Shown: one piece after another, positions 1 through 64,000 of the stretch | Layout of the letters: every line of letters begins with the position of its first letter | Numbering within the stretch: position 1 is the first letter of the stretch | Assembly (NCBI GenBank): GCA_031262165.1 | Contig: JAISIF010000071.1 | Span: 78 to 64,077, forward strand | Length of the DNA: 64,000 bases | Direction: 5' to 3' | Source of the DNA: Myxococcales bacterium | GTDB lineage: Bacteria; Myxococcota; Myxococcia; Myxococcales; UBA5297 | Notes under the pieces: model-generated | Seen by the model: only the letters and a program-made list of their open reading frames with translations | Told to the model about the DNA's origin: nothing | The model's database searches: none | Position numbers and translations under genes: made by a program

Positions 1-87
1 GCGCGCCGCAAGATCGATCACATCAGCCTGATCCGTGTGAGAGACGACTTCAAAGACGAGGTACTCCAGTCGGTGAGCGACCTCTGA
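1..87 (+). CDS. 3' end of an unidentified CDS entering from upstream of the window (..RRKIDHISLIRVRDDFKDEVLQSVSDL*)
   Basis: Frame 1 is open from base 1 to the TGA at 85-87 and uses GC3-rich codons. It is too short to name. Confidence 0.35.
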   Translation, partial: ARRKIDHISLIRVRDDFKDEVLQSVSDL

Positions 88-202
88 GCGCGCCTCCCAT
101 CGAAGCGCCGCATGAGCGCAGGTCTGAAGGATCCTTCAGCGCCTGCGCTTTCGTTTGAGTCATCTTTCGCAAGCCACCTCATCCCACGCCTCGGGAGGAC
201 AC

Positions 203-2200
203 ATGGCCATCCCTCTCAGACTGCAAATCCACAAGGGCGACGCGCTCCTTCAAACGCGGGAGTTCGATCGCGAGATCATCAAGATCGGTCGCCTCCAGAG
301 CGCCCACCTCTTCATCGATGACGAGAAGGTCTCGCGCATCCACGCCGTCCTCAATGTCGAAAGCGCCGAGCAGATCTCGATCGTGGACATGGGGAGCATC
401 GAAGGGACGTTTCTGAACGGGAAGCGCGTCAACAAGGGCCAGGTCCATTTCGGTGACGAGATCCGGGTCGGCTCGACGCGCATCATCGTCGAGGACGGCT
501 CGGTCGCGCAGGCAGTGACGCAGGCCCCTGCCGTTGCCGCCTCGGACGCTGCTGCTCCGATCGACACCACGGCCGACATGACCGCTGCCCCGGAGCCAGA
601 TGCCTCCATGTCGATGCCGCCGATCCCCGGCGCCGACATCGGGGACATGCCCCCCATCCCGCAGCAGGCCTTCGACCAGATGCCGCCGACGCCAGCGCAG
701 CAGGCCCTGGCCGTGGCCGACGCCGCGCAGGCCGCGAGCATCGAAGCCCCAGGCGCCGAGGAAGACGAGCTGTTCCAGACGCGCAGGCTCGGCAGGTTCG
801 CCCCCAAGGCGTTCGATTCCTACATTCCGATGCAGCCCCAGCCGCGCCGTCCAGCGGCCAACCGCAAGGGCCGCCTGGGCCTGCACATCCGCTACTACTG
901 GGGTGATGCCCTCCTGCAATCCTCGCAGTTCGCCAGCCCCCGCCCCGTCTATGTCGGCAACTCGTGGCGCTGCGACTTCAAGCTCTCCCAACCAGACGAA
1001 CACCAGCTGGTCGGGCCGGGCAATGGCAGCGGTTTCACGATCCAGCTCGGTCCCCAGATGGCGGGAGCCCTCTATCGCCAGGACAGCAACCTCCCCGTCC
1101 AGCTCACCCCCAACGCCACCTGCGATCTAAGGGAGACGGACTTTGCCTGGGTGGACCTCGGTGGCATCCGCGCCGAGTTTTCGTTCGAGGAGCAGCCGCG
1201 CCCCATCGTGGTGCCCTTCTTCCAGAGCCTCGACTACCGCTTCCTCATCCTACTCGTCCTGCTCGGCTTCATGGTTGGCCTCTTCATGGTGGCCGCCTCG
1301 ACCCACACCGAGGCCGACATCATCGCGGACGACATCGGCGAGAAGCAGCTCAAGATCGTTCGAGCCATCCTCCAGGAGGCGGAGAAGCCTCAGAAGAATC
1401 CCCTGCTCGACAAGCTCAACAAGAAGGAAGAGGAGCAGCCCCAGCCGGGCGAGCAGGCTGAGAAGCACAAGAATGACGAAGGCAAGATGGGCAAGAAGGA
1501 CATGGCCGAGAACAAGACCAAACGCAGCGCGCCCAAGGCCATCGACATCAACGCGAAGGATCTCGTGAAGCACTCGGGCGGCCTCGTGAGCGTGCTCGGT
1601 GGCGGCGGCGGTGGCGGCCTCGCGACCATCTTTGGTCAGGGTGGCCTGGGGGGCGACATCAAGGGCGCGATCGGCAACATGCATGGCCCACAGGTGGGCG
1701 ACGCGGGCGGCTTCGGTGGCCTGGGGACGCGCGGCACGGGCGTCGGCGGTGGCGGCGCGGGCAACACCATCGGCATCGGCGGCATCGGCACCAAGGGCCG
1801 CGGCGGTGGGCTCGCTGGGTATGGCAAGGGGCTCGGCAACCTGGGCGGGAAAAAATCGACGGGCGTGGAGATCTCGGACGACGGCTCGTCGATCCAGGGG
1901 TCGCTCGACAAGGAGCTCATCCGCCAGGTCATCCAGAGAAACATGGGGCAGATCCGCTACTGCTACGAGAAGGAGCTCCAGAAGAAGCCGGATCTCGCAG
2001 GCAAGCTGGTCATTCGCTTCGAGATCGCGCCCAAGGGCAATGTGACGGACGCCAAGACGGCCACGGGCACCACACTCAGAGACGCGGCCCTCTCCGACTG
2101 TGTGACGGTCCGCATCCGCAACTGGAGATTCCCCGAGCCCAAGGGCGGCGGAAAGGTCATCGTCACCTATCCGTTCGTCTTCAAGTCCTCCGGTGACTGA
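203..2200 (+). CDS. FHA-domain membrane protein with a C-terminal AgmX/PglI-type (TonB-C-like) module; PglI-like
   Basis: This lies in ORF 155..2200. The first ATG, at 203, is preceded by GGGAGGA (193-199). There is an FHA signature (IKIGRLQSAHLFIDDEKVSRIHAVL..GSIEGTFLNGKRV) and one TM helix (FLILLVLLGFMVGLFMVAA). Lys/Glu-rich and Gly-rich linkers follow. The C-terminal module is RYCYEKE..DCVTVRIRNWRFPEP..VTYPFVF. Confidence 0.85.
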   Translation: MAIPLRLQIHKGDALLQTREFDREIIKIGRLQSAHLFIDDEKVSRIHAVLNVESAEQISIVDMGSIEGTFLNGKRVNKGQVHFGDEIRVGSTRIIVEDGSVAQAVTQAPAVAASDAAAPIDTTADMTAAPEPDASMSMPPIPGADIGDMPPIPQQAFDQMPPTPAQQALAVADAAQAASIEAPGAEEDELFQTRRLGRFAPKAFDSYIPMQPQPRRPAANRKGRLGLHIRYYWGDALLQSSQFASPRPVYVGNSWRCDFKLSQPDEHQLVGPGNGSGFTIQLGPQMAGALYRQDSNLPVQLTPNATCDLRETDFAWVDLGGIRAEFSFEEQPRPIVVPFFQSLDYRFLILLVLLGFMVGLFMVAASTHTEADIIADDIGEKQLKIVRAILQEAEKPQKNPLLDKLNKKEEEQPQPGEQAEKHKNDEGKMGKKDMAENKTKRSAPKAIDINAKDLVKHSGGLVSVLGGGGGGGLATIFGQGGLGGDIKGAIGNMHGPQVGDAGGFGGLGTRGTGVGGGGAGNTIGIGGIGTKGRGGGLAGYGKGLGNLGGKKSTGVEISDDGSSIQGSLDKELIRQVIQRNMGQIRYCYEKELQKKPDLAGKLVIRFEIAPKGNVTDAKTATGTTLRDAALSDCVTVRIRNWRFPEPKGGGKVIVTYPFVFKSSGD

Positions 2201-2391
2201 GCGGCACCGACGTCACGACATCCGATGACACCCTCATGACAGGCGGTGGCCACGTGGCTGCCGCCTGTTTTCGTTGACGCGCCGCGCGAGCTCGAACGCC
2301 ACCTGCCCCTATCGGTCGCGAGCACCGAATCCCCGCTCTCCTCACCGCACCGCGCCACGCGTGAGCGACCTCTCTGGAAGGAGCCCTCCGA

Positions 2392-3372
2392 ATGATCCGC
2401 CAGCCCCTCTTCTTCGCCTTTGGCCTCGTCCTGCTCGTGGCGCTCGTCCTCTGGCACCGCTCGAATGTCGCCGAGAAGACGTCATGGAGACCCAAACCGC
2501 CCGCGCCGTCCTGGACACCCAAGCCGCCCGCAAAACCCGCCTCGAAGCCACCCGCCCCCCCACCCGATCCCTTCTCGTTCAGCGTGACGCCCGCGGCGTT
2601 CCCCGCTGTGTTCACGGAAGAACAGATCCAGGCCGTCCTCGACCCACAGATGAAGTCGATCTTCCACTGCGCCGAGAAGGCCATCGCGCAGCCCCAGGCC
2701 AGATCGACAAAGGAGAGCGCCGTCAATGTCCACGCCAATCTCACGCTGGATCGCGAGGGCACGCTGCGGCGCGCCGATCTCGTCAGCCTGGGCTCGAACA
2801 CGGCTTGGCTCCTCCCCTTGAGGGCGTGCGTGGCGGCAGCTGTCAATCGATGGAAGTTTCCCGCCCCTGCCGCCGATCGCGACGCGCTGCTCGTGTTGAC
2901 GTTCGTGTTCTACGGCGCCGCCACGACTGACGAATGGCCGAGCAAGCGCACCACACAGCGCAACGCCAAGCAGAACGCAGAGTTCACCGTTCACGCCTTC
3001 GTCGAGAAAAATGTCTCGCTGGTGGACCCCGCGCCCTTCCGAGCGCTCGTGGAGGCCGCCGCGCCGCGCCTCTCCGAGGTGTGCCGCATGGAAGGTCTCT
3101 CGCCTCACCCAACGGCAGAGGCCACGCTCCTGTTCGAGATCTCGCCGGATGGGAGCGTCTCGAAGGAGACGGTGGCGGTGCGTGGGCTCGACGCTTCAGC
3201 AGAAGCGCTCGACGCGCATCTGGCCTGCGTCCAGCGTGAGGTCGGCGCCTGGAAATTCCCGGCGCTCCCAACAATCGACGCGAAGGCGAGCGTCAGCCAC
3301 CTGTTGCGCTGGGACGAGGCTGAAGAGCAGCTCGACGCGCGCGCCTCCAGTGAAAGCGAGTCGTCGCGATGA
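2392..3372 (+). CDS. Membrane-anchored Pro-rich protein with two AgmX/PglI-type two-Cys modules
   Basis: The ATG at 2392 follows GGAAGGAG. There is an N-terminal TM helix (FFAFGLVLLVALVLW). The two modules are FHCAEKA..ACVAAAVNRWKFP and EVCRMEG..ACVQREVGAWKFP. The stop overlaps the next start (ATGA). Confidence 0.75.
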   Translation: MIRQPLFFAFGLVLLVALVLWHRSNVAEKTSWRPKPPAPSWTPKPPAKPASKPPAPPPDPFSFSVTPAAFPAVFTEEQIQAVLDPQMKSIFHCAEKAIAQPQARSTKESAVNVHANLTLDREGTLRRADLVSLGSNTAWLLPLRACVAAAVNRWKFPAPAADRDALLVLTFVFYGAATTDEWPSKRTTQRNAKQNAEFTVHAFVEKNVSLVDPAPFRALVEAAAPRLSEVCRMEGLSPHPTAEATLLFEISPDGSVSKETVAVRGLDASAEALDAHLACVQREVGAWKFPALPTIDAKASVSHLLRWDEAEEQLDARASSESESSR

Positions 3373-6032
3373 ACAAGCCCCTCTTCCCCTATCTCATCGG
3401 CCTCATCGCCCTCTTCACCCTCGTCTTCTGGTTGCGCCAGACGGGCTCTGGAGTGAGCCCAAAGGATTGGACGCCCGAGCTCAAAGAACTCGCCGATCGC
3501 GAAAACCTGAGCGTCTCCCTGTCCAGCAATGCCCTGGGGCAGACTGAGCTCGACGGCTTGCGCCTGTGCTTCGCGGCCGCGCGCCACAAAGATCGCGCGC
3601 TGGGCGATGGGGACGTCACGACGACGTTCCAGGTGGATCTCCACTCTCGTCGGATCGTCAACTTCGAGATCCAAGAGGCCTCCTCCAGCCTGACGAGCGC
3701 GCCGCTCCTCAAATGTATTCGGAAGCGCGCGCGCCGTTGGAAGGCGCTGCCGCTGGACGCCTATTCCCACGACCCGAGCAGAGAGCAGATCCTCAGCTTC
3801 CGCTCGCGCCGTCCAGAGGAGGCGAGCCCACCGCCATCGGTCGCGTCACCGGTGAGCCAGCCCGTGCCCCTGCCCCTGACCGCGCCCAACCCCAAGCCCA
3901 ACCCCAAGCCACGGTCGCGGCCTTCGGACGCCGGGCAATACAAGCAGCTCGACGAAATCGCGCACCGCGATGGACTCAGCGTCACCTTGATTGACGACAC
4001 GGGCGCGGCGGCTTCGCCAGAGGCGCTCTTCCCCTGGATCGAGCTCGACCTCGACGGCCTGCGCCGCTGCTATGCCTGGGCGCGTCAGCTCGACCCCTCG
4101 GTGGGTGAGGGCAACGTCGCGCTGATCTCCAAGCGCCTGCCCAACTCGACGAAGCTCTCCGGGATCGACGTGCTCGACGAGGGAACCACGCTCCAGAGCC
4201 CGCTCCTCGACCTTTGCCTCCAGGGCCGTGTGGCGAGCTGGGCACTCACCGCCGAGGATGATTTCCCTGCTGCCAAGCCCAAGCGACAGGTCGAGCACCA
4301 GCGCTACACGTTCCAGTTCCGTCAGACTGCCGAGCCTCCCTCTGCTGACGCGCTCCAGCACGTGGACCAGGAGGCAGGCGGCTCGGACAGCGCTCCCCCG
4401 GCCCTCGCTCGAGAGCCAGCGCGCGCGGGCTCGCCAATGCGGCGAGGCGGGAACATGAGCTGGGAGGAGGAGGTCGCCCGATCGGTGCTGCGCCGCAACG
4501 CGTGGGAGGCCTCTGCCCCGGAGCGATGGCGCGAGATCGACTACTGCTACGAGCGGGAGCGTCTGGTCTTCCCCGAGCTCGACCGCGACGTAAAAAATGT
4601 GATTGTCCAGAGCACCAGATCGCCCAGCGGGGCGATCACGCACACGCTCCTGGACGAGGGCTTACCCGAGCGCTTCGCCAACTGCGTCCGCGACCGCATC
4701 GCCAAGTGGCAGACGTCCGACACAGGGTGGCGCTTCGGCCTCTCGGAGCGCAGGTTCAGCGATCAGCCACGCCAAGCGGTGGACGAGCAGGAGCCCTTCG
4801 AGATGGCGTTCGAGCGAAAGGTCGAGGCGTTCTCGCGCGCGCAGGTGCAGGAGGTCATCGACGCAAACCTCGGCCAGTTCCACGCTTGCAGCTGGCGCAT
4901 CCCGTCACATCTCATCCATGGCAAGCGCCTGCCCCTGGAGCTGTGGCTCGCCCTGGATCGCAACGGCATCGTGCGCCAGGTCAACGCCGCGTTCCCGACG
5001 CTCCCGGCCGCCGAGCAGCTCTCGGCGCTGAGCACGTGCCTCGGGACAGCCGCGCGCACGTGGCGTTTCCCTTTGCCGCAGGACAGGCTCGCCACGTCGA
5101 TTCACCTGAGACTGACGTTCAAGGCGTCGGATGTGGAGCCAGCCTCCTTCAACCCCATCACCAGCGACTTCGGGATCTTCTCCAACGCCATCCTCGGCCG
5201 TGCGCGCGACGAGCTCCACGCCGATCTCTTGGAGATCGCCTCCGTACCGAACGGGGCGGCCTTCCGCGAGGTCGTCGCCGCAAAGGCGGCCCGACTCCTC
5301 AAGAGATGCCCTGGCGCTGGCATCGCGTTTCGCGAGGGCGAGGCCATCCCGCTCCAGTTCGAGCTCGCGCCAGACGGCCGCGTCCTGAAGGAGACACTGA
5401 CGCTCGGGTTCCGCGCCCCCTCGAAAGCGCACCCCGCCAAACCGCGCAAGGGCGGCGCTGCCTGGCGTCACTTCCAGACCGAGTCGTGGCGCGCGGCCAA
5501 GGCCACGGACGCGCTCAACTTCATGACCTGCCTCCAGCGTGAGGTCGGCGCCTGGAAGTTCCCCAAGGTGCCGGGCGGTGGCAGGGCGAGCGTCAGTCAT
5601 CGGCTCGTCTGGCGTGAACCCATCCGCGCGAAACAGGCGACACGCCAGGGTGGCGATGGCTGCCGCGGACCAAACGGCGAGTGGCGCTGCAAGAAAACCG
5701 TGACGCTCGAGGATCACGGGGCGACGATCGATGGTTCGCTCGGATGGCCGTCCATCCGCAAGATCCTCGCCCAAAACATGGGAGAGATCCGCCATTGTTA
5801 TGAAGAGGCGCTTCAGAATCAGCCCTACCTCGCGGGCAAGCTGCCCGTCCGCTTCGACATCGCGCCCGAGGGCAACGTCATGAAGGTCGAGTTCGGACCG
5901 ATCTCCTCTACGATCCAGAGCGAGACGCTCGTCGAGTGCTTCCAGGCCAGAATCGGCAGCTGGCACTTTCCCGAATCACCGACAGGCGCCCGGGTGAGCG
6001 TCAGCTATCGGATGGTCCGCGAGCGCCGCTGA
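3369..6032 (+). CDS. Membrane-anchored protein with six tandem AgmX/PglI-type two-Cys modules
   Basis: There is a 4-nt ATGA overlap with the previous gene and an N-terminal TM helix (LIGLIALFTLVFW). Six modules share the same Cys..Cys-x7/8-W skeleton: LCFAAA..KCIRKRARRWKALP; RRCYAWA..LCLQGRVASWAL; DYCYERE..NCVRDRIAKWQT; HACSWRI..TCLGTAARTWRFP; KRCPGAG..TCLQREVGAWKFP; RHCYEEA..ECFQARIGSWHFP. Confidence 0.75.
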   Translation: MNKPLFPYLIGLIALFTLVFWLRQTGSGVSPKDWTPELKELADRENLSVSLSSNALGQTELDGLRLCFAAARHKDRALGDGDVTTTFQVDLHSRRIVNFEIQEASSSLTSAPLLKCIRKRARRWKALPLDAYSHDPSREQILSFRSRRPEEASPPPSVASPVSQPVPLPLTAPNPKPNPKPRSRPSDAGQYKQLDEIAHRDGLSVTLIDDTGAAASPEALFPWIELDLDGLRRCYAWARQLDPSVGEGNVALISKRLPNSTKLSGIDVLDEGTTLQSPLLDLCLQGRVASWALTAEDDFPAAKPKRQVEHQRYTFQFRQTAEPPSADALQHVDQEAGGSDSAPPALAREPARAGSPMRRGGNMSWEEEVARSVLRRNAWEASAPERWREIDYCYERERLVFPELDRDVKNVIVQSTRSPSGAITHTLLDEGLPERFANCVRDRIAKWQTSDTGWRFGLSERRFSDQPRQAVDEQEPFEMAFERKVEAFSRAQVQEVIDANLGQFHACSWRIPSHLIHGKRLPLELWLALDRNGIVRQVNAAFPTLPAAEQLSALSTCLGTAARTWRFPLPQDRLATSIHLRLTFKASDVEPASFNPITSDFGIFSNAILGRARDELHADLLEIASVPNGAAFREVVAAKAARLLKRCPGAGIAFREGEAIPLQFELAPDGRVLKETLTLGFRAPSKAHPAKPRKGGAAWRHFQTESWRAAKATDALNFMTCLQREVGAWKFPKVPGGGRASVSHRLVWREPIRAKQATRQGGDGCRGPNGEWRCKKTVTLEDHGATIDGSLGWPSIRKILAQNMGEIRHCYEEALQNQPYLAGKLPVRFDIAPEGNVMKVEFGPISSTIQSETLVECFQARIGSWHFPESPTGARVSVSYRMVRERR

Positions 6033-6104
6033 GTCGAGTCGGCGCTCGGGAGGCCTTCGTTGCCGTGACGCCAATCTCCTCTCCCAAGAGAGCGCCGCCT
6101 CGCG

Positions 6105-6540
6105 ATGAACGAATCGATTGCCCTCGACGCCGTCGGCGCGATCACGCTCGTCGGCCTCGTCGTCTGGTTGCGCCTGGCGAATCAGGAAGAAGCGCAGGCG
6201 CGTGAGCTCGCGGCGTCACCCATGCCTGGGCCCCCTCGACCCGCGCTCTTCTGTTCGTCATTCCAGAGAGCCATCCGATTCGGCCGACCGAGATCCAGAT
6301 GGATCTGAAGGCCCTATGCGCAGGCGCGACCGGCCAACCCAACGCTGGTGATCGAGGGCGAGGTGGGGGGGGATGGCTTTCACGGCGCGCCTCTCCTCGA
6401 CCAGAGCCCTCGACTTCACGTTCATGCACCAGCGCACCACGCTGTGGCGCGACCCCCTCTTCGAGCGCATCCGAAAGTGCGTCACGCAGTGGAAGCGCCC
6501 AACGGGAACCATGCCTCCCGCCAACGACTTCTTCTTCCGA
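6105..6540 (+). pseudogene. Decayed fourth paralogue of the two-Cys module family (TM N-terminus plus one module, broken by a stop and a frameshift)
   Basis: Frame 0 gives MNESIALDAVGAITLVGLVVWLR.., paralogous to the N-termini of the genes at 2392 and 3369, then stops at 6306. The same frame resumes with ..PTLVIEGEVGGDGFHGAPLLD. Frame +1 continues with ..LWRDPLFERIRKCVTQWKRPTG..NDFFF. Together these reproduce the module skeleton (compare LVIRFEIAPKGNV...LRDAALSDCVTVRIRNWRFP). Confidence 0.4.
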
Positions 6541-6756
6541 ACGCCTCCCGCGCCCACGCTCGAGACAGGGAGGAAGCGGGAAGGAAATCGTGGCCCTCGT
6601 CGATTCAGATGGCCGCGGACAGGGGCCGACCTCTTCCGACGCGGCAGAGAAAATCGTTTGAGTTCCTTGAGCTCTGTCTCGATGGCGCTATGAACCGCCG
6701 CTTTTTGGCAGCAGCTCCAGGCATCCGCCACGACGCCGTTCCTTTCCCGAGACATC

Positions 6757-7674
6757 ATGAACAAGCTCGCCTTTCCCCTCGCCTTTGCCCTGTCAGCCGC
6801 TGGCTGCGTCTATCCCGCCGAGCGCGGCAAGATGCTCGAAGCCAGGGTCGTCCAGCTGGAGACTGACAAGGCCGCGTTGGAGGCTTCGCTCCTGGCCCAG
6901 CGCGAACAGCTCGAAGCCCAGCTCCCCATCATCCAGGAGGCGCTGAGCAAGCTCGAGGCCGCCTCGCGCCGCTCCAACGCCGACACCGGCGTCCAGATGG
7001 AGGAGATGCAGATCCTCGTCGCCACGCTGCGAGGTCAGCTCGAAGAGCAGACCTATCGGATGGTGCGGCTCGAAGAGGCGCTGTCGCAGCTGCGCGCTCA
7101 GCCGCCGCTCGCCACGTCTCCAGCTGTCGCGGCAAGCCCTGAGTCGCCGGAGGCAGCCTCGACATCGATACCTGCGCCGACAACACCACCGACCTCATCA
7201 GTGCCTTCGACGGTGGCCACCGCCACGCCCGTGCCAGCCGTGGTCAAGCCCGCGGAGAAGCCGATCGACAAGGCCGATCGCCAGGCCTTTGCCGACGCCG
7301 TCGTACAGAAGCTCAAGAGCCAGCCTGCCGCGGGCCGCAAGCTCGCCGACGAATTCCTCGGCAAGTGGCCCAAGCACGCGCTCGCCGCCCGCGTCTACTA
7401 CGAGGTCGGGATGAGCCACCTGGCCGAGAAGAACCACAGGGCCGCCCTGTCCGAGTTCGGCGTCTTCATCCAGCCAGACATGCCCAAGGCCTTCACGGAC
7501 AGCCCCTGGGCCCCGGAGGCGCTCCTGCGCTCTGCCGACTGCTTCGCGGCGCTCAAGATGTCGCGCGAGGTGACGATGGCCCTCGAAGAGGTCGTCAACG
7601 GCTACCCCAAGAGCAGCGCGGCCAAGGATGCCAAGGCGCGCCTGGAGGCGCAGAAGAAGGCCAAGAAGAAGTGA
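6757..7674 (+). CDS. CpoB/YbgF-like lipoprotein (coiled coil plus C-terminal TPR-like region)
   Basis: There is a lipoprotein signal (MNKLAFPLAFALSAAGC) and an N-terminal coiled coil (LETDKAALEASLLAQREQLEAQ..). A Pro/Ala/Thr linker follows. The C-terminal TPR-like part (ALAARVYYEVGMSHLAEKNHRAALSEF..APEALLRSADCFAALK..YPKSSAAKDAKARLE) gives the architecture of Tol-Pal protein YbgF/CpoB. Confidence 0.6.
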   Translation: MNKLAFPLAFALSAAGCVYPAERGKMLEARVVQLETDKAALEASLLAQREQLEAQLPIIQEALSKLEAASRRSNADTGVQMEEMQILVATLRGQLEEQTYRMVRLEEALSQLRAQPPLATSPAVAASPESPEAASTSIPAPTTPPTSSVPSTVATATPVPAVVKPAEKPIDKADRQAFADAVVQKLKSQPAAGRKLADEFLGKWPKHALAARVYYEVGMSHLAEKNHRAALSEFGVFIQPDMPKAFTDSPWAPEALLRSADCFAALKMSREVTMALEEVVNGYPKSSAAKDAKARLEAQKKAKKK

Positions 7675-7758
7675 CCCCGTCCTGCTCGTCCGACGCCTTC
7701 CTCCCCGCGCCAAGTCATTCGACGTGTCCCTCCCCCCCCCAGGGCGTCCTTTGTTCTG

Positions 7759-7919
7759 AGGACTCATCCCTCGATTAGCCCATCGTCCCGCTCGTCCGTG
7801 AAGCGTCAGCCTTCGTTGCTTCGCTCTTCACTTCCGTCTGGAAGCGCCCGCATCGCGCCTCGTCTGGCATTCCCCGGCCTTCGCGTTGTTCGCTCCTGAT
7901 TGTCGAAAGGGATGTGTCA
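7759..7919 (-). mobile_element. Family-A MITE-like repeat, copy 1 (reverse orientation, right end degenerate)
   Basis: It starts with aggactcatccctcgatta. The core cgccttcgttgcttcgctcttcacttccgtctggaag is the reverse complement of the core shared by the other copies. Confidence 0.8.
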
Positions 7920-8027
7920 GGGCGCAGCACGCCGTGCCCCCGCAAAATCGCATCGTTCCGGGTCGAACTCAGCTGAACTCGATCTCCGTGTTTTCGCGCC
8001 GACGCGCAGCCTCGAAAGTGCCCTCGC

Positions 8028-10754
8028 ATGTCCGAAGACCTTCAGGAAAACCTCACACCAGCCCCGGCCTCCTCGGCTCCCTCGCTTCCAAAGACTCGCC
8101 TCGTCCTGCACGAGAAGCCGGGCGGCTTCTTCCGAAAGCTCCTGACGCTGCTGTGCCTGGGCTGCGCGCTCGGCGTGGTCGTGGGCGTCGGCGTGGTCGT
8201 CTGGGCCTACCAGACGTATTCGCCGGGATTGCCGGAGTTACCCTCGGTGGACGACTACCGGCCGCCCATCCTCTCGGAGCTCTGGAGTGCCGACGCCGCG
8301 CTGTGCGGTGAGTTCTACGACGAGCGGCGCCGCGTCGTGCCCTACGAGCGCATCCCCAAGAAGCTCATCCAGGCGTTCGTCGCGGCAGAGGATCAGCGCT
8401 TCTTCGATCACCCGGGCTTCGACCTGAAGGGCACGCTCCGCGCGGCCTACAAGACCTACGTCGTCCGCGAGCGCATCCAGGGCGGCTCCACGCTGTCGCA
8501 ACAGGCGGCCAAGGCCGTCCTCGTCTCGGTCGAACTCAGCAAGATCACCGACATGGACGTGCGCGCCGAAGTCGTTCGGATGCTCGGCGAAGAGAGGATG
8601 GCGGATCAGGACGCGGTCCGCGCCGCAGCGCTCAAGGCCCACGCCAAACTGCGCGCCGCGGCCCACGCGCGCGCCACCGAGAAGACCGTCCGCCGCAAGA
8701 TTCGCGAGCTCATCCTGGCCCTGCGCCTGGAACGGGCGCTCACGAAGGAGCAGATCCTCTACCTGTATCTGAACAACATCTACCTGGGGCACCACGCCTA
8801 TGGCGTGCAGGCCGCGGCCGAGAACTACTTCCGCAAGGACGTGGAGGAGCTGACGCTGGCCGAGAGCGCGCTGCTCGCGGTGCTGCCCAAGGCGCCGAGC
8901 GCTACCTCGCCGTTCCGCTACCCCAAGAAGGCGCGCGAGCGGCGCACCTACGTGCTGGGCCGGATGCTGGCCGAGGGCATGATCTCGCAGGCCGAGCGCG
9001 ACGCGGCCAACGCCGAGGAGATCCGCGTCTTCCCTGTCGAGGACGTCTTCCGCCTCAAGTCGCCCTTCTTCTCCGAGCAGATCCGGCGCGACGTCGTGAA
9101 CCGCTACGGCAACGAGCGGCTGCTCAAGGACGGTCTGAAGATCACGATGACGATGAACGCCGAGCGCCAGTTCTCGGCACAGCAGGCCATGCTCGAAGGC
9201 CTGATCCGCGTGGACAAGCGCCAGGGCTTCCCCGGGCCGCTCGCCCACCTGGCCACGCCCAAGGAGCGCGAAGGCTTCAGCAAGGACATCGCGCGGCGCC
9301 TCGGCGATGAAAAGCTGACGCCGGGCCACTACTACGTCGGCTTCGTCGAGAGGATCGACGCGGCTCGTCAAATCGCGACGATCGACGTGGGTGGCCAAAA
9401 GGCCCTGCTCCCGCTCCTCGCCATGCGCTGGGCGCGCGAGCCCAACCCAGAGAAGCGCCACCCGAACGCGCTCATCGACGCGATCTCCAAGGCCCTCAAA
9501 GAGGGTGACGCGATCATCGTCCGGGCGCGCTCTCGCGACGATTTCACGAAGGAGTTCGTCAGCAGCGAGCTCGAGAAAAAGACGTTCAGGAAGCTCCCGC
9601 TGGACGCAGTGCTCGTCTCGCTGGAGCAGGCGCCGACACTCCAGGGCGCGCTCATGTCGGTCGATCCCAAGACGAGCTACGTCGAAGCCATGATCGGCGG
9701 CTACGACTTCGACGCCTCGGAGTTCAACCGCGCGTTCCAGGCCTGCCGCCAACCCGGCAGCGCGTTCAAGCCGCTCGTCTATTCGGCGGCGCTCGAGCTG
9801 CTCGAATGGCAGGTGAACCAGGTGCTCGTGGACGCGCCCGTCGTGTTCGACGACCCCTCGACCTCGCTGCGCTGGAAGCCAGAGAACTTCGGCTCCGAGT
9901 TCCAGGGCGACGTGCTGCTCGTGCAGGCGCTCAAGATGTCGATGAACATCCCGGCCGTGAAGACGCTGCACGCCGTCGGGCTCGAGTCGGCCGTCGAGTG
10001 GGTGCGCCGCTTGGGCATCACGACGAAGCTCAACGAGGATCTGTCGATGGCTCTCGGTGGCAGCTGCGTGCAGCTCCACGAGCTGACGAGCGTCTACGCG
10101 ACGATGAACCGCGGTGGGCTCAAGTTCACACCCAAGTTCCTGCGCAAGGTCGAGGATAGATTTGGTCGCACGCTCGAAGATCACACGGACGTGGCCGACG
10201 ACTTCGCGCGGTTCGAGGATCGGGTCGCGGCAGGCTTTGCCCAGATGTTCGACGAGCCCGAGCGCGTGATGAGCCGTGAGACGGCCTTCCTCATCGACTG
10301 GCTCATGCGCGAGGTGGTGCGCTCAGGAACGGGCGGCCCAGCGGGCGCGCTGCGCAAGCCCGCGGCGGGAAAGACCGGCACGACGAACGACTCGTTCGAT
10401 ACCTGGTTCATGGGCTTCACCGAAGACCTCGTGACCGGCGTGTGGATGGGCTACGACCGCTACGATCACCCGCTCGGCAGATACGAGACGGGCGGTCGCG
10501 CGAGCCTGCCGATCTGGGTCGATTACATGAAGCGCGCGCTGAACACGCGGCCCCAGGCCGAATTCGACCTGCCCAAGCCCGGCGTGCGCATCGTGATGAA
10601 GAACATCGACCCCGCCACGGGCAAGCTCGCCGCGCCTGGCGCGCCCAGGGAGAAATCGATCAGGCTGCCCTTCGTCGAAGGCAAAGAGCCCGTGGAAGAG
10701 GCGCTCGGAGAAGGCCTGGCCGATCCTCGGGAGATGATGTGGATGGCGCCGTAG
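8028..10754 (+). CDS. mrcA: Class A penicillin-binding protein (PBP1A family: GT51 glycosyltransferase plus transpeptidase)
   Basis: There is an N-terminal TM helix. GT51 motifs are present (AFVAAEDQRFFDHPGFD, GGSTLSQQ, RKIRELILALRLE), as are the transpeptidase motifs SAFKP (SxxK) and KTGTTND. Confidence 0.93.
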   Translation: MSEDLQENLTPAPASSAPSLPKTRLVLHEKPGGFFRKLLTLLCLGCALGVVVGVGVVVWAYQTYSPGLPELPSVDDYRPPILSELWSADAALCGEFYDERRRVVPYERIPKKLIQAFVAAEDQRFFDHPGFDLKGTLRAAYKTYVVRERIQGGSTLSQQAAKAVLVSVELSKITDMDVRAEVVRMLGEERMADQDAVRAAALKAHAKLRAAAHARATEKTVRRKIRELILALRLERALTKEQILYLYLNNIYLGHHAYGVQAAAENYFRKDVEELTLAESALLAVLPKAPSATSPFRYPKKARERRTYVLGRMLAEGMISQAERDAANAEEIRVFPVEDVFRLKSPFFSEQIRRDVVNRYGNERLLKDGLKITMTMNAERQFSAQQAMLEGLIRVDKRQGFPGPLAHLATPKEREGFSKDIARRLGDEKLTPGHYYVGFVERIDAARQIATIDVGGQKALLPLLAMRWAREPNPEKRHPNALIDAISKALKEGDAIIVRARSRDDFTKEFVSSELEKKTFRKLPLDAVLVSLEQAPTLQGALMSVDPKTSYVEAMIGGYDFDASEFNRAFQACRQPGSAFKPLVYSAALELLEWQVNQVLVDAPVVFDDPSTSLRWKPENFGSEFQGDVLLVQALKMSMNIPAVKTLHAVGLESAVEWVRRLGITTKLNEDLSMALGGSCVQLHELTSVYATMNRGGLKFTPKFLRKVEDRFGRTLEDHTDVADDFARFEDRVAAGFAQMFDEPERVMSRETAFLIDWLMREVVRSGTGGPAGALRKPAAGKTGTTNDSFDTWFMGFTEDLVTGVWMGYDRYDHPLGRYETGGRASLPIWVDYMKRALNTRPQAEFDLPKPGVRIVMKNIDPATGKLAAPGAPREKSIRLPFVEGKEPVEEALGEGLADPREMMWMAP

Positions 10755-10956
10755 AGCGGTCGAGCTTTGGCGATTGCCGTCAGACAGCGCTGCGCGTTTG
10801 ACGCACCACGCACGCTACGTCTTGCGCTGCGTCGCTCGACACAAACACGACGGGCGTTCGTTCCGCGCAACGCCCCTCCGAGACCGCTGAAGAATGGAAC
10901 TCGCTCGCCCTAGGGCGAGGTGGTGTTTGTTTTTGTGAAAGGACGAAAGAAGGCCG

Positions 10957-12822
10957 ATGCCCTCCACTCACCCTCTGAACCTCGCCGCCGTTGCCCTGCG
11001 CACCACGCCCCTCGACTGGACGGGCAACCTCCACAATGCCCGCCTCGCGCTGACCCAGGCGCGGGACGCGGGTGCGCGCGTCGTCTGCCTGCCCGAGCTC
11101 GCCCTGAGCGGCGCTGGCTGTGAGGACGTCTTTTTTTCACCCTTCGTCGCTGACGCCGCGCTCGCCGCGCTCCGCGAGCTCTTGCCCGACACCTCGGGTC
11201 TGACCGTCGCCATTGGCTTGCCGCTCAGCGTCCAAGGCCAGCTCTTCGACGCGGCAGCCCTCATCCACGATGGCTCGCTCCTGGGCTTTGCGGCCAAACA
11301 GGCGCTCTCCCGCGATCGGCTCTGCTACGAGGCGCGCTGGTTCACGCCGTGGACGCCCCATTCGCCCTGTTCCATCGAGATCGATGGCGTCGTGTTGCCG
11401 CTGGGCGATCCAACTTTCGAGGTGGATGGCTTGAAGCTCGCGCTTCGCGTGGGCTGCGATGACCTTTTCGAGATTCCTGTCCCGAACGGCATCGACCTCG
11501 TCCTGAACGTCAATGCGCGCGCCTTTTCGTTTGGCGAACAGGCCCGGTTCGAGGCGCTGCTCTGCGCGCGGACAGAGGCGCGCCCTGTTGCCATCGCCTC
11601 CTCGAACCTCCTGGGCAACGAGGCCGGGACCTCGATCCACGCCGGTGGCGCGCTCGTCGTTCACGGCGGCCAGGTGCTCGCCCGCTCGCCACGCTTCTCG
11701 TTTTTGCCCACGGCGCTCGCGCTTGCCGAGACATCCCAATCGATGGCGTGCCTCCCCGATCCTTTTGCCTCCAAGGAAGAGGAATTCCCGCGCGCCGTCG
11801 CGCTCGGCCTGTTCGACTACCTGCGCAAGAGCCGTCTGCGAGGCTTCGTGCTGTCGTTGAGCGGCGGCGCTGACTCGGCCTCCATCGCCGTGCTCGTGAT
11901 GCTGATGGCGCGCTTCGCCATCGAGGAGCTCGGCAGCGTGGGCTTCACCAAGGCGCTCGGGCTGCCGCGTGTCGATGACGACGTGGATCTCGACACCGCG
12001 CTCCGCGAGGTCATGCCGTGCCTGCTGACCACGGCTTACCAGGCCACGCGCAACAGCTCGCAGATCACGCGTGCGGCAGCGAGCGCCGTTGCCAGCGCCG
12101 TGGGCAGCCGCCACCTCGAACTCGACATCGAGCCCATGGTCGCGAGCTATCGCGCCGCGATCGAAGGCGCGCTCGGACGATCCTTCGACTGGCAGCGCGA
12201 CGATCTCACGCTCCAAAACATCCAAGCCCGCACCCGCGTGCCAGGTATCTGGATGATCGCCAACGCGCAGAACGCCCTGCTCCTGACGACGAGCAACCGA
12301 TCCGAAGCGGCCGTGGGCTACGCCACGATGGACGGCGACACGTGCGGCGGCCTCGCGCCCATCGTCGGCATCGACAAGGCGTGGCTGCGCCACTGGCTCG
12401 TGTGGCTGGAGAAGGGCGGCCCAGCGGGCGTGCGCCCCATCCCAGAGCTGGCGCTCATCAATGTCCAGGCACCCACGGCAGAGCTCAGGCCCACGGAGGC
12501 GAGCCAGACGGACGAGCGCGATTTGATGCCCTATCTCGTGCTCGACGAGATCGAGCGCCTCGCCATCCACGCGCACCGCTCACCCGTGGAATCGTTCGAG
12601 GCTCTGCGCCGCGCGCATCCAGATCTCGCCCCGGCCCAACTCGCCCTCTGGGTGACGCGCTTTTTCCGAATGTTCGCGTGCAGCCAATGGAAGCGCGAGC
12701 GCGGCGCGCCCGGCTTCCACTTGGACGACGCCAACCTCTCACCGCGCTCGTGGTGCCGCTTTCCCATTTTGAACGGCGGATTCGAGCGCGAGCTGGCAGA
12801 GCTCGAGCGCCGAATCGATTGA
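10957..12822 (+). CDS. nadE: Glutamine-dependent NAD+ synthetase
   Basis: The N-terminal part is a CN-hydrolase/nitrilase-type domain. The C-terminal part is an NAD synthase domain with the PP-loop SLSGGADS (FVLSLSGGADSASIAVL). Confidence 0.9.
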   Translation: MPSTHPLNLAAVALRTTPLDWTGNLHNARLALTQARDAGARVVCLPELALSGAGCEDVFFSPFVADAALAALRELLPDTSGLTVAIGLPLSVQGQLFDAAALIHDGSLLGFAAKQALSRDRLCYEARWFTPWTPHSPCSIEIDGVVLPLGDPTFEVDGLKLALRVGCDDLFEIPVPNGIDLVLNVNARAFSFGEQARFEALLCARTEARPVAIASSNLLGNEAGTSIHAGGALVVHGGQVLARSPRFSFLPTALALAETSQSMACLPDPFASKEEEFPRAVALGLFDYLRKSRLRGFVLSLSGGADSASIAVLVMLMARFAIEELGSVGFTKALGLPRVDDDVDLDTALREVMPCLLTTAYQATRNSSQITRAAASAVASAVGSRHLELDIEPMVASYRAAIEGALGRSFDWQRDDLTLQNIQARTRVPGIWMIANAQNALLLTTSNRSEAAVGYATMDGDTCGGLAPIVGIDKAWLRHWLVWLEKGGPAGVRPIPELALINVQAPTAELRPTEASQTDERDLMPYLVLDEIERLAIHAHRSPVESFEALRRAHPDLAPAQLALWVTRFFRMFACSQWKRERGAPGFHLDDANLSPRSWCRFPILNGGFERELAELERRID

Positions 12823-12824
12823 TT

Positions 12825-13117
12825 CAATGACGTTCAGGCGCATTCCGCGTCATCAGGAAGACGACAAACTTCCTTTCGAATGCGCCGTCATTGCGATCGA
12901 AGCAAAGAAATCCAGTTTGTTTATCGAGACTGATCGTCAATGGCGTGCCGCGTCGCTTTTGCGCCTCGTCATGACGACGCGCCTACCGAGAATGTATCGA
13001 TCCGCCATTGCGATCGAAACGAAGCATTCCATGTCTGCCGGTCATCGTCGCAAAGACAAATACTAATTACCAATACCAATGGATTGCCTCGTCGCTTTGC
13101 TCCTCGCAATGACGAGG
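12825..13117. repeat. Cluster of family-B short foldback repeats in alternating orientation
   Basis: Motif copies: ccgtcattgcgatcgaagcaaagaaatcc (12885-12913, +); caatggcgtgccgcgtcgcttttgcgcctcgtcatgacg (12938-12976, -); ccgccattgcgatcgaaacgaagcattcc (13002-13030, +); ccaatggattgcctcgtcgctttgctcctcgcaatgacgagg (13077-13117, -). A shorter relative lies at 12825-12853. Confidence 0.6.
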
Positions 13118-13209
13118 CTCTCCCCCATTTTTTCTGATTTTCTCGACTGGCCGATGCCGCGTTCGATTTTTATTTTCTGAAAACATTTTCTTACACAATC
13201 AATCACATC

Positions 13210-13635
13210 ATGAAATCCCGCAAAGACAGCCGCGCGCCTCCGAGCTCGCCATCGAATCGATGGGACATCCTCATCGTCGATGACGACGAGGAATTCAGAA
13301 GCCATCTGTCGGAGCTCTTGCAGGTTGCGGGTTATTCGGTCCGGCAGGCGGCCGATGGCATCGCGGGATTGGAGGAGATCGAGCGGGAGATGCCCTCGCT
13401 CGTGCTGCTCGTCCTGAATGTCTCCGGGCTCAATGGATTCAATCTGTTGAAGGCGCTCCGGGCGCGCCCTTTGAGCGCGCAAGTGCCTGTGGCCGTCATT
13501 TCAAAATTTGGCTTCGCTTGGGAGGCATCGCTCGTCGAGGCGGACGGCTGTATCGACAAGCCGCTGCGCCCAGAGAACGCGCTGCACGTCGTCGATGCGC
13601 TGTTGAATCAAAAGAAGAGGCGTTTCCTCCATTGA
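13210..13635 (+). CDS. Single-domain response-regulator receiver protein lacking the phospho-acceptor Asp (pseudo-receiver)
   Basis: The receiver fold is recognisable: ILIVDDDEEF (acidic pocket), VAVISKFG (Thr/Ser position) and CIDKP (Lys). At the CheY D57 position the sequence reads SLVLLVLNVSGLNG, where DxxMPxMDG is expected, so Val replaces Asp. Confidence 0.8.
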   Translation: MKSRKDSRAPPSSPSNRWDILIVDDDEEFRSHLSELLQVAGYSVRQAADGIAGLEEIEREMPSLVLLVLNVSGLNGFNLLKALRARPLSAQVPVAVISKFGFAWEASLVEADGCIDKPLRPENALHVVDALLNQKKRRFLH

Positions 13636-13638
13636 GAA

Positions 13639-15408
13639 TCATTCGATCACCGACGCGGCGAAGGGCCGCGGCGCATAGCGCTCCTTGAGGAAGCGCAAGG
13701 TCTTCTCGTCTCGCTCGAAGGCGCGCGGCTGGCTCGGACGGATCGTGGCCTGAACGATGGTGAGGGCGAGGAGCACGACGAGCGCGACGTTGAGCGATCG
13801 GGCGCGCGCCTTGGGCGCGCTGGGCAGCAAGCTCCAGGCGGTCAGGCCAAGGGCGAGGCAGATGGCGAGCAAGCCGGGCAGCGCGGCCCAGGGGTTGGGC
13901 ACGCCGAGCAGCGAGAGCGGCGAGTGGGGCAGATAGCCCTCGAAGAGGAGCGGCCAGGCGACCTGATGCAGGGCGTTCGTCAGCGAATCGGGGATGTAGT
14001 TGAGCAGGGTCATGACGCCCGTGGAGAGCATCGAGAGCGCGACGAGCCCGACGCAGATGCCGGTCAGCCAGGGGCGCTCCCGCCAGGTCCAGAGCGTCAC
14101 GCCAATGGGGAGCAGGAGAAATGGGACGAGCGGCGTCAGGTGGCGCGGCCCGGTCGTCCAGCCCCACGAGTCGTAGGTGAAGCTGCTCGTGAAGTAGGCG
14201 TAGGCGAGCAGGAGCGCGAGGCTCAGCCAGAGCTCGGGGCCCAGGGCGGCACGGCGCGCCTTGGTGGCGAGGCCGAGCGCGAGACCGGGCAGGGCGAGGA
14301 GCAGGAACGGCGAGAGCGTGAACAGGCCGCGCAGGGGCGAGAAGAAGGAGAGCGCGAAGGCACGCGCGTCGGGCAGGCGCACGCCGAGGAACCCGCCGAC
14401 GTGCCAGCCCTGGTAGGCCGCGTCGTTGAGGAACAGGTAGCCGGTGGTGAGCGGGTGGCCGAACGCCTTCCAATGGTAGAGCGCGAGCAGCAGTGCGCTC
14501 GGCAGCACACCGAGGATGCCGAACAGGCAGGTGCGGAGCTTGGGCCATGGGCCCTTGGGCGCCGTGGCCAGGGCGTAGAGCGCGAGAGGGACCAGCGCGA
14601 GCGCGCCCGTGTATTCCGAGGCCACGGTCAGGCCAGCGAAGAGGCCGGCGCACAGGTGCCAACGGTCGGGCGCGTCCGAGCGCGTGGCCCGGCAGAGCGC
14701 GAGGAACGTGGCCAGGCCCAGGACACCGGTCAGCGCGTGGCTCATGAAGAGCGCGGCGTAGCTGAAGGCCAACGTGCCGAGCGCAAACGCCGCTGTCAGG
14801 GCATCGGCGAGGCGATCCGAAGGCGCCTGCTGCGCTGTCGTCGGCGAGATCGACGCCGTCGATAGCGATGGCGATGGCGATGGTGATGGTGATGGCGATG
14901 TCGGTGAGGTCGCCGCGCGCAGGCGCTCGCGCAAAAAGCGGCGCAGCGGGATGAGGATCAGGACGCTCGGCAGGATGGTGCAGAAGAGCCGCGCGAAGAA
15001 GACGAGCAGCGTCTCTGGGACGGGATCGCGCATCGCCCGGAGCGCCGCGTAGATCGGGACGGCCGCCACGGACAGGAGCGGCGCTTTGGACGGGTAGTAG
15101 TGGCGCTCGCCGAAGCGGGCATCACCCCGGACCGAGGGGCAGGCGCGGCGTTCGGCGACGTCACCGTGCTCGTCCCGACGGATGGCCACGCACGAGAGAT
15201 CGCCGACCCAGCCATGCGTGCGCAGGGCGTCGGTGATCTCGAATCGCCCGCTCTCGACGAGGGCCTGGGTCTGGCGCAGGCGGCACAGCTCATTGGGGCT
15301 GCGCAGCGCGGGCAGGTAGGGGAAGAGGAGCACCAGGGCCAGCGCGGGCAGGAGGATGGGCCAGGCTGCCTTCAGCCTGAGTCGGTGCCAGATCGTCGAG
15401 AGTGTCAT
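13639..15408 (-). CDS. Polytopic membrane protein, probably a GT-C-type (ArnT/PMT-like) glycosyltransferase; family uncertain
   Basis: The 589-aa product has more than 10 predicted TM helices. The periplasmic first loop (..NELCRLRQTQALVESGRF..YYPSKAPLLSVAAVPIYAAL) resembles lipid-carrier-dependent glycosyltransferases. It contains an (SP)n loop. Confidence 0.5.
   Translation of the reverse strand: MTLSTIWHRLRLKAAWPILLPALALVLLFPYLPALRSPNELCRLRQTQALVESGRFEITDALRTHGWVGDLSCVAIRRDEHGDVAERRACPSVRGDARFGERHYYPSKAPLLSVAAVPIYAALRAMRDPVPETLLVFFARLFCTILPSVLILIPLRRFLRERLRAATSPTSPSPSPSPSPSLSTASISPTTAQQAPSDRLADALTAAFALGTLAFSYAALFMSHALTGVLGLATFLALCRATRSDAPDRWHLCAGLFAGLTVASEYTGALALVPLALYALATAPKGPWPKLRTCLFGILGVLPSALLLALYHWKAFGHPLTTGYLFLNDAAYQGWHVGGFLGVRLPDARAFALSFFSPLRGLFTLSPFLLLALPGLALGLATKARRAALGPELWLSLALLLAYAYFTSSFTYDSWGWTTGPRHLTPLVPFLLLPIGVTLWTWRERPWLTGICVGLVALSMLSTGVMTLLNYIPDSLTNALHQVAWPLLFEGYLPHSPLSLLGVPNPWAALPGLLAICLALGLTAWSLLPSAPKARARSLNVALVVLLALTIVQATIRPSQPRAFERDEKTLRFLKERYAPRPFAASVIE
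14861..14902. repeat. Hexanucleotide microsatellite (GATGGY)x7 inside the membrane-protein CDS
   Basis: The sequence is gatagcgatggcgatggcgatggtgatggtgatggcgatgtc. On the minus strand it encodes TSPTSPSPSPSPSPSLS. Confidence 0.9.
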
Positions 15409-15551
15409 GGCGTGTGTGGAGAGAGCGGGCGCGTGGGGTCGAGCGCCGTCACCACGCGCGCTCGCCGCGACGAATCCACATCGAGTCGAGCGACGGGCGG
15501 CGACATCTGGACATCTGACTCAGGGGCTCAGGCTCAGATTCAGACTCAGAC

Positions 15552-16673
15552 TCAAGCAAGTCCGAGCGCGGCCACGTCGTCCTCGTCCAATCCCAGGAAG
15601 TGGCCGACCTCGTGGAGCAGCGTGATGCCGATCTCCGTGACGAGCTCGTCGCGATCGCGCGCAGAGCGCTCGAGGTTGCGCTGGAACAGGACGATGGCGC
15701 TCGGGAACGTGCTCCACGGATCCGAGACGGACTGCTGGGGGCCGGGCGTGCCGCGGAACATGCCCAGGCAGTTGGGCGAGAGCGGTGGCTCGCTCTGCAG
15801 GAGCTCCTCGGCAGCGGGCAACGCCTCGACGATGATGGCGACGTTTCCGAGGTAGTCGCGCACCTTGTCGGGGAGCGCTTTCATGGCACGCTCGACCACC
15901 TTCTCGAACGACTTGGCCGACATCTTCTGCTGCGCAGGACACACCTCGGGATCGAGCGCGTGTGCCTTCAAGATGAGCGCGTCGGCCTCTTCACTGCGCC
16001 CCAGGTGATCGAGGAGGATCGCGTAGTTGAACATGGCCCAGGCATTGTCCGGGGTCTCTCGAAGCACCGCCTCCAGCTCGGCCCGCGCCTCGTCGAAGCG
16101 GCACAGCTCGAACAGCGCCGAGGCCAGGCAGGCGCGCAGATCGGGATCCTCGGGGAAGAGCGCCTGCGCCCTCTGTGCGGCGGCGAGCGAGCGGTGGGGC
16201 TCGTCGAGCAGCCGGAACGCATCGGTCGCGAGCAGGTAGAGCGCGCTGAGCCCCTCCTTGAGGGCCTCGATCGCCTCCAGCGCTGCCTCGGATCCATCGG
16301 ACGCCGCGCTGAGCTGCGCGAGCCTCTCCTCGCCCACTTCGCAGCCGTGCTCGAGCCGATCGGCGGCCTCCTCCAGCGCCTCGGGCGACTCCTCTGACAA
16401 CTGGAGCAGGAGCTCCACGGCGGTCTGGATCAGATCGAGCGCGTCGGGATGGGTGTCGAGCGCCTTGCCGCAGAATTCGAGCGCCTCGTCCAGCTCGTCG
16501 GCCATGCTCAGCGCCGCGGCATGCATGCACAGGCACTCGGTGTCGTCGGGAAAGAGCGAGATGAGCTCGTTGGAGAGCGTCAGGGCTTTTTCGTTATCGT
16601 CCCGTTCAAAGGCCTCTTCGAGCGAGAGCATCAACGTTTCACGGGCTTCGGGGCCATTGGCGGAGAGGGACAT
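15552..16673 (-). CDS. TPR-repeat protein with a C-terminal zincin-type metallopeptidase-family domain (DUF1025/Zincin_1-like)
   Basis: The N-terminal ~230 aa are TPR-like helices. The C-terminal part (NVAIIVEALP..IVLFQRNLER..ITLLHEVGHFLGLDEDDVAALG) carries the HExxH motif typical of that small metallopeptidase family. Confidence 0.75.
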   Translation of the reverse strand: MSLSANGPEARETLMLSLEEAFERDDNEKALTLSNELISLFPDDTECLCMHAAALSMADELDEALEFCGKALDTHPDALDLIQTAVELLLQLSEESPEALEEAADRLEHGCEVGEERLAQLSAASDGSEAALEAIEALKEGLSALYLLATDAFRLLDEPHRSLAAAQRAQALFPEDPDLRACLASALFELCRFDEARAELEAVLRETPDNAWAMFNYAILLDHLGRSEEADALILKAHALDPEVCPAQQKMSAKSFEKVVERAMKALPDKVRDYLGNVAIIVEALPAAEELLQSEPPLSPNCLGMFRGTPGPQQSVSDPWSTFPSAIVLFQRNLERSARDRDELVTEIGITLLHEVGHFLGLDEDDVAALGLA

Positions 16674-16718
16674 GGTGTGGGGATCCTTCGTGGAGGGGGG
16701 GCAAGAGGTGGTGAGGTA

Positions 16719-17798
16719 TCAGGAGGAGGGAGAGGAGGAGATGGAGGGCCTCGGCGTGCTCGCCGAGCCCGAGTCATCCGAGGCCGCGCTCTTGAGCCAG
16801 GCCTTGGCGCGATACCAGTCGAGCGAGCGCGCCACGGATTCGGCGAGCGGGATCTTCGGATCGAAGCCGAGCCGTTCGCGCGCCTTGACGATGCTGCACG
16901 TCCAGCCTGGCGCGAGGAGCTGCTGCGCGAGCTTGCGGTTGATCGGGAGCCTGCGGCCCGTGAGCCGAGTCACCGCGTCGGCACCCGCGGCCACGACTTT
17001 GAGCAGTCGCTCGGGCAGGTGGACGCGGAAGGTGCGGCAGCCCATCTGGCGGGCGATCTCCTCGATCAGCGCTTCCTGCGTGGTCGTGTCGCGCGACAGA
17101 CAGAAGATCTCGCCCGAAGGGCCGTCGCGCTCGGCCAGGCGGCACAGGCCGTCGGTCAGGTCGTCCACGTCGAGGGTGGACATGGGGCGCGGCGCGCCAC
17201 CGATCGTGAACCTGAGCCCGCGCTCGACCAGCCGGAAGAAGAAGAGGTTCTCGCGATCGCCCGGCCCCACGATGCGCGAGGGCCGCGCGATGCCGACGTG
17301 CAGGCGGTCGGCGAAGCTCAGCGCGATCTCTTCGGCCAGGGCCTTGGACTCGCCATACCAGTCGGCTGGCTTCAGGGGCGCGCGCTCGTTCGGGAAGTCG
17401 CGCGAAGGCCCCATCGCCGTCAGCGAGCTGCACAGGACGAGGCGCGCGTTCGGCGCGCAGCGGACCATGGCCTCGCACACGGCGCGCGTGCCCTCGGCGT
17501 TCACGGCAAAGAGCTCCTGGCGCGAGGGCGATCGCCTCAGACCTGCCAGGTGGACGACCACGTCCACGTCACGCAGTGCCGCGTCGAACGAACCAGCCCG
17601 GAGGAGCTCGCCTTCGAAGGCACAGACGTGTTCGGCGTCGTCATTGACGGCAGCCGCCGGGGCGAGGGGCAGCCCGGCGAGGAGCGAGGTGTCCGCGCCT
17701 GGGCGCAGGAGCACGCGGACCGCGTCGCCGCGCTGGAACATGCGGTGGGTCAGCGCGCTGCCGATGAAGCCGTTGGCTCCGGTGATGAGGACACGCAT
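16719..17798 (-). CDS. NAD-dependent epimerase/dehydratase family protein
   Basis: This lies in ORF 16719..17960. I place the start at MRVLITGANGFIGS (Rossmann GxxGxxG) at 17798, with GAGG upstream. A YGESK (YxxxK) catalytic motif is present. Confidence 0.85.
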   Translation of the reverse strand: MRVLITGANGFIGSALTHRMFQRGDAVRVLLRPGADTSLLAGLPLAPAAAVNDDAEHVCAFEGELLRAGSFDAALRDVDVVVHLAGLRRSPSRQELFAVNAEGTRAVCEAMVRCAPNARLVLCSSLTAMGPSRDFPNERAPLKPADWYGESKALAEEIALSFADRLHVGIARPSRIVGPGDRENLFFFRLVERGLRFTIGGAPRPMSTLDVDDLTDGLCRLAERDGPSGEIFCLSRDTTTQEALIEEIARQMGCRTFRVHLPERLLKVVAAGADAVTRLTGRRLPINRKLAQQLLAPGWTCSIVKARERLGFDPKIPLAESVARSLDWYRAKAWLKSAASDDSGSASTPRPSISSSPSS

Positions 17799-17986
17799 CG
17801 GAAAGCCTCGCATGGGAAAACCCCTATCGACATCACGCCGCAAACCCTCTCCCGGCACTTCGTGGCCCCCTCTCCCGCAGGCAGGCAAGGGGGGGGGAGG
17901 GATCTGGCGGGAGTCGACTTGTGCCGTGAGGGATTGGCCTTGCCACCTTCCCTCTCCCATTCATGGGAGAGGGGCTGCTCTGAAGA

Positions 17987-19162
17987 TCACCCCTTGGGCT
18001 TCAGACCGACCGCGTCGCGCAGCGCCTCGACCTTGTCGGTCCACTCCCAGACGAACTCGGGTTCGCAGCGGCCAAAGTGACCGTAGTTTGTCGTCTTCTG
18101 GAAGATGGGGCGCAGCAGGCGCAGGTGCTCGATGATCTCGCGCGGCTTGAGCCCAAAGACATGGAGGATGGCCCGCACGATGCGCGCATCCTCGACGTTC
18201 CCGGTGCCGAACGTGTCCACCATGACGCTGACCGGCGCGGCCAGGCCGATGGCGTAGGCGAGCTGGACCTCGCAGCGCCGGGCCAGCCCAGCGGCCACGA
18301 CGTTCTTGGCGATATAGCGCGCCATGTAGGCCGCCGAGCGATCGACCTTGGATGGGTCCTTCCCGGAGAAGGCGCCGCCGCCGTGGCGGCCCATGCCTCC
18401 ATAGGTATCCACGATGATCTTCCGGCCCGTCACACCCGAGTCGCCCACGGGACCGCCGATGACGAACCGGCCCGTCGGGTTCACGAAGATCTTGGTGTCG
18501 GCGTCCATGAGCTGGACTGGCAGGGCCGGGGCGATGACCTCGGCGCGGACCGCCTCTTCGATCTGGGCGTGCGTGACGTCGGGTTCGTGCTGCGTGGAGA
18601 TGACGACCGTGTCGATGCGCGTGGGGCGACCGCCCTCGTATTGGACCGTCACCTGACTCTTGCCGTCGGGCCGCAGCCACGGCAGCGCGCCTGCCTTGCG
18701 GACCTTGGACAGGCGCTGCGTGAGCGCGTGCGCGAAGCCGATGGGCGCTGGCATCAGCTCTGGCGTGTCGTCGCACGCGAAGCCGAACATCATGCCCTGG
18801 TCACCGGCGCCCTGTTCGCGATGCGCGCTGACATCGACGCCCATCGCGATGTCGGGCGATTGCTTCTCGATGGCCGAAAGCACGCCACACGTGTTGCCGT
18901 CGAAACCGAGCGCGCTGCTCGTGTAGCCGATGTCACAGACCGTCTTGCGGACGATCTCGGAGATGTCGACGTAGGCCTCGGTCGTCACCTCGCCCGCCAC
19001 GACGGCGAAGCCCGTCTTGACGAGCGTCTCGACGGCCACGCGACCAAACTTGTCTTGACGCAGGATCGCGTCCAGGATCGCGTCCGAGATCTGGTCGGCG
19101 ACTTTGTCTGGATGGCCTTCGGTGACGGACTCTGAGGTAAAGATGAAATTTCGCAGATGCAT
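17987..19162 (-). CDS. metK: S-adenosylmethionine synthetase
   Basis: Hallmark motifs are present: [56 protein letters not shown]. Confidence 0.97.
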
Positions 19163-19178
19163 GTGTATTCACCTCGCA

Positions 19179-19295
19179 TGAAAATGCCCCCTCGTGCGCT
19201 TCAGGAGAGACGCGGATTGGGAGGGGGCAGAAAAACAGGCGCTCGATGCGCTGAAAAAAGCGGAGCAGATTAGTGGCCGCTGCTGGAGGTGTCAA
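19179..19295 (-). promoter_or_regulatory. Candidate metK promoter plus structured leader with two terminator-like hairpins
   Basis: On the minus strand, TTGACA (19295-19290) is followed by 17 nt and then TAATCT (19272-19267). The leader then contains hairpin CAGCGC-atcga-GCGCCTG plus UUUUU (19253-19231). A second hairpin has a 9-bp GC stem, UGCCCCCUC...GAGGGGGCA (19229-19185), plus UUUUC, about 20 nt before the RBS GAGGUG. Confidence 0.3.
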
Positions 19296-19371
19296 ATTGG
19301 GCCTCTCGGATCACTGGAGACAAACCCCTGTTCCACCGGCGCGGATTCCCCATCGCGCCGCGCGTCGTTCC

Positions 19372-19941
19372 ATGACGCCGACCTTCCCCAGAGTCGCCTT
19401 GGCGCCGCTCCTGTGCTGCCTGGCGATCTCCGTCGCGAGCGCATGTGCCTCGCTTTCGGGCCAAGGCGATCCGAGGGAACTCTCCTTTCAGCCGGGGCGC
19501 TGGCTGGTGCTGCGGACCAACCTACACCACACGCCGCAGGGGGAGATCAGCGCGCTCAACTATCAGCCGCAGAACATCCTCCCCAGGTGCACGGAGGTCC
19601 TGCTGCTCGGGATCGACGGGGAGGAGATGACCTTCCGCGCGGGTGAGATGGAATACGTCTGGCGCTTCAGCGACCGCATCCGCGAGGACCGCTACGACCA
19701 TCTCTTCCACTTCTTTGCCCCGCGCTGCGAGACACGGACGCTCAACGACATCGACAAGCTCGGCATCCAGCAGGGGAAGGCAAAGGTCGGGATGACTCGC
19801 TGGGGCGTCCTCTACGCGCTGGGGTATCCGCCGGACGATGTGACACCAGACATCGCCGCCGACGTCTGGACGTATTGGCGATACCAAGATTTCCAAATGA
19901 AGGTCGTCTTCGAGAATGACGTCGTCACTTTTGTGAAATGA
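19372..19941 (+). CDS. Lipoprotein with a C-terminal BamE/SmpA-OmlA-like region
   Basis: This lies in ORF 19273..19941. The ATG at 19372 gives the signal MTPTFPRVALAPLLCCLAISVASAC. The C-terminus (GMTRWGVLYALGYPP..WTYWRY..VVFENDVV) resembles SmpA/OmlA. Confidence 0.55.
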   Translation: MTPTFPRVALAPLLCCLAISVASACASLSGQGDPRELSFQPGRWLVLRTNLHHTPQGEISALNYQPQNILPRCTEVLLLGIDGEEMTFRAGEMEYVWRFSDRIREDRYDHLFHFFAPRCETRTLNDIDKLGIQQGKAKVGMTRWGVLYALGYPPDDVTPDIAADVWTYWRYQDFQMKVVFENDVVTFVK

Positions 19942-20045
19942 ATTGCATCATTTGAAATCAATACATTTCATTCCGATTGGTTCGAACCTGAATCAACCAA
20001 TCCATTTGACGACAGGGGCTATTCGGAAAATCCATCCGAAAAATC

Positions 20046-20144
20046 CATCGTCGTCGCGAGGAGCGAGGCGACGAAGCCATCCAGGGAAAGCATCGACGGC
20101 AGAGGCAACCGTCCTGGATGGCGCCGCTTCGCTCGCAGCAATAG
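20046..20144. repeat. Family-B foldback element (two inverted motif copies)
   Basis: The motif catcgtcgtcgcgaggagcgaggcgacgaagccatcc (20046-20082) faces ggatggcgccgcttcgctcgcagcaatag (20116-20144) in inverted orientation. Confidence 0.55.
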
Positions 20145-20339
20145 AATTCCTTGGCGAGGCTGGGGAATTTGGTTGTGAACCACTCAAATCGGCTATTTGT
20201 CTGGTCCATATAGTGAAGCGGCTCGACGCTTCTACATTGTCCATGAATATCCTCTTTATATTGAAAAAAGGATCCTCGAATTCAGACCAATCTTTTCTGA
20301 AATCTGTCAATTTTTTATCATTTTCTCAATATTTCCTCC

Positions 20340-20369
20340 TTGACACCGAATAACATCTTGGTTGAGAAT
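20340..20369 (+). promoter_or_regulatory. Candidate sigma70-type promoter of the kinase gene
   Basis: TTGACA (20340-20345) is followed by 18 nt and then GAGAAT (20364-20369). It lies in an AT-rich tract about 60 nt upstream of the ATG at 20428. Confidence 0.25.
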
Positions 20370-20427
20370 TAAAAATTTTGAAAATGAAAATACATTTAGA
20401 CCGTCAGTCTAAAGAGGGCAGTGAACG

Positions 20428-22374
20428 ATGGGTGTATCTTTTGGACGTTACGAGCTTCTGAAACGGATCGCCGCGGGTGGCATGGGTGAGGTCTATCTCG
20501 CCCGACAGGCAGGGCTCGAGGGTTTCGAGAAGCTCCTGGTCGTCAAGGTCCTCCTCCCTCATTTGGCAGAGGACGCCGAGTTCACCACGATGTTCCTGGA
20601 CGAGGCGCGCATCGCGGCGCGCCTAGACCACCCGAACATCGGCCAGATCTATGATCTCGGTGAGGTCGAGGGCACCTACTTCATCGCCATGGAATACATC
20701 CGCGGCGACGACATCGTCCGCCTCTGGAAGCAGTCGCGCATCAAAAACAAGCCAGTGCCGCTGGCCTTGGCCGCGCGCATCGCCGCGGACGCCGCCGCTG
20801 GCCTCGACAACGCGCACAAGGCGCTCGACGCCAATGGCAACCCGCTCTGCCTGATCCACCGCGACGTGTCGCCGCAGAACATCCTCATCAGCTACGACGG
20901 TGGCGTGAAGCTCATCGACTTTGGCGTGGCCAAGGCCTCCAGCCGCGTCTCACACACGAGCACGGGGACCATCAAAGGCAAATACGCCTACATGAGCCCT
21001 GAGCAGATCGTCGGCAAGGACATCGACCACCGCTCAGACCTCTTCGCGCTGGGTGTCGTGCTCTACGAGATGCTGACCTCGGTGCGCCTGTTCAAGCGCG
21101 AGACAGAGGTGGCCACGCTCCAGGCGGTGACTCTCGGCGAGATCCCCGCGCCTTCGTCGATCAATCCCAACATCGACCCAATCCTCGAAGGCATCCTTCT
21201 CAAGGCGCTCGCGCGCGACCGCGACGATCGCTATGAAGACGCGCAGGCCTTTCGGATGGCGCTGGAAGAGTGGATGATCTCCGAGCGTCAGCTCGGAACC
21301 TCCGCGCACCTGGCGGCCTTCATGAAGGAGCTCTACGCGGAGCGCCTCGCCGAGGAACGCGCTTCAGGGGCCTCCTTCCCAGTGATCGAGCGCACGCCAT
21401 CACAGACGACGGGTCGCTCTTCGGTGAGCGTTGCCAATGGTTCGCCACATTCGGGCGCCAGGACGATGCTCGGCAGCGGCGGGCTGAGCCAGACGCCGAG
21501 CGCGCTCCGCTCGATGAGCAGAAGCCTCATGGCCAATACCTCTGGCACCTCGCTGTCGGTGACAGAGGCCGTCTTGGCCGGAGAGCCTCCCGCTGGCGAG
21601 GCGCAACCTCTGCCACCCAAGAAGAACACGGGCCTCCTCGTCGGCGTGATCGTCCTGCTCGTGGGGCTCCTGGGCGCCGGAGGGTTCTTCGTCCTATCGT
21701 CCGAGCGCGGTGCGCCAGCCAGCCTCCCACCAGGGCCGCCACCACCACCTGTGATCGTCCAGCCCCAGCGCGTGCATCTGGTCATCGAGAGCGCGCCGCC
21801 TGGCGCGATGGTCTATTCGAAGGGTGCCTTCCTCGGAAAGACGCCCCTGGAGATCGACCGCCTCAAGGCAGAGGGCGCCGAGCTCGACCTGTCGCTGGAG
21901 CTGCCTGGACACAAGACGGCGAGCTCCTCCATCGCGTTGGCCAGGGACGGCAGCGTGCGCGTGGTGCTCGCGGAGCTGCCTCCGCCCGAGCCTGCTGCGC
22001 CACCACCACCTGTGATTGTCCAGCCCCAGCGCGTGCATCTGGTCATCGAGAGCGCGCCGCCCGGCGCGATGGTCTATTCGAAGGGCGCCTTCCTCGGAAA
22101 GACGCCCCTGGAGATCGACCGCCCCAAGGCAGAGGTCGCCGAGCTCGACCTGTCGCTGGAGCTGCCTGGACACAAGACGGCGAGCTCCTCCATCGCGTTG
22201 GCCAAAGACGGCAGCGTGCACGTGGTGCTCGCGAAGGTTCGAGAAACGCCGCCGCCTCGCCCCCCCAGGTCCGGCAGATCGTCCAGGCCCAAGGCTGCCG
22301 ATACCGCCGCGCCTGCCGATACCGCCGCGCCGCCTTCCCAGAACGGCCCGCTCGACATCGCCCTCGACCGATGA
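20428..22374 (+). CDS. Membrane Ser/Thr protein kinase with two extracytoplasmic PEGA domains
   Basis: Hanks kinase motifs are present: GGMGEVYLA, VVKV, HRDVSPQNIL, DFGVAK, YMSPEQ. A TM helix (GLLVGVIVLLVGLLGAGGFFVL) is followed by two near-identical PEGA-type units (VHLVIESAPPGAMVYSKGAFLGKTPLEID..LELPGHKTASSSIAL). Confidence 0.9.
   Translation: MGVSFGRYELLKRIAAGGMGEVYLARQAGLEGFEKLLVVKVLLPHLAEDAEFTTMFLDEARIAARLDHPNIGQIYDLGEVEGTYFIAMEYIRGDDIVRLWKQSRIKNKPVPLALAARIAADAAAGLDNAHKALDANGNPLCLIHRDVSPQNILISYDGGVKLIDFGVAKASSRVSHTSTGTIKGKYAYMSPEQIVGKDIDHRSDLFALGVVLYEMLTSVRLFKRETEVATLQAVTLGEIPAPSSINPNIDPILEGILLKALARDRDDRYEDAQAFRMALEEWMISERQLGTSAHLAAFMKELYAERLAEERASGASFPVIERTPSQTTGRSSVSVANGSPHSGARTMLGSGGLSQTPSALRSMSRSLMANTSGTSLSVTEAVLAGEPPAGEAQPLPPKKNTGLLVGVIVLLVGLLGAGGFFVLSSERGAPASLPPGPPPPPVIVQPQRVHLVIESAPPGAMVYSKGAFLGKTPLEIDRLKAEGAELDLSLELPGHKTASSSIALARDGSVRVVLAELPPPEPAAPPPPVIVQPQRVHLVIESAPPGAMVYSKGAFLGKTPLEIDRPKAEVAELDLSLELPGHKTASSSIALAKDGSVHVVLAKVRETPPPRPPRSGRSSRPKAADTAAPADTAAPPSQNGPLDIALDR
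21739..22236 (+). repeat. Near-perfect 261-bp tandem duplication (PEGA unit plus linker) inside the kinase gene
   Basis: Unit 1 starts at 21739 and unit 2 at 22000. By hand alignment there are 9 substitutions over about 237 aligned nt. Confidence 0.9.
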
Positions 22375-22634
22375 GGGTCTGGTCAGGCGCTGTGGCTCCG
22401 TTCGAGGGGCACAGAAATGTCCGCGCGATGAGGCGCGTCGTGTCGCCTCGGTCTGGCTGACCACTGGAGGAGAGGACTTCTCTCCCACTCACTGGCAAGC
22501 CTTCCTCAGGGCAATCGAGCGCTCAAGATGCAGTCTCCAAAGGCCGCCCCCTCAAAGCGGTGCGCCACCTCCCTCTGAGAGGGGGACTCCACAACGAGCC
22601 CTCTCTCCTTCACCCGCTCCCAAGAGGTCCTTCA

Positions 22635-25600
22635 ATGCTCTCGCGGTTTGGTCGGATTTTCTTCTCCCTGACCCTCGCGCTCGCTTTTGCGTCCGCCGAG
22701 CTCGTCAACATCCCCGTCGCTCTGGCGGACAACACCTCTGACGAGGCAGAGCTGCGCTTCCAGCGCGGCGTCGCCTTTTACAAGATCCGCGAATACGAGG
22801 AGGCGCTCGTCGAGTTCTTCCACTCGAATCGCCTCGTTCGAAACGCCTCGACCCTCATCAACATCGCCCGCTGCTATGAGCAGTTGAGGAAGTTCAATGA
22901 GGCATTCCGCTATTACGACGAATACCTGGCCGAGGTGAGCGACCCAGCCGCCCGCAAGATCGCCGAGGATAGCATCCAGCGCCTCGCGCCCCGCATGGCC
23001 ACGCTGCGCATCGAAACGACACCGCCCGGCGCGGAGATCTACATCGACCGCAAAAATCTGGGTTCGCTCGGCGTGACGCCCAAGACCCTGGCCATCGATC
23101 CAGGGAAAACGACCGTCATCCTCGCCCTGCCTGGCCACCGCGAGGTCACCCAGCAGGTCAACCTGGTGCTCGGCACGCAGGCTCGCCTGGAGAGCGATCT
23201 CGAGTTCATCACTGGCACGCTCGTGCTCGACGGTTCGCCGGAGGGGGCCAAAGTCCACCTGAACACGGGGGCCGACGACGAGCTCCTGTGCACGCTGCCC
23301 TGTGAGAAAGTGATGGCGCCCGGCAATCACATCCTCAGCATCGCGGCCGAGGGCCATTACTCGATGCAGCTGCCTGTCGCGATCACCCCGGACGCGCGCA
23401 CCACCTTGACGGTCGACCTCCAGGCGCTCCCGCCCGTCATGGGCGCGCTCCATGTGACCGCCAACCGCGACGGTGCCCTCGTCTCCGTGAACGACCTCGC
23501 CATCGGCATCACGCCCAACGTCGTCCACACGCTGCCCGTCGGCACCCACAAGATCCGCGTGACGATGCGGGGCATGCAGCCCTTCGAGCAGGAGGTCGTC
23601 ATCAAAGAGAACGACACCTCTCCTCTCCATGCCGAGCTGCGCTTCGCCGCCGAGATCACCACCGCCGCCACCAAGAGCGAGACGACGACCTCCGAGGCGC
23701 CTGCTTCTGTGACGGTCATCTCGTCCGACGAGATCCAGGCCTTTGGCTATTCGACGCTGCCAGAGGCCCTGCGCGCCGTGCGCGGCCTCTATTTCTCGAA
23801 TGACCGCATGTATGAGTCGATCGGCATGCGCGGTATCTCCCCGCCGGGCGGCTACAACTCCCGAATCCTCATCCTCTACAACGGCCACGCGCTCAACGAC
23901 GCCTATACGGGTCAGGCCTACATCGGCCGCGACTTCAGCATCGACCTGGCCGACGTGGAGCGCATCGAAGTCATCCGAGGCCCCGTGTCCGCCATCTATG
24001 GTTCGTCCGCTGTGTTCGGTGCCATCAACATCGTCACGCGCTCCAACCTGGGCGATCGCAATGCCGAAGTGACGGGTTCGGCTGGCACCTCGCAGACAGT
24101 CTCTGGCCGCGCCACCGGCGCCTACACGAGCAAAAACTTCGACATCATCGTCAGTGGTGGCGCTTACCGCTCGCTGAACGAGTCGAACATGTCGTTCGAC
24201 GAAGCGCGTCAGCTCCGACCGCTGCAGGAGCTGCCTGCGGACACCAAGCTCACCAACCTCGAAAACCAGGACGGTGAACGCGCCTACCACGCCGATGCCC
24301 GCGTGCGCCTGGGGGACTTCACCCTGCAGGGTTACGTCAACAGCCGAAAGAAAGATCTCGGAACGGGCAATTACACGACAGCCATCAATAGGCCCGGTGC
24401 CTTCGTCAATGACCTGCGTGGCTTTATCGAGGGCAGGTTTGACAAGAAAATGAAGCAGGGAGATTTCTCAGCGCGCTTCTATTTCGATGTCATGAATTAC
24501 AACGCTACCTATTTTTATGATGTCGACCCCTATGATGAGGAAGCCTCGTCGTGGTGGGCTGGCGGTGAGCTTCGCTACCGCACTCCAGAATTCCTCAGAC
24601 AGCGACTGACAATCGCGATCGAATACAAACACGAAGACACCGAACAATGGATGCAGGAGATTTACCCCGTCTTTCCCCAGGAACTCTTGGATGGATTGAA
24701 AGATCCCAACCAATTGAAGGCATTCCAGGATTCGCTCTTATCATCACCATCAGGTCTCCCCGGCATGATTGAGCGTTGGGATGATCTGATGATCAAGACA
24801 AAGCGCGACATATTCTCGGGAAGCCTCTCCGATGAAATCCGCCTGGGGCGGCATCTGACCATTCATGCGGGAGGCCGTATCGACCTCTATCAATACAGCC
24901 CGACGGAGTGTCTGATGACGAATGGGGATGGCAGCTGCCAGACATTCTTGCAGCAGGTTTGGCTGGAAGGGCCTGATCGGGAGACGCTCCTAAAAGATGA
25001 CGACAAGAATATGGATGAATCCCATCTCAGGATTGCCTGGAGTGCCCGCATGGCGTTCATCCTCCATGACATCATTCAGGGCGGTGTCACCAAGCTCCTC
25101 GGCTCGACGGCATTCCGCGAGCCATCCGTCTATGAGCTCTATTTCTTTGACGGTGCGACTCAGATCCCCAACCCATACCGTCTCACCAAACCCGAACAGA
25201 TCTATTCTCTGGAGTTGGAACACACTCAGGAGCTCACCGAAGAATTGCGCTTCATTGCCTCTGGCTACATCAACTGGATCAATCGGCTGGTCTCTATGCG
25301 CAAAAGCGAGGACAAGATCATGACCGTCACAGCGGATGATGGCTGTGAGGTGTATCCATGCTCGGCCACCATCCAATCTACCGAGGAGTTATTCCAATAT
25401 GCGAACATGGAAAAAACGCTGCGCGTCGAAGGGGCCGAGCTCGGGTTTCGCTGGAAGCCAGGCATTCTCTCAATGCTGCAATTGAGCTATTCCTTCCAGC
25501 ACCTGACGCTTCCCAAGGATATTGAAAACCCCGAGACTATCGAAGCGAATATGCCCAACCACATGATCTCATTGAAAGCGATGGTCCCGCTGTATTCGAC

Positions 25601-25889
25601 GATGGCCGTCCTCTCGATCGAATCCATCTATAACAGCGCCCGCCTGACGGTGCCGGACATCGATGAGGATGGGGTGGTCGACGAGAATACACTCTTCAAG
25701 ACCGGTGACTCCTTCTGGCTCAACGTGGGGCTATCGGGCGCCTTCAAAGACGGTCGTCTGCGCTACTTCGTCGGTGTCAAGAACCTCCTGGACGATCGCG
25801 CGATGATGCCCGCGAGTGACGACGGCTATCTCTTGACCATCCCGAACTATGGACGCCGCCTCCAGCTCACGCTGACGGGCAGTTTCTGA
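22635..25889 (+). CDS. TonB-dependent outer-membrane receptor with an N-terminal TPR + 3x PEGA extension
   Basis: This lies in ORF 22560..25889. The ATG at 22635 follows AGAGG and gives the signal peptide MLSRFGRIFFSLTLALAFASA. A TPR-like segment precedes three PEGA-like units (LRIETTPPGAEIYID.., LVLDGSPEGAKVHLN.., LHVTANRDGALVSVND..). The plug follows (VTVISSDEIQAFGYSTLPEALRAVRGLYF..IEVIRGPVSAIYGSSAVFGAINIVT). A long beta-barrel ends in the aromatic terminus ..LTLTGSF. Confidence 0.85.
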   Translation: MLSRFGRIFFSLTLALAFASAELVNIPVALADNTSDEAELRFQRGVAFYKIREYEEALVEFFHSNRLVRNASTLINIARCYEQLRKFNEAFRYYDEYLAEVSDPAARKIAEDSIQRLAPRMATLRIETTPPGAEIYIDRKNLGSLGVTPKTLAIDPGKTTVILALPGHREVTQQVNLVLGTQARLESDLEFITGTLVLDGSPEGAKVHLNTGADDELLCTLPCEKVMAPGNHILSIAAEGHYSMQLPVAITPDARTTLTVDLQALPPVMGALHVTANRDGALVSVNDLAIGITPNVVHTLPVGTHKIRVTMRGMQPFEQEVVIKENDTSPLHAELRFAAEITTAATKSETTTSEAPASVTVISSDEIQAFGYSTLPEALRAVRGLYFSNDRMYESIGMRGISPPGGYNSRILILYNGHALNDAYTGQAYIGRDFSIDLADVERIEVIRGPVSAIYGSSAVFGAINIVTRSNLGDRNAEVTGSAGTSQTVSGRATGAYTSKNFDIIVSGGAYRSLNESNMSFDEARQLRPLQELPADTKLTNLENQDGERAYHADARVRLGDFTLQGYVNSRKKDLGTGNYTTAINRPGAFVNDLRGFIEGRFDKKMKQGDFSARFYFDVMNYNATYFYDVDPYDEEASSWWAGGELRYRTPEFLRQRLTIAIEYKHEDTEQWMQEIYPVFPQELLDGLKDPNQLKAFQDSLLSSPSGLPGMIERWDDLMIKTKRDIFSGSLSDEIRLGRHLTIHAGGRIDLYQYSPTECLMTNGDGSCQTFLQQVWLEGPDRETLLKDDDKNMDESHLRIAWSARMAFILHDIIQGGVTKLLGSTAFREPSVYELYFFDGATQIPNPYRLTKPEQIYSLELEHTQELTEELRFIASGYINWINRLVSMRKSEDKIMTVTADDGCEVYPCSATIQSTEELFQYANMEKTLRVEGAELGFRWKPGILSMLQLSYSFQHLTLPKDIENPETIEANMPNHMISLKAMVPLYSTMAVLSIESIYNSARLTVPDIDEDGVVDENTLFKTGDSFWLNVGLSGAFKDGRLRYFVGVKNLLDDRAMMPASDDGYLLTIPNYGRRLQLTLTGSF

Positions 25890-25913
25890 GGAATTCTCAG
25901 AAGCTGAAATGAA

Positions 25914-25954
25914 ACAGGGGCTCGGCATACTGGTCGCCGTGCCCCTGTTTTTTT
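25914..25954 (+). terminator. Rho-independent terminator after the TonB-dependent receptor gene
   Basis: The stem ACAGGGGC..GCCCCTGT is followed by TTTTTTT. Confidence 0.7.
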
Positions 25955-26267
25955 GTGCAAATCGAATTCGATTCCCGCAAGCGGGCCTGGGAAGAGAGAA
26001 TGCGCAGCACAAAAAAGCCCTCTCTCATTTGATGGGGGAGGGTCGAAGGGAAGCGAGGGGATGAAGGAGCGACGAATTGCTCATTTCAGAGCAATTCGAA
26101 TTGAAGTTGACGATCACTCCGGCCGGACGCCTCTACAATTCGATTCGGACGCGTCAATGGAATCGCAGGGGGCAGCTTGCTGCGCCCCTGCACAAGATTC
26201 TTAATCCCATTTCTCTGCCGTCATTTCGTCGATCCATGAATATCAATTCAAAACGCTATCGTTTCAC

Positions 26268-27869
26268 TCACCCCAGGTTCGGCCTGAGCAATGGAAACAG
26301 AATGACGTCTCGGATCGATGCCGAATCGGTGAGCAGCATGGCGAGCCGATCGATGCCGATGCCTTCGCCCGCTGTCGGCGGCATCCCGTGTTCGAGCGCG
26401 CGGACAAAGTCCTCGTCGAATGGCATGGCCTCGTCGTCGCCCGTGCGCTTGAGCTCCATCTGGTGTTCGAATCGCTTGCGCTGGTCGATGGGGTCGTTGA
26501 GCTCGGAGAAGGCATTGGCGAGCTCCATCCCAGCTGCGTAGAGCTCGAAGCGGTCGGTGACGCGTGGGTCGGTGTCGCTGCGGCGCGCGAGCGGCGAGAC
26601 CTCGATCGGGAAGTCGGTCACGAAGGTCGGCTTGCTTGGGTCGAGCGCCGGTTCCCCCAATGCCTCGAAGACTGTCGCGATCATCTCCCCAGCCGTCTTC
26701 TGACCTATCGCCTTGAACAGCAGGCCTATCGCCTCCTTGCTCGCCTTGTCCTCCGAGGCCTTGGCTGCGTGCGCCGCGCGCTCGATGGCCTCGCGCAGTC
26801 CCTCGCCCGAGAGCGCCTGTTCGCGCGTGAGAGAGAGCTTCTCTGCCACGGCATCGACCATCGACACGCGTGGGTAGGGAGCCGTGAAGTCGATGGGCGT
26901 GCCCTGGTAGGTCACCTTCGAATCGCCCGTCACCTCGCGCGCCACGGTCTCGAACAGCGATTCGGTCAGCGCCATCAGGTCGAGGTAGGTCGCATGCGCC
27001 CAGTAGAACTCGATGGTCGTGAACTCTGGGTTGTGGCGCCGGTCGATGCCCTCGTTGCGCCAAAGTCGACCAATCTCATAGACACGTTCGATGCCTCCCA
27101 CGACGAGCCGCTTGAGGTGCAGCTCGGTGGCGATGCGCAGCTTCAGGTCGAGGCCGAGCGCGTTGTGATGCGTCTGGAACGGTCGCGCCGTGGCACCACC
27201 GGCCTCCTCGGGCTTGTGCAGCGTGGGCGTCTCGACCTCCACGAAGTCGCGCGCATCGAGGAAGCGCTGGATGGCCCGCACCATCTTGGAGCGCTTGAGG
27301 AACGTCTCCTTCACGCCCGGCGTCACGATGAGATCGAGGTAGCGCTGGCGGCAGCGTGTCTCGATGTCGGTGAGGCCATGGAATTTTTCGGGCAGGGGGC
27401 GCAGCGCCTTGGTCAGTAGCTCGAAGTGCTCGGCCACGAGCGAGAGCTCTCCGGTCTTGGTGCGCGTGCAGCGGCCTTGGACACCGACGATGTCGCCCAT
27501 GTCGAGCAGCTTGTAGCGCTCGAAGGCTGCCTCCCCGAGGATGTCGCGCTTGATCCAGATCTGGAGACTGCCGCTGCGATCCTTGAGCCTGAGGAAGGCG
27601 GCCTTGCCAAACGAGCGGTTGGCCATGACGCGGCCCGCGATGGCGTAGGTGCCGCTTTTCTCCTCGACTTCTGCCGAGGTCGAAAGCGCACTGAGTTTCG
27701 CCTCGATGTCCGCCACGGTCGCGTCGGTCACGAAGCCATTGGCGTAAGGGTTGGACCCGAGCGCGCGCAGCTGTTCGGCCTTCTTGAGGCGCGCCTGAAA
27801 GATCTCCTGCTCTTTGAGCGACTCTTCAGAGGATGGGGGCGTCTGGGGTGATGTGGATTCGGTGCTCAT
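26268..27869 (-). CDS. lysS: Lysyl-tRNA synthetase, class II
   Basis: The track ORF 26268..27875 begins at a TTG; the first ATG (MSTEST..) is at 27869. There is an OB-fold N-terminal domain, and class II motifs include [20 protein letters not shown] and [13 protein letters not shown]. Confidence 0.95.
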
Positions 27870-28083
27870 CGGCAAAGGTTCCGTTCGGTCTGATGAATGT
27901 CTGCAGATTCGATTTCTCGAATGAAAAAGCCCTCTGGGAGCGAGGGGCGCGCGCCATACAGCGGGCTTCGAGGAAGCGTCAAGGAAGGGGGGGGGGCGAG
28001 GGAACAGCGGGGCAAGCGGGGTCTGGTGATTTCGCGCTGGAGGGCTGCGTTTGGAGGAGGGACACGCCGCAAGCCGGTAAATC

Positions 28084-28243
28084 AGGACGCATCCATCGAT
28101 TAGGACCGAGCAACCCGAAGGACGGGGAAAGCCAGAAGAGGCACGAGGCGGGAGCTTCCAGAGGGAAGTGAAGAGCGAAGCAACGAAGGCTGGCTTTTCA
28201 CGGACGAGCGAGGTGACGGGATAATTAAGGGATAGGTCCTAAG
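28084..28243 (+). mobile_element. Family-A MITE-like repeat, copy 2 (full length)
   Basis: Sequence: aggacgcatccatcgattaggaccgagcaac...ggaagtgaagagcgaagcaacgaaggctgg...gggataattaagggataggtcctaag. Confidence 0.85.
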
Positions 28244-28254
28244 TCCCAAGGGAT

Positions 28255-28470
28255 TACCCGTGAATAGCAATGGCCTTATCGAAAGCAATCATCGCTGCCG
28301 CCAATTCATATAAAGAAATATATAATGCGTCTGTCTTTTCATAGTGAGGAATCAATTTCTAAAAACGATTGAACCATTCCCTTGAAGTTTGAAATCAAAG
28401 ATTCTGCTTGGGCCCAGAATTCATCAGAGACTTCCCAAGTTTTGATGCGAGCCATGTTCACCTCTATACG
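28255..28470 (-). mobile_element. AT-rich remnant resembling an internally deleted IS5-family (DUF4096/IS427-like) transposase gene
   Basis: A 38-codon minus-strand ORF at 28339-28455 has the RBS AGAGGTG and reads MARIKTWEVSDEFWAQAESLI.., matching the conserved N-terminus (W-x-V-S-D-E-L-W-x3-E-x-L-L) of such transposases. A downstream frame reads ..TDALYISLYELAAAMIAFDKAIAIHG*, which resembles their C-terminal tail. Recognition is from memory only. Confidence 0.3.
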
Positions 28471-28580
28471 GGGAATGTCAGTCGAGGCGAGAGCTTCCAG
28501 ACGGAAGTGAAGAGCGAAGCAACGAAGACTGGCTTTTCACAGACAACTGGGGCGACGGGATAATGAAGGGATAAGTCCTT
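28471..28580 (+). mobile_element. Family-A MITE-like repeat, copy 3 (5'-truncated by about 45 bp)
   Basis: Sequence: gggaatgtcagtcgaggcgagagcttccagacggaagtgaagagcgaagcaacgaagactgg...gggataatgaagggataagtcctt. Confidence 0.8.
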
Positions 28581-28739
28581 AACAAAACCGTCCACCGAAA
28601 CTGAGCAGGGTCATGGGCTCGCGCGCCCGCACGGCGCTGCCGCCTTGCCTCTCGAAATCATCGCGCACTCATTGCCGTTCTCCAGCCCCCCGCCACATCT
28701 GCCTTTCATCTCTCGTCACAAAACCAAGGAGGCCTCCCC

Positions 28740-29486
28740 ATGTCACAAGCGCTCTCGTGGATTGCCGTCGTCTTGGCCGCCACTGCCCTCATCGTCGCCT
28801 TCATGGCAGGCCCCTCTGGTCCGCCAGCCTCGTCGCGTGGCGAGGTGAGTGCCAGGGACATCCACTCGATCCGGGATCGATTGGACGCGCTGGAGTCGTC
28901 GTTCGCGCAGCTCGAGGCACGCGCCGACGATCGTGGCGCCATGCCAGGTGCGGCGCGATCTGCCCTCGCCCCCGCCCCCTCCTCGATGAGCGGCGCTGAC
29001 ACACGCACGCTCTCCACTCAGATTTCGGCCCTGCGCCGCGACGTGGACCGCCTGCTCTCGACGAACCCCTCGACGTCTTCCGAGGGGCGCGAGCAATTCA
29101 AGTCCGCCGTCGCCTCCGCACAGCACGAGATACTGGCCACACGCTTTCGCCAGCATCAGGAACGCATGAACGCCGATCGGTTGGAGCGCCTGGATCGCTT
29201 CGCCGTGGAGCAGGGCCTGTCCTCGGGGCAGGCCGATGATCTCCGGCGCGTGCTCGAGGAGAACATGCGGACGATGCAGGAAAACATGCAGGCCATGTGG
29301 AGCGGTGAAGGCCGCATGGAGCCGCACGAGCGACGCCAGCTGTTGGAGGCACAGCGCGAGTCACTTCAAAATGCCGTGAACCAGATCTTGAGCCCGGAAC
29401 AGGCCCAGAAGTTCGAACAGGAGATCGTGCCGCCAGCCCGCTCCCTGCGCGGGCCGCCACCGCCGCCGATGGCGATGGAGCCCTGA
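28740..29486 (+). CDS. Membrane-anchored coiled-coil protein of unknown function (weak LTxxQ/Spy-CpxP-like motif)
   Basis: There is an N-terminal TM helix (WIAVVLAATALIVAFMAG), long helical Arg/Glu/Gln-rich segments, and the motif ILSPEQAQKFEQ near the C-terminus. Codon usage is GC3-rich. Confidence 0.5.
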   Translation: MSQALSWIAVVLAATALIVAFMAGPSGPPASSRGEVSARDIHSIRDRLDALESSFAQLEARADDRGAMPGAARSALAPAPSSMSGADTRTLSTQISALRRDVDRLLSTNPSTSSEGREQFKSAVASAQHEILATRFRQHQERMNADRLERLDRFAVEQGLSSGQADDLRRVLEENMRTMQENMQAMWSGEGRMEPHERRQLLEAQRESLQNAVNQILSPEQAQKFEQEIVPPARSLRGPPPPPMAMEP

Positions 29487-29491
29487 CCTCC

Positions 29492-30400
29492 ATGCGGCTC
29501 GATCCCCTGCTCGACCTGTTTCTGGACTTCCTCAAGACCGAACGCGGCCTCTCGACCAACACGCTGGAGGCCTATGCCCACGACCTGCGCGACTACCTGG
29601 ACGCGCTGGAGGCAGCGGGTGTCGATGGCGACAGCGATGGCGGGATCGAGGCCATCCAGCCACAGGACGTGGAGCGCCACCTGACGCAGTTGCACGAGCG
29701 CGGGCTCACGCAGCGATCCATGGCGCGCCACCTCGCCGCGGTGCGCGGCTTCCACCGGTTCCTGCTGCGCGAGCGCTACTCGAAGATCGATCCGACCGAG
29801 AACGTCGAGACGCCGCGCGTGCGGCGCAACCTGCCCATGTTCCTGTCTCTGGAAGAGGTCGACGCGCTGCTCGCGCTCCCAGATCTCTCGACGCCGACCG
29901 GCCAGCGCGATCGCGCCATCCTCGAAGTGCTCTACGCCTCTGGCTTGCGCGTCTCCGAGCTGTGCGGCCTCTCGACGCAGGACGTGAACCTGCGCGACGG
30001 CTTCCTCATCGCACGGGGCAAGGGCAGCAAGGAGCGGCTTGTTCCGCTCGGTGACCTCGCCATCGACGCGCTGCGCAACTGGCTCGACGGCGGACGCGCG
30101 CTCCTGCCAAAGGCCGACACCTCGACGGCCATCTTCCTCGGGCCACGCGGAACGGCGCTCACGCGCCAGGCCATCTGGAAAATCATCCGTCGATGTGCGC
30201 TTGCCGCGGGCATCGCCAAACCGCTCTCGCCCCACAAGCTGCGCCACAGCTTCGCGACCCACCTGCTCGAACACGGCGCCGATCTGCGCGCAGTCCAGTC
30301 CATGCTGGGCCACGCCGATATCTCGACCACCCAAATCTACACGCACGTCGATCGCACCCAGGTGCGCAAGGCCTACGACAAAGCCCACCCACGCGCGTGA
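29492..30400 (+). CDS. xerD: Tyrosine recombinase XerD
   Basis: Matching segments: LSTNTLEAYAHDLRDY, DRAILEVLYASGLRVSEL, GKGSKERLVPLG, HKLRHSFATHLLEHGADLRAVQSMLGHADISTTQIYTHV. The C-terminal ..HPRA matches E. coli XerD. Confidence 0.88.
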   Translation: MRLDPLLDLFLDFLKTERGLSTNTLEAYAHDLRDYLDALEAAGVDGDSDGGIEAIQPQDVERHLTQLHERGLTQRSMARHLAAVRGFHRFLLRERYSKIDPTENVETPRVRRNLPMFLSLEEVDALLALPDLSTPTGQRDRAILEVLYASGLRVSELCGLSTQDVNLRDGFLIARGKGSKERLVPLGDLAIDALRNWLDGGRALLPKADTSTAIFLGPRGTALTRQAIWKIIRRCALAAGIAKPLSPHKLRHSFATHLLEHGADLRAVQSMLGHADISTTQIYTHVDRTQVRKAYDKAHPRA

Positions 30401-30462
30401 AGTCGCCCCTTCCCCCCCTTTCTTTCCCGGGCCGCGAGGCCAGGAGAGGGAGAACTTTTCTG

Positions 30463-33400
30463 ATGCCCCGCTCCACTTCCACCGCTGCCCTGCTCTCCCT
30501 GTTCGACCAACGCGTGCTCCTCATCGATGGCGCCATGGGCACCTGCCTGCAACGGCTCGAGCTGACTGCCGATGACTTTGGCGGAAGCGCACGCGAGGGC
30601 TGCAACGAGGCGCTCCTGCTCACGCGGCCCGACCTCATCGCCGAGATCCACGCGCGCTACTTCGAGGCAGGCGCGGACATCGTCGAGACCAACACGTTCG
30701 GTGCCACGCCGCTCGTGCTCGCCGAATATGGACTGGCCGAACAGGCCCGTAAGATCAGTCACATCGGTGCCCAGGTCGCGCGGGCAGCAGCAGATCGATT
30801 CTCGACGACACAGCGCCCCCGCTTTGTCGCTGGTTCGATGGGGCCGACCACGTGTGCCCTCTCGATCGCCCGGACCCTCGGCTTCGAAGAGCTCGTCGGC
30901 CACTACACTGAACAGGCCATTGGACTTCACGAGGGAGGCATCGACTACTTCCTCGTCGAGACGTGCCAGGACACGCTGAACCTCAAGGCCGCGCTCGTCG
31001 CCATCCATCGCTTGTTCGAGCAGGGCTTTGCGCGCATCCCCATTGCAGTCAGTGCCACGCTCGAAGCCTCTGGCCAGATGCTCGCTGGCCAGTCGGCGGC
31101 AGCACTCGCCCACACCCTCGCGCCGTTCGACCTACTCTACGTCGGCCTCAACTGCGGCGCTGGCGTGGAAGGCCTGGCACCACACCTGTCAGCGCTCGCT
31201 CTTGCGACCAAAACACGTATCGGCCTGATGCCGAACGCTGGGTTGCCCGACGAGACGGGCGGCTACGCACAGTCACCTGAATCTTTTGCGCACGCCATCG
31301 AGGCGATCTGTGGCCAGGGCGCGCTCAACCTCGTCGGTGGCTGTTGCGGCACGAGCCCGGAGCACATCCGCGCACTCAGCAATCGTCTAGATCGCTTCAC
31401 ACCGCATTCGGCCCATCATCGGCCATCGATCCCATCGCGCGCTTCGTTCCTCACCGGCATCGACGTGGTCGAAATCGACGACACCACGCGCCCGATCATC
31501 GCTGGTGAGCGCTCCAATGCGCTTGGCTACAAAGCCTTTCGCGAGCTCATCAGCGCCAACGACTTCGAGGCTGCTGCTGACTTTGCCAGGCGCCAACTCA
31601 GCGAGGGCGCACACCTTCTCGATGTGGCCGTTCAGCAGGCCGATCGCGATGAAGCGCACGACATGGAACGTTTGTTCGCTTGCCTGGCGCCGCGCACCCG
31701 ATCGCCTCTGATGATCGATTCGACGAACGCTCAGGCAGTTGCCCGTGCGCTCGAACACTGTCAGGGCAAGGCGATCGTGAACTCGGCCAACCTCGAAGCG
31801 GGCGAGGCGCGCTTCCTCGAAATGGCGCGCGTGGCCAAGCAGTTCGGCGCAGCGCTCGTCGTTGGACTCATCGACGAGTCGGGCATGGCCATCGATGTCG
31901 ACCGCAAACTCGAGATCGCCGCGCGCGCCATTGGCCTGCTCGAAGCGATCGGGTTCGATCGAGCTGACCTCTATGTCGACGCGCTCGTGTTTCCGTGCGC
32001 CTCTGCCGATCCCGCCTACCTGGGCGCAGCACGCGAAACAACCAAGGCAATCGCCGAGATCAAGCGCCAGTTCCCTGGCATCCGAACGGCCCTGGGCATC
32101 TCGAACGTGAGCTTTGGCCTGCCGGTCGAGGCGCGCGCCATCGTGGCCGCCCACTTCTTCCAATCGTGCGCTCAGGCAGGACTCGATCTGGCCATTGCCA
32201 ACCCAGCGCGGATTCACCTCGACCTGAGCCAGGGACCAGCCGCGATCGTCGAAGCTGCCACCGAACTGCTCGACATCGACCGCCACGATCCAGATGGCTT
32301 TCAGACCTGGAAGCAGCGCATCGTCGATCTCGTCGCGCTCGTTCGAGAGCAGTCACCGGCGACCAACAAGAGTGCCAAGATCGTCGAGAGCCTCACCCCC
32401 GAAGCGCGCATCACCCGCTGCGTTGCCCAAGGCACCAAGGATTGGCTCATCGACGCGCTGGACGCGGCGATCCAGCAGGGCGCAATGCCGATGGCGCTCG
32501 TGAATGGCCCGCTGATGGCTGGCATGGACGAGGTGGGTCAACGCTTCAAGGCAGGCGAGCGCATCGTCGTGGAGGTGCTCCAGAGCGCCGAGGTCATGAA
32601 GGCTGCCATGACGCATCTCGAGTCGAAACTCGGCGCTGACGCGACCTCGACCCGGCGCGGCCGCCTGCTGCTCGCGACGGTCAAAGGCGATGTCCACGAC
32701 ATCGGCAAGAACCTCGTGTCGATGCTCTTTTCGAGCAACGGCTTCGAGGTCATCGATCTCGGCATCAAGGTGGAGGACGCGGCCATCGTGACTGCGGCGC
32801 TCGAACACCAGCCCGACGTGATCGGCCTGTCTGGCCTGCTCGTGAAGTCCGCGCTCCAGATGCTCGACACCGCTCGTGCGCTCGATGCAGCAGGCGTGCG
32901 CTGTCCCCTGATGGTCGGCGGCGCAGCGCTCTCACAGGGCTTCGTGGATCGGCGACTTCAGCCAGCCTACGCGGGCTCCGCCCTCTACGCACGCGACGCC
33001 ATGCACGGGCTCACTCTGGCGCAGAAGATCGTGAAAACGGACGATGTCGAGGCGCGGCATGCCATGCCTTGCGCAAACGAATCGCTGGACACGAACATCG
33101 AAGTGGCCAGCCGTGGCCCGACGCGAGTGCTCTGTTCCGCAATCGAAGCGCTGAGCGAACTTCCGACCCCGCCCGACTTCGAGCGCCATCTGGTGGAGCT
33201 TAAGCCCGACGAGATCTGCAAGTGGCTCAACCCGACCATGCTCTATGGCCATCACCTCGGCTTGCGCGGTGATTTCCTCAGCCGCATCGACGCGATGACC
33301 GAGACGGATCTCGACGACAAAGCGCGATCTGTCCGACGCGAAATCGAAGCCGTCCAACGACTCTTCGAGGCGCGAGGGATCAGGGCCAAGGCCGTCTATC

Positions 33401-33954
33401 GCTTTGTCCGAGCTCAACGCTGCGGCGACAAGATCCGCCTCGATTCTGGCGAACTCGACTTCCCGCGCTTCGAAGTCTCTTCCTCTGACCGCTGCCTCGC
33501 CGACTTCGTGTCCACGCGTGAGGACTCGATCGCGCTGTTTGCCGTGACGGCTGGCCAAGGCGTTGCTGCACTGTCCGAAGAGCTTTGCGCAAACGGTGAG
33601 CTCCTCAAATCCCACCTCGTCCAGACGCTCGCGCTCGCAATGGCCGAAGCCGCTGCCGAGTGGACGCACGCCCGCATCCGCAGTGAGTGGGGATTGGAGC
33701 CAGCCATCTCCAAACCAGATGCGACGAGCAGACGTGCGATCCTTGCGGGCAACTATCGCGGAGGTCGCTTCTCGCCCGGCTATCGCGCCTGCCCAGATCT
33801 CAAACTCCAAGAGCCGCTGTTCGATCTGCTCGAACCCAGCGCCATCGGCATCAGCCTGACGGAGAACTGGATGATGCAGCCCGAGGCAAGCGTATCGGCC
33901 TTTGTGTTTCATCACCCGCAATCGGGACGGCGCACCGGATTAAAATCATTATAG
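30463..33954 (+). CDS. metH: Cobalamin-dependent methionine synthase
   Basis: This lies in ORF 30193..33954. The ATG at 30463 follows GGAGAGGGA. The domains are a homocysteine-binding domain, a pterin-binding domain, a B12-binding domain with GDVHDIGKN (DxHxxG), and a C-terminal AdoMet activation domain. Confidence 0.95.
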   Translation: MPRSTSTAALLSLFDQRVLLIDGAMGTCLQRLELTADDFGGSAREGCNEALLLTRPDLIAEIHARYFEAGADIVETNTFGATPLVLAEYGLAEQARKISHIGAQVARAAADRFSTTQRPRFVAGSMGPTTCALSIARTLGFEELVGHYTEQAIGLHEGGIDYFLVETCQDTLNLKAALVAIHRLFEQGFARIPIAVSATLEASGQMLAGQSAAALAHTLAPFDLLYVGLNCGAGVEGLAPHLSALALATKTRIGLMPNAGLPDETGGYAQSPESFAHAIEAICGQGALNLVGGCCGTSPEHIRALSNRLDRFTPHSAHHRPSIPSRASFLTGIDVVEIDDTTRPIIAGERSNALGYKAFRELISANDFEAAADFARRQLSEGAHLLDVAVQQADRDEAHDMERLFACLAPRTRSPLMIDSTNAQAVARALEHCQGKAIVNSANLEAGEARFLEMARVAKQFGAALVVGLIDESGMAIDVDRKLEIAARAIGLLEAIGFDRADLYVDALVFPCASADPAYLGAARETTKAIAEIKRQFPGIRTALGISNVSFGLPVEARAIVAAHFFQSCAQAGLDLAIANPARIHLDLSQGPAAIVEAATELLDIDRHDPDGFQTWKQRIVDLVALVREQSPATNKSAKIVESLTPEARITRCVAQGTKDWLIDALDAAIQQGAMPMALVNGPLMAGMDEVGQRFKAGERIVVEVLQSAEVMKAAMTHLESKLGADATSTRRGRLLLATVKGDVHDIGKNLVSMLFSSNGFEVIDLGIKVEDAAIVTAALEHQPDVIGLSGLLVKSALQMLDTARALDAAGVRCPLMVGGAALSQGFVDRRLQPAYAGSALYARDAMHGLTLAQKIVKTDDVEARHAMPCANESLDTNIEVASRGPTRVLCSAIEALSELPTPPDFERHLVELKPDEICKWLNPTMLYGHHLGLRGDFLSRIDAMTETDLDDKARSVRREIEAVQRLFEARGIRAKAVYRFVRAQRCGDKIRLDSGELDFPRFEVSSSDRCLADFVSTREDSIALFAVTAGQGVAALSEELCANGELLKSHLVQTLALAMAEAAAEWTHARIRSEWGLEPAISKPDATSRRAILAGNYRGGRFSPGYRACPDLKLQEPLFDLLEPSAIGISLTENWMMQPEASVSAFVFHHPQSGRRTGLKSL

Positions 33955-34182
33955 ATATTATAATATATCAAGGTGACATCGATATACTTACAAACAATCA
34001 TTATTTCATGACTTGCTCGATAGATTTCAGAGAATGCGCATCAGCATTTACGAAATAAATATTTAGAATATTTTCATTCATTTGGCAGACGGACGTTGCA
34101 CGCAACGCCCCTACACCATTCGTTCAAATGCCAAATGAAATTGATCTCGCGTTCAATCGATTTGAATTCGATTCAATTTAAT

Positions 34183-36261
34183 TCATTTGGCGACCGACGG
34201 GCGGTCACGGGGGATCGCTTCTGCATTTTGCGTTGCCAATCGATCGCTCACGTAGAGCTCGTAGGCCGTCTGGAAGAGGGAGATGGCGAGGTCTCGGGCG
34301 CGCGGTGCTTCTTCACCGAGGTCGCCCTCGAGGATCGCGTCGTTTGCGTCGAGCGCCTCGAAGCGGTTGCCCTCGTTGAATCCGAGGATGACGAGACCGT
34401 TTGGCAGTCGGACGCCGACGTCCTGCTTGTCCTGGAGCGGTGCCAGGCCGCCGTCGGTGACGCGGGCGAGGTCACGACCGAAGAAGCTCGAGGTGTAGGT
34501 GCCGCCCAAGAGGCCGAGCAACGTCGGCGTGACATCGAGGGTCGAGCCGACGACATCGCGCCGAACGCCTGGGGTGACGACGCCTTCGGGACCCCAGACG
34601 AGGAAGGGGACGCGGTGTGCGTCGGCGGGCATCCGCTCGCGCGTGTAGGAGCGCGGCCCGTGGTCGCCGACGACGGCCACGATCGTGTCGCGCTGAAAGC
34701 CCTCGGCACGGAGCGCGTCGAAGAAGCGGCCCAGCGCAAAGTCGGCGTAGCGCGTGGCGCCTTCGCGGGTGCGCTGCACGGCGCCCTCGACCCTGCCCTC
34801 GGGGAAGAGGAATGGTCGGTGGTTGCTCACGGTGAGGATCGTCAGGAAGAGCGGACGACCACTCGATCGGGCGGCGCGCAGATCGGTGAGCGCGCGATCG
34901 AAGACGAACTCGTCGGCCGCGCCCCACGCCGTCGAAAAGGCGTTTGGAAGATCGCGCCCCGCGTCCTCGTCCGCGCCCGAAAAGCCGGTGACCTCGAGGA
35001 AGGCGGCCATGTTGTCGAAGCCGAGATCGCCGCCATAGACGAAGCGCGCCTCATAGCCGCGCGGGGTCAGGACGCGGGCGATGGAGTCGAGCGGCCGCTG
35101 ACGGCGCAGGCGGACGATGGCGTTGCCCGGCACCGGGGGAAACGAGGCGAGGGCGCCTTCGAGGGCGCGGGCCGTCCGAGTGCCGGTCGCGTAGAAGCGA
35201 TCGAAGAGCAGAGATTCGGCGACGAGCGCGTCGAGGTGCGGCGTGAACGAGGGCTCGTTGGTGGGAGCGCGCCCCAGGCCCGTCAGCTCGCGGCCAAGGC
35301 TCTCGGCGAGCACGAGGACGAGGTTCAGCCGCTGCTCAGGACGCTCGGTCGCGATGCGTCGCCGAATGCCGCCCTCGCCCGTGAAGCCGACGAAGCCTGG
35401 CTCCTTCGAAAGGAAGTCGCGCAGGGTCGGCAGCGAATTGGGGATCGTCGAGTAGTGGCTCGCGTAGTCGAGTTCGCCCGTGAACGCGGCGCGCGTCAGG
35501 CTCGTGAGGCCATTCTGCGCAATCTCCCGCGTCGGGCGATCGTCGAAGGGTGGATCGAGGGCGGCCGAGGCGACGAAGAAGAGGACGCCCATCGTGAACC
35601 AGGCGAGGCGTCGAGAGGGGCGGGCGCCCTTCGTGCCCGTCGTGCCCGATCCCAGCCAGGCGAATAGGGCGGCGAGGAGCGCTCCAAACACGGCGCAGAG
35701 GGTGACGATGAGCACCACGGGATAGGTCTCGAAGACGTTCCCGGTCACCTCGCCCGTATAGAAGACGTAGTCGAGGACCACCTGGTCGGCGCGCGTGGCG
35801 AACTCGTCGAAATAGAAGAACTCGAAGCAGCTCCAGAAGGTGAACGCGGCAAAGAAGAGGGCCGTGGCCACGCGCTGAATCCAGACGGCCCACGGGCGCT
35901 GGGTGGCGAGGGGCGGCGGCGCCAGGCAGAGGGCAAAGCCGAGGTCGGCGAAGAGGCCCCAGAGAAGCGCGCCGAAGCTCGGCAGACCGATGAAGGCGCG
36001 GGGAAAGAGCGCGAGCCGGAGCGCGAGGCCGATGAGGAGGAGCGCGGCGAGCTTGGGAAGCGAGAGTCCTTCGAAGAGGGCCTCGAACCGTCCGCCGGGC
36101 AAGGGCTTCGAGGGCGGGCGATCGCTGTCTCGGTCTCGCGAGGGCAGGGGTGTCGAATCGGGAGAGGGAGCGGCGCTGGCCGAGGCGTCGTCGACTGCGG
36201 CGGAGGCGTCGCTCGATGCGGCGGAGGCGTCGTCGAGGTCGGAATGAGAGGCAGCGGTCAT
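34183..36261 (-). CDS. Membrane-anchored sulfatase-family protein (LTA synthase / phosphoglycerol-transferase-like)
   Basis: The N-terminal part has about 5 TM helices. The C-terminal sulfatase-type domain carries NLVLVLAESLG, TGTRTARALEG, TVSNHRPF and VVGDHGP. The track ORF starts at a TTG (36384); the first in-frame ATG is at 36261, so the start is uncertain. Confidence 0.75.
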   Translation of the reverse strand: MTAASHSDLDDASAASSDASAAVDDASASAAPSPDSTPLPSRDRDSDRPPSKPLPGGRFEALFEGLSLPKLAALLLIGLALRLALFPRAFIGLPSFGALLWGLFADLGFALCLAPPPLATQRPWAVWIQRVATALFFAAFTFWSCFEFFYFDEFATRADQVVLDYVFYTGEVTGNVFETYPVVLIVTLCAVFGALLAALFAWLGSGTTGTKGARPSRRLAWFTMGVLFFVASAALDPPFDDRPTREIAQNGLTSLTRAAFTGELDYASHYSTIPNSLPTLRDFLSKEPGFVGFTGEGGIRRRIATERPEQRLNLVLVLAESLGRELTGLGRAPTNEPSFTPHLDALVAESLLFDRFYATGTRTARALEGALASFPPVPGNAIVRLRRQRPLDSIARVLTPRGYEARFVYGGDLGFDNMAAFLEVTGFSGADEDAGRDLPNAFSTAWGAADEFVFDRALTDLRAARSSGRPLFLTILTVSNHRPFLFPEGRVEGAVQRTREGATRYADFALGRFFDALRAEGFQRDTIVAVVGDHGPRSYTRERMPADAHRVPFLVWGPEGVVTPGVRRDVVGSTLDVTPTLLGLLGGTYTSSFFGRDLARVTDGGLAPLQDKQDVGVRLPNGLVILGFNEGNRFEALDANDAILEGDLGEEAPRARDLAISLFQTAYELYVSDRLATQNAEAIPRDRPSVAK

Positions 36262-36496
36262 TGGGAAGGGAGGAGCGCGGCGCGCGTTCGCGGCGGCGGA
36301 GGGAGGGCACGGGCGACGTGTCGAGAACGAGGCAATGTCGCGGATGTCAGGAGGATGTCGTGAGGGCGCGCGGGCCCCATCCAAGAGGCCCAGGCCGTTC
36401 GAAGGCGCGGCCCGATAGCGCCCGAGGCAAGCGAGTTCAAATTCGGAGAGCGGTCACTCGAGATGTGAATGAGATCTTGGAAGTCGATCGATTCAA

Positions 36497-39400
36497 TCAA
36501 TTCGATGTTTCCCGATCGATATCGGCCTCCTTCAGCTCCCCCATCTCATCCGATGCCTTTGGCCTGTCGGGCGGCTCGGTCACAGCCATTGGTCTGGGCG
36601 CCACGTAGCCCACAGCGATGAAGAGCAGGCCAACGAGGATGAATGAGACCACGCCAGCCACGGTGCTGAGGTGGTGGCGGTCCACCAGGAGGAGCTTCAC
36701 CACCACTGCGGCGGCGAGGATCGCGCCCAATGTCCACTGACCTCGGTCCTTTCGGCGTGACCCCAAAACCCACTTCAGCGCCCCCCAGACGCTCCAGACG
36801 ATGGTCAGGCTCATCTGCGCCACGCTGCTTTTCCAGAGCCCTTCGAGATCCCACGCCACGTCGTCGGCCCAGTGATGGACGCAGCGCAGCGCGACCGCCG
36901 TCACGAACGCGATGTCGAGCAGGGCCACGAAGACGTTGTGGCGGTGGTCCACTCGCACGGACGCAGCGCCCTCGTCCTTCCGAAGCCAGAACAGGAAGAG
37001 CGCCAGCGCCGTGAACTGCAACAGCTCCATCGGGTTGACGAGCGGCAGCCAGGGGAGCGGCGCCATCGAGCCAGACGCGAACAGCGCGACGATCCAGCCC
37101 AGCCCCATGGCCGACCAGCAGGTCAGCATCAGGGGCGTGCGCAGGCGATCGAAGTGCTCGCCCATGGGCTTCGCCAGCCAACGCCACTGCCAGATGCCGA
37201 GCACCGTGAGCGCCAGCGTTGGTAGCGCGACGAGCCCGAGGCGCCAGCTCTCGGCCAAATGGTCGCCGAACCAATAGGCCAAGAGCGACAGGATCAGCGC
37301 CCACGAGGGCCACCAGGCGAACCGCGCAAGCTGCGCAGCGCCGTCTCCCCTCGGCCGCAGGCACAGGAGCGTGCGCGCGCCGAGGACGGCAAAGGCGCCC
37401 CACGCGAGCGCGTTCCAACCGAGTGAGAGGCGCACGCGAGCCACGATGAGGAAGATCGCGATCAGCGCGGGGACCACGAGGGCGAGGCTGGCGGTCACGC
37501 TCAGCGCCTTGGCCGGTCGGCGCTGTTCTACTTCGGCGGCCATCCACGCCGTCAGCGCGACGAACGCGATCAGCGCGCTGGCAAAGCCCGCGTCGCTCTC
37601 CACGAACATGGCGATCTCATGGATGCCGATGCTCAGCCACCAGCCGATCCCCACGAGATACAGCGCCGTGGCCATGGCCTTGGATTGCCGCGCCCGATGC
37701 TGCCAAGCGCTCGCGAACGTGACGGCGCTCAAGAGCAGGCCGCCCGCGAGTTCGAGGTGCAGCCCGTCCTGCTCCACCAGCGCTTCGATCCAGTGTCTCG
37801 CAACGCCGAAGAGGAGGAGACCCGGCAGGAGCAGGAGCGTCAGGCTCAGCGCCTTGGCAGGCCGTCGGCGATCGACCGCGAACACCATCCACGACGTCAG
37901 CGCGCCAAAGCAGAGCATCGCGCCAGTCATCCAGGGGCGCGGCAGGTAGGTGTCGAGCTCGCTGATGCCCGTGCCCAGCCACCAAGCGAGCCCCAAGAGA
38001 TAGAACGCCGTGGCCCACTTGTTCGACTGACGCGACTGATGTCGCCAGGCGCTCGCGAGCGCGACTCCGCTCAGGAGCAGTGCCGCTCCGAACTCGAGGT
38101 TCAGGATGGGCCAATCCGGCGTCAGGTCATACCAACCAAAGGGGAAGGCGATGACGGCGGCGATCGGGGTGAGGAAAACCGTCAGGTTCAGCGCCTTGGC
38201 TGGCCAGCGCCAATCGACCGCTACCGCGATCCACGATGTCAGCGCGGCGAACGCGAGCAGCGCTCCAACGGGTTGATTCACGAACGCGACGATCTCGTTG
38301 ACAGCCGCGAGCAGCCACCAGCCGAGCCCCAGGAGATAGAACGCCGTGGCCCTGCCGTTCGACCGGCACGCCCGATAGAGCCAAGCGATCGCGAACGCGC
38401 AGGCGCACAGGATGAACGCGCTCGAGAAGCGGCCATTGGCGATGGCCCTCCCCGCAGCACCTGCCACGCCCCAGTCCGCCAAGAAGTAGGCCGTGAGCGA
38501 GGCGAGCTGGAGCAGGGTGCCCGAGACCTGCGGCAGGCGCTTCTTTTGGCGCAGCCCCAGCCACACGAGCGCGACGCCTTCGAGCGCGAACAGGCATGTC
38601 GTCACGCGCACGTCGAAGCCCAGCGGGATCGCCAACGTCCCAAAGGCCACCGCGAGGTGCGCGTAGGATTTGCCGAGCAGCTCGAAGCCCTCGCGGCGAC
38701 GCAGGACCCACGCCAGCGCCGCGTAGAGCAGGCCAATGCCCAGCGCGCAGAAGCTCAAGGTGAGCGCGCGGCCATCGACGATGCAGGCCTCCAGCGCGAA
38801 GGCCCACACTGGCAGGCCGAACACCAGAATGCCGTCGATGGCGCGGTGCTTCTGGGCCGATACCCGCCAGGCGTAGAGCAGCGGGATGGCCAGGTAGAAC
38901 AGGAAGAAGATCGCGAGGAAGGGCTGGACCGAGGCAAACTTGGACCACTCGTAATCGCGGATGCCCCACGCCATCCCGATGGTGAACGTGAAGAAGAACC
39001 CGAGCAGATTGAGGCTGCGCCAAGCCCGCTTCCACGCGATGGCCAGAATGCCGACGTTGAGGAGCACGTAGTAGGCGAACAAAACCACGTGCTGACCGCC
39101 GCCGCTCGAGAGCCAGATGGGCGCGAGGAACCCGGCGAGGAGCGCGAAGATCGCCAGCGCCAGGGCGTCCTGCGCCACGGACAGCATGGCGGCGACGGCC
39201 ACGAGCGCCACACTCAGGCAGAAGGCCGCCTCCACGGGAAGCAAGTCATAGAGCTTGACGGCCGCGAAGGTGATGAACAGCAGCAGGCCGATCATTCCGC
39301 CCTGGACGCTGAGCGCGAAGGAGCGGTGGCTCTCGCGCTTGCGCCAGCCGAACACGAGCCCGCCGAATGCCGCAGCGGCGAGCACGCTCAGGCGCAGCCA

Positions 39401-40195
39401 AATGGGCGCGTAGGCGTCGAGCCAGCCCTCGTCGGCGGCGAGCTTCAAGAGGCCCGCGACGCCTGCGAAGAGGACGAGCATCCCGATCTTCACGGGCACG
39501 TTCCCCTCGGTGAACCAACGCTTGAGCCAAAGGAGCACTCGGTCGAGCACGTCTGGCCCCATGCCCTCGCGCGGCAGGGGAATCGTTTTGCCTTCAGATT
39601 CAGCTTCGGCGTCGTTCTTGGTCGGCTCATCTCGAACGATGTGCCGCTCGATCGGCGCGAGTGCTCCCGGCTCTTGGAACGGCTGGATCTGCATCGAGCG
39701 TTGGGGCGGCGGTTTCGAGGACGATGCCCCTTCGACCGCGACCGCGGCTTCGGCTTCGACAGAAGCTGGGACCACCACGACGGTCGTGATCACGGGTTCG
39801 GCTGACTCGATCCGCGACGCTACCGCGGCCGCGATGGGAGCTTCTGTTTCGAGCGGCGATTCGAGCTTGGGCTCGGCAGCGACGCTCGAGACGAGCGGTT
39901 CGGTCGGCTGATCGATCGAGGTCACGATCGGCTCGGCCTCGGTCTGGACCTCCGTCGAGACCTCGGACTGGGCGACCGGAGCGGCCTCACTCGCCTTTGC
40001 CTGCTGGGCCAGCATCAGCGCCTTTTCCAAGGCCTCGATGCGGGCCTCGAATTCCGAACAGCTCGCCGTCCACCGCTTTGTCGAAGTCTCGAGGTGGTCT
40101 TTGAGGCGCCCGATCTTCGCCCTCACGCGGAACGCCATGATGAAGAGGATGAGGACGGCTGGCCCAATCATGCAGGCCAATGACGAGTCAGACAT
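36497..40195 (-). CDS. Very large polytopic membrane protein, DUF2339-like
   Basis: This lies in ORF 36497..40408. I place the start at 40195 (MSDSSLACMIGPAVLILFIMAF) behind AAGGAG. It has an N-terminal TM helix plus a coiled coil, an acidic/Pro-rich linker, and then dozens of TM helices with internal 114-115-aa repeats. Confidence 0.75.
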   Translation of the reverse strand: MSDSSLACMIGPAVLILFIMAFRVRAKIGRLKDHLETSTKRWTASCSEFEARIEALEKALMLAQQAKASEAAPVAQSEVSTEVQTEAEPIVTSIDQPTEPLVSSVAAEPKLESPLETEAPIAAAVASRIESAEPVITTVVVVPASVEAEAAVAVEGASSSKPPPQRSMQIQPFQEPGALAPIERHIVRDEPTKNDAEAESEGKTIPLPREGMGPDVLDRVLLWLKRWFTEGNVPVKIGMLVLFAGVAGLLKLAADEGWLDAYAPIWLRLSVLAAAAFGGLVFGWRKRESHRSFALSVQGGMIGLLLFITFAAVKLYDLLPVEAAFCLSVALVAVAAMLSVAQDALALAIFALLAGFLAPIWLSSGGGQHVVLFAYYVLLNVGILAIAWKRAWRSLNLLGFFFTFTIGMAWGIRDYEWSKFASVQPFLAIFFLFYLAIPLLYAWRVSAQKHRAIDGILVFGLPVWAFALEACIVDGRALTLSFCALGIGLLYAALAWVLRRREGFELLGKSYAHLAVAFGTLAIPLGFDVRVTTCLFALEGVALVWLGLRQKKRLPQVSGTLLQLASLTAYFLADWGVAGAAGRAIANGRFSSAFILCACAFAIAWLYRACRSNGRATAFYLLGLGWWLLAAVNEIVAFVNQPVGALLAFAALTSWIAVAVDWRWPAKALNLTVFLTPIAAVIAFPFGWYDLTPDWPILNLEFGAALLLSGVALASAWRHQSRQSNKWATAFYLLGLAWWLGTGISELDTYLPRPWMTGAMLCFGALTSWMVFAVDRRRPAKALSLTLLLLPGLLLFGVARHWIEALVEQDGLHLELAGGLLLSAVTFASAWQHRARQSKAMATALYLVGIGWWLSIGIHEIAMFVESDAGFASALIAFVALTAWMAAEVEQRRPAKALSVTASLALVVPALIAIFLIVARVRLSLGWNALAWGAFAVLGARTLLCLRPRGDGAAQLARFAWWPSWALILSLLAYWFGDHLAESWRLGLVALPTLALTVLGIWQWRWLAKPMGEHFDRLRTPLMLTCWSAMGLGWIVALFASGSMAPLPWLPLVNPMELLQFTALALFLFWLRKDEGAASVRVDHRHNVFVALLDIAFVTAVALRCVHHWADDVAWDLEGLWKSSVAQMSLTIVWSVWGALKWVLGSRRKDRGQWTLGAILAAAVVVKLLLVDRHHLSTVAGVVSFILVGLLFIAVGYVAPRPMAVTEPPDRPKASDEMGELKEADIDRETSN

Positions 40196-40434
40196 GGGGG
40201 CTCCTTGCGACCGCTCGTCGAAGACGAGGCTGTCGGCAGGTTCGGAAAACGCGAGCGAAAACCATTGAATCGATGACGTTTTCAAATCGTTGAGAAGCGG
40301 ACATTTGTCGCGAAAGGGCTTGGCAAAGGCCGGGAACTTTTCGGGCTGGCCTCTCGTTGGGGCGCGGTCGCTCAGGAAACGGCTCATTTCGACGCCTTGC
40401 GACCCCAAGACCTCCCCGCTAGAAGGCGCCGCCC

Positions 40435-40707
40435 ATGAACCTCCGCCCCCTTGCCTGCCTCGTCCTGCCGCTCGCCTTGCTGGCCTGTGAGAACAAGTGC
40501 CTCACGCTCGCCAAGAAAGTCTGCGGCTGTGAGCGTGTTGCCTCAGAAGTCGATACCTGCCGCACCCGCGCCGAGAGCGAATCGTCGAACCTCGACATCA
40601 CCTCTTCCCAAGAGGACTACTGCGAGTCGAAGATCGACACGTGCTCATGCGATGGACTCGACACGCCCGAAGGCCAGATCGCCTGCGGGTTGGCCAACGC
40701 GCCTTGA
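40435..40707 (+). CDS. Small Cys-rich lipoprotein
   Basis: The signal/lipobox is MNLRPLACLVLPLALLAC. The mature part carries many additional Cys residues (CENKC, CGC, C..C.SC..C). Confidence 0.5.
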   Translation: MNLRPLACLVLPLALLACENKCLTLAKKVCGCERVASEVDTCRTRAESESSNLDITSSQEDYCESKIDTCSCDGLDTPEGQIACGLANAP

Positions 40708-40804
40708 TGGCCTCGGGGCGAAAGAACCTCTCTCGCGAGCAGCCGTCGCGTCGTTCGCGGCGGCTTCGTCATTTTCTCGCCCCTCAACCTCGTTGGGAGC
40801 CGCC

Positions 40805-41590
40805 ATGCCCGCATCGACCCTGAAAGCCCTGCCCCTGTTCGTCGCCCTCCTCGCCCTCGCAGCATCCCCGCTCGCCTGCGGAGAAAGCGCGGATTGTCAG
40901 GGAGCGAAGTGCTTGTCCTCTCCTATCGTCCCAGAACCCATCGAGCCGGACGCGGGCAATGGCGAGGATGGGCCAGACGCGAGCGAGGCGCCAGACGCCG
41001 GTGAAGATCCCGACCCAGCGGACTGCGACCTGATGGGGTTCGCGCCCGAGAACCAATCGAACCAGGGACAGCAATACGCGGAACTCTTCCTGAACCCTCC
41101 CCAGGGCGGGCCCAACTTCTTTCAATACCTCCAGGAAAAGGTCTGGTTCGAAGGTGGGCAGCCCAGCGACCCCAACTCCATCTGGCGCGCCGACGCACTC
41201 ATGATGACCTACTGGTTGCCGGGCGATCAGACCCTTGCACTCGCGCCTGGCACCTACCCCATCGAAGGCGTGGACCTCGATCCGAACGACTGTGAGCTGT
41301 GCATCGAGCTCAACACCTCGAATCTCGATTTGGGCACCAATGAGTATTTCCGGCCCATCGAGGCCACGCTGAACATCGCCGAGGTCGAGCTCGGTTGGCG
41401 AGGTGCCTTCAAGGGAACGCTCTCTGGCCGCTTTGCCGAAGTCGATGGGACGCGGACCTGGTGCCTGAACGAGCTGCCCTTCGAGACGACGTTCGACCTC
41501 TACTGCGCCAGCATCGACGATTGCCCGGTTGGCGCGACTGCCTGCGACTACGTGGGCAACAGCAGCGTCAAGCTGTGCATCGGCGAGTAG
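40805..41590 (+). CDS. Acidic secreted lipoprotein of unknown function
   Basis: This lies in ORF 40451..41590. The ATG at 40805 follows GGGAG and gives the signal MPASTLKALPLFVALLALAASPLAC. An Asp/Glu/Pro-rich segment is followed by a Cys-containing globular part. Confidence 0.6.
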   Translation: MPASTLKALPLFVALLALAASPLACGESADCQGAKCLSSPIVPEPIEPDAGNGEDGPDASEAPDAGEDPDPADCDLMGFAPENQSNQGQQYAELFLNPPQGGPNFFQYLQEKVWFEGGQPSDPNSIWRADALMMTYWLPGDQTLALAPGTYPIEGVDLDPNDCELCIELNTSNLDLGTNEYFRPIEATLNIAEVELGWRGAFKGTLSGRFAEVDGTRTWCLNELPFETTFDLYCASIDDCPVGATACDYVGNSSVKLCIGE

Positions 41591-41729
41591 AGACGACTTT
41601 GCCGCTCGTCCCGCCACCTTCATCATCGAACCCTCTCTAGGGGCGGTCCCCAGTGGCCGCCCTTCTTCATGCCCGCTGCGAACACGCTGGGCAGGCACTT
41701 CATCAGGAACCCACCGCAGGAGCCCACAC

Positions 41730-43421
41730 ATGGCCGCCAAGAGCGACGGAAACTACATCTACACGACCCAGAACCTGCGCCGCGTGCACCCACCGGCCAA
41801 GGAGGTCCTCAAGGATCTCTCCCTGTGCTTTTTCTTTGGCGCCAAGATCGGCGTCATCGGTGGCAACGGCGCGGGCAAAAGCTCGCTTTTGCGCATCATG
41901 GCCGGGCTCGACACCGACTTCTTTGGCCACGCCGCGCCTGCCGATGGCGTCAGCATCGGCTACCTGCCACAGGAGCCAGAGCTCGACCCGACCAAGGACG
42001 TGTTCGGCAACGTGATGGAGGGCGTGAAGCCGGTGAAGGCGAGCCTCGATCGCTTCAACGAGATCAACGCCAAGCTCTGCGATCCCGACCTCGATCCCGA
42101 CGAGATGGCCACGCTCTGCGACGAGCTCGCCAAGGTCCAGGACCACATCGACGCCACGGGCGGCTGGGAGATCGACCGCACCATCGAGCAGGCCATGGAC
42201 GCGCTGCGCTGCCCACCGGGCGATGCCGACGTCACCAAGCTCTCGGGCGGCGAGAAGCGGCGCGTGGCCCTGTGCAAGCTGCTCCTCGAAAAACCAGACC
42301 TGCTCCTGCTCGACGAGCCAACCAACCACCTCGACGCCGAGTCGGTCGCATGGCTCGAACACCACCTGCAAACCTACCCGGGCACGGTCATCGCCATCAC
42401 GCACGATCGCTATTTCCTCGACAACATCGCCGAGTGGATCCTCGAGCTCGATCGCGGCGAGGGCTACCCGTTCAAGGGCAACTACTCGAGCTGGCTGGAG
42501 CAGAAGCGAAAGCGCCTGGAGCTCGAAGAGAAAGCCGAATCTGCTCGCCAGCGCACACTCGCCCGAGAGCTCGAATGGGTGCGGATGGCGCCGCGCGCAC
42601 GCCAGGCCAAGAGCAAGGCGCGCCTGTCTGCCTACGAAAATCTGCTCGCCGAGACGAACGAGAAGCGCGAGGCCACCGCCGAGCTCTCCATCCCGACCGG
42701 GCCTCGGCTGGGCGACGACGTGATCATCGCCAAGGGGATCTCCAAAGGTTTTGGCGACAAGCTGCTGTTCGAGAACCTCGACTTTCGACTCCCTCCTGGC
42801 GGCATCGTCGGCGTCATCGGTCCAAACGGCGCTGGCAAGACCACGCTGTTCCGCATGTTCATGGGGCTCGAATCGCCAGACACGGGCACGCTCACCCTTG
42901 GCCCCACGGTCAAGCTCTCCTACGTCGATCAAAGCCGCAGCGACCTCGAACCCGAGGAGACGATCTACCAGGCCATCTCGCAGGGCGACGACTTCATCAG
43001 GGTCGGCCGCGCCGAGGTGAACGCGCGGGCCTGGTGCGGTGCGTTCGGATTCAAGGGCGCCGATCAACAGAAGAAGGTGAAGGGCCTGTCGGGCGGTGAG
43101 CGCAATCGCCTGCACCTGGCCAGGACGCTGAAGGCCGCGGGCAACGTGCTGCTCCTCGACGAGCCGACGAACGATCTCGACGTGGACACGCTGCGCGCGC
43201 TCGAAGAGGGCATCGTCGATTTCCCGGGCTGTGCGGTCATCATCAGCCACGACCGCTGGTTCCTCGATCGCATTGCCACGCACATCCTCGCGTTCGAGGG
43301 CGAGAGCCGCGCGGTCTGGTTCGAGGGCAACTACCAGGACTACGAGGCCGACAAGCGACGCCGACTGGGCGCCGAGGCCGAGATCCCCAGGCGCATCAAG
43401 TATCGCAAGCTCACGGGGTGA
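41730..43421 (+). CDS. ettA: ABC-F translational throttle protein EttA
   Basis: This lies in ORF 41529..43421. The ATG at 41730 follows AGGAG. The N-terminus (YIYTTQNLRRVHPPAKEVLKDLSL) is typical of EttA. There are two ABC cassettes (GGNGAGKSS / GPNGAGKTT; LSGGEKRR / LSGGERNR) and no TM domain. Confidence 0.93.
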   Translation: MAAKSDGNYIYTTQNLRRVHPPAKEVLKDLSLCFFFGAKIGVIGGNGAGKSSLLRIMAGLDTDFFGHAAPADGVSIGYLPQEPELDPTKDVFGNVMEGVKPVKASLDRFNEINAKLCDPDLDPDEMATLCDELAKVQDHIDATGGWEIDRTIEQAMDALRCPPGDADVTKLSGGEKRRVALCKLLLEKPDLLLLDEPTNHLDAESVAWLEHHLQTYPGTVIAITHDRYFLDNIAEWILELDRGEGYPFKGNYSSWLEQKRKRLELEEKAESARQRTLARELEWVRMAPRARQAKSKARLSAYENLLAETNEKREATAELSIPTGPRLGDDVIIAKGISKGFGDKLLFENLDFRLPPGGIVGVIGPNGAGKTTLFRMFMGLESPDTGTLTLGPTVKLSYVDQSRSDLEPEETIYQAISQGDDFIRVGRAEVNARAWCGAFGFKGADQQKKVKGLSGGERNRLHLARTLKAAGNVLLLDEPTNDLDVDTLRALEEGIVDFPGCAVIISHDRWFLDRIATHILAFEGESRAVWFEGNYQDYEADKRRRLGAEAEIPRRIKYRKLTG

Positions 43422-43667
43422 ACTCTCGAAGCTTCGGGGCGCGTTTCGAGAAAGGCGTGTCGCGCCGTGGCGAGTTCATCGGAAAAATCGATTTGGGATG
43501 ACGCGCCAAAGTCCGCCTCCATGCAGCTACGCAGCTGCGCATCTGTCTGAGGCACCCGCGAAAGAGCACCCCCAACAAGGGCCTTCGTCACCCCGAATTT
43601 CCACACACACTCCGCGCGTTCTCGAAGCATCACCAGAACCACCGTCCACTTTTTCAAGGAGCACTCG

Positions 43668-45221
43668 ATGGCAAACGACAACCGCATTTCGCGCCGCAAG
43701 TTCCTCGGCTATGGCGCCGCGTCCCTCGCCGCGGTGGCGATGAGCGACGCACTCCTGGGCTGCGCGCACGCGCCAGCCGACGCAACGAAAGGTGGTGGAG
43801 CTTCGATGGGATACTTCGAGCGTTTTGGTGTCGATGAGTCGTTGATCCAGAGGGGCCTGGCCGCCGCCATGTCCAAGGGCGCCGACTTCGCCGACCTCTT
43901 CTTTCAGCACCGCGTCGTGAACCAGCTCGGCCTAGAGGATGGCGAGGTCAACCGCGCCTATGCCTCCATCTCGCTCGGCATGGGCGTGCGCGCCGTGAAG
44001 GGCGACCAGACTGGCTACGCCTTCACCGAAGATTTCTCGCCAGAGTCGATCGAGCGCGCGGCCCTGACCGCCGCTGCCATTGCCACGGCCAAGGCGAGCA
44101 TTGGCAACATCCCCATCCAGCGCACCTCGTTCGTGGACAAGAGTCGCTATGAGGTTCAGACGCGCTGGGAGGACGTGGCACTCAGCCAAAAATTGCCCAT
44201 CCTCAACCAGCTCAATGCCCGCGCGCTCGCCGCTGACCCGCGCATCCAGAAGGTCAGCGTCAGTTTGGCCGACGAGTCGGGCGTCATCCTCGTGGCGCGC
44301 AGCGATGGCCGCGTGGTCGAGGACTTCCAGCCCATGACCTCGCTCGCGCTCTCGTGCATCGCCGAGCAGAATGGTCGGCGCGAGTCGAACAGCTACAGCC
44401 TGGCAGGCCGCGCAGGCATCGAGCTCTATTCGCCAGCGGCGCTCGATCGCGTGGTCGATCGCGCTGTGCAGCGGACGCTGATCCTGTTCGACGCCATCCA
44501 GCCGCCCGCAGGCGAGATGCCGGTCGTCCTCACGGCGGGCTCGTCCGGTATCCTGCTGCACGAGGCCATTGGCCACGGCATGGAGGCCGACTTCAACCGC
44601 AAGGGCATCTCCATCTACGCAGACAAAATCGGCCAGAGCATCGCCCCGTCCCTCATCACCATCGTGGACGACGGCACCATCCCGGGATCGCGAGGCGCAC
44701 TCAACGTGGATGACGAGGGCAACCCGACCGAGAAGACCGTCCTCGTCGACAAGGGCGTGCTCAAAACCTTCCTGCACGATGAGATCTCCGCACGTCACTA
44801 CGGCGTGAAACCAACGGGCAATGGCCGCCGCGAGAGCTACGCCTATGCTCCCATCCCGCGAATGCGCGCGACCTACATGGAGAACGGGCCGCACGAGCGC
44901 GAGGAGATCATCGCGTCGGTCAAGAAGGGCATCCTCTGCGAGACCTTCACGAACGGCCAGGTCCAGATCGGCGCAGGCGACTTCACCTTCTACGTGAAGA
45001 ACGGCTTCCTCATCGAGGACGGCAAACTGACGCAGCCCATCAAGGACGTGAACCTCATCGGCAATGGCCCGCGCGTGCTCGCCAACATCGACATGGTCGG
45101 CAACGATCTCCTCATCGACGAGGGCCGGTGGACGTGCGGCAAGGATGGCCAGGGCGCGCCCGTTTCTCAGGGAATGCCCACCGTTCGTGTGGCCTCGCTC
45201 ACGGTCGGCGGTCAGGGCTGA
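43668..45221 (+). CDS. tldD: TldD-family metalloprotease with a Tat-type lipoprotein signal
   Basis: The RBS is AAGGAG. The signal reads ISRRKFLGYGAASLAAVAMSDALLGC, a twin-arginine motif plus lipobox. The TldD core carries HEAIGHGMEADF. Confidence 0.88.
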   Translation: MANDNRISRRKFLGYGAASLAAVAMSDALLGCAHAPADATKGGGASMGYFERFGVDESLIQRGLAAAMSKGADFADLFFQHRVVNQLGLEDGEVNRAYASISLGMGVRAVKGDQTGYAFTEDFSPESIERAALTAAAIATAKASIGNIPIQRTSFVDKSRYEVQTRWEDVALSQKLPILNQLNARALAADPRIQKVSVSLADESGVILVARSDGRVVEDFQPMTSLALSCIAEQNGRRESNSYSLAGRAGIELYSPAALDRVVDRAVQRTLILFDAIQPPAGEMPVVLTAGSSGILLHEAIGHGMEADFNRKGISIYADKIGQSIAPSLITIVDDGTIPGSRGALNVDDEGNPTEKTVLVDKGVLKTFLHDEISARHYGVKPTGNGRRESYAYAPIPRMRATYMENGPHEREEIIASVKKGILCETFTNGQVQIGAGDFTFYVKNGFLIEDGKLTQPIKDVNLIGNGPRVLANIDMVGNDLLIDEGRWTCGKDGQGAPVSQGMPTVRVASLTVGGQG

Positions 45222-45292
45222 ACGAGCCGCCTTTGGCCTGACCCCCTCCCAATCTCTGTCTCTGGCGATTCGTTTCGACAGGAGCCCATCCC

Positions 45293-46621
45293 ATGAAGAA
45301 ATCATCCATTTTGGAAACTGCCCGCCACGCCGTCCAGCTCGCGCAGCAGAAGGGCGCGCAGGACGCTGCCGCAAGCGTAGCCACGGTGCGCGAGGTCAAG
45401 GTCGGCTGGCGCGACGGCAACCTCGAGAAGATCTCTGAGGCCACGACCCAGGGCTTGGCCATCGAGGTCTATGCCGATGGCCGCTACGCCGCAGTGAGCA
45501 CGAGCGATCTCTTGCCCGCGACGATCGAGAAGATCTGTGGCCAGGCCATCGACATGGCACGCTCGCTCGCCCCCGACCCCTTCCGACGCCTCCCCGACCC
45601 CAAGCTCTACGAGGGCCGCGCCGCGATCGATCTGGAGCTCGAAGACCCAGTCTACGACACGCTGACCGCCGAGCAGCGCCGCGCGTTCACGCAGAAGATC
45701 GAGGCCGCCGCGCGCGAGGTCGAGGGGCGCGAGCGCATCGTCTCTGTGACGACCGACTTCTCGGACAGCCACAGCGAGATGGCGCGCGTCACGTCCAACG
45801 GCTTCGAAGGCGTGGTGCGCGAGACCTCGTTCTGGCCGAGCGCCGAGGTGAGCGTGCGCGATCCCGATGGCCGCCGTCCCGAGGACTACGACTACGCGGG
45901 CGCCCACCATCTCTCCGACCTGCCGGACGTGGCGCTGATCGGACGCAGCGCGGCCAAGCGCGCGCTCGGACGCATCGGCGCGACCAAGGGCACCTCTGGC
46001 AAGCGCACGCTGGCCATCGATCCGCGCGCTGCAGGAAGTCTGCTCGGTCGTCTGATGGGACCACTGTCTGGAGCAGCGCTCCAACAGAAGCGATCGATGT
46101 TCGAGGGCAAGGAAGGCCAGCGCATCGGGAGCGATCTGCTCGACGTCGTGGACGATCCATTCATCGTCCGGGGGCTCGGCTCGCGCCTGTTCGATGGTGA
46201 AGGCATTGCCGCAAAGCCGCGTTCCATCTTCGAGGCGGGCGTGCTGCGAAGCTTCTACATCGACAACTATTACGGCCTGAAACTGGGCCGCACGCCCACC
46301 TCGGGCCGGTCGAGCAACCTCACGTTCAAGCTCGGCGACAAGGATCAGCCAGCGCTGCTCAAGCAGATCGGCGATGGCCTGCTCGTGACGGGTTTCCTGG
46401 GCGGCAACTCCAACGGGACGACTGGCGACTTCTCGCTCGGCATCCAGGGGTTCCTGATCAAGGGCGGCGAATTGGCCGAGCCGTTCGCGGAGATGAACCT
46501 CTCCGGCAACCACCTCGAATTCTGGAACCACCTCGTCGCCGTGGGCAACGACCCGTTCGCCTTCTCTTCGAGCCGCGTGCCCACGCTGGTGTTCGAGGGC
46601 GTGCAGATCGCGGGGACGTGA
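45293..46621 (+). CDS. pmbA: PmbA/TldE-family protein (TldD partner), no signal peptide
   Basis: The product has PmbA_TldD family architecture and lacks HExxH. Its C-terminal part (GDGLLVTGFLGGNSNGTTGDFSLGIQGFLIKGGE) is typical of PmbA. Confidence 0.88.
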   Translation: MKKSSILETARHAVQLAQQKGAQDAAASVATVREVKVGWRDGNLEKISEATTQGLAIEVYADGRYAAVSTSDLLPATIEKICGQAIDMARSLAPDPFRRLPDPKLYEGRAAIDLELEDPVYDTLTAEQRRAFTQKIEAAAREVEGRERIVSVTTDFSDSHSEMARVTSNGFEGVVRETSFWPSAEVSVRDPDGRRPEDYDYAGAHHLSDLPDVALIGRSAAKRALGRIGATKGTSGKRTLAIDPRAAGSLLGRLMGPLSGAALQQKRSMFEGKEGQRIGSDLLDVVDDPFIVRGLGSRLFDGEGIAAKPRSIFEAGVLRSFYIDNYYGLKLGRTPTSGRSSNLTFKLGDKDQPALLKQIGDGLLVTGFLGGNSNGTTGDFSLGIQGFLIKGGELAEPFAEMNLSGNHLEFWNHLVAVGNDPFAFSSSRVPTLVFEGVQIAGT

Positions 46622-46657
46622 TCTCCTGCCTGATTCTGACGTTCGTCGATGCTCTGT

Positions 46658-46683
46658 CAGGGCGGCCCCTCCTGGCCGCCCTG
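46658..46683 (+). terminator. GC-rich hairpin after pmbA (possible terminator, no U tract)
   Basis: A perfect 10-bp stem, CAGGGCGGCC-cctcct-GGCCGCCCTG. Confidence 0.35.
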
Positions 46684-46779
46684 CTGTCGCTCGATAGACA
46701 CACAAGCCTGCACGACGGGCGGGCCACAGGGACGTTGCCCCAACAAATCCATCGATAACCTCTCCTTCGAGGTCCCCTC

Positions 46780-47814
46780 ATGACCCGCCATCGTTCGGTC
46801 GTCGCTGCCCTATTCGCCCTCTCCCTGACCCTTCCCATCAGCGCTCAGGCAGCGGCGCCTCAAGTGACGGCCAAGCTGGGCCCCTGGAATGGTGAGTTCG
46901 AACAGACGACGCAGGACCGGCGGCCGCTGCACTTCGCCGAGGTGCCCGTCGAGCTCGAAGTGAGCTGCCCCGCAGGCGCGGTCGCCTCTTCGCTCGAATA
47001 CGACTTCGATCCCGCCGAGGGCGTGATCGATCCGAGCCCGGCCTCGGGCCAGCCTCTCGACGACAGCGCCGCCTTTCAAGAGGTGGCGAGCCAGGCGCGG
47101 AACCTCACGGCCGCGCTCAAGCCAGGCGCCCTCTACCGCGTCCGCGTCAAGGCGAGCTGCTGCGCGGCGCTCGATGGCGCAGGTGGTTGCCTCGAAGAAA
47201 GCGCGCCGATCGAGGTCATCTCGGACACGCTCGAAATTCAGCCGATCATCGAGGCTGCGCGCGTCATCGAGGACGGGCTCCACTACGGCGGGCTCCTGGT
47301 TGGTCAGACGCTCGATCTGACCCTCTACGATTCGACGCCAGTGCCTGGCTGGCACATCGAAGCAGACGACCTCCGCAAGTCCCTCAAGTTCAAGGGCGTG
47401 GGTGTCGACTTCAAGACGAGCGACTTCACCACGACGAACAGCATGGGCGTCAGATACCTGCCGCCGCCGACGCGGACGGGCGAGCTCGAGGTGACGCTCA
47501 CCGTCAATGGGAAGCTCTACGAGCCGGGCGGTCGCTTCTTGCGCGACTACACGCTCGTTTCCAGCCCCTTCCCCATCGAGGTGATGGCAGAGCGCTGCGT
47601 CCTCGACGCGACGGGCAGCATCTTCATCGTCGAGGATCGAGCGCCCGACTGCCTCGACGAGAGCGTGTTCGACCCGGACATCGGCCAGCAAGCGCCAGCA
47701 GCGTCTGGCTGTTCTTCGAGCGCGGCCACCATACCCGGCCTGCTGGGTGTGCTGTTCCTCCCTGCCCTGATTCTGCGGCGCCGACACACAACGGTCGACC
47801 GAGGCGCGCCGTGA
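46780..47814 (+). CDS. Secreted protein with a MYXO-CTERM-like C-terminal sorting tail
   Basis: There is a signal peptide (MTRHRSVVAALFALSLTLPISAQA). The C-terminus (..ASGCSSSAATIPGLLGVLFLPALILRRRH) is a Gly-Cys motif, a hydrophobic helix and a basic cluster. Confidence 0.7.
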   Translation: MTRHRSVVAALFALSLTLPISAQAAAPQVTAKLGPWNGEFEQTTQDRRPLHFAEVPVELEVSCPAGAVASSLEYDFDPAEGVIDPSPASGQPLDDSAAFQEVASQARNLTAALKPGALYRVRVKASCCAALDGAGGCLEESAPIEVISDTLEIQPIIEAARVIEDGLHYGGLLVGQTLDLTLYDSTPVPGWHIEADDLRKSLKFKGVGVDFKTSDFTTTNSMGVRYLPPPTRTGELEVTLTVNGKLYEPGGRFLRDYTLVSSPFPIEVMAERCVLDATGSIFIVEDRAPDCLDESVFDPDIGQQAPAASGCSSSAATIPGLLGVLFLPALILRRRHTTVDRGAP

Positions 47815-47958
47815 TTGCAGAACGGAAAGAGGACGAGAAACTTCATTCCCAATAATCCATCATTCTTTGCCGGAGGCGCGAAAAGGTTCGACCTATCGCT
47901 AAGTCGTCCATGAAGACTCTTTTGTGAGCCGCTCAGCACACGAAATGAAAGGATATTC

Positions 47959-48513
47959 ATGGACGATGTAGAAGTCTTAAAACCACTCGAATTGGAAATT
48001 CAAATACCACGTGGTATTCATTCCGAAGCATCTCAAGAAGGCATTGTATGTCGAACTTCGAAAAAGGTTGGGCGAAAATTTCTGGGAAATAGAAGAAGGG
48101 CATTCAATACTCGATCTCCTGTATATATTGATTAAGGACTTATCCCTTCATTATCCCATCGCCCCACTCGTCCATGAAACGCCAGTCTTCGTTGCTTCGC
48201 GCTTCACTTCCGTCTGGAAGTTCCCGCCTCGCGCCTCGACTGACATTCCTCGTCCTTCGCGGCGCAAAGGTCCTAATGAAGGGATAAGCCCTAAAACTCA
48301 GCCAAAGAACTCTGGTTCTAAAGTTGTCGGATATATCAAAGAAAAGAATGCGGTGTATGTGGCACTGAAACTCGGAGAACGAAAACGCAATTATAAAGGA
48401 GAAAATTTCTGGGCACGCGGACATTGCGTTTCAACCGTAGACTGAAACGAAGAGTCGATTAAAGAATATACACGGAGACAGTAAACGGAAGATATTAGAG
48501 TGGCGCAATCAAA
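47959..48513 (+). pseudogene. tnpA: IS200/IS605-type tnpA (Y1/HUH transposase) pseudogene, disrupted by a family-A repeat
   Basis: Frames give MDDVEVLKPLE / (frameshift) HSNWKFKYHVVFIPKHLKKALYVELRKRLGENFWEI..EEGHSILDLLYILIK / [160-bp insertion] / PKNSGSKVVGYIKEKNAVYVALKLGERKRNYKGENFWARGHCVSTVD*NEESIKEYTRRQ*TEDIRVAQSK. This follows the IS200 TnpA order. The HUH position reads LLY, and the frame contains two in-frame stops and a frameshift. Confidence 0.75.
48134..48293 (-). mobile_element. Family-A MITE-like repeat, copy 4, inserted inside the IS200-type tnpA
   Basis: Sequence: aaggacttatcccttcattatccc...cttcgttgcttcgcgcttcacttccgtctggaag...ggtcctaatgaagggataagccct. It splits ..ILIK from TQPKNSGSKVVGY.. 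of tnpA. Confidence 0.85.
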
Positions 48514-48516
48514 GAT

Positions 48517-48570
48517 TTATTCCTCTATTATTCCGTTGCCCCGCTCGTCCTTGAAACGCCAACCTTCGTT
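48517..48570 (-). mobile_element. Family-A repeat fragment, copy 9 (one end only)
   Basis: The fragment tttattcctctattattccgttgccccgctcgtccttgaaacgccaaccttcgtt aligns with the first ~55 nt of copy 4. Confidence 0.6.
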
Positions 48571-48868
48571 AAGCCTGCTGTAGGCTACCTATAATGTGGC
48601 AGATAACCTGAGTGGACCACGTTAGCGTTCCACCCATTAGTTGCTTTGAGCGGCACACACACAAATCCCCCGTTTTTGCCGGGGGATTCTATTAATCGAC
48701 GCGAACACGATGGGCTTTATGCAACGCCCCTGCGGCAAACGTATCGATCGTCGATCTTCGGGAGAATTCACTCGCCCTCGTCGATTCACTCAGACATTTT
48801 GACAATCATTTTGTTTTTCACTAAAAGGCCGCGCTTTTTTAGGGCCGGGTGTTCCTATTCTCCTGAAG

Positions 48869-49363
48869 GTGTCAACTTTGTCCGCTCCTTACAAAATAGC
48901 CCTGCCGTTCTTTCTGGCCACCCTGCTGGCCGTCTGTGCGGCGTGTACTGGGCTCTTCGGCAGGACAGAAGACCCCGCCATCGAAAAGCTCTTCTTTGCC
49001 CTGCGAATCGAGACGGAAGGCCAGCTCGTGGCCAAGCCTCACCTCCTGGGCGAGACGGACCATCGCCTCTCCATGAAGCTCGTCGATCCCGTGGCGCCCG
49101 AGCACACGCGTCTCGCCGTCGAGCTGCTGCCCACGCGGCTGGGCAACGACTACAGCATCCAGTTCGGGCTCCTCCTGTCAGGGGTCAGCAAGGCGCCGCA
49201 GGTCACCGAGCTCACGCTGGCGCATGGCCAAGAGCGAAAATTCCAGCTCCTCGATGGCAGCGCGCCGCTGACCGTCACGCTCATGCTCATGCGCGTCGAT
49301 TCACCGGAGTTCGACGCGTGGCTCGAGCTCGTCCGCAAGGAGCAGGAGAAGATGTCCACCTGA
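48869..49363 (+). CDS. Probable lipoprotein or secreted protein of unknown function
   Basis: The GTG start gives MSTLSAPYKIALPFFLATLLAVCAACTG. The body is GC3-rich. The exact start is uncertain. Confidence 0.5.
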   Translation: MSTLSAPYKIALPFFLATLLAVCAACTGLFGRTEDPAIEKLFFALRIETEGQLVAKPHLLGETDHRLSMKLVDPVAPEHTRLAVELLPTRLGNDYSIQFGLLLSGVSKAPQVTELTLAHGQERKFQLLDGSAPLTVTLMLMRVDSPEFDAWLELVRKEQEKMST

Positions 49364-49550
49364 CCTTGCCCTGGCGGAGGCACGCCGCGCTCGCCGCGCC
49401 CGTCTTCCTTGGCCTGGGATGAAAGTGGACTCGTGCCTCGCGGGGTCCGTTGCGTAGAGGCGTTCCACGCCCTCTGGGTCGGACAAAGAGAAAAAGTTCA
49501 ATGATTTCAATTGGTTAGATATTCTTTCGCCACCCCAGATTGCGCGCCCC

Positions 49551-50885
49551 ATGATGACCCGACCAGCCGTCCTGATCGTCGATGACACGCCCGAGCTGCT
49601 CAAGCTCTTGGCGCACCTGATCCGCGACGCGGGCTTCGATGCCATGCCAGCGGATCGTGGCAAAGAGGCGCTCCGCGTTGCCCAGGAGCGCGCGCCTGCG
49701 CTGGCCATCATCGATCTCCTGCTGCCCGACATGACGGGCTACCAGCTGGCCGACTCGCTGCGGCGCGTGTTCCCGAACCTGCCCATCGTCTTCCTCACGG
49801 GCGTGTTCAAGGGGCCGCGCCAAGCCCACCTGGCGCGCCAGAAATACGGTGTGACGGACTACTTCGAAAAACCCTTCGACGCCTGGGCGCTCGTCGCGGC
49901 GGTCCGGCGACTGGTGCCGCTCCCAACGCTGCCCGATCCCTACAGCGCTCCAATGCGCACCGGAGGCGAGGAGGCCTGTGAGGAGGAACGCCCCCTCGAA
50001 CCAATGGAGCTCTCTGGCATCGTCCGCTTCTGCGATGGCCGCTCGCTCTTTTCGAACGGCACGAACGGCGCCACGACGCTCGTGCTCCAGCCGCCGATCC
50101 CCTCTGCGCGGTCGGCCCAGGAGGGGACTGCCGCCGCTGTCACAGCCGTGAACGCGAACTTGAACGCGGGCCCTGCGGTCGATGGCGTGGAGCACGGCGC
50201 GCTCAAGGGCAACCTGCCGCAGCTCATCAGCGCCTACCACCAGTCACGGCAGACGGGCGCGCTGACCCTGACGCGCGGGCGGGCGCGGAAGACCATCTTC
50301 TTCAGGCAGGGCAGGCCGGTCTTTGCCGACTCCAACCTGATCTCGGATCGCTTTGGTCCCTTCCTCGTGCGTGTCGGCAAGCTCTCCGAGGCCCAGCTCT
50401 CCGAGATGGTTCGGCTCGCCCTCGGCGATGACGACCGCGTGGGCGACCACCTCGTCCAGGCGGGGCTGCTGTCCGAGAGCGAGCGGCTCTACTTCATGGG
50501 CCAGCAGGTCAAAAGCATCGTCTACAGCGCCTTCTGTTGGGAGGACGGCGCCTACGAGATGACCTTCCGGGACAGCACTCCGCCCCACCCGCTGGAGATC
50601 GACTTCCACCCGGCCAACCTGATCCTTCGATCGATCCGGCGCCTCTACAAACCAGAGCGATTGCGACGCCTGCTGACGCTCGAAGAGCGCGTCATCCCGT
50701 CGCTTCAACCGACTTACGCGCTCAGCGAGCTGGAGCTGGAGCCGTGGGAAGCGCAGCTGTTGCCCAAGGCCGATGGCACGCGGACCGTGGCCGATCTGAT
50801 CTCTCTGGCAGATCGGCCGCCGCTCGAGGTCCAGGCGTTCGTCTATGCCATGATCGCGCTGAACGTCCTCGAACGCCGGGCGTGA
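49551..50885 (+). CDS. Response regulator (receiver) fused to a DUF4388/PATAN-like domain
   Basis: The receiver has its acceptor Asp intact (VLIVDDTPE..LAIIDLLLPDMTGYQL..VFLTG..YFEKPF). The C-terminal part (LKGNLPQLISAYHQSRQTGALTLTRGRARKTIFFRQGRPVFADSN) is typical of DUF4388. Confidence 0.78.
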   Translation: MMTRPAVLIVDDTPELLKLLAHLIRDAGFDAMPADRGKEALRVAQERAPALAIIDLLLPDMTGYQLADSLRRVFPNLPIVFLTGVFKGPRQAHLARQKYGVTDYFEKPFDAWALVAAVRRLVPLPTLPDPYSAPMRTGGEEACEEERPLEPMELSGIVRFCDGRSLFSNGTNGATTLVLQPPIPSARSAQEGTAAAVTAVNANLNAGPAVDGVEHGALKGNLPQLISAYHQSRQTGALTLTRGRARKTIFFRQGRPVFADSNLISDRFGPFLVRVGKLSEAQLSEMVRLALGDDDRVGDHLVQAGLLSESERLYFMGQQVKSIVYSAFCWEDGAYEMTFRDSTPPHPLEIDFHPANLILRSIRRLYKPERLRRLLTLEERVIPSLQPTYALSELELEPWEAQLLPKADGTRTVADLISLADRPPLEVQAFVYAMIALNVLERRA

Positions 50886-51118
50886 GACGAGAGACTTCAT
50901 CTCCAATGAGGGCGAGGGGGGGCGACGACGGACGAGGGCATGAATCCCTTTGTCTGGAAAATATCGGACTGAACGACATGGGATTCGATTTCAGGGGCGC
51001 GTTTCATCGTTCCCCTTCGCACATTCTCCATCACACGAGAGGGCTCTCCCGTTTTCTTGGGAACGACGATCGAGGCCATGAGTGGACGCAACGGAAAACA
51101 GCATGATTGGGTCGACCT

Positions 51119-51763
51119 ATGAATGCCAACCATGAGGGGCTTTTGGGAAAAGAGGAGCGCCGCGAACACAGACAATCGCGGACGCGTCTGGGTATTCTGG
51201 ACGCCGCCGCGACCATCTTTCAGGAAAAGGGGATCTCGGGCGCCCGCCTCCAGGACATTGCCGCGCAAGCTGGCTACACGGTCCCGACGCTCTACAGTTA
51301 TTTCAGGAGCAAGGAGGCCATCGTCGAAGCCCTCTTCGAACAGCTCAGCCAAGAGCTCCTCGATACCTTCTCCAAGCTGCCGCCCAAGGGCTATACAATT
51401 GAGCAGAGCTTTGACTTCCTGATGCAGCGCGTCTTCGACTTCTCGGATCGGCGGCGAGGCCTGGCCCTGCTCGTCATCGAGATGCACGATCGCCCGGAGT
51501 TTCTCTGCCAACAGCGCTGCACGCGAGTTCAGGAACTTCGCGAGGTGATTGTCGCGTGGCTCGGCCACGTCCTGAACGACACGCCGGTCCAATGGACACG
51601 CGACGAGATGGCCTCCTTCATCCTCGGGCTCTGGCACGCCAACACGTCGCTCTGGCTGATGGAGATGAGCTCCGGGCGCCTCCTCGATCGGGCGTTTGCC
51701 ATTTCCCAAATGGCCATCCACGGAATCCTGAGAGGGGTCGGCTCCGAAAAATCGCCCGATTGA
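51119..51763 (+). CDS. TetR-family transcriptional regulator
   Basis: The HTH region reads RTRLGILDAAATIFQEKGISGARLQDIAAQAGYTVPTLYSYFRSKEAIVEALF. The first ATG is at 51119; the track ORF begins at a TTG at 51107. Confidence 0.85.
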   Translation: MNANHEGLLGKEERREHRQSRTRLGILDAAATIFQEKGISGARLQDIAAQAGYTVPTLYSYFRSKEAIVEALFEQLSQELLDTFSKLPPKGYTIEQSFDFLMQRVFDFSDRRRGLALLVIEMHDRPEFLCQQRCTRVQELREVIVAWLGHVLNDTPVQWTRDEMASFILGLWHANTSLWLMEMSSGRLLDRAFAISQMAIHGILRGVGSEKSPD

Positions 51764-52068
51764 AGATTTGAATGGAGAATCAATCGTATCGATCTCATCG
51801 AACGAAAATGGAGGCAGCCTCACGGATCGAATCGCGGGGCTGTTTTCAATTCATCGCGTCGATGTCGTCGAATGAATCGCGGGGCGTTGCGCGCGATACC
51901 TCTCTGGCCATGTCAGACGTGCCAGGGAATGCGCCCCGAGGCCGCTCCGTTCGCAGCTAGCACGTCCATTGGCGCTTCGAGCCGTGTCGCTTGCACTGCG
52001 TTTGAGATTGAATCGATTTTCAAGACCCCACATCGGCCGCTCCCAAACCTCGAACGGTGTCCTCGACC

Positions 52069-52782
52069 ATGAATCAGGAAGAACTCATCGACCTCGTGCT
52101 CCACGGAGGCGGAACGCTCATCTTCATCGCGCTGTGCTCCGTCGTCGCCATCGCGCTCGCCATCGAGCGGCTCATCGCGATGTGGCGCATCGTCCCAGAC
52201 GCCAGGTCGCTGCACGAGGCCATCAGCCGCGAGCTCTTGCGCGGCGACGTCGCGCAGGCCCGCCTCCTGGCCAGCCGCAGCCAGGCGCTCGCCGCCGAGA
52301 TCTACCTGGCCGGGTTCGCGCGCCACCAGCAGCGCAAGGGCAAAGCCTTCGAAGCAACGGTCGAACGAGAGCGCGCCAGCCTCGTGCTCCTGCTCAAGCG
52401 TCGCCTCTGGGCGCTCGGGACCATCGGGACCATCTCGCCCTTCGTCGGCCTGTTCGGGACAGTGGTCGGGATCATGAGCGCCTTTTCGGCGATGGCCGCG
52501 TCGGGCGCGGGCGGCTTCGCGGTCGTGGCGAGCGGCATCTCTCAGGCGCTCGTGGCCACCGCGTCGGGCATCTTCGTGGCCATCGAGGCGGTCGTCTTCT
52601 ACAACTTCTTTCAGGCCAAAATTGGGCGCGTCGCCGCTGAGCTACGGCTGCTCACCGAAGAGTTCTGCGAGCTCCTCGCCGAGGTTCCGCCCGAGGCCGC
52701 GGCGGTAGGAGCGGCGGTGGTCGTGGAAGTGGGCGCGGGATCAGAGCCGATCCCCGAGCGTCAGGACACCAAGGAGGCGTGA
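52069..52782 (+). CDS. MotA/TolQ/ExbB-family proton channel protein
   Basis: The product has three TM helices and the signature LGTIGTISPFVGLFGTVVGIMSAF..ISQALVATASGIFVAI. The ATG is at 52069; the track ORF begins at a GTG at 52057. Confidence 0.85.
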   Translation: MNQEELIDLVLHGGGTLIFIALCSVVAIALAIERLIAMWRIVPDARSLHEAISRELLRGDVAQARLLASRSQALAAEIYLAGFARHQQRKGKAFEATVERERASLVLLLKRRLWALGTIGTISPFVGLFGTVVGIMSAFSAMAASGAGGFAVVASGISQALVATASGIFVAIEAVVFYNFFQAKIGRVAAELRLLTEEFCELLAEVPPEAAAVGAAVVVEVGAGSEPIPERQDTKEA

Positions 52783-52785
52783 GCC

Positions 52786-53238
52786 ATGTCGATGGGCAAG
52801 ATCCCGGATTCGAGCCAGGGCGGCGACGGCCTCGATGACGGCGTCGTGGCCGAGATCAACATCACGCCGCTGACCGACATCTTCCTGGTGCTCCTCGTCA
52901 TCTTCATGGTGACGAGCTCGGCATTGGTGGATGCCGGTGGTCAGGAAGGTGTCCAGGTCGATCTGCCGGGCGATGGCCGCGCGGCAGAGCAGATCGGCGC
53001 GAGCCATGACCTCGTGGTGGCTATCCTCGAGGACGGTCGCGCGATCAGCGGTGGCAGAGAGCTGAGCGACGACGAGCTGAGCGCCATGTTCGATGACGCC
53101 ACGCACGTCTCGGGCACGACGACGCTCATCCTCCAGGCCGACCGGGGCGTGCCGCACGGTCGCGTGGTCCAAGTCATGGAGCTCGCCAAGTCCAAAGGGC
53201 TCTCGAACCTGGCCATCGCAACGCGGACAGCGGAATGA
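52786..53238 (+). CDS. ExbD/TolR-family protein
   Basis: The signature is AEINITPLTDIFLVLLVIFMVTS. There is a periplasmic C-terminal domain. The gene starts 3 nt after the previous gene. Confidence 0.85.
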   Translation: MSMGKIPDSSQGGDGLDDGVVAEINITPLTDIFLVLLVIFMVTSSALVDAGGQEGVQVDLPGDGRAAEQIGASHDLVVAILEDGRAISGGRELSDDELSAMFDDATHVSGTTTLILQADRGVPHGRVVQVMELAKSKGLSNLAIATRTAE

Positions 53239-53288
53239 TTGAGCGCTTCATTGAAGAGAACCTCTCAAAAATCAATCATCCGACAATA

Positions 53289-53425
53289 CATCGTCACTGC
53301 GAGGAACGCGGCGACGAATCAATTCATTGACGTTCGATCTCGATATTCTCTCGGAATCGCTTCGCTTTGAGTGCAACGGCGGATCGATGTCGTGAGGCAC
53401 GCAGCGACGAATCAATTTATTGGCG
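53289..53425. repeat. Family-B short repeats (three motif copies: +, -, +)
   Basis: Copies: catcgtcactgcgaggaacgcggcgacgaatcaattcattgacg (53289-53332); ggaatcgcttcgctttgagtgcaacgg (53353-53379, inverted); gtcgtgaggcacgcagcgacgaatcaatttattggcg (53389-53425). Confidence 0.55.
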
Positions 53426-53597
53426 ATTTTCTTCGACGAGAAAATTTGATGCATGGAAAATCAATCGACGATTTTCGAACCGAAGCAAATGAACGAATTT
53501 TTTTGATAAAACACAAAACACCCTGCCGAATTCATTTCTCCAGCAGGGTGTCTGTTGAATCATTCGATGATGGATTGCTTTAATTGTTTTCCTGAGC

Positions 53598-54344
53598 TCA
53601 GGCGACGTCTTCAGCATCCTCTGAGTCGGCTGGTGCAGCGCTCTTCTCCGGCCTGAGGTCGAGCATCTTGACGACGGAATTGCCGAGCTTGTGGGCGAGC
53701 GCCTTGTTGACGCCGCCAGAGACCAGGGCTCCCATGAGCGGGACGGCGCGCAGGAGGCCTTTGCCCGAGAAGAGGATGGCCAGCTTCACGAAGAGGATCG
53801 CGACGATCTTGCCGAGCTGGCGCGGCGTGTAGTGCCAGACGGCGTCCACCTCGATCTTCAGGAAGTCGGCGATGGGCACGCTGCCGGGCGTCGATTCGTA
53901 GGTGTGCGCGGCGGCCAGGTAATAGGCCAGCTGCCGCTCGCGTGGATCGTGGATGTCGAAGCCCCTCAAGGAGGCGAGGGAGAGCACCATTTCGATCTCG
54001 TATTTGAGGCAAAAGGTCATGTCCACGAGCCCACCACCGACGAAAGCGGTCGCGGTCCCAATGCCGGGGATGATCGCCGGGAGCGAGGCGGCGCCACCGG
54101 CCAGGGCCGCGCGGTTCGCGTAGCGGGCGATGAGCTTCTTCTCGGCCAGCGCGCGGATTTGGATGCCCGGGACGTCGCTGGGCAGCTTCTGCCGGATCTC
54201 CTGGATGCTCTCCTCGACCTGGAGTTCGATCTGGTCGGGCGTGTCGAGGATGCGCTCGACGGCCCTGAGCAGCTGGGCACCCGAGGCCTCTGCGGACGAC
54301 GCATCGCTCTGCTCTTCTGGAACCTTCGCGGACTTCTTGCTCAT
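53598..54344 (-). CDS. EcsC-like family protein
   Basis: This lies in ORF 53598..54425. The ATG at 54344 follows AGGAG. Segments IARYANRAALAGGAASLPAIIPGIGTATAFVGGGLVDMTFCLKYEIEMVLSLASLRGFD and VPLMGALVSGGVNKALAHKLG resemble B. subtilis EcsC (from memory). Confidence 0.5.
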   Translation of the reverse strand: MSKKSAKVPEEQSDASSAEASGAQLLRAVERILDTPDQIELQVEESIQEIRQKLPSDVPGIQIRALAEKKLIARYANRAALAGGAASLPAIIPGIGTATAFVGGGLVDMTFCLKYEIEMVLSLASLRGFDIHDPRERQLAYYLAAAHTYESTPGSVPIADFLKIEVDAVWHYTPRQLGKIVAILFVKLAILFSGKGLLRAVPLMGALVSGGVNKALAHKLGNSVVKMLDLRPEKSAAPADSEDAEDVA

Positions 54345-54728
54345 GGGGAACTCCTGAGGTGAGGGGGATGGATGTGGATGAGGTTGGGCGAGGGGATGCG
54401 GCGAACGACCGGGCGCCTTTAGCACGGCGCTTTCGAGCGGCGAAATTCATTCGGCCCATCTTGACCGCCACGCCTTGCCTTCGCCCTGGATTGCTTCGCT
54501 TCGCTCGCAGTGACGGATCGCGCCGAGGCGAGCTGTCGGCTCAACGGTGCGAAGGGATCGACGAGCGACCAAACTCGACTCGATCGGCTCTGAAAAGAGA
54601 CCCGGTCCAAGGGAATCGCCTCGGTGGGGCAGACCTCAAAATCGCCGCCACTTCGTCACAGGCCTTTGCTATGGAGCGCCCCCTTTTCACCCGCCGGATC
54701 CATCCCTCGAATCGAAAGGATCTCTCTC

Positions 54729-55190
54729 ATGGCAAGCGTCAACAAAGTCATCATCGTCGGCAACCTCGGGCGCGATCCCGAGGTGCGCTACACGGCGTCG
54801 GGTCAGCCCGTGGCCAACTTCAGCGTGGCGACGAGCGAGCGCTGGACCGACAAGAACACCGGTCAGCCCCAGGAAAAGACCGAATGGCACCGCATCGTCG
54901 TCTGGGGAAAGCAGGCCGCCAACTGCGGGCAATATCTAAAGAAGGGCCGCTCGGTTTACGTCGAAGGCCGACTCCAGACGCGGGAGTGGGTCGATCCCAA
55001 GGACAACCAGAAGCGCTACGTCACCGAGATCGTCGCGAATCAGGTGCAGTTCCTGGGTGGCCGCGATGGCGCAGGCGATCCGCGCCCCATGCCGGACGGC
55101 AATGATTTCGGACCGCCGCCCCCAGAGTTTGCCTCTGATGCCAGCGCCTCGTCCGGCAGCAGCAGCCCAGACGAGGACATCCCCTTCTAA
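54729..55190 (+). CDS. ssb: Single-stranded DNA-binding protein
   Basis: The N-terminus is [40 protein letters not shown] Gly/Pro-rich tail ends in the acidic tip DEDIPF. Confidence 0.95.
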
Positions 55191-55351
55191 GAATTTGATC
55201 CTCGATAAAATTCAATGTGGTGAACATCAAAAATGCGCCGGGAGATTCATCGAATTCGGATCTTCCGGCGTGTTTGTCTTTTGAGAGTTCATCAGAATTA
55301 TTAGCTATTTTTCTAGACGAGGGGATTCATCCCCCAGGGCAATCGAGTTCC

Positions 55352-55519
55352 AAGGACCTATCCATCGACATCGATTAGGACCTTTGCACCGCGAAGGCCG
55401 GGGAAAGCCAGACTTCGGCGCGAGGCGAGAGCTTCCAGAAGGAAGTGACCATCGAAGCAACGAGGGCTGGCGTTTCACGGAGAAGCGGGGCGACGGGACA
55501 ATCTATGAATAGAACCTAA
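55352..55519 (+). mobile_element. Family-A MITE-like repeat, copy 5 (right end degenerate)
   Basis: Sequence: aaggacctatccatcgacatcgattaggacctttgcaccgcgaagg...ggaagtgaccatcgaagcaacgagggctggcgtttcacgg... Confidence 0.8.
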
Positions 55520-55788
55520 ATGTTCTTTTTTTGGCCGATGTTCGAGCATCCAGTTTCATCCTGAAAAAGAAAATCGAACCAACGGCACCGACAGCGAATG
55601 GCTGCCTTCAAAGCCTTTCAAGCCTTGTTTGGTTAGAGCTCGATTTCCCTGGTTTATCCCCATGGATTGCGCGTCGAAGGATCGTCGATGACAAGAACTT
55701 GAAACCTCTCGTCTGGAATGAATGTTCGGCATCAAAAGATAAACAATCAAACCATCATTGATTCTGAACTCGATGAGGAGAATCCATC

Positions 55789-56592
55789 ATGGGGCTCTTG
55801 GATTGGTTGGCCCGGATGCTCAGGTTGCCCGCGAGGAGGCAGCTCGTGGCCATGACACCGAATGACCCTCGGCTTCAGCAATCACCCGAGGAACTGTGCG
55901 AGGCGCTCGATCGGGAAAAGGCGCGCTCTGCAGAGCTGGCCCGCGCCTATGCCGGGCAGCTCAACGATCGGAAGGCGTTCCAGGCACGCCTCCAGAGGGA
56001 ACAGGAGCGAGCCATCGGCATGGCGCAGGGCAAGGTGGCCTGTGATCTCCTCGACATCTCGGACGAGATCGAGCGGGCGCTCGGCGTGGCCCAGGGTGAC
56101 GAGAGCGCGCTGGCCCAGGGCGTTCGGATGATTCACTCCGAGGTTCAGAAGCGGCTCCATGCCCTGGGGGTGAAACGCCTGACGCTCACCGGCACGCGCT
56201 TCGATCCGAACCTCGCCGAAGCGCTGGAGGTCCTGCCGGTCGAGAGGCCCGAGGAGGACGAGCTGGTCATCGATGAGCTGCGGCCAGGGTTCGCGCTCGG
56301 CGATCAGGTGATCCGCACCGCGCGGGTGACGGTCGGCCGCTACGTCGCGCCAGTCCAGGCTGCCTCGGATCGCAATCCATCATCGGAGCAGGCGAATCTG
56401 GATGGCGCTACCGCCGATGCCTCTGGGCAATGCTCACCTCGAGTCGCCCCCAATCTCGAAGCATCGCTTCCGGCGGAGAGATCGACCTCGACTCCCGCTC
56501 GATCCGAGCAAGCGGACCAGGCGACAGAAGTGCTGCCTGCCGAGATCGCGACCGAGGCGGCGATCGAATCAGCGCCCGTGGAACAGGTCTGA
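55789..56592 (+). CDS. grpE: GrpE-like nucleotide exchange factor with a long C-terminal extension
   Basis: Matching segment: RLQREQERAIGMAQGKVACDLLDISDEIERAL...VQKRLHALGVKRLTLTGTRFDPNLAEALEVLP...VIDELRPGFALGDQVIRTARVTV. No dnaK gene is adjacent. Confidence 0.78.
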   Translation: MGLLDWLARMLRLPARRQLVAMTPNDPRLQQSPEELCEALDREKARSAELARAYAGQLNDRKAFQARLQREQERAIGMAQGKVACDLLDISDEIERALGVAQGDESALAQGVRMIHSEVQKRLHALGVKRLTLTGTRFDPNLAEALEVLPVERPEEDELVIDELRPGFALGDQVIRTARVTVGRYVAPVQAASDRNPSSEQANLDGATADASGQCSPRVAPNLEASLPAERSTSTPARSEQADQATEVLPAEIATEAAIESAPVEQV

Positions 56593-56648
56593 GCCCGTAG
56601 AGCTCTATTTCTCAGCGGTCGTGTCGGAGCGTTGCGCGCGGCGCCCCG

Positions 56649-56802
56649 AAGGACTTGCCCCTCAATGAGGACCGAGCAACGCGAAGGACGGAGAAAGCCA
56701 GACGAGGCGCGAGCTTCCAGACGGAAGTGAAGAGCGAAGCAACGAAGGCTGGCGTTTCACGGACGAGCTTTGGCGACGGGATAATGAAGGGATACGTCCT
56801 AA
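56649..56802 (+). mobile_element. Family-A MITE-like repeat, copy 6
   Basis: Sequence: aaggacttgcccctcaatgaggaccgagcaacgcgaagg...ggaagtgaagagcgaagcaacgaaggctggcgtttcacggacgag...gggataatgaagggatacgtcctaa. Confidence 0.85.
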
Positions 56803-56875
56803 GACGAACGCACGGCCCTTGGTCGCGACAACGCCAGGACTCGATTGCCCTGAGCGAACGCCGAGGCGGGTGGCG

Positions 56876-57514
56876 TCACTCCAGATCGAGATCTTCCAGG
56901 CGAGCTTCGAGCTCCCGGATGCGCTTCTCCAGGGCGCTCATCTCCTTGGCGAGTGTCGGGAGCGCCGAGAGCCGACCGACCGTCTGCTGGACGCTGCTGT
57001 CGAGCTGGCGGTGCCAGTCATCGACCGACTTTTGGATCTGCGTGAGCAGCTCCTTGGACTGATCGACCTTGGTCTGGAGCTGTGAGGCCTTCTTCTTGTT
57101 GGCCTCGGCGCTGTTCGACGACGCGATCGCTGGCGTCCCAGCGTGCGAGGTGCGGCTCTTCTTGGCGTAGAGCCCTCCAGCGTAGGAGGTCACCTGCTTG
57201 ACGCTCGACTGCAGGGAGTCGCTGATCTGGGCGCCACGGCTGCGGATGAGGTCGAGCAACATGCCGATGGGCATGAGCGACACCTTCTTCTCCTGCTCGA
57301 AGATGATCTGCGTCAGCGTGACAGAGGTGAGATCTTCCTGCGTTTTGTTGTCGATGATGCGGACTTCCTCTCCCATTCGGATGGCGTCAGCGATCTCATC
57401 CAGCGTCACGTAGGCGCTCTCCTCGGTGTCGTAGAGCTTCCGGTTCGCGTAGCGCTTGATGATGCGCGGGGCACGGGGCCCTTTGGCGGGCCTGCTGGAA
57501 GATGGCATGCGCAT
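56876..57514 (-). CDS. phaR: PhaR-like polyhydroxyalkanoate synthesis regulator
   Basis: The N-terminal domain (IIKRYANRKLYDTEESAYVTLDEIADAIRMGEEVRIIDNKTQEDLTSVTLTQIIFEQEKK) matches the PhaR/PHB-accumulation regulator DNA-binding domain. The C-terminus is a coiled coil. Confidence 0.78.
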   Translation of the reverse strand: MRMPSSSRPAKGPRAPRIIKRYANRKLYDTEESAYVTLDEIADAIRMGEEVRIIDNKTQEDLTSVTLTQIIFEQEKKVSLMPIGMLLDLIRSRGAQISDSLQSSVKQVTSYAGGLYAKKSRTSHAGTPAIASSNSAEANKKKASQLQTKVDQSKELLTQIQKSVDDWHRQLDSSVQQTVGRLSALPTLAKEMSALEKRIRELEARLEDLDLE

Positions 57515-57599
57515 GGGGTGTCCTCGATGGGGGGGGGGCGGCTCGGAAAAAGGCGGCGGACTCTAGTCGAAGCAGAGGCCATTCAAAGGGGTTCTTTCC

Positions 57600-57768
57600 A
57601 AGGACTTATCCCTTCATTATCCCGGCGCCCCACTTGTCCGTGAAACGCCAGCCTTCGTTGCTTCGCTCTTCACTTCCTTCTGGGAGCTCCCGCCTCGCGC
57701 CTCGTCTGACTTTCCCCGGCCTGCGTCCTGCGCGGTGCAAAGGTCCTAATGAAGGGATGAGTCCTAAG
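57600..57768 (-). mobile_element. Family-A MITE-like repeat, copy 7 (best-preserved, 169 bp)
   Basis: The ends are aaggacttatcccttcattatccc...ggtcctaatgaagggatgagtcctaag, giving terminal inverted repeats of about 20-25 nt. The core is cttcgttgcttcgctcttcacttcc. Confidence 0.88.
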
Positions 57769-58079
57769 AGTCAGGGAGATGGCCTTCTGGTGAGAGCGAT
57801 GCCGCTCGCCTTGTCGGCTTCACCGACATCCCTCTCGATGAAGGGAGCATCTTCCCAAAACGTCTCCCTCTCAGACGGAGGCGGCGCGGAAGGCTGTCGA
57901 GAGAAGGCGCTTTGCAGTGGATGGAATGCGAGCCTCCCACCCAAGTGCCCTCGTCACAGGCCATTGCCTTTCGATGCGCAAAGGCGTCGTGTGCGCGGCC
58001 CTTCACACCTGCCGTTCAGCAGGCCGAACGCTCGCTCGTCCCTCGGCAGGCTCACCGAGGACGAGCGCGCCGGTGACGA

Positions 58080-59426
58080 ATGAAAAAAAAGATGAACTTG
58101 TCCCAGACGCTCCAACAGACCTTTCGCTCGCTCGCGCACCGCAATTACCGCCTGTTCATCAGCGGCCAGCTCGCCTCGATGATCGGGACGTGGCTCCAGT
58201 CCGTGGCGCAGTCATGGCTGGTCTATCGGCTGACGGGCTCGTCCCTGCTACTCGGCGCGCTCACGTTCGCGCTCCAGTTCCCGCTGATCCTGATCGCGCC
58301 GTTTGGTGGCGTGTTCGCCGATCGCTTCCCGCGTCGACCCCTGCTCATGGCCACGGCCGGCGCGCTCTCGACCCTGACCCTCGTGCTCGGCGTGCTGACG
58401 ATCTCCGCGAACATCTCGATCGAACTCCTGTTCCTCTTTGCCCTGTTCATGGGCGTGACGAACGGCGTGGACAACCCAACGCGCCAGGCCTTCGTCGTGG
58501 AGATGGTCGGCAAGCGGGACCTGCCCAACGCCATCGCCCTCAACTCCTCGATCGTAAACATGGCGCGCATCGTGGGGCCAGCGCTGGCAGGCCTGCTCGT
58601 GGCCACGGTGGGCGAGGGCTGGTGCTTCATCATCAATGGGCTGAGCTTCACCGTCGTCCTCATCATGCTCACCCGCATTCGCCTCGACGAATCGGCGCGC
58701 GCGGTCGCTCACCGAACGGGCGGCGGCCTCCGGTTGGCACTCCGCGAGATGGGACGAGGCCTGGCCTTCGTGACGCGCTCGCTGCCCATGCGCTCGCTCC
58801 TCCTCCTCGTCGGGCTCATCAGCCTGGTCGGCATGCCCTACGTCGTGCTCATGCCGATCTTTGCCGATCAGATCCTCGGCAGTGGCTCTGGCACGCTGGG
58901 ACTGCTGCTCGGCGCCAATGGCGTGGGCGCGCTGTCGAGCGCCCTGTGGCTGGCCGCACGTGGGAGCGCTCGGGGATTGGAGCGCTGGGTCGCGCGGGCC
59001 GCGCTGGGCTTTGGCGTCCTGCTCATCGGCTTCTCGCTGTCGGAGTGGCTGTGGCTCTCGCTCTTCCTGCTGCCGGGCCTCGGCGCGTGCGCCGTGATGC
59101 AGATGGCCTCGACCAACACGCTGCTGCAGACGCTCACCACGGACGAGATGCGCGGGCGCGTCATGGCCGCCTACTCGATGATGTTCTTCGGGATGTCGCC
59201 GCTGGGCGCGCTGATGGCTGGGGCCGTCGCCGATCGCATCGGCACACCGCGCACGGTGATGCTCGGTGGGCTCCTGTCGCTCGGCGGCGCTCTGGCCTTT
59301 CGCTACTTCCTGCCCCGGATCGAGCGGGCCATCGCGCTCCAACGCGAGGCGACCAGCCACAGCCAGACCGGGCTGGACACGGCGTCGAGTGCCGAGGTGC
59401 AGAGCCCTTCGGACGAGCCGCCGTGA
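58080..59426 (+). CDS. MFS transporter (MFS_3 / EntS-like)
   Basis: The N-terminus (FRSLAHRNYRLFISGQLASMIGTWLQSVAQSWLVYRLTGS) is followed by about 12 TM helices. Confidence 0.85.
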   Translation: MKKKMNLSQTLQQTFRSLAHRNYRLFISGQLASMIGTWLQSVAQSWLVYRLTGSSLLLGALTFALQFPLILIAPFGGVFADRFPRRPLLMATAGALSTLTLVLGVLTISANISIELLFLFALFMGVTNGVDNPTRQAFVVEMVGKRDLPNAIALNSSIVNMARIVGPALAGLLVATVGEGWCFIINGLSFTVVLIMLTRIRLDESARAVAHRTGGGLRLALREMGRGLAFVTRSLPMRSLLLLVGLISLVGMPYVVLMPIFADQILGSGSGTLGLLLGANGVGALSSALWLAARGSARGLERWVARAALGFGVLLIGFSLSEWLWLSLFLLPGLGACAVMQMASTNTLLQTLTTDEMRGRVMAAYSMMFFGMSPLGALMAGAVADRIGTPRTVMLGGLLSLGGALAFRYFLPRIERAIALQREATSHSQTGLDTASSAEVQSPSDEPP

Positions 59427-59441
59427 GTCGGACGACCGCCA

Positions 59442-61028
59442 TCAAAGATCGACGACCCCATCGGAATCGAAGTCGGGCGCGTGAGCGTCCACGCATCGCG
59501 AGACTAAACGGCGAGCAGCCAAGAGGGCGTTCTCTCCGTGCTCAGGGCCCTCCCCCAGACACTCCCCTTCCGCCAGCAGCACCCGGGCATCACCGCATTG
59601 CTGCTGACTGGCCGCGATGATGCTGAGCCAGGCCAAGGCTCTGACCGGCGTCTCGCCGAAGTCGCGGGCGCCGAGGAGATAGATTTTGGCTCCAGCGAGA
59701 TCGCCCGCCGCGAGACGCTCCTGGCCAAGGTCGATGAGGCTATCGGCGTCGAGGCCGAAGAGCACGGCGCGCGGTGAGCTGACGTCGCCTGTCGCGACAG
59801 AGGCAAGGCCGAACTCGATCCCAGCGAGGCACAGAATCCCGGCCAGCCCACCAGCGATGCGCAACCCCCAGCAACGCTTTCGAGAAGGAGGCGCGGGGCG
59901 GGGATAGGAGGGCTCGAGGCCGAGCGCGGTCATTCGATCGCAAAGGTCGGCATGGCTCGTCCTCCCACCGAAGACCGCTGGCGTCAGGGTGCTGATGTGG
60001 AGCTTCTCCAACGCGCGAGCGAGGTGGAGCGCGTTCCCGGCTTCGGCCGTCACGGCATCCGCCTGGCTCTCGTGGCGGTTGAAAGCCAGCGGCGCCAGCA
60101 GCATCGAGAACACGATGACGGCACCGATGAGCAGAAAACCCCACGTTCCAAACCAGCTCTCGAAAAAGCTGGACCAGACGAGGGGCAAGGGAAGGAACAC
60201 GAGCGCCGCGCGACCGATCCTGACGCCACGACTCTCTTCGAGGTGGCCGAGCTCGTGGCACAACACGGCGACGAGCTCATCGTCATCGAGAACTTCGAGC
60301 GCCGCCGTGGTGACCGCGACCCTTCTGGTGAGCGGAAACACGAACGCGTTGGCGTGGTGCCAGCGCAGCTCATGGACGTCCTTCACCCATTCTCCGAGCA
60401 TTTCAGAGGCGCGTTCTGTGGCTCGTTGAAGGCGTGCGTCTCCGCGGCGCGCCAGTCTCAAAAATCGGGCGATGTCCAGGGCAAACCCTGTGTGGGTTGC
60501 CGCCACCGCGATCAGCCCCATGAGCATCAGCCCGGCCGCGACGCTTCCGAGATGAGGCGGACAGAACAGCGCAAGCCCGACGGCGATCAACAGGTGCGGA
60601 CAGAAGAAGAGCAGCAACACGATCCAGCCCTGCAGATAGCTGCTGCCTGAGAGGCGCGGGTAGCCAAGCGCGCGTTCGGCGCGCACGCGGAAGGCGAAGA
60701 ACACGCTGAGGATGCCGATGTTGACCGCCATGCTGGTGACGCCACGGGGGCCTGTCAGCTCACCAGAGTGGAGATCGATCAAGACGACGACAGCCATCAT
60801 CCAGATGTAGAGGCCCGCTATCCACTGCCCAGTGCGGACCTCTTGCGCGATGCGCGCGCGTTCGAACCACGGCAGCTCGCCCGCTCCACGCAGTGGATGA
60901 AGGCCGAGGACGGTGGTCACCCCGACGCCCACCAGCGCCGTGAACACTGAGACGAGGAAGGCAACGGCGATCGGGCCCCACCGCAGCCAGATGGGCAAAA
61001 GCTCAAGGGCTTCGTCGAACGCGGTCAT
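59442..61028 (-). CDS. Polytopic membrane M48-family zinc metallopeptidase-like protein
   Basis: Several N-terminal TM helices are followed by an HExxH motif (LVAVLCHELGHLEE) and a downstream Glu (NRHESQAD). The start overlaps the stop of the upstream radical SAM gene (ATGA). Confidence 0.72.
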   Translation of the reverse strand: MTAFDEALELLPIWLRWGPIAVAFLVSVFTALVGVGVTTVLGLHPLRGAGELPWFERARIAQEVRTGQWIAGLYIWMMAVVVLIDLHSGELTGPRGVTSMAVNIGILSVFFAFRVRAERALGYPRLSGSSYLQGWIVLLLFFCPHLLIAVGLALFCPPHLGSVAAGLMLMGLIAVAATHTGFALDIARFLRLARRGDARLQRATERASEMLGEWVKDVHELRWHHANAFVFPLTRRVAVTTAALEVLDDDELVAVLCHELGHLEESRGVRIGRAALVFLPLPLVWSSFFESWFGTWGFLLIGAVIVFSMLLAPLAFNRHESQADAVTAEAGNALHLARALEKLHISTLTPAVFGGRTSHADLCDRMTALGLEPSYPRPAPPSRKRCWGLRIAGGLAGILCLAGIEFGLASVATGDVSSPRAVLFGLDADSLIDLGQERLAAGDLAGAKIYLLGARDFGETPVRALAWLSIIAASQQQCGDARVLLAEGECLGEGPEHGENALLAARRLVSRCVDAHAPDFDSDGVVDL

Positions 61029-62323
61029 GAATTCCTGGGCGCCCGCTCATCCAGCCCGCGCGCGAAGTTGCCGATGCGCAGCCACGGCGCCTCTTCCAGC
61101 AAGAGATCGATCATCGCGCGCACGCCGATGGGGTCACCGCCAGCGCCACGGCCTCGGGCGAGCGCGAGATACTGCTCCGGGTCGATACACAGCGAGCGCG
61201 TCTGGATCTGATCGACGTGGAACTCGACGACGAGATCACGCAGCCGCTCCACCTCTCCCAGTCGATCGTTCACGCCCGGCATGGAGAGGAGGTTGAGCGC
61301 GATGTAGGCCCCCGCCTCGCGTGCCAGGCCAATGGAGCGGCGCACGTCGGCGAGCGCGTAGCCCTGAGGCGCGTAGTAGGCGCCGTAGAGGGCGGGATCG
61401 GCCGAGTTGAGGCTGAAGCGAACCGCGTCGAGCCCCTGGTCCAGAAGAAGGCTGAGGCCCTTGGTGAGGCTGCCGTTCGTGTTGATGTTGATCGAGCCGC
61501 GCGGCGTCACCTGGCGCATCCGCCTCATGGCCTCGGCGAGCTCGCTCGCTCGCGTCAATGGCTCACCCTCGCAGCCCTGACCAAAGCTGACCATCGCGTG
61601 GCCCGTGGCGTGGGTGAGGTGATGCGCGCCGAGCTCGGCCAGATCCTCGATCGTTGGCAGATCGTCGAGGCGGCTCATCGACGACGGTGGCCCCCCTGGG
61701 CGACGCTCACTGATGCAGCCCAGGCAGCGCGCATTGCAGGTGTTGGAGGAGGGCAGCCCGCCCTCGTCACGACCGTAAAAGATGTTCTGCGCCGTAAAGC
61801 AGCGCTCGACGAGCGCGCAGTGCGTCAGATGGCGGACCACGCCGTTGTTCGGCAGGCGCGCGCACAGCGCATCGACGCGGCCTTGCAGCTCTGGCGTCGA
61901 GAAATGGCTCGAGTTCCAGTGATCGCGCTCGTCTGTCCGAACGGCAAAAACGACGGGACCGCTCTCTCCCCAGCCCGCCGCGGTGTAGGCCCACTGCGGC
62001 AGGTTGTCGGGCGCGACCTTGGCCGCGGCAGGAAGGAAGGTGCGCGTGTAGCCAGGCGGCAGAAGCGCGGCCACGACGTTCGGCGCGAAGCGGCGGCCAT
62101 CGATCTCAAAGCTGTCGAGCCGCGCGAGGTGGCCCGTCTTTGGGTTGAAGCCGATCGGCCTGTGACCGGGCAGATGCGCCAGGCGGCCGCCACAGTCGGG
62201 CAGAGGGATGGGCGGCTCGTCGGCCAAGAGCAGGTCGTCACCAGAGCGCACTGGCGCGAGCAACGTGGGGTGCTCGAGAACGAGTCCCTCGGGCGTGGCT
62301 AGGAGGAGTTTGGGCTGCGTCAT
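61025..62323 (-). CDS. Radical SAM domain protein with a ~190-aa N-terminal extension of unknown function
   Basis: The CxxxCxxC cluster reads SNTCNARCLGCIS. It is followed by FGQGCEGEPL, NINTNGSL and AVRFSLNS, as in radical SAM cores. Confidence 0.8.
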   Translation of the reverse strand: MTQPKLLLATPEGLVLEHPTLLAPVRSGDDLLLADEPPIPLPDCGGRLAHLPGHRPIGFNPKTGHLARLDSFEIDGRRFAPNVVAALLPPGYTRTFLPAAAKVAPDNLPQWAYTAAGWGESGPVVFAVRTDERDHWNSSHFSTPELQGRVDALCARLPNNGVVRHLTHCALVERCFTAQNIFYGRDEGGLPSSNTCNARCLGCISERRPGGPPSSMSRLDDLPTIEDLAELGAHHLTHATGHAMVSFGQGCEGEPLTRASELAEAMRRMRQVTPRGSININTNGSLTKGLSLLLDQGLDAVRFSLNSADPALYGAYYAPQGYALADVRRSIGLAREAGAYIALNLLSMPGVNDRLGEVERLRDLVVEFHVDQIQTRSLCIDPEQYLALARGRGAGGDPIGVRAMIDLLLEEAPWLRIGNFARGLDERAPRNS

Positions 62324-62410
62324 GCGGGGGTCTCTCTAGAGGAGCGATGCGTTTTCTTAGGAGCGACACATGCGTCGCCGCCCCACACGCCATGACTCGA
62401 CGTCAAAGCC

Positions 62411-62566
62411 AAGGACTTATCCTTCAATTAGGAGCGAGCAACGCGAAGGGGGGAATGCCAGATGAGGCGCGAGGTGGGAGCTCCCAGACGGAAGTGAAGC
62501 GCGAAGCAACGAGGGCTGGCGTTTCAGGGACGAGCGGGGCGACGGGATAATCGATGGATAAGTCCC
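62411..62566 (+). mobile_element. Family-A MITE-like repeat, copy 8
   Basis: Sequence: aaggacttatccttcaattaggagcgagcaacgcgaagg...ggaagtgaagcgcgaagcaacgagggctggcgtttcaggg...gggataatcgatggataagtccc. The TIR ggacttatccttcaatta matches the reverse complement of taatcgatggataagtcc at 16 of 18 positions. Confidence 0.88.
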
Positions 62567-63049
62567 AAAGCTAAAAATGCGTCAACTCGCGCGTCTTAGA
62601 AATCGCATTTATGCAAAGACAACCCCTCTCTCTAATATAAAGGAGAATATTTTGAGCTACTCTAGAGATTTGACGGATGCATAATAGCGAATGGGAATCG
62701 AGCGAAATAAATCAAGCGAGTTTTAATGAATTCGGCGCACTATTTATAGAAGAGCCAAGAAATCTGGATTATGGAAGCGGTTCATAAGTGTATTGGTCAA
62801 AATTGATCGCGAAAGGTGCGGATGATTCGAGTTCTCTGGACATACAGCGGTTTCAGGAAAGTTTGACACCAACTTGAGCCTTCTGTCTCTCTTTGAGGAA
62901 TGCGTCATTCTTTTTTGAAACCGCTGTAATTCACACGGACTATTGATAATCGCCCATACGCGATGACGACATGACTCTATGATGAATCATGACAGCCCAT
63001 CACCATCGATGACACGCCCTGCCCAGCTATCATTTCTCCCAAAATCGCC

Positions 63050-63078
63050 TTGACAGAGGCGCGCCGGATCTCTAAAAG
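63050..63078 (+). promoter_or_regulatory. Candidate promoter of tRNA-Val
   Basis: TTGACA (63050-63055) is followed by 17 nt and then TAAAAG (63073-63078), about 20 nt before the tRNA 5' end. Confidence 0.35.
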
Positions 63079-63097
63079 CCGCGCCGTTTTCGGAGAC

Positions 63098-63170
63098 AGG
63101 CCGGTAGCTCAGTGGCTAGAGCACTACCTTGACACGGTAGGGGTCGGTGGTTCAATCCCACTCCGGCCTA
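63098..63170 (+). tRNA. tRNA-Val (anticodon GAC)
   Basis: Hand-folded cloverleaf: acceptor AGGCCGG/CCGGCCT; D arm GCTC-AGTGGCTA-GAGC; anticodon arm CTACC-TTGACAC-GGTAG; variable loop GGGTC; T arm GGTGG-TTCAATC-CCACT; discriminator A. No CCA is encoded. Confidence 0.92.
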
Positions 63171-63177
63171 ACGAAAT

Positions 63178-63214
63178 CCCCCAGAGCGCATCAGTCGCTT
63201 GGGGGTTTTTTTTT
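63178..63214 (+). terminator. Rho-independent terminator after tRNA-Val
   Basis: The stem CCCCCA...TGGGGG is followed by TTTTTTTTT. Confidence 0.7.
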
Positions 63215-63269
63215 GCCTTTTTGACGAGACAGATGGCGCGCTTTGCATGCGCTCGACGGAGAAAACACA

Positions 63270-64000
63270 ATGGATCAGGTGACGATCACGCTGCCGGACG
63301 GAAAACAAAAGTCAGTCCCCAAAGGCATGTCCATCGGCGAGTTTATTTCGACCCAGATCGGCACAGGTCTCGCCAAGGTGTCGCTCGCTGCCAAGCTCGA
63401 TGGCGAGCTCGTCGATCTGAGCTGCCCGATCGAGCAGGACGCATCGCTCGAAGTGGTGACGAACAAGACTCAGCAGGGACTCGAGCTGGCCCGTCACAGC
63501 GCCGCGCACGTCATGGCCAGCGTCGTCCAGAAGCTCTTCCCTGGCACCCAGGTGACCATCGGCCCCACGGTCGAGGACGGTTTTTATTACGACTTCTTTA
63601 GGCCCGAGCCGTTCACGCCAGAGGATCTCGATCGCATCGAGAAGGCGGTGAACGAGGAGCTCGCGCACAAGATCGCCTTCGAGCGAAGTGAGATCGATGC
63701 CGAAAAAGCCATCGAAATGTTCGAAGCCAAGGGTGAGAAGTTCAAGGTCGAGATCGTCGAGGACATCGTGGCCAAGGGCGCGAAAACGCTGACGCTCTAT
63801 CGACACGGCGACTGGGTCGATTTCTGCCGTGGCCCACATGTGCCTTCGACCGACAAGATTGGTGTGGTCAAACTGATGAGCGTGGCGGGTGCGTATTGGC
63901 GCGGCAAGCCGGGCAACCCGATGCTCCAGCGCATCTACGGCACGGCGTTCTTCAGCCAGAAGGAGCTCGACGCCTACCTGCATCGGCTCGAAGAGGCCAA
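63270..64000 (+). CDS. thrS: Threonyl-tRNA synthetase, 5' part (runs off the window end)
   Basis: This is not in the ORF track because no stop lies within the window. The ATG at 63270 follows GGAGA. Translation gives [26 protein letters not shown].. (TGS domain), ..[35 protein letters not shown].., ..[35 protein letters not shown]. Confidence 0.93.

Follow-up and report, generated by a model that had tools for sequence, protein, structure and literature searches.

In the window analysed here, a stretch of 64,000 nucleotides from a Myxococcales bacterium, a Hanks-type Ser/Thr kinase with periplasmic PEGA domains is encoded directly upstream of a TonB-dependent receptor bearing an N-terminal TPR–PEGA extension, and the two proteins probably make up a previously undescribed signalling link between both membranes. 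The pairing recurs across the myxobacteria and is not due to chance. We put at even chances that the pair is a conserved myxobacterial envelope-spanning module, in which the periplasmic end of the inner-membrane partner docks on the receptor extension and so alters kinase activity. Docking of the kinase's C-terminal tail on the TPR is favoured over a contact between PEGA domains. Physical contact, the touching surfaces and the direction of signalling are what we infer.

At present, TonB-dependent receptors are understood to signal by a single scheme, running from an STN domain through an anti-sigma factor to an ECF sigma factor, and TonB-dependent transducers normally carry an N-terminal STN-type domain that signals to the anti-sigma factor. 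PEGA domains are common as extracytoplasmic modules of myxobacterial kinases; to our knowledge, myxobacterial Hanks-type kinases are very many, and few have known inputs. In the literature searched, no description of a kinase/TPR-PEGA-receptor pair was found, and we know of no characterised signalling route from a TonB receptor to a PEGA kinase. If the proposed link exists, a large family of myxobacterial Hanks-type kinases would gain a defined route for extracellular input, information would have a second way, different in mechanism, from the outer membrane into the cytoplasm, and the PEGA and TPR extensions of outer-membrane receptors would acquire a function.

The kinase gene

The features of the kinase gene and its immediate surroundings are as follows.

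20340–20369, + strand: sigma-70-like promoter candidate TTGACA-18-GAGAAT, 5' of the kinase gene (consensus scan)
20428–22374, + strand: gene for a bitopic Hanks-type Ser/Thr kinase, 648 aa, a partner of the 'K1' lineage (ORF, translation, Pfam and NCBIfam matches)
20449–21237, + strand: cytoplasmic kinase catalytic domain, aa 8–270 (Pfam Pkinase PF00069, E 4.5e-35)
21631–21696, + strand: single transmembrane helix, aa 402–423, with KK N-terminal to the helix (hydropathy scan)
21769–22227, + strand: two periplasmic PEGA beta-sandwich domains, aa 448–514 and 535–600 (Pfam PEGA, AF2)
22249–22347, + strand: Pro/Ala/Arg-rich linker, predicted to be disordered, aa 608–640 (AF2 pLDDT about 47–53)
22348–22371, + strand: conserved extreme C-terminal peptide PLDIALDR-COOH, proposed docking motif (tail comparison across partners)
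22375–22634, + strand: spacer between the two genes, 260 bp and unusually long for such a pair (other loci compared)

The catalytic set is complete in the translation, with the beta3 Lys in VVKVL, HRDVSPQN (HRD at aa 144–146, 20857–20865), DFG (aa 164–166, 20917–20925) and an APE-like SPE, and these motif positions are nearly invariant in the kinase alignment. NF033483 also covers the catalytic domain, at 262 bits and under its cut-off. By the positive-inside rule, the KK end of the transmembrane helix would face the cytoplasm. The earlier note had described a single helix followed by two PEGA units, and both were recovered: Pfam PEGA (PF08308) matches two stretches (E 3e-18, 65.9 bits against a cut-off of 20.8), and AF2 models aa 428–648 as two beta-sandwiches with a pLDDT of 88–98. 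The two units form a 261-bp tandem duplication of 96% identity (TRF repeat 21737–22233). In the same model, the last ~40 residues are without secondary structure, at a pLDDT of about 50.

The promoter candidate is weak evidence, because such sites are no commoner than in shuffled sequence. Scans of the spacer (22375–22634) returned no Rfam family and no terminator-like site. At many other loci an ATG lies within tens of nucleotides of the kinase stop; with a spacer of 260 bp, co-transcription is therefore less certain in the window than elsewhere.

The receptor gene

The receptor gene lies on the same strand, its true start being the ATG at 22635, 260 bp past the kinase stop, which agrees with the arrangement first described. 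A protein from a Myxococcales MAG (P0001) is 100% identical to it.

22635–25889, + strand: gene for a TonB-dependent receptor with an extension of TPR and three PEGA domains (ORF, translation, Pfam and NCBIfam)
22635–22727, + strand: signal peptide, aa 1–31, ...VALA/DNT (cleavage site inferred)
22728–22994, + strand: two-repeat TPR module with capping helices, aa 32–120 (AF2 helices, consensus-TPR matches)
22998–23633, + strand: three PEGA beta-sandwich domains, aa 122–188, 194–261 and 269–333 (Pfam, AF2, Foldseek)
23652–23672, + strand: TonB-box-like motif EITTAAT, aa 340–346, between PEGA3 and the plug (family consensus xVTAASK)
23691–24023, + strand: Plug domain (PF07715, E 5.4e-21, 75.6 bits against a cut-off of 23.9)
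24024–25886, + strand: beta-barrel ending in ...LTGSF (TIGR01785 alignment, PF00593 in homologues)

Signal peptide, TPR, three PEGA units, plug and LTGSF end, all of which the earlier note had read from the sequence, are confirmed, and the mature N-terminus ADNTADEAD is conserved in the alignment of receptor homologues. Pfam scores for the helical part stay below the cut-offs (TPR_1 23.7 bits, E 4e-5, against 27.8; TPR_2 22.2 bits, E 1e-4, against 27). AF2 models the extension with a mean pLDDT of 90.4 as five helices, themselves above 90, and three beta-sandwiches; the helices match CTPR2 (1na3) in Foldseek with a TM score of 0.86, normalised to the target, and phmmer aligns the segment with consensus TPR proteins at E 1e-7 to 3e-17. 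As modelled, the helical module is structurally a TPR. The PEGA assignment is strong, with three stretches at E 2e-30 and 104.9 bits against a cut-off of 20.8. Failure of the receptor units in profile searches would, according to the earlier note, have told against its idea; the units of both proteins pass the Pfam search. Foldseek further matches the extension with carboxypeptidase-regulatory/transthyretin-like domains, and a sub-threshold PF13620 match (24.5 bits against 32.3) overlaps PEGA3, which shares the CarboxypepD_reg fold class but belongs to a different family.

Residue A344 of the TonB-box-like motif is invariant in the receptor alignment, with conservation of at least 90% at A345 and K347; xVTAASK is a putative TonB box by its resemblance to the VVTA-type boxes of BtuB and FepA. 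TIGR01785 aligns end to end over residues 341–1085 of a 1085-aa query, which began one codon early, with 98.8 bits against a cut-off of 316.85. The barrel family PF00593 stays under threshold on the window receptor and is present in homologues of 34–45% identity; the window barrel is longer by about 100 residues, which fall where every homologue of the alignment has gaps. Judged by homology, the protein is very likely a TonB-dependent receptor with a barrel. The usual signalling domain is missing, as had been claimed: STN (PF07660) gives no match to the receptor at E<=0.1 and is absent from the Pfam domains of the 120 homologues listed.

Gene linkage and co-divergence

The receptor set comprised 94 non-redundant loci, 79 of them with at least 1.5 kb of upstream DNA. 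The gene pair is syntenic in many other genomes, a kinase lying directly upstream on the same strand at 45 of the 79 loci. At four further loci its place is taken by a REC-DUF4388 protein whose periplasmic part is the same, at one by a divergent tail-carrying kinase, and a tail-bearing partial ORF is found at four loci with truncated upstream DNA. Linkage in 57–63% of loci is accompanied by receptor extensions that are only 35–50% identical. The kinases fall into two deeply divergent lineages, K1 and K2, each of which tracks one receptor clade, and kinase and receptor distances are correlated (Mantel r 0.72 overall, 0.86 in K1 and 0.70 in K2), values reached by none of 2000 permutations.

The neighbourhood is otherwise variable. 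In the window the pair is surrounded by metK, a putative lipoprotein gene, lysS, xerC/D and metH; flanking genes differ between loci and, besides the kinase, no gene cluster occurs in more than 13 of them. In some clades an MFS transporter and an acetyltransferase gene lie 3' of the receptor. Neither the window neighbours nor the conserved-neighbour survey include a FecR-type anti-sigma or an ECF sigma gene adjoining the pair, and no ExbB/ExbD-like genes accompany it in the neighbourhoods examined. The earlier note had proposed that kinase and receptor are coupled in the periplasm through their PEGA domains; linkage, co-divergence and the lack of any other conserved neighbour support the coupling, but do not single out this mechanism.

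The linkage has exceptions. About a third of the receptor loci, mainly in the Myxococcus, Corallococcus and Archangium clade, retain the conserved extension in full but have no partner gene beside it, and the extension may therefore have a kinase-independent function. One Pyxidicoccus genome encodes a tail-bearing PEGA kinase that is unlinked to the receptor.

Tail and TPR conservation

The most constant feature of the partners is their C-terminus. Its consensus, ...P-[DP]-L-[DGE]-I-[KR]-x-[EG]-R-COOH, is found in 46 of 48 complete partners, the window version being PLDIALDR, and an ending of the form [ILV][KR..]xxR, likewise present in 46 of the 48 adjacent partners, occurs in only 61 of 4617 background ORFs (1.3%). 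At conserved positions the codons vary synonymously and K and R are exchanged, so that selection appears to act on the tail protein and not on a Shine-Dalgarno sequence. In the AF2 model of the window kinase, the tail follows a linker with predicted disorder. The TPR is in turn the best conserved part of the receptor extension, with R66, N70, N76, R79, E82 and R92 kept in 103–106 of 106 extensions. With this tail peptide and these near-invariant TPR residues, the docking idea lends itself to direct tests by peptides and point mutants.

Individual loci add to this picture. The one divergent extension, without the near-invariant TPR residues, is paired with a tail-less kinase (L052), a single case; at another locus (L016), the adjacent K1 kinase has neither PEGA nor tail and the TPR is intact. 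A tail-less PEGA kinase paralogue (P0162) does not adjoin a receptor, and the gene of a tail-bearing one (P0227) stops 6 bp short of that for a PEGA receptor. When tail and extension were scanned for covariation, phylogeny dominated the signal and nothing TPR-specific emerged. Finally, L109, L115, L126 and L130 encode REC+PATAN (DUF4388) in place of the cytoplasmic kinase, joined to a transmembrane helix, PEGA and tail that share homology with K2 kinases (iE down to 1e-17). Given this clade, the comparison does not favour an output that is always Ser/Thr phosphorylation.

Discussion

In the mechanism that we propose, the inner-membrane partner would combine a cytoplasmic kinase, one transmembrane helix, one or more periplasmic PEGA domains and a flexible Pro-rich arm that ends in the peptide ...L-D/G-I-K/R-x-x-R-COOH. 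Its periplasmic end would dock on the receptor extension, a two-repeat TPR and three PEGA domains N-terminal to the TonB box, which corresponds to the STN position of classical transducers. The free C-terminal peptide would most probably be bound by the TPR, as in other TPR–peptide systems, with the PEGA domains in the role of spacers or of additional contacts. At the outer membrane, binding of a ligand and movement of the plug by TonB would then change kinase activity in the cytoplasm, and the output would be phosphorylation, not the release of an ECF sigma factor. A broader proposal, which we make tentatively and hold with some doubt, is that of a new class of TonB-dependent envelope signalling, widespread in Myxococcota, in which the TPR at the receptor tip captures the ...LDI[KR]xxR-COOH of inner-membrane signalling proteins that can replace one another, be they REC-PATAN or Hanks-type kinases of both lineages, and couples cell-surface events to Ser/Thr phosphorylation or to polarity/motility regulators instead of ECF sigma factors.

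The contact could instead be made between the PEGA domains of kinase and receptor, with tail and TPR secondary or otherwise used. PEGA domains are periplasmic in both proteins, and the kinase PEGA of the window resembles receptor PEGA1 (28–37% identity, E about 1e-7) more closely than the receptor PEGAs resemble each other. A Pfam PEGA match in 34 of 48 linked kinases speaks for such a contact, and it also fits tail docking. Among partners the match is, however, rarer than the tail; tail and TPR residues being the more universal, PEGA–PEGA contact no longer stands out as the mechanism, and we regard it as unlikely. PEGA kinases without the tail are moreover not linked to receptors, and in Corallococcus a related kinase without PEGA adjoins a receptor without extension, the PEGA units being on a third protein. 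The number of kinase PEGA domains varies between one and two, with a recent duplication in the window, and therefore suggests a spacer and not a specific interface. Contact may also be dispensable altogether, if the receptor imports a substrate and the kinase PEGA binds this substrate or its product in the periplasm, in the manner of Bacteroides hybrid two-component sensors beside SusC/D. Adjacency and co-divergence alone are equally well explained in this way, PEGA domains are similar in fold to carboxypeptidase regulatory domains, and the MFS transporter and acetyltransferase genes would fit a real uptake pathway. Such sensing nevertheless seems to us less likely still: it leaves unexplained a highly conserved periplasmic TPR-(PEGA)3 in front of the TonB box, a tail on a disordered arm that is common to partners with unrelated cytoplasmic domains, and the joint loss of tail and TPR invariants in L052.

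If there is contact, information or force might also pass from the inner to the outer membrane, with arm and tail holding, gating or positioning the receptor in a TonB-like or Tol-like manner, as directed by cytoplasmic phosphorylation or by REC/PATAN inputs. The partner layout is indeed TonB-like (N-terminal cytoplasmic part, one transmembrane helix, Pro-rich periplasmic stretch, C-terminal docking element), the cytoplasmic module is interchangeable with the receiver-type (input) module REC+PATAN, and envelope machines, the type IV pilus motor among them, are targets of PATAN response regulators (bioRxiv 10.1101/2021.06.11.447907). Yet the receptor has a TonB-box-like motif of its own and therefore probably draws energy through TonB itself, and the pair comes without ExbB/ExbD-like genes. 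Bitopic Hanks-type kinases with extracytoplasmic domains, for example PASTA kinases, are usually sensors, and we consider this reversed direction improbable. It is very improbable that kinase and receptor are merely co-expressed, or that the kinase controls receptor expression through a cytoplasmic target, the shared PEGA reflecting how common this domain is. PEGA kinases are certainly abundant (more than 6000 homologues of the window kinase at E<=1e-40, most among the matches listed carrying PEGA), and many multi-PEGA proteins other than receptors exist; but linkage persists despite the divergence of the extensions and differing flanks, the tail motif is specific to receptor-linked partners, and the periplasmic part is retained despite the swap of the cytoplasmic domain.

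Docking of a kinase tail on a receptor TPR can be set beside several known systems. Cell-surface signalling systems such as FecA-FecR-FecI, FpvA and FoxA likewise have a TonB-dependent receptor with an extra periplasmic domain before the TonB box and an adjacent bitopic inner-membrane partner with an N-terminal cytoplasmic signalling domain and a periplasmic C-terminal part. In contrast to these, the window pair is without STN, FecR-type anti-sigma and ECF sigma factor, its extension consists of TPR and three PEGA domains, a Hanks-type kinase (in one clade REC-PATAN) takes the place of the partner, and the output would be phosphorylation instead of regulated proteolysis and sigma release. Transporters of the Oar and SusC/RagA types also carry a transthyretin-like beta-sandwich N-terminal to the TonB box, and Oar is myxobacterial like the window receptor; they have one CarboxypepD_reg domain where three PEGA domains and a TPR are found here, and we know of no kinase partner described for Oar or SusC. 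A survey of TBDTs distinguishes five architectures from combinations of CarboxypepD_reg, CarbopepD_reg_2, STN and AMIN, and its text contains neither PEGA nor TPR (Gomez-Santos et al. 2019, PMC6434023).

In the polysaccharide utilisation loci of Bacteroides, the SusC/D genes similarly adjoin the gene of a hybrid two-component sensor, a kinase of the inner membrane whose sensor domain lies in the periplasm; this is a histidine kinase that binds the imported glycan, contact with the transporter is not needed, and SusC, unlike the window receptor, has no TPR-PEGA extension. TPR domains that bind extreme C-terminal peptides are known from Hop TPR1/2A-EEVD and Pex5-PTS1. The window pair likewise has a short TPR array with conserved Asn/Arg on one protein and, on the product of the linked gene, a conserved motif that ends in a free carboxylate. 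It would have only this logic in common with them, its module acting in the periplasm, and the receptor TPR bears no significant similarity to Hop TPR2A (E 0.23). In kinase layout the window pair resembles receptor-type Hanks kinases such as PknB/Stk1, in which a cytoplasmic kinase and one transmembrane helix are followed by repeated extracytoplasmic beta-rich sensor domains. There the domains are PASTA repeats and the partner is a peptidoglycan fragment, whereas the window kinase has PEGA domains and an outer-membrane receptor as its proposed partner, and ends in a conserved peptide at the tip of an arm predicted to be disordered.

Results

The kinase and receptor genes

The two genes described in the earlier note are real: reading frames, translations and the 260-bp gap between them were confirmed, and domain searches recovered the claimed PEGA units in both proteins as well as the plug of the receptor.

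Features of the gene pair
20428–22374, + strand: kinase gene, encoding 648 aa
Kinase, aa 8–270: Pkinase domain (Pfam, E 4.5e-35)
Kinase, aa 402–423: sole hydrophobic helix, two lysines just before it
Kinase, two stretches: PEGA (Pfam, E 3e-18)
22635–25889, + strand: receptor gene, ATG at 22635, 260 bp 3' of the kinase stop, encoding 1084 aa
Receptor: signal peptide ending ...VALA, followed by DNT
Receptor: TPR-like segment (Pfam matches under the cut-off)
Receptor, three stretches: PEGA (Pfam, E 2e-30)
Receptor, between third PEGA and plug, at the position expected for a TonB box: TonB-box-like motif (xVTAASK in the family, EITTAAT in the window)
Receptor: Plug (Pfam, E 5e-21)
Receptor: barrel, aligned end to end with TIGR01785, C-terminus ...LTGSF

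The kinase retains intact catalytic Lys, HRD and DFG motifs, and its last 220 residues are inferred to be periplasmic. For this part, AlphaFold2 predicts two beta-sandwiches (pLDDT 88–98) and no secondary structure in the final ~40 residues (pLDDT about 50). The two PEGA units (window 21737–22233) are a 261-bp tandem duplication with 96% identity. Close homologues (proteins P0121–P0135) carry two unlike PEGA domains, an 'a' type (GTLNLLTDPKGAQV...) and then a 'b' type, and judged by sequence the 'a' domain of the window kinase seems to have been replaced by a second 'b' copy. The receptor is 100% identical to a database entry (P0001, from a Myxococcales MAG), but the closest database match of the kinase reaches only 60% identity; in the source annotation, the kinase gene was thus apparently either not predicted or predicted differently.

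Its plug, together with the homology of its barrel, identifies the second protein as a TonB-dependent receptor. A Pfam scan of it found no STN domain and, as STN, FecR and FecI were tested and absent, it lies outside the classical transducer family. The extension, i.e. the periplasmic front end with TPR and PEGA units, is predicted by AlphaFold2 (mean pLDDT 90.4) to consist of five helices and three beta-sandwiches; in Foldseek the helices resemble consensus TPR, and the sandwiches resemble tandem-domain proteins and carboxypeptidase regulatory domains. A phmmer search against the PDB describes the TPR as two consensus-like repeats. The window receptor also exceeds all its homologues in length by ~100 aa (residues ~690–1050, window ~24700–25800), owing to several barrel insertions that are gaps in every homologue (columns ~707–735, 806–850, 965–990 and 1097–1112 of the family alignment A1). 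At 0.55, the G+C content of window 24001–26000 is below that of the surrounding DNA (about 0.65).

The pair is flanked by housekeeping genes (metK, lysS, xerC/D, metH), and none of the genes near it was identified as anti-sigma, ECF sigma or TonB/ExbBD. Its 260-bp spacer is atypically long, and no riboswitch or other RNA matched Rfam at E<=1 in and around it. Upstream of the kinase, 19255–19941 encodes a putative lipoprotein of 228 aa (signal sequence ...AISVASAC) without Pfam match and without counterpart in the other fetched loci. FHA domains typically read phospho-threonine; the FHA-domain protein encoded at 128–2200, 18 kb further upstream, is too distant from the kinase for us to link the two.

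Receptor family and linkage to kinases

The receptor family comprises at least 695 proteins at E<=1e-10 among the candidates scored. Where source names are given for the listed homologues, all are myxobacterial or deltaproteobacterial taxa, and all listed or aligned homologues share the TPR-(PEGA)3-Plug-barrel layout. Searched as a profile, the extension as a unit was confined to residues about 20–340 of ~940–1000-aa proteins, fragments aside. When a genome collection was scanned with the full-length alignment, the generic plug pattern dominated and only ~24 of 80 loci among the matches listed belonged to the family; a metagenome scan with the extension alone gave a far better yield. We retrieved 24 loci from genomes and 80 from metagenomes and scanned each for kinases. 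Removal of near-duplicates left 94 loci, 79 of them with at least 1.5 kb of upstream DNA.

The gene pair, which the earlier note had proposed to look for in other genomes, indeed recurs: a same-strand Ser/Thr kinase gene ends just upstream of the receptor in 45 of these 79 loci (57%), in many with the receptor ATG within tens of nucleotides of the kinase stop. The kinase is divergent at one further locus and convergent at two. Loci with the linked pair stem from MAGs and metagenome contigs, assigned where known to Polyangiaceae, Kofleriaceae, Archangiaceae, Myxococcaceae or uncultured Myxococcales. Genes around the pair vary, and all-against-all clustering of the locus ORFs revealed no other conserved neighbour (FHA, phosphatase, TonB/ExbBD or sigma/anti-sigma). 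The linked kinases form two deeply separated lineages, K1, which includes the window kinase, and K2, which resembles the latter only by generic kinase similarity, and each is tied to its own receptor clades. Furthermore, kinase and receptor distances are correlated (Mantel r 0.72 for all pairs, 0.86 for K1 and 0.70 for K2). The top database matches of the window kinase come from contigs whose lengths equal those of the contigs with the top receptor matches. Altogether, the comparison of sequences indicates that kinase and receptor are a stably inherited, selected gene pair. A third of the receptor loci have no adjacent partner and keep the extension; in the Myxococcus/Corallococcus/Archangium clade, the receptor is kept and the adjacent kinase is not.

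The partner tail and the receptor TPR

PEGA in the linked kinases was assessed by Pfam scans, which replaced too insensitive HMMs derived from the receptors. Nearly all linked kinases have one TM helix, and 34 of 48 have a Pfam PEGA match. The C-terminus P-[DP]-L-[DGE]-I-[KR]-x-[EG]-R-COOH, preceded by a stretch rich in Pro, Ala, Ser, Arg and Lys, is found in 46 of 48 complete partners (PLDIALDR in the window; GLDIKIGR, DLGIKAER, QLDIKEGR and SDIRLER elsewhere), and only 1.3% of background ORFs end in this pattern. By these counts, the tail is more universal among linked partners than Pfam-detected PEGA. We considered and rejected the tail as a by-product of a Shine-Dalgarno sequence: synonymous codons are used at the conserved positions, Lys (AAG/AAA) and Arg (CGN) replace each other, and the next ATG follows the stop at differing distances. 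The first two points argue that selection acts on the peptide rather than on a ribosome-binding site within its codons.

The nearest homologues of the window kinase bear the tail, and another class of homologues, of ~680 aa, ends in a PEGA strand without it. One tail-less homologue (P0162) has no receptor alongside; the gene of one with a tail (P0227) stops 6 bp upstream of a PEGA receptor. At locus L016, the adjacent partner has neither PEGA nor tail. The cultured myxobacterium Pyxidicoccus trucidator (Myxococcaceae) encodes a tail-bearing PEGA kinase (P0237, ...GGIKGTR; locus L165, 10001–11632) that adjoins no receptor and has ABC transporter genes and PhoD as neighbours. A TPR-PEGA receptor of this species (P0046) is recorded on a contig of equal length, probably the same one, and P0237 is a candidate unlinked partner.

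On the receptor side, the TPR is the best-conserved segment of the extension, with R66, N70, N76, R79, E82 and R92 kept in 103–106 of 106 extensions. The sole exception in these residues is locus L052, where the adjacent kinase has no tail. Mutual information between tail and extension columns (53 pairs) was uninformative: the top pairs did not cluster and mainly reflected phylogeny. K/R at tail position -3 seemed to be linked to an Asp in the TPR capping helix, but this signal is confounded by clade and hence not used as evidence.

Partner variants

Within one receptor sub-clade, the partner at four loci is not a kinase.

Partners with REC and DUF4388
L109, 3277–5061
L115, 4202–5881
L126, 3005–4570
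L130, 3–1451

These proteins consist of REC and DUF4388, a TM helix, a PEGA-like domain and the tail DLGIRLRR. DUF4388 is the PATAN domain (bioRxiv 10.1101/2021.06.11.447907). In their periplasmic part, they are homologous to K2 kinases (iE down to 1e-17). As this part and the place beside the receptor are kept with REC-PATAN, the cytoplasmic module is interchangeable.

A second variant, in two Corallococcus genomes and a Myxococcaceae MAG, comprises three genes.

Three-gene variant
L065, 4234–8932
L066, 4405–9097
L075, 4345–8887

Here a K1-like kinase stops at its TM helix, the second gene encodes a separate TM-anchored protein with two PEGA domains, and the third an ordinary short TonB-dependent receptor without extension. 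Neither TPR nor tail is present, and the split into different reading frames is identical in all three genomes.

Discussion

The layout of the pair mirrors classical cell-surface signalling, in which, likewise, the receptor carries an extra periplasmic domain before the TonB box and the partner is a bitopic inner-membrane protein with a cytoplasmic signalling domain and a periplasmic C-terminal part. We thus propose that the periplasmic end of the partner may dock on the receptor extension, and that ligand- and TonB-dependent movement at the outer membrane would be relayed to the kinase. More specifically, the partner tail may insert into the receptor TPR, with PEGA domains as spacers or secondary contacts. 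Several comparative observations point to such docking. The partner ends in a free C-terminal peptide that is conserved and borne by a disordered arm, and Asn and Arg residues of the receptor TPR are invariant. One locus has lost the tail together with the TPR invariants, and unlinked paralogues have no tail. Binding of C-terminal peptides by TPR domains is established in other systems, as in Hop-EEVD and Pex5-PTS1.

The earlier note had instead proposed a periplasmic PEGA-PEGA contact, with Ser/Thr phosphorylation as output in place of an ECF sigma factor. Functional coupling of kinase and receptor is strongly supported by linkage and co-divergence, and PEGA units do occur on both proteins; yet the tail and the TPR are more universal, hence PEGA-PEGA is not the best-supported mode of contact. 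Coupling could also arise if the receptor imported a compound that the kinase then senses, with no contact between the two, or if signals ran inside-out, the partner controlling or tethering the receptor. Mere co-regulation of the two genes is a further alternative; of all these, it explains the tail and the swap of the cytoplasmic domain least well. Docking of the tail in the TPR, followed by relay, is the reading we favor, under which the pair would carry out TonB-dependent signalling across the envelope using new components; it yields a concrete, testable docking hypothesis. The receptors that keep the extension with no partner beside them, the partner at L016 and the long spacer in the window call for caution.

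In fold class, the extension matches the CarboxypepD_reg extension of Oar and SusC, although it does not pass the profile of that family. The survey of 34,893 TonB-dependent transporters by Gomez-Santos et al. (PMC6434023) distinguished five architectures, defined by how four named N-terminal Pfam domains are combined; PEGA and TPR are not mentioned in its text. Full-text searches found no papers linking PEGA domains or Hanks-type kinases, including myxobacterial ones, with TonB-dependent receptors, and database records yielded no information on P0001 or P0046.

Two observations concern the wider family. A frameshift-split member is encoded on a 1.1-Mb contig (L024, JASGHA010000013.1) whose MAG bears the name of a betaproteobacterium, Rubrivivax sp. 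Either a myxobacterial contig was mislabelled or misbinned, or the family occurs, rarely, outside Myxococcota. In some clades, though not in the window, the receptor is followed by acetyltransferase and MFS transporter genes (L167, 10641–12410; L001, 10922–12515), which hints at a real uptake pathway and at a possible substrate class.

Follow-up and report, generated by a model that had tools for sequence, protein, structure and literature searches.

Nine places in the 64-kb stretch of DNA analysed here (the window), which comes from an uncultured myxobacterium, carry copies of one short repeat family. The copies have inverted ends, are flanked by short direct repeats and lie in mixed orientation. 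They encode no protein and lack RNA-type covariation, and one of the insertions can be undone in silico so that the interrupted gene is restored. We interpret the family as a type I MITE, most likely cut down from an element of the IS5 family, and assign this reading a probability of roughly 0.8. The copies would be mobilised in trans, and we infer a high copy number in the genome as a whole. This supports the MITE-like reading put forward in the initial annotation on the basis of size, inverted ends, copy number and absence of coding sequence, and adds to it the 3-bp flanking repeats, the restored tnpA gene and an IS5-like transposase remnant.

The existence of the repeat family is confirmed. 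Seven full and two partial copies had been claimed from reading the sequence, with a nucleotide HMM built from the copies proposed as a check. Such a profile (nhmmer, seven full copies), run on the window, returned the same nine places and nothing else above noise (Table 1). The full copies have E-values of 1e-43 to 1e-48, and the next-best match after the nine places has E=0.59. The 19-nt end sequence occurs nine times in the window at ≤3 mismatches, with 0 occurrences expected. The statement that all copies share the core is slightly overstated. A 45-nt core is found six times at ≤3 mismatches (0 in 100 shuffles), but copies 55352 and 28468 carry more core mismatches and the fragment at 48512 retains the second half only. 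Any two full copies are 73-89% identical (mean 82%) and, judged by this divergence, the copies are old. Together they make up ~2% of the window, at a density of ~1 copy per 7 kb.

Table 1. Copies of the repeat family in the window and the features associated with them.
Feature	Position	Strand	nhmmer E	Element, ends and flanks	Context
Full copy	7759-7919	-	4.2e-45	most diverged full copy; 5' terminal repeat degenerate (TGACACATCC)	between genes 6757-7674(+) and 8028-10754(+)
Full copy	28084-28243	+	2.1e-47	element 28085-28239; flanks TCA / TAA	divergent intergenic region, 26268-27875(-) to 28740-29486(+)
38-codon ORF, putative transposase remnant	28339-28455	-			reads inward from the end at 28578
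Partial copy	28468-28580	+	6.3e-31	profile positions 40-158; terminal repeat ends at 28578; flank TTA	
IS200/IS605-type Y1 transposase pseudogene	47984-48445	+			insertion target, not part of the MITE
Full copy	48134-48293	-	1.5e-48	element 48136-48291; perfect 3-bp target-site duplication TAA, 48133-48135 and 48292-48294	inside the IS200-type tnpA pseudogene
Diverged fragment	48512-48570	-	1e-10	profile positions 100-158; one terminal repeat and ~40 nt of interior	
Full copy	55352-55519	+	6.6e-43	element 55354-55516; flanks CAA / TAA	between SSB-like gene and grpE (55789-56592)
Full copy	56649-56802	+	3.8e-43	element 56651-56799; flanks GAA / TAA; 8-nt internal deletion	between convergent grpE(+) and 56876-57514(-)
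Full copy	57600-57768	-	1.3e-47	element proper 57602-57764 (GGAC...GTCC); flanks on + strand CAA 57599-57601, TAA 57765-57767	between divergent genes 56876-57514(-) and 58080-59426(+)
Full copy	62411-62566	+	7.4e-47	element 62413-62565; perfect 3-bp duplication CAA, 62410-62412 and 62566-62568	between 61025-62323(-) and tRNA-Val 63098-63170(+)

The element proper measures 149-163 bp in the full copies and is bounded, as had been claimed, by inverted ends. These are 19-nt terminal inverted repeats (GGACTTATCCCTTCATTA; the two ends read AGGACTTATCCCTTCATTA and TAATGAAGGGATAAGTCCT), which pair with each other in the consensus fold. Read in the forward orientation, GGACTTATCCCTTCATTA is followed by ~20 variable nt, ACGGGGAAAGCCAGACGAGGCGCGAGGCGGGA, the conserved core GCTTCCAGACGGAAGTGAAGAGCGAAGCAACGAAGGCTGGCGTTTCACGGA, CGAGCGGGGCGACGGGA and the terminal TAATGAAGGGATAAGTCC. 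The variable nucleotides come as two sub-types, GGACCGAGCAACGCGAAGG or GGACCTTTGCACCGCGAAGG. A CTTCC-AGAC-GGAAG hairpin and a 17-residue pseudo-peptide, both noted earlier, are present in the copies. No reading frame is conserved open across them, as the claimed lack of coding capacity predicts, and stops occur in all forward frames. A profile search with the longest frame (the open reverse frame) found no protein homologue among 5.8 billion proteins. Elements of this length without a transposase gene fall within the size range used for MITEs (about 50-1000 bp).

The copies are located in AT-rich intergenic DNA according to a GC3-based gene map, with 48134-48293 as the single exception, so the observation that all but one are intergenic holds. 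Three are placed between genes in tandem (55352 in sense, 7759 and 48134 in antisense), 56649 lies between convergent genes, and 28084, 57600 and 62411 lie between divergent genes. Both orientations relative to the neighbouring genes occur on this map. The copies are probably selfish or neutral DNA of AT-rich intergenic regions.

The flanks of the element carry the signature of insertion, and target-site duplications, which the initial annotation had suggested looking for, were found at the full copies. With the bounds of the element set as GGAC...GTCC, we compared the three bases on each side of the seven full copies. These 3-bp flanks are direct repeats of TNA type, identical at 15 of 21 positions, against 10.7 when the flanks are paired at random among the copies (p=0.017). 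TAA/TAA and CAA/CAA are perfect pairs and four other copies show 2/3 identity; in total, five of the seven pairs are imperfect. A model in which the flanks are an extension of the inverted repeats accounts for 7 of 21 positions versus 15 of 21 for the duplication model.

One copy, at 48136-48291, interrupts an IS200-type tnpA. With the copy in place, the Pfam model Y1_Tnp matches this sequence in two stretches with 41.1 bits. After removal of 48136-48294, which is the element plus one TAA (159 bp), it matches in one stretch with 49.6 bits, and the reconstructed tnpA scores 62.5 bits against the NCBIfam transpos_IS200 equivalog (cutoff 55). Alignment of the reconstructed protein with the Sulfolobus IS200 transposase (2EC2) is gapless across the junction (DLLYILI/KTQPKNS versus DHIHLFV/NCPPRYA, the slash marking the junction). 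The frame and the alignment are restored only when the element and 3 bp are removed. The gapless reconstruction fixes the boundaries of the element, and the site is an empty site as reconstructed by homology. The reading frame of the tnpA pseudogene is by chance open straight through the MITE copy.

When orthologous loci were sought as candidate empty sites, a search of the genome collection for loci related to that of the M48 protease gave no relatives, and the only short-read contigs encoding window proteins were Logan contigs of the same sample.

This IS200/IS605-family tnpA-like sequence (47984-48445) is found where copies 48134 and 48512 lie, which raises the possibility that a Y1 (IS200-like, RAYT) transposase has spread the family as repeats of the REP/REPIN type. 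Transposition by Y1 enzymes of the IS200/IS605 type yields neither terminal inverted repeats nor 3-bp duplications, whereas the element has 19-nt terminal inverted repeats together with 3-bp flanking duplications. Moreover, the copy interrupts the tnpA-like gene instead of flanking it, and the other seven copies have no Y1 gene nearby. The only Y1 gene in the window is a pseudogene, in which the HUH motif has been lost (DLLY replaces DHxH) and a stop follows ...STVD, short of the catalytic tyrosine region. We consider spread by a Y1 transposase extremely improbable.

Repeats of this size can also be structured RNAs, that is, a family of non-coding or cis-regulatory RNA whose sequence is kept for its fold and which is not mobile DNA. 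The forward strand does form a long imperfect hairpin (consensus -40 kcal/mol), the forward RNA of one copy reaches z=-2.3 relative to shuffles, and conservation is unusually high in an internal core of 50 nt. However, such a fold comes from any element with inverted repeats. The reverse strand gives a consensus of -28 kcal/mol and z=-1.2 as RNA, and z=+1.1 is obtained for DNA. Compensatory changes, proposed in the initial annotation as a test of RNA structure, were not above shuffled controls: the observed pairing and covariation were reached by 83/500 and 115/500 column shuffles (a weak test, with seven sequences), and two-sided changes occur only inside the terminal repeats. We did not see the conserved fold in a fixed genomic context that had been named as the finding that would argue for an RNA family. 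The copies are in mixed orientation, occupying sense, antisense, 5' and 3' positions, and match no Rfam family. One of them interrupts a transposase gene with a duplicated TAA. In an Rfam search of the window only the tRNA-Val reached its gathering threshold, and the copies were unmatched even at E up to 1. Overall, an RNA family is very unlikely. A sub-threshold Rfam match to Chlorobi-1 was obtained at 57497-57558(+) (21.5 bits, the gathering score being 50; E=0.008 when 2.7 kb were searched). A G-run adjoining copy 57600 on its outer side falls within this match, which is probably due to chance. Small non-coding repeats of Deinococcus, considered because of the high G+C content, were dropped because the host is a Myxococcales MAG.

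The partial copy 28468-28580 suggests what the parent of the MITE may have been. It can be aligned with the MITE as far as 28468, an ATG follows at 28455 after another 12 nt, and the 12-nt spacer (ATAGAGGTGAAC on the - strand) holds a GAGGTG ribosome-binding site. The first 21 residues of the 38-codon ORF that starts there are MARIKTWEVSDEFWAQAESLI. In a six-frame tblastn search of 7.3 Gb of plasmids this peptide gave ten weak matches (E=0.2-9). The best of them fall on N-termini, and for the three that carry an annotation the protein is a transposase of the IS5 family. The best match is identical at 14 of 21 positions, aligned from residue 1 to residue 1 (pairwise E=2e-8), with a Streptomyces protein of 276 residues that has DUF4096 and DDE_Tnp_1 domains. 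In the reciprocal search with the Streptomyces protein, the ORF at 28455 is the best match in the window (E=0.001). From the remnant match, the reciprocal best hit and the adjoining MITE homology we conclude that an autonomous element has probably decayed here, with 28455-28578 representing its left end. The partial copy would then be its putative retained left end (the inverted repeat and a ~113-nt leader). On this reading the MITE looks like a fusion of ~39 bp from one IS end with ~119 bp from the opposite end, with the join at ...GAAGG/ACGGGG... (slash at the join point).

Between the full copy at 28084 and the partial copy lies a 224-bp AT-rich stretch (28244-28467; ~40% G+C), of which only the last 63 bp (28393-28455), the IS5-like transposase start, are recognisable. 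For the remainder no match was obtained; it may be unrelated DNA or the decayed interior of the IS.

Flanks of 3 bp and TNA type agree with the short target duplications known in IS5-family groups of the IS1031/IS427 type. The IS1031 group has been described as having a single ORF and inserting at a 3-nt site (PMC2516522), and the IS427 group as making duplications of 2-4 bp (PMC3281130). On the strength of the 21 residues and the duplication length, we think that a parent in the IS5 family is rather probable.

The alternative is that the MITE has a parent outside the IS5 family and that the IS5-like remnant is next to the partial copy by chance. In that case an unrelated IS, since decayed, would have truncated a MITE copy and left the remnant behind. 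The match to the remnant is short (database-wide E=0.2) and was missed by both Pfam and NCBIfam, and a protein search with the 38-residue remnant returned only the remnant itself. No parent was recovered, as the window holds no full-length autonomous element with matching ends; the search for one that the initial annotation had recommended came back empty there and in the collections searched. The Streptomyces IS5 copy has no clearly recognisable inverted repeats around it, so there are no ends to compare. Mobile elements also nest locally, another copy of the family being inside the IS200 pseudogene. The geometry at 28455-28468, however, is that of a real IS end, with MITE homology ending 12 nt before a start codon, GAGGTG between the two, and the ORF reading inward. 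In addition, the flanks are of the 3-bp TNA type that fits IS1031-type groups of IS5, and all three annotated matches (3/3) are N-termini of IS5-family transposases. We therefore prefer descent from an IS5-family element and regard a parent of another family as unlikely.

The MITE most likely arose by internal deletion of an IS5-family IS with a transposase composed of a DUF4096 N-terminal domain and a DDE domain, and with a 3-bp duplication (IS1031/IS427-like). What the deletion would have spared is ~39 bp at the right end and ~119 bp at the left, the latter comprising the inverted repeat and the untranslated leader to just before the ribosome-binding site. The parent transposase would be expected to start MARIKTWEVSDEFW. 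For mobilisation in trans, a full-length relative would provide a DDE transposase that binds the 19-nt repeats, excises or copies the element, and inserts it at a TNA-type trinucleotide that is duplicated on insertion.

The composition of the element resembles that of MITEs from other bacteria. MITECca01 of Cardinium, a type I MITE derived by internal deletion from the IS982-family ISCca4 (PMC9769881), is likewise short and non-coding and consists of both IS ends with sequence past one inverted repeat. It is also multi-copy and mostly intergenic, and it too disrupts mobile elements, as the copy at 48136-48291 disrupts the IS200 pseudogene. It differs in having an IS982-family parent, whereas the parent here is probably IS5-like and was not recovered intact, and in having spread in a recent burst, whereas the copies in the window, at 73-89% identity, are old. 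BrickBuilt, MITE239 and MITEPgRS of Porphyromonas gingivalis and ATR of Neisseria meningitidis (PMC4596501) are non-autonomous elements that have been assigned to IS5-family parents. These MITEs were tied to their parents solely via their terminal repeats (GAGACC...), to which GGACTTATCCCTTCATTA is unrelated. The link to IS5 here is made by the transposase remnant and the 3-bp duplication, and the element has no internal minisatellite.

Intact ISs of the IS1031/IS427 type (ISLxx6 and IS1237 of Leifsonia, PMC2516522; Paracoccus elements of the IS427 group, PMC3281130) are ~830-900 bp long with 13-21-bp inverted repeats and 2-4-bp duplications. The likeness lies in the N-terminal remnant, which matches a transposase with DUF4096 and DDE_Tnp_1 domains; the element itself differs in having no transposase, and its ends showed no established similarity to those of any named IS. 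Similar in form are the Correia elements (CREE) of Neisseria, MITEs of ~100-160 bp with terminal inverted repeats that are dense in intergenic regions. They have no sequence relation to the family described here and duplicate TA, in contrast to its 3-bp TNA-type duplication. Correia elements carry sigma-70-like promoters (PMC10969869), and the present family has an outward-facing promoter-like motif, described below.

Conservation along the element is uneven. The internal core has a mean pairwise identity of 0.89-0.93, compared with 0.66-0.82 for the right terminal repeat and a lower value for the left one; the left third of the element is also less conserved than the core. In its simplest form the MITE model would predict the opposite, with terminal repeats conserved more strongly than the interior, so some constraint may act on the core. 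The simplest explanation for this pattern is constraint acting on master copies. In the parent, the core would correspond to the leader, from the inverted repeat to the transposase start, and may have included a promoter, a regulatory hairpin or a sub-terminal site for transposase binding.

The core also contains a promoter-like motif. A consensus scan identified it as TTCACG-N17/18-GATAAT in two of the copies, where it points outward through the terminal repeat. The relaxed, sigma-70-like form TTCA..-N17/18-.A.AAT is present in eight of the nine copies, including the old fragment. The motif aims at the start of a neighbouring gene in about half of the copies and at gene ends in the rest, no better than chance. 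An effect on neighbouring genes is a possible side effect of this outward-facing motif. We consider it unlikely that the family has been co-opted in this myxobacterium as a dispersed regulatory module, that is, as a mobile promoter or protein-binding site. Should the core turn out to function as a promoter or as a binding site, this would add one more mobile element that rewires expression, like Correia in Neisseria.

We know the family only from this 64-kb window, as no match was found in the collections searched. At 90% identity, the clusters of the window proteins hold only this 65,858-bp contig of the Myxococcales bacterium MAG. A degenerate pattern of the core had 0 matches in 185,579 species-representative genomes and 0 in viral contigs; a slightly looser form had 0 matches in JGI metagenome contigs, as did a terminal-repeat pattern in metagenome contigs. 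As positive controls in the window, the core pattern finds eight of the nine copies and the terminal-repeat pattern five. Blastn of plasmids and phages retrieved neither a copy nor a parent. Literature searches did not find a description of MITEs in myxobacteria; a bioreactor paper that mentions both MITEs and Myxococcota proved unrelated. MITEs as a kind are well known, and the family itself matched nothing in the collections or literature searched.

Short-read contigs of the same organism (Logan, SRR14710920) break inside the repeats. Contig L001 ends inside copies at 57648 and 62513, and contig L002 ends inside the copy 56649-56802 at 56697. Contig ends inside the conserved core are expected for a multi-copy repeat, as this is how an assembler treats such repeats. 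If the density of ~1 copy per 7 kb held genome-wide, the genome would contain roughly a thousand copies, a number matched by few bacterial MITEs. A dense, lineage-specific MITE accounts for the breaks in the short-read assembly at intergenic regions of this organism.

As it stands, this is an ordinary selfish element for which the boundaries, the target duplication and the probable origin have been worked out, in a host lineage without a sequenced close relative in the collections searched. The family is a marker for strain typing of the MAG, and points to an undiscovered IS5-type element as its driver.

Several other repeats and structures were observed in the window. A second small intergenic repeat family is present at 20049-20140, 53298-53332, 53391-53425 and 54482-54510. 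Its unit forms an imperfect palindrome (CGCGAGGAGCGAGGCGACGAAGCCATCCAGG...CCTGGATGGCGCCGCTTCGCTCGCAG), of which half-copies occur at other places in the window, and it has no Rfam match. The word GAGCGAAGC(A/G)ACGAAG is common to this family and the core of the MITE. This repeat is probably also multi-copy, given that Logan contig L002 starts inside one of its copies (54486). Tandem coding repeats are represented by three ~342-bp units at 37484-38427 in a gene for a DUF2339 membrane protein. Within the gene for a PEGA-domain Ser/Thr kinase, two 239-nt units that are 96% identical are located 261 bp apart (21737-22236). Just past the truncated MITE fragment at 48512-48570, a strong GC hairpin (AAATCCCCCG-TTTTTGC-CGGGGGATT, 48640-48690), flanked by T-rich sequence, looks like a terminator.
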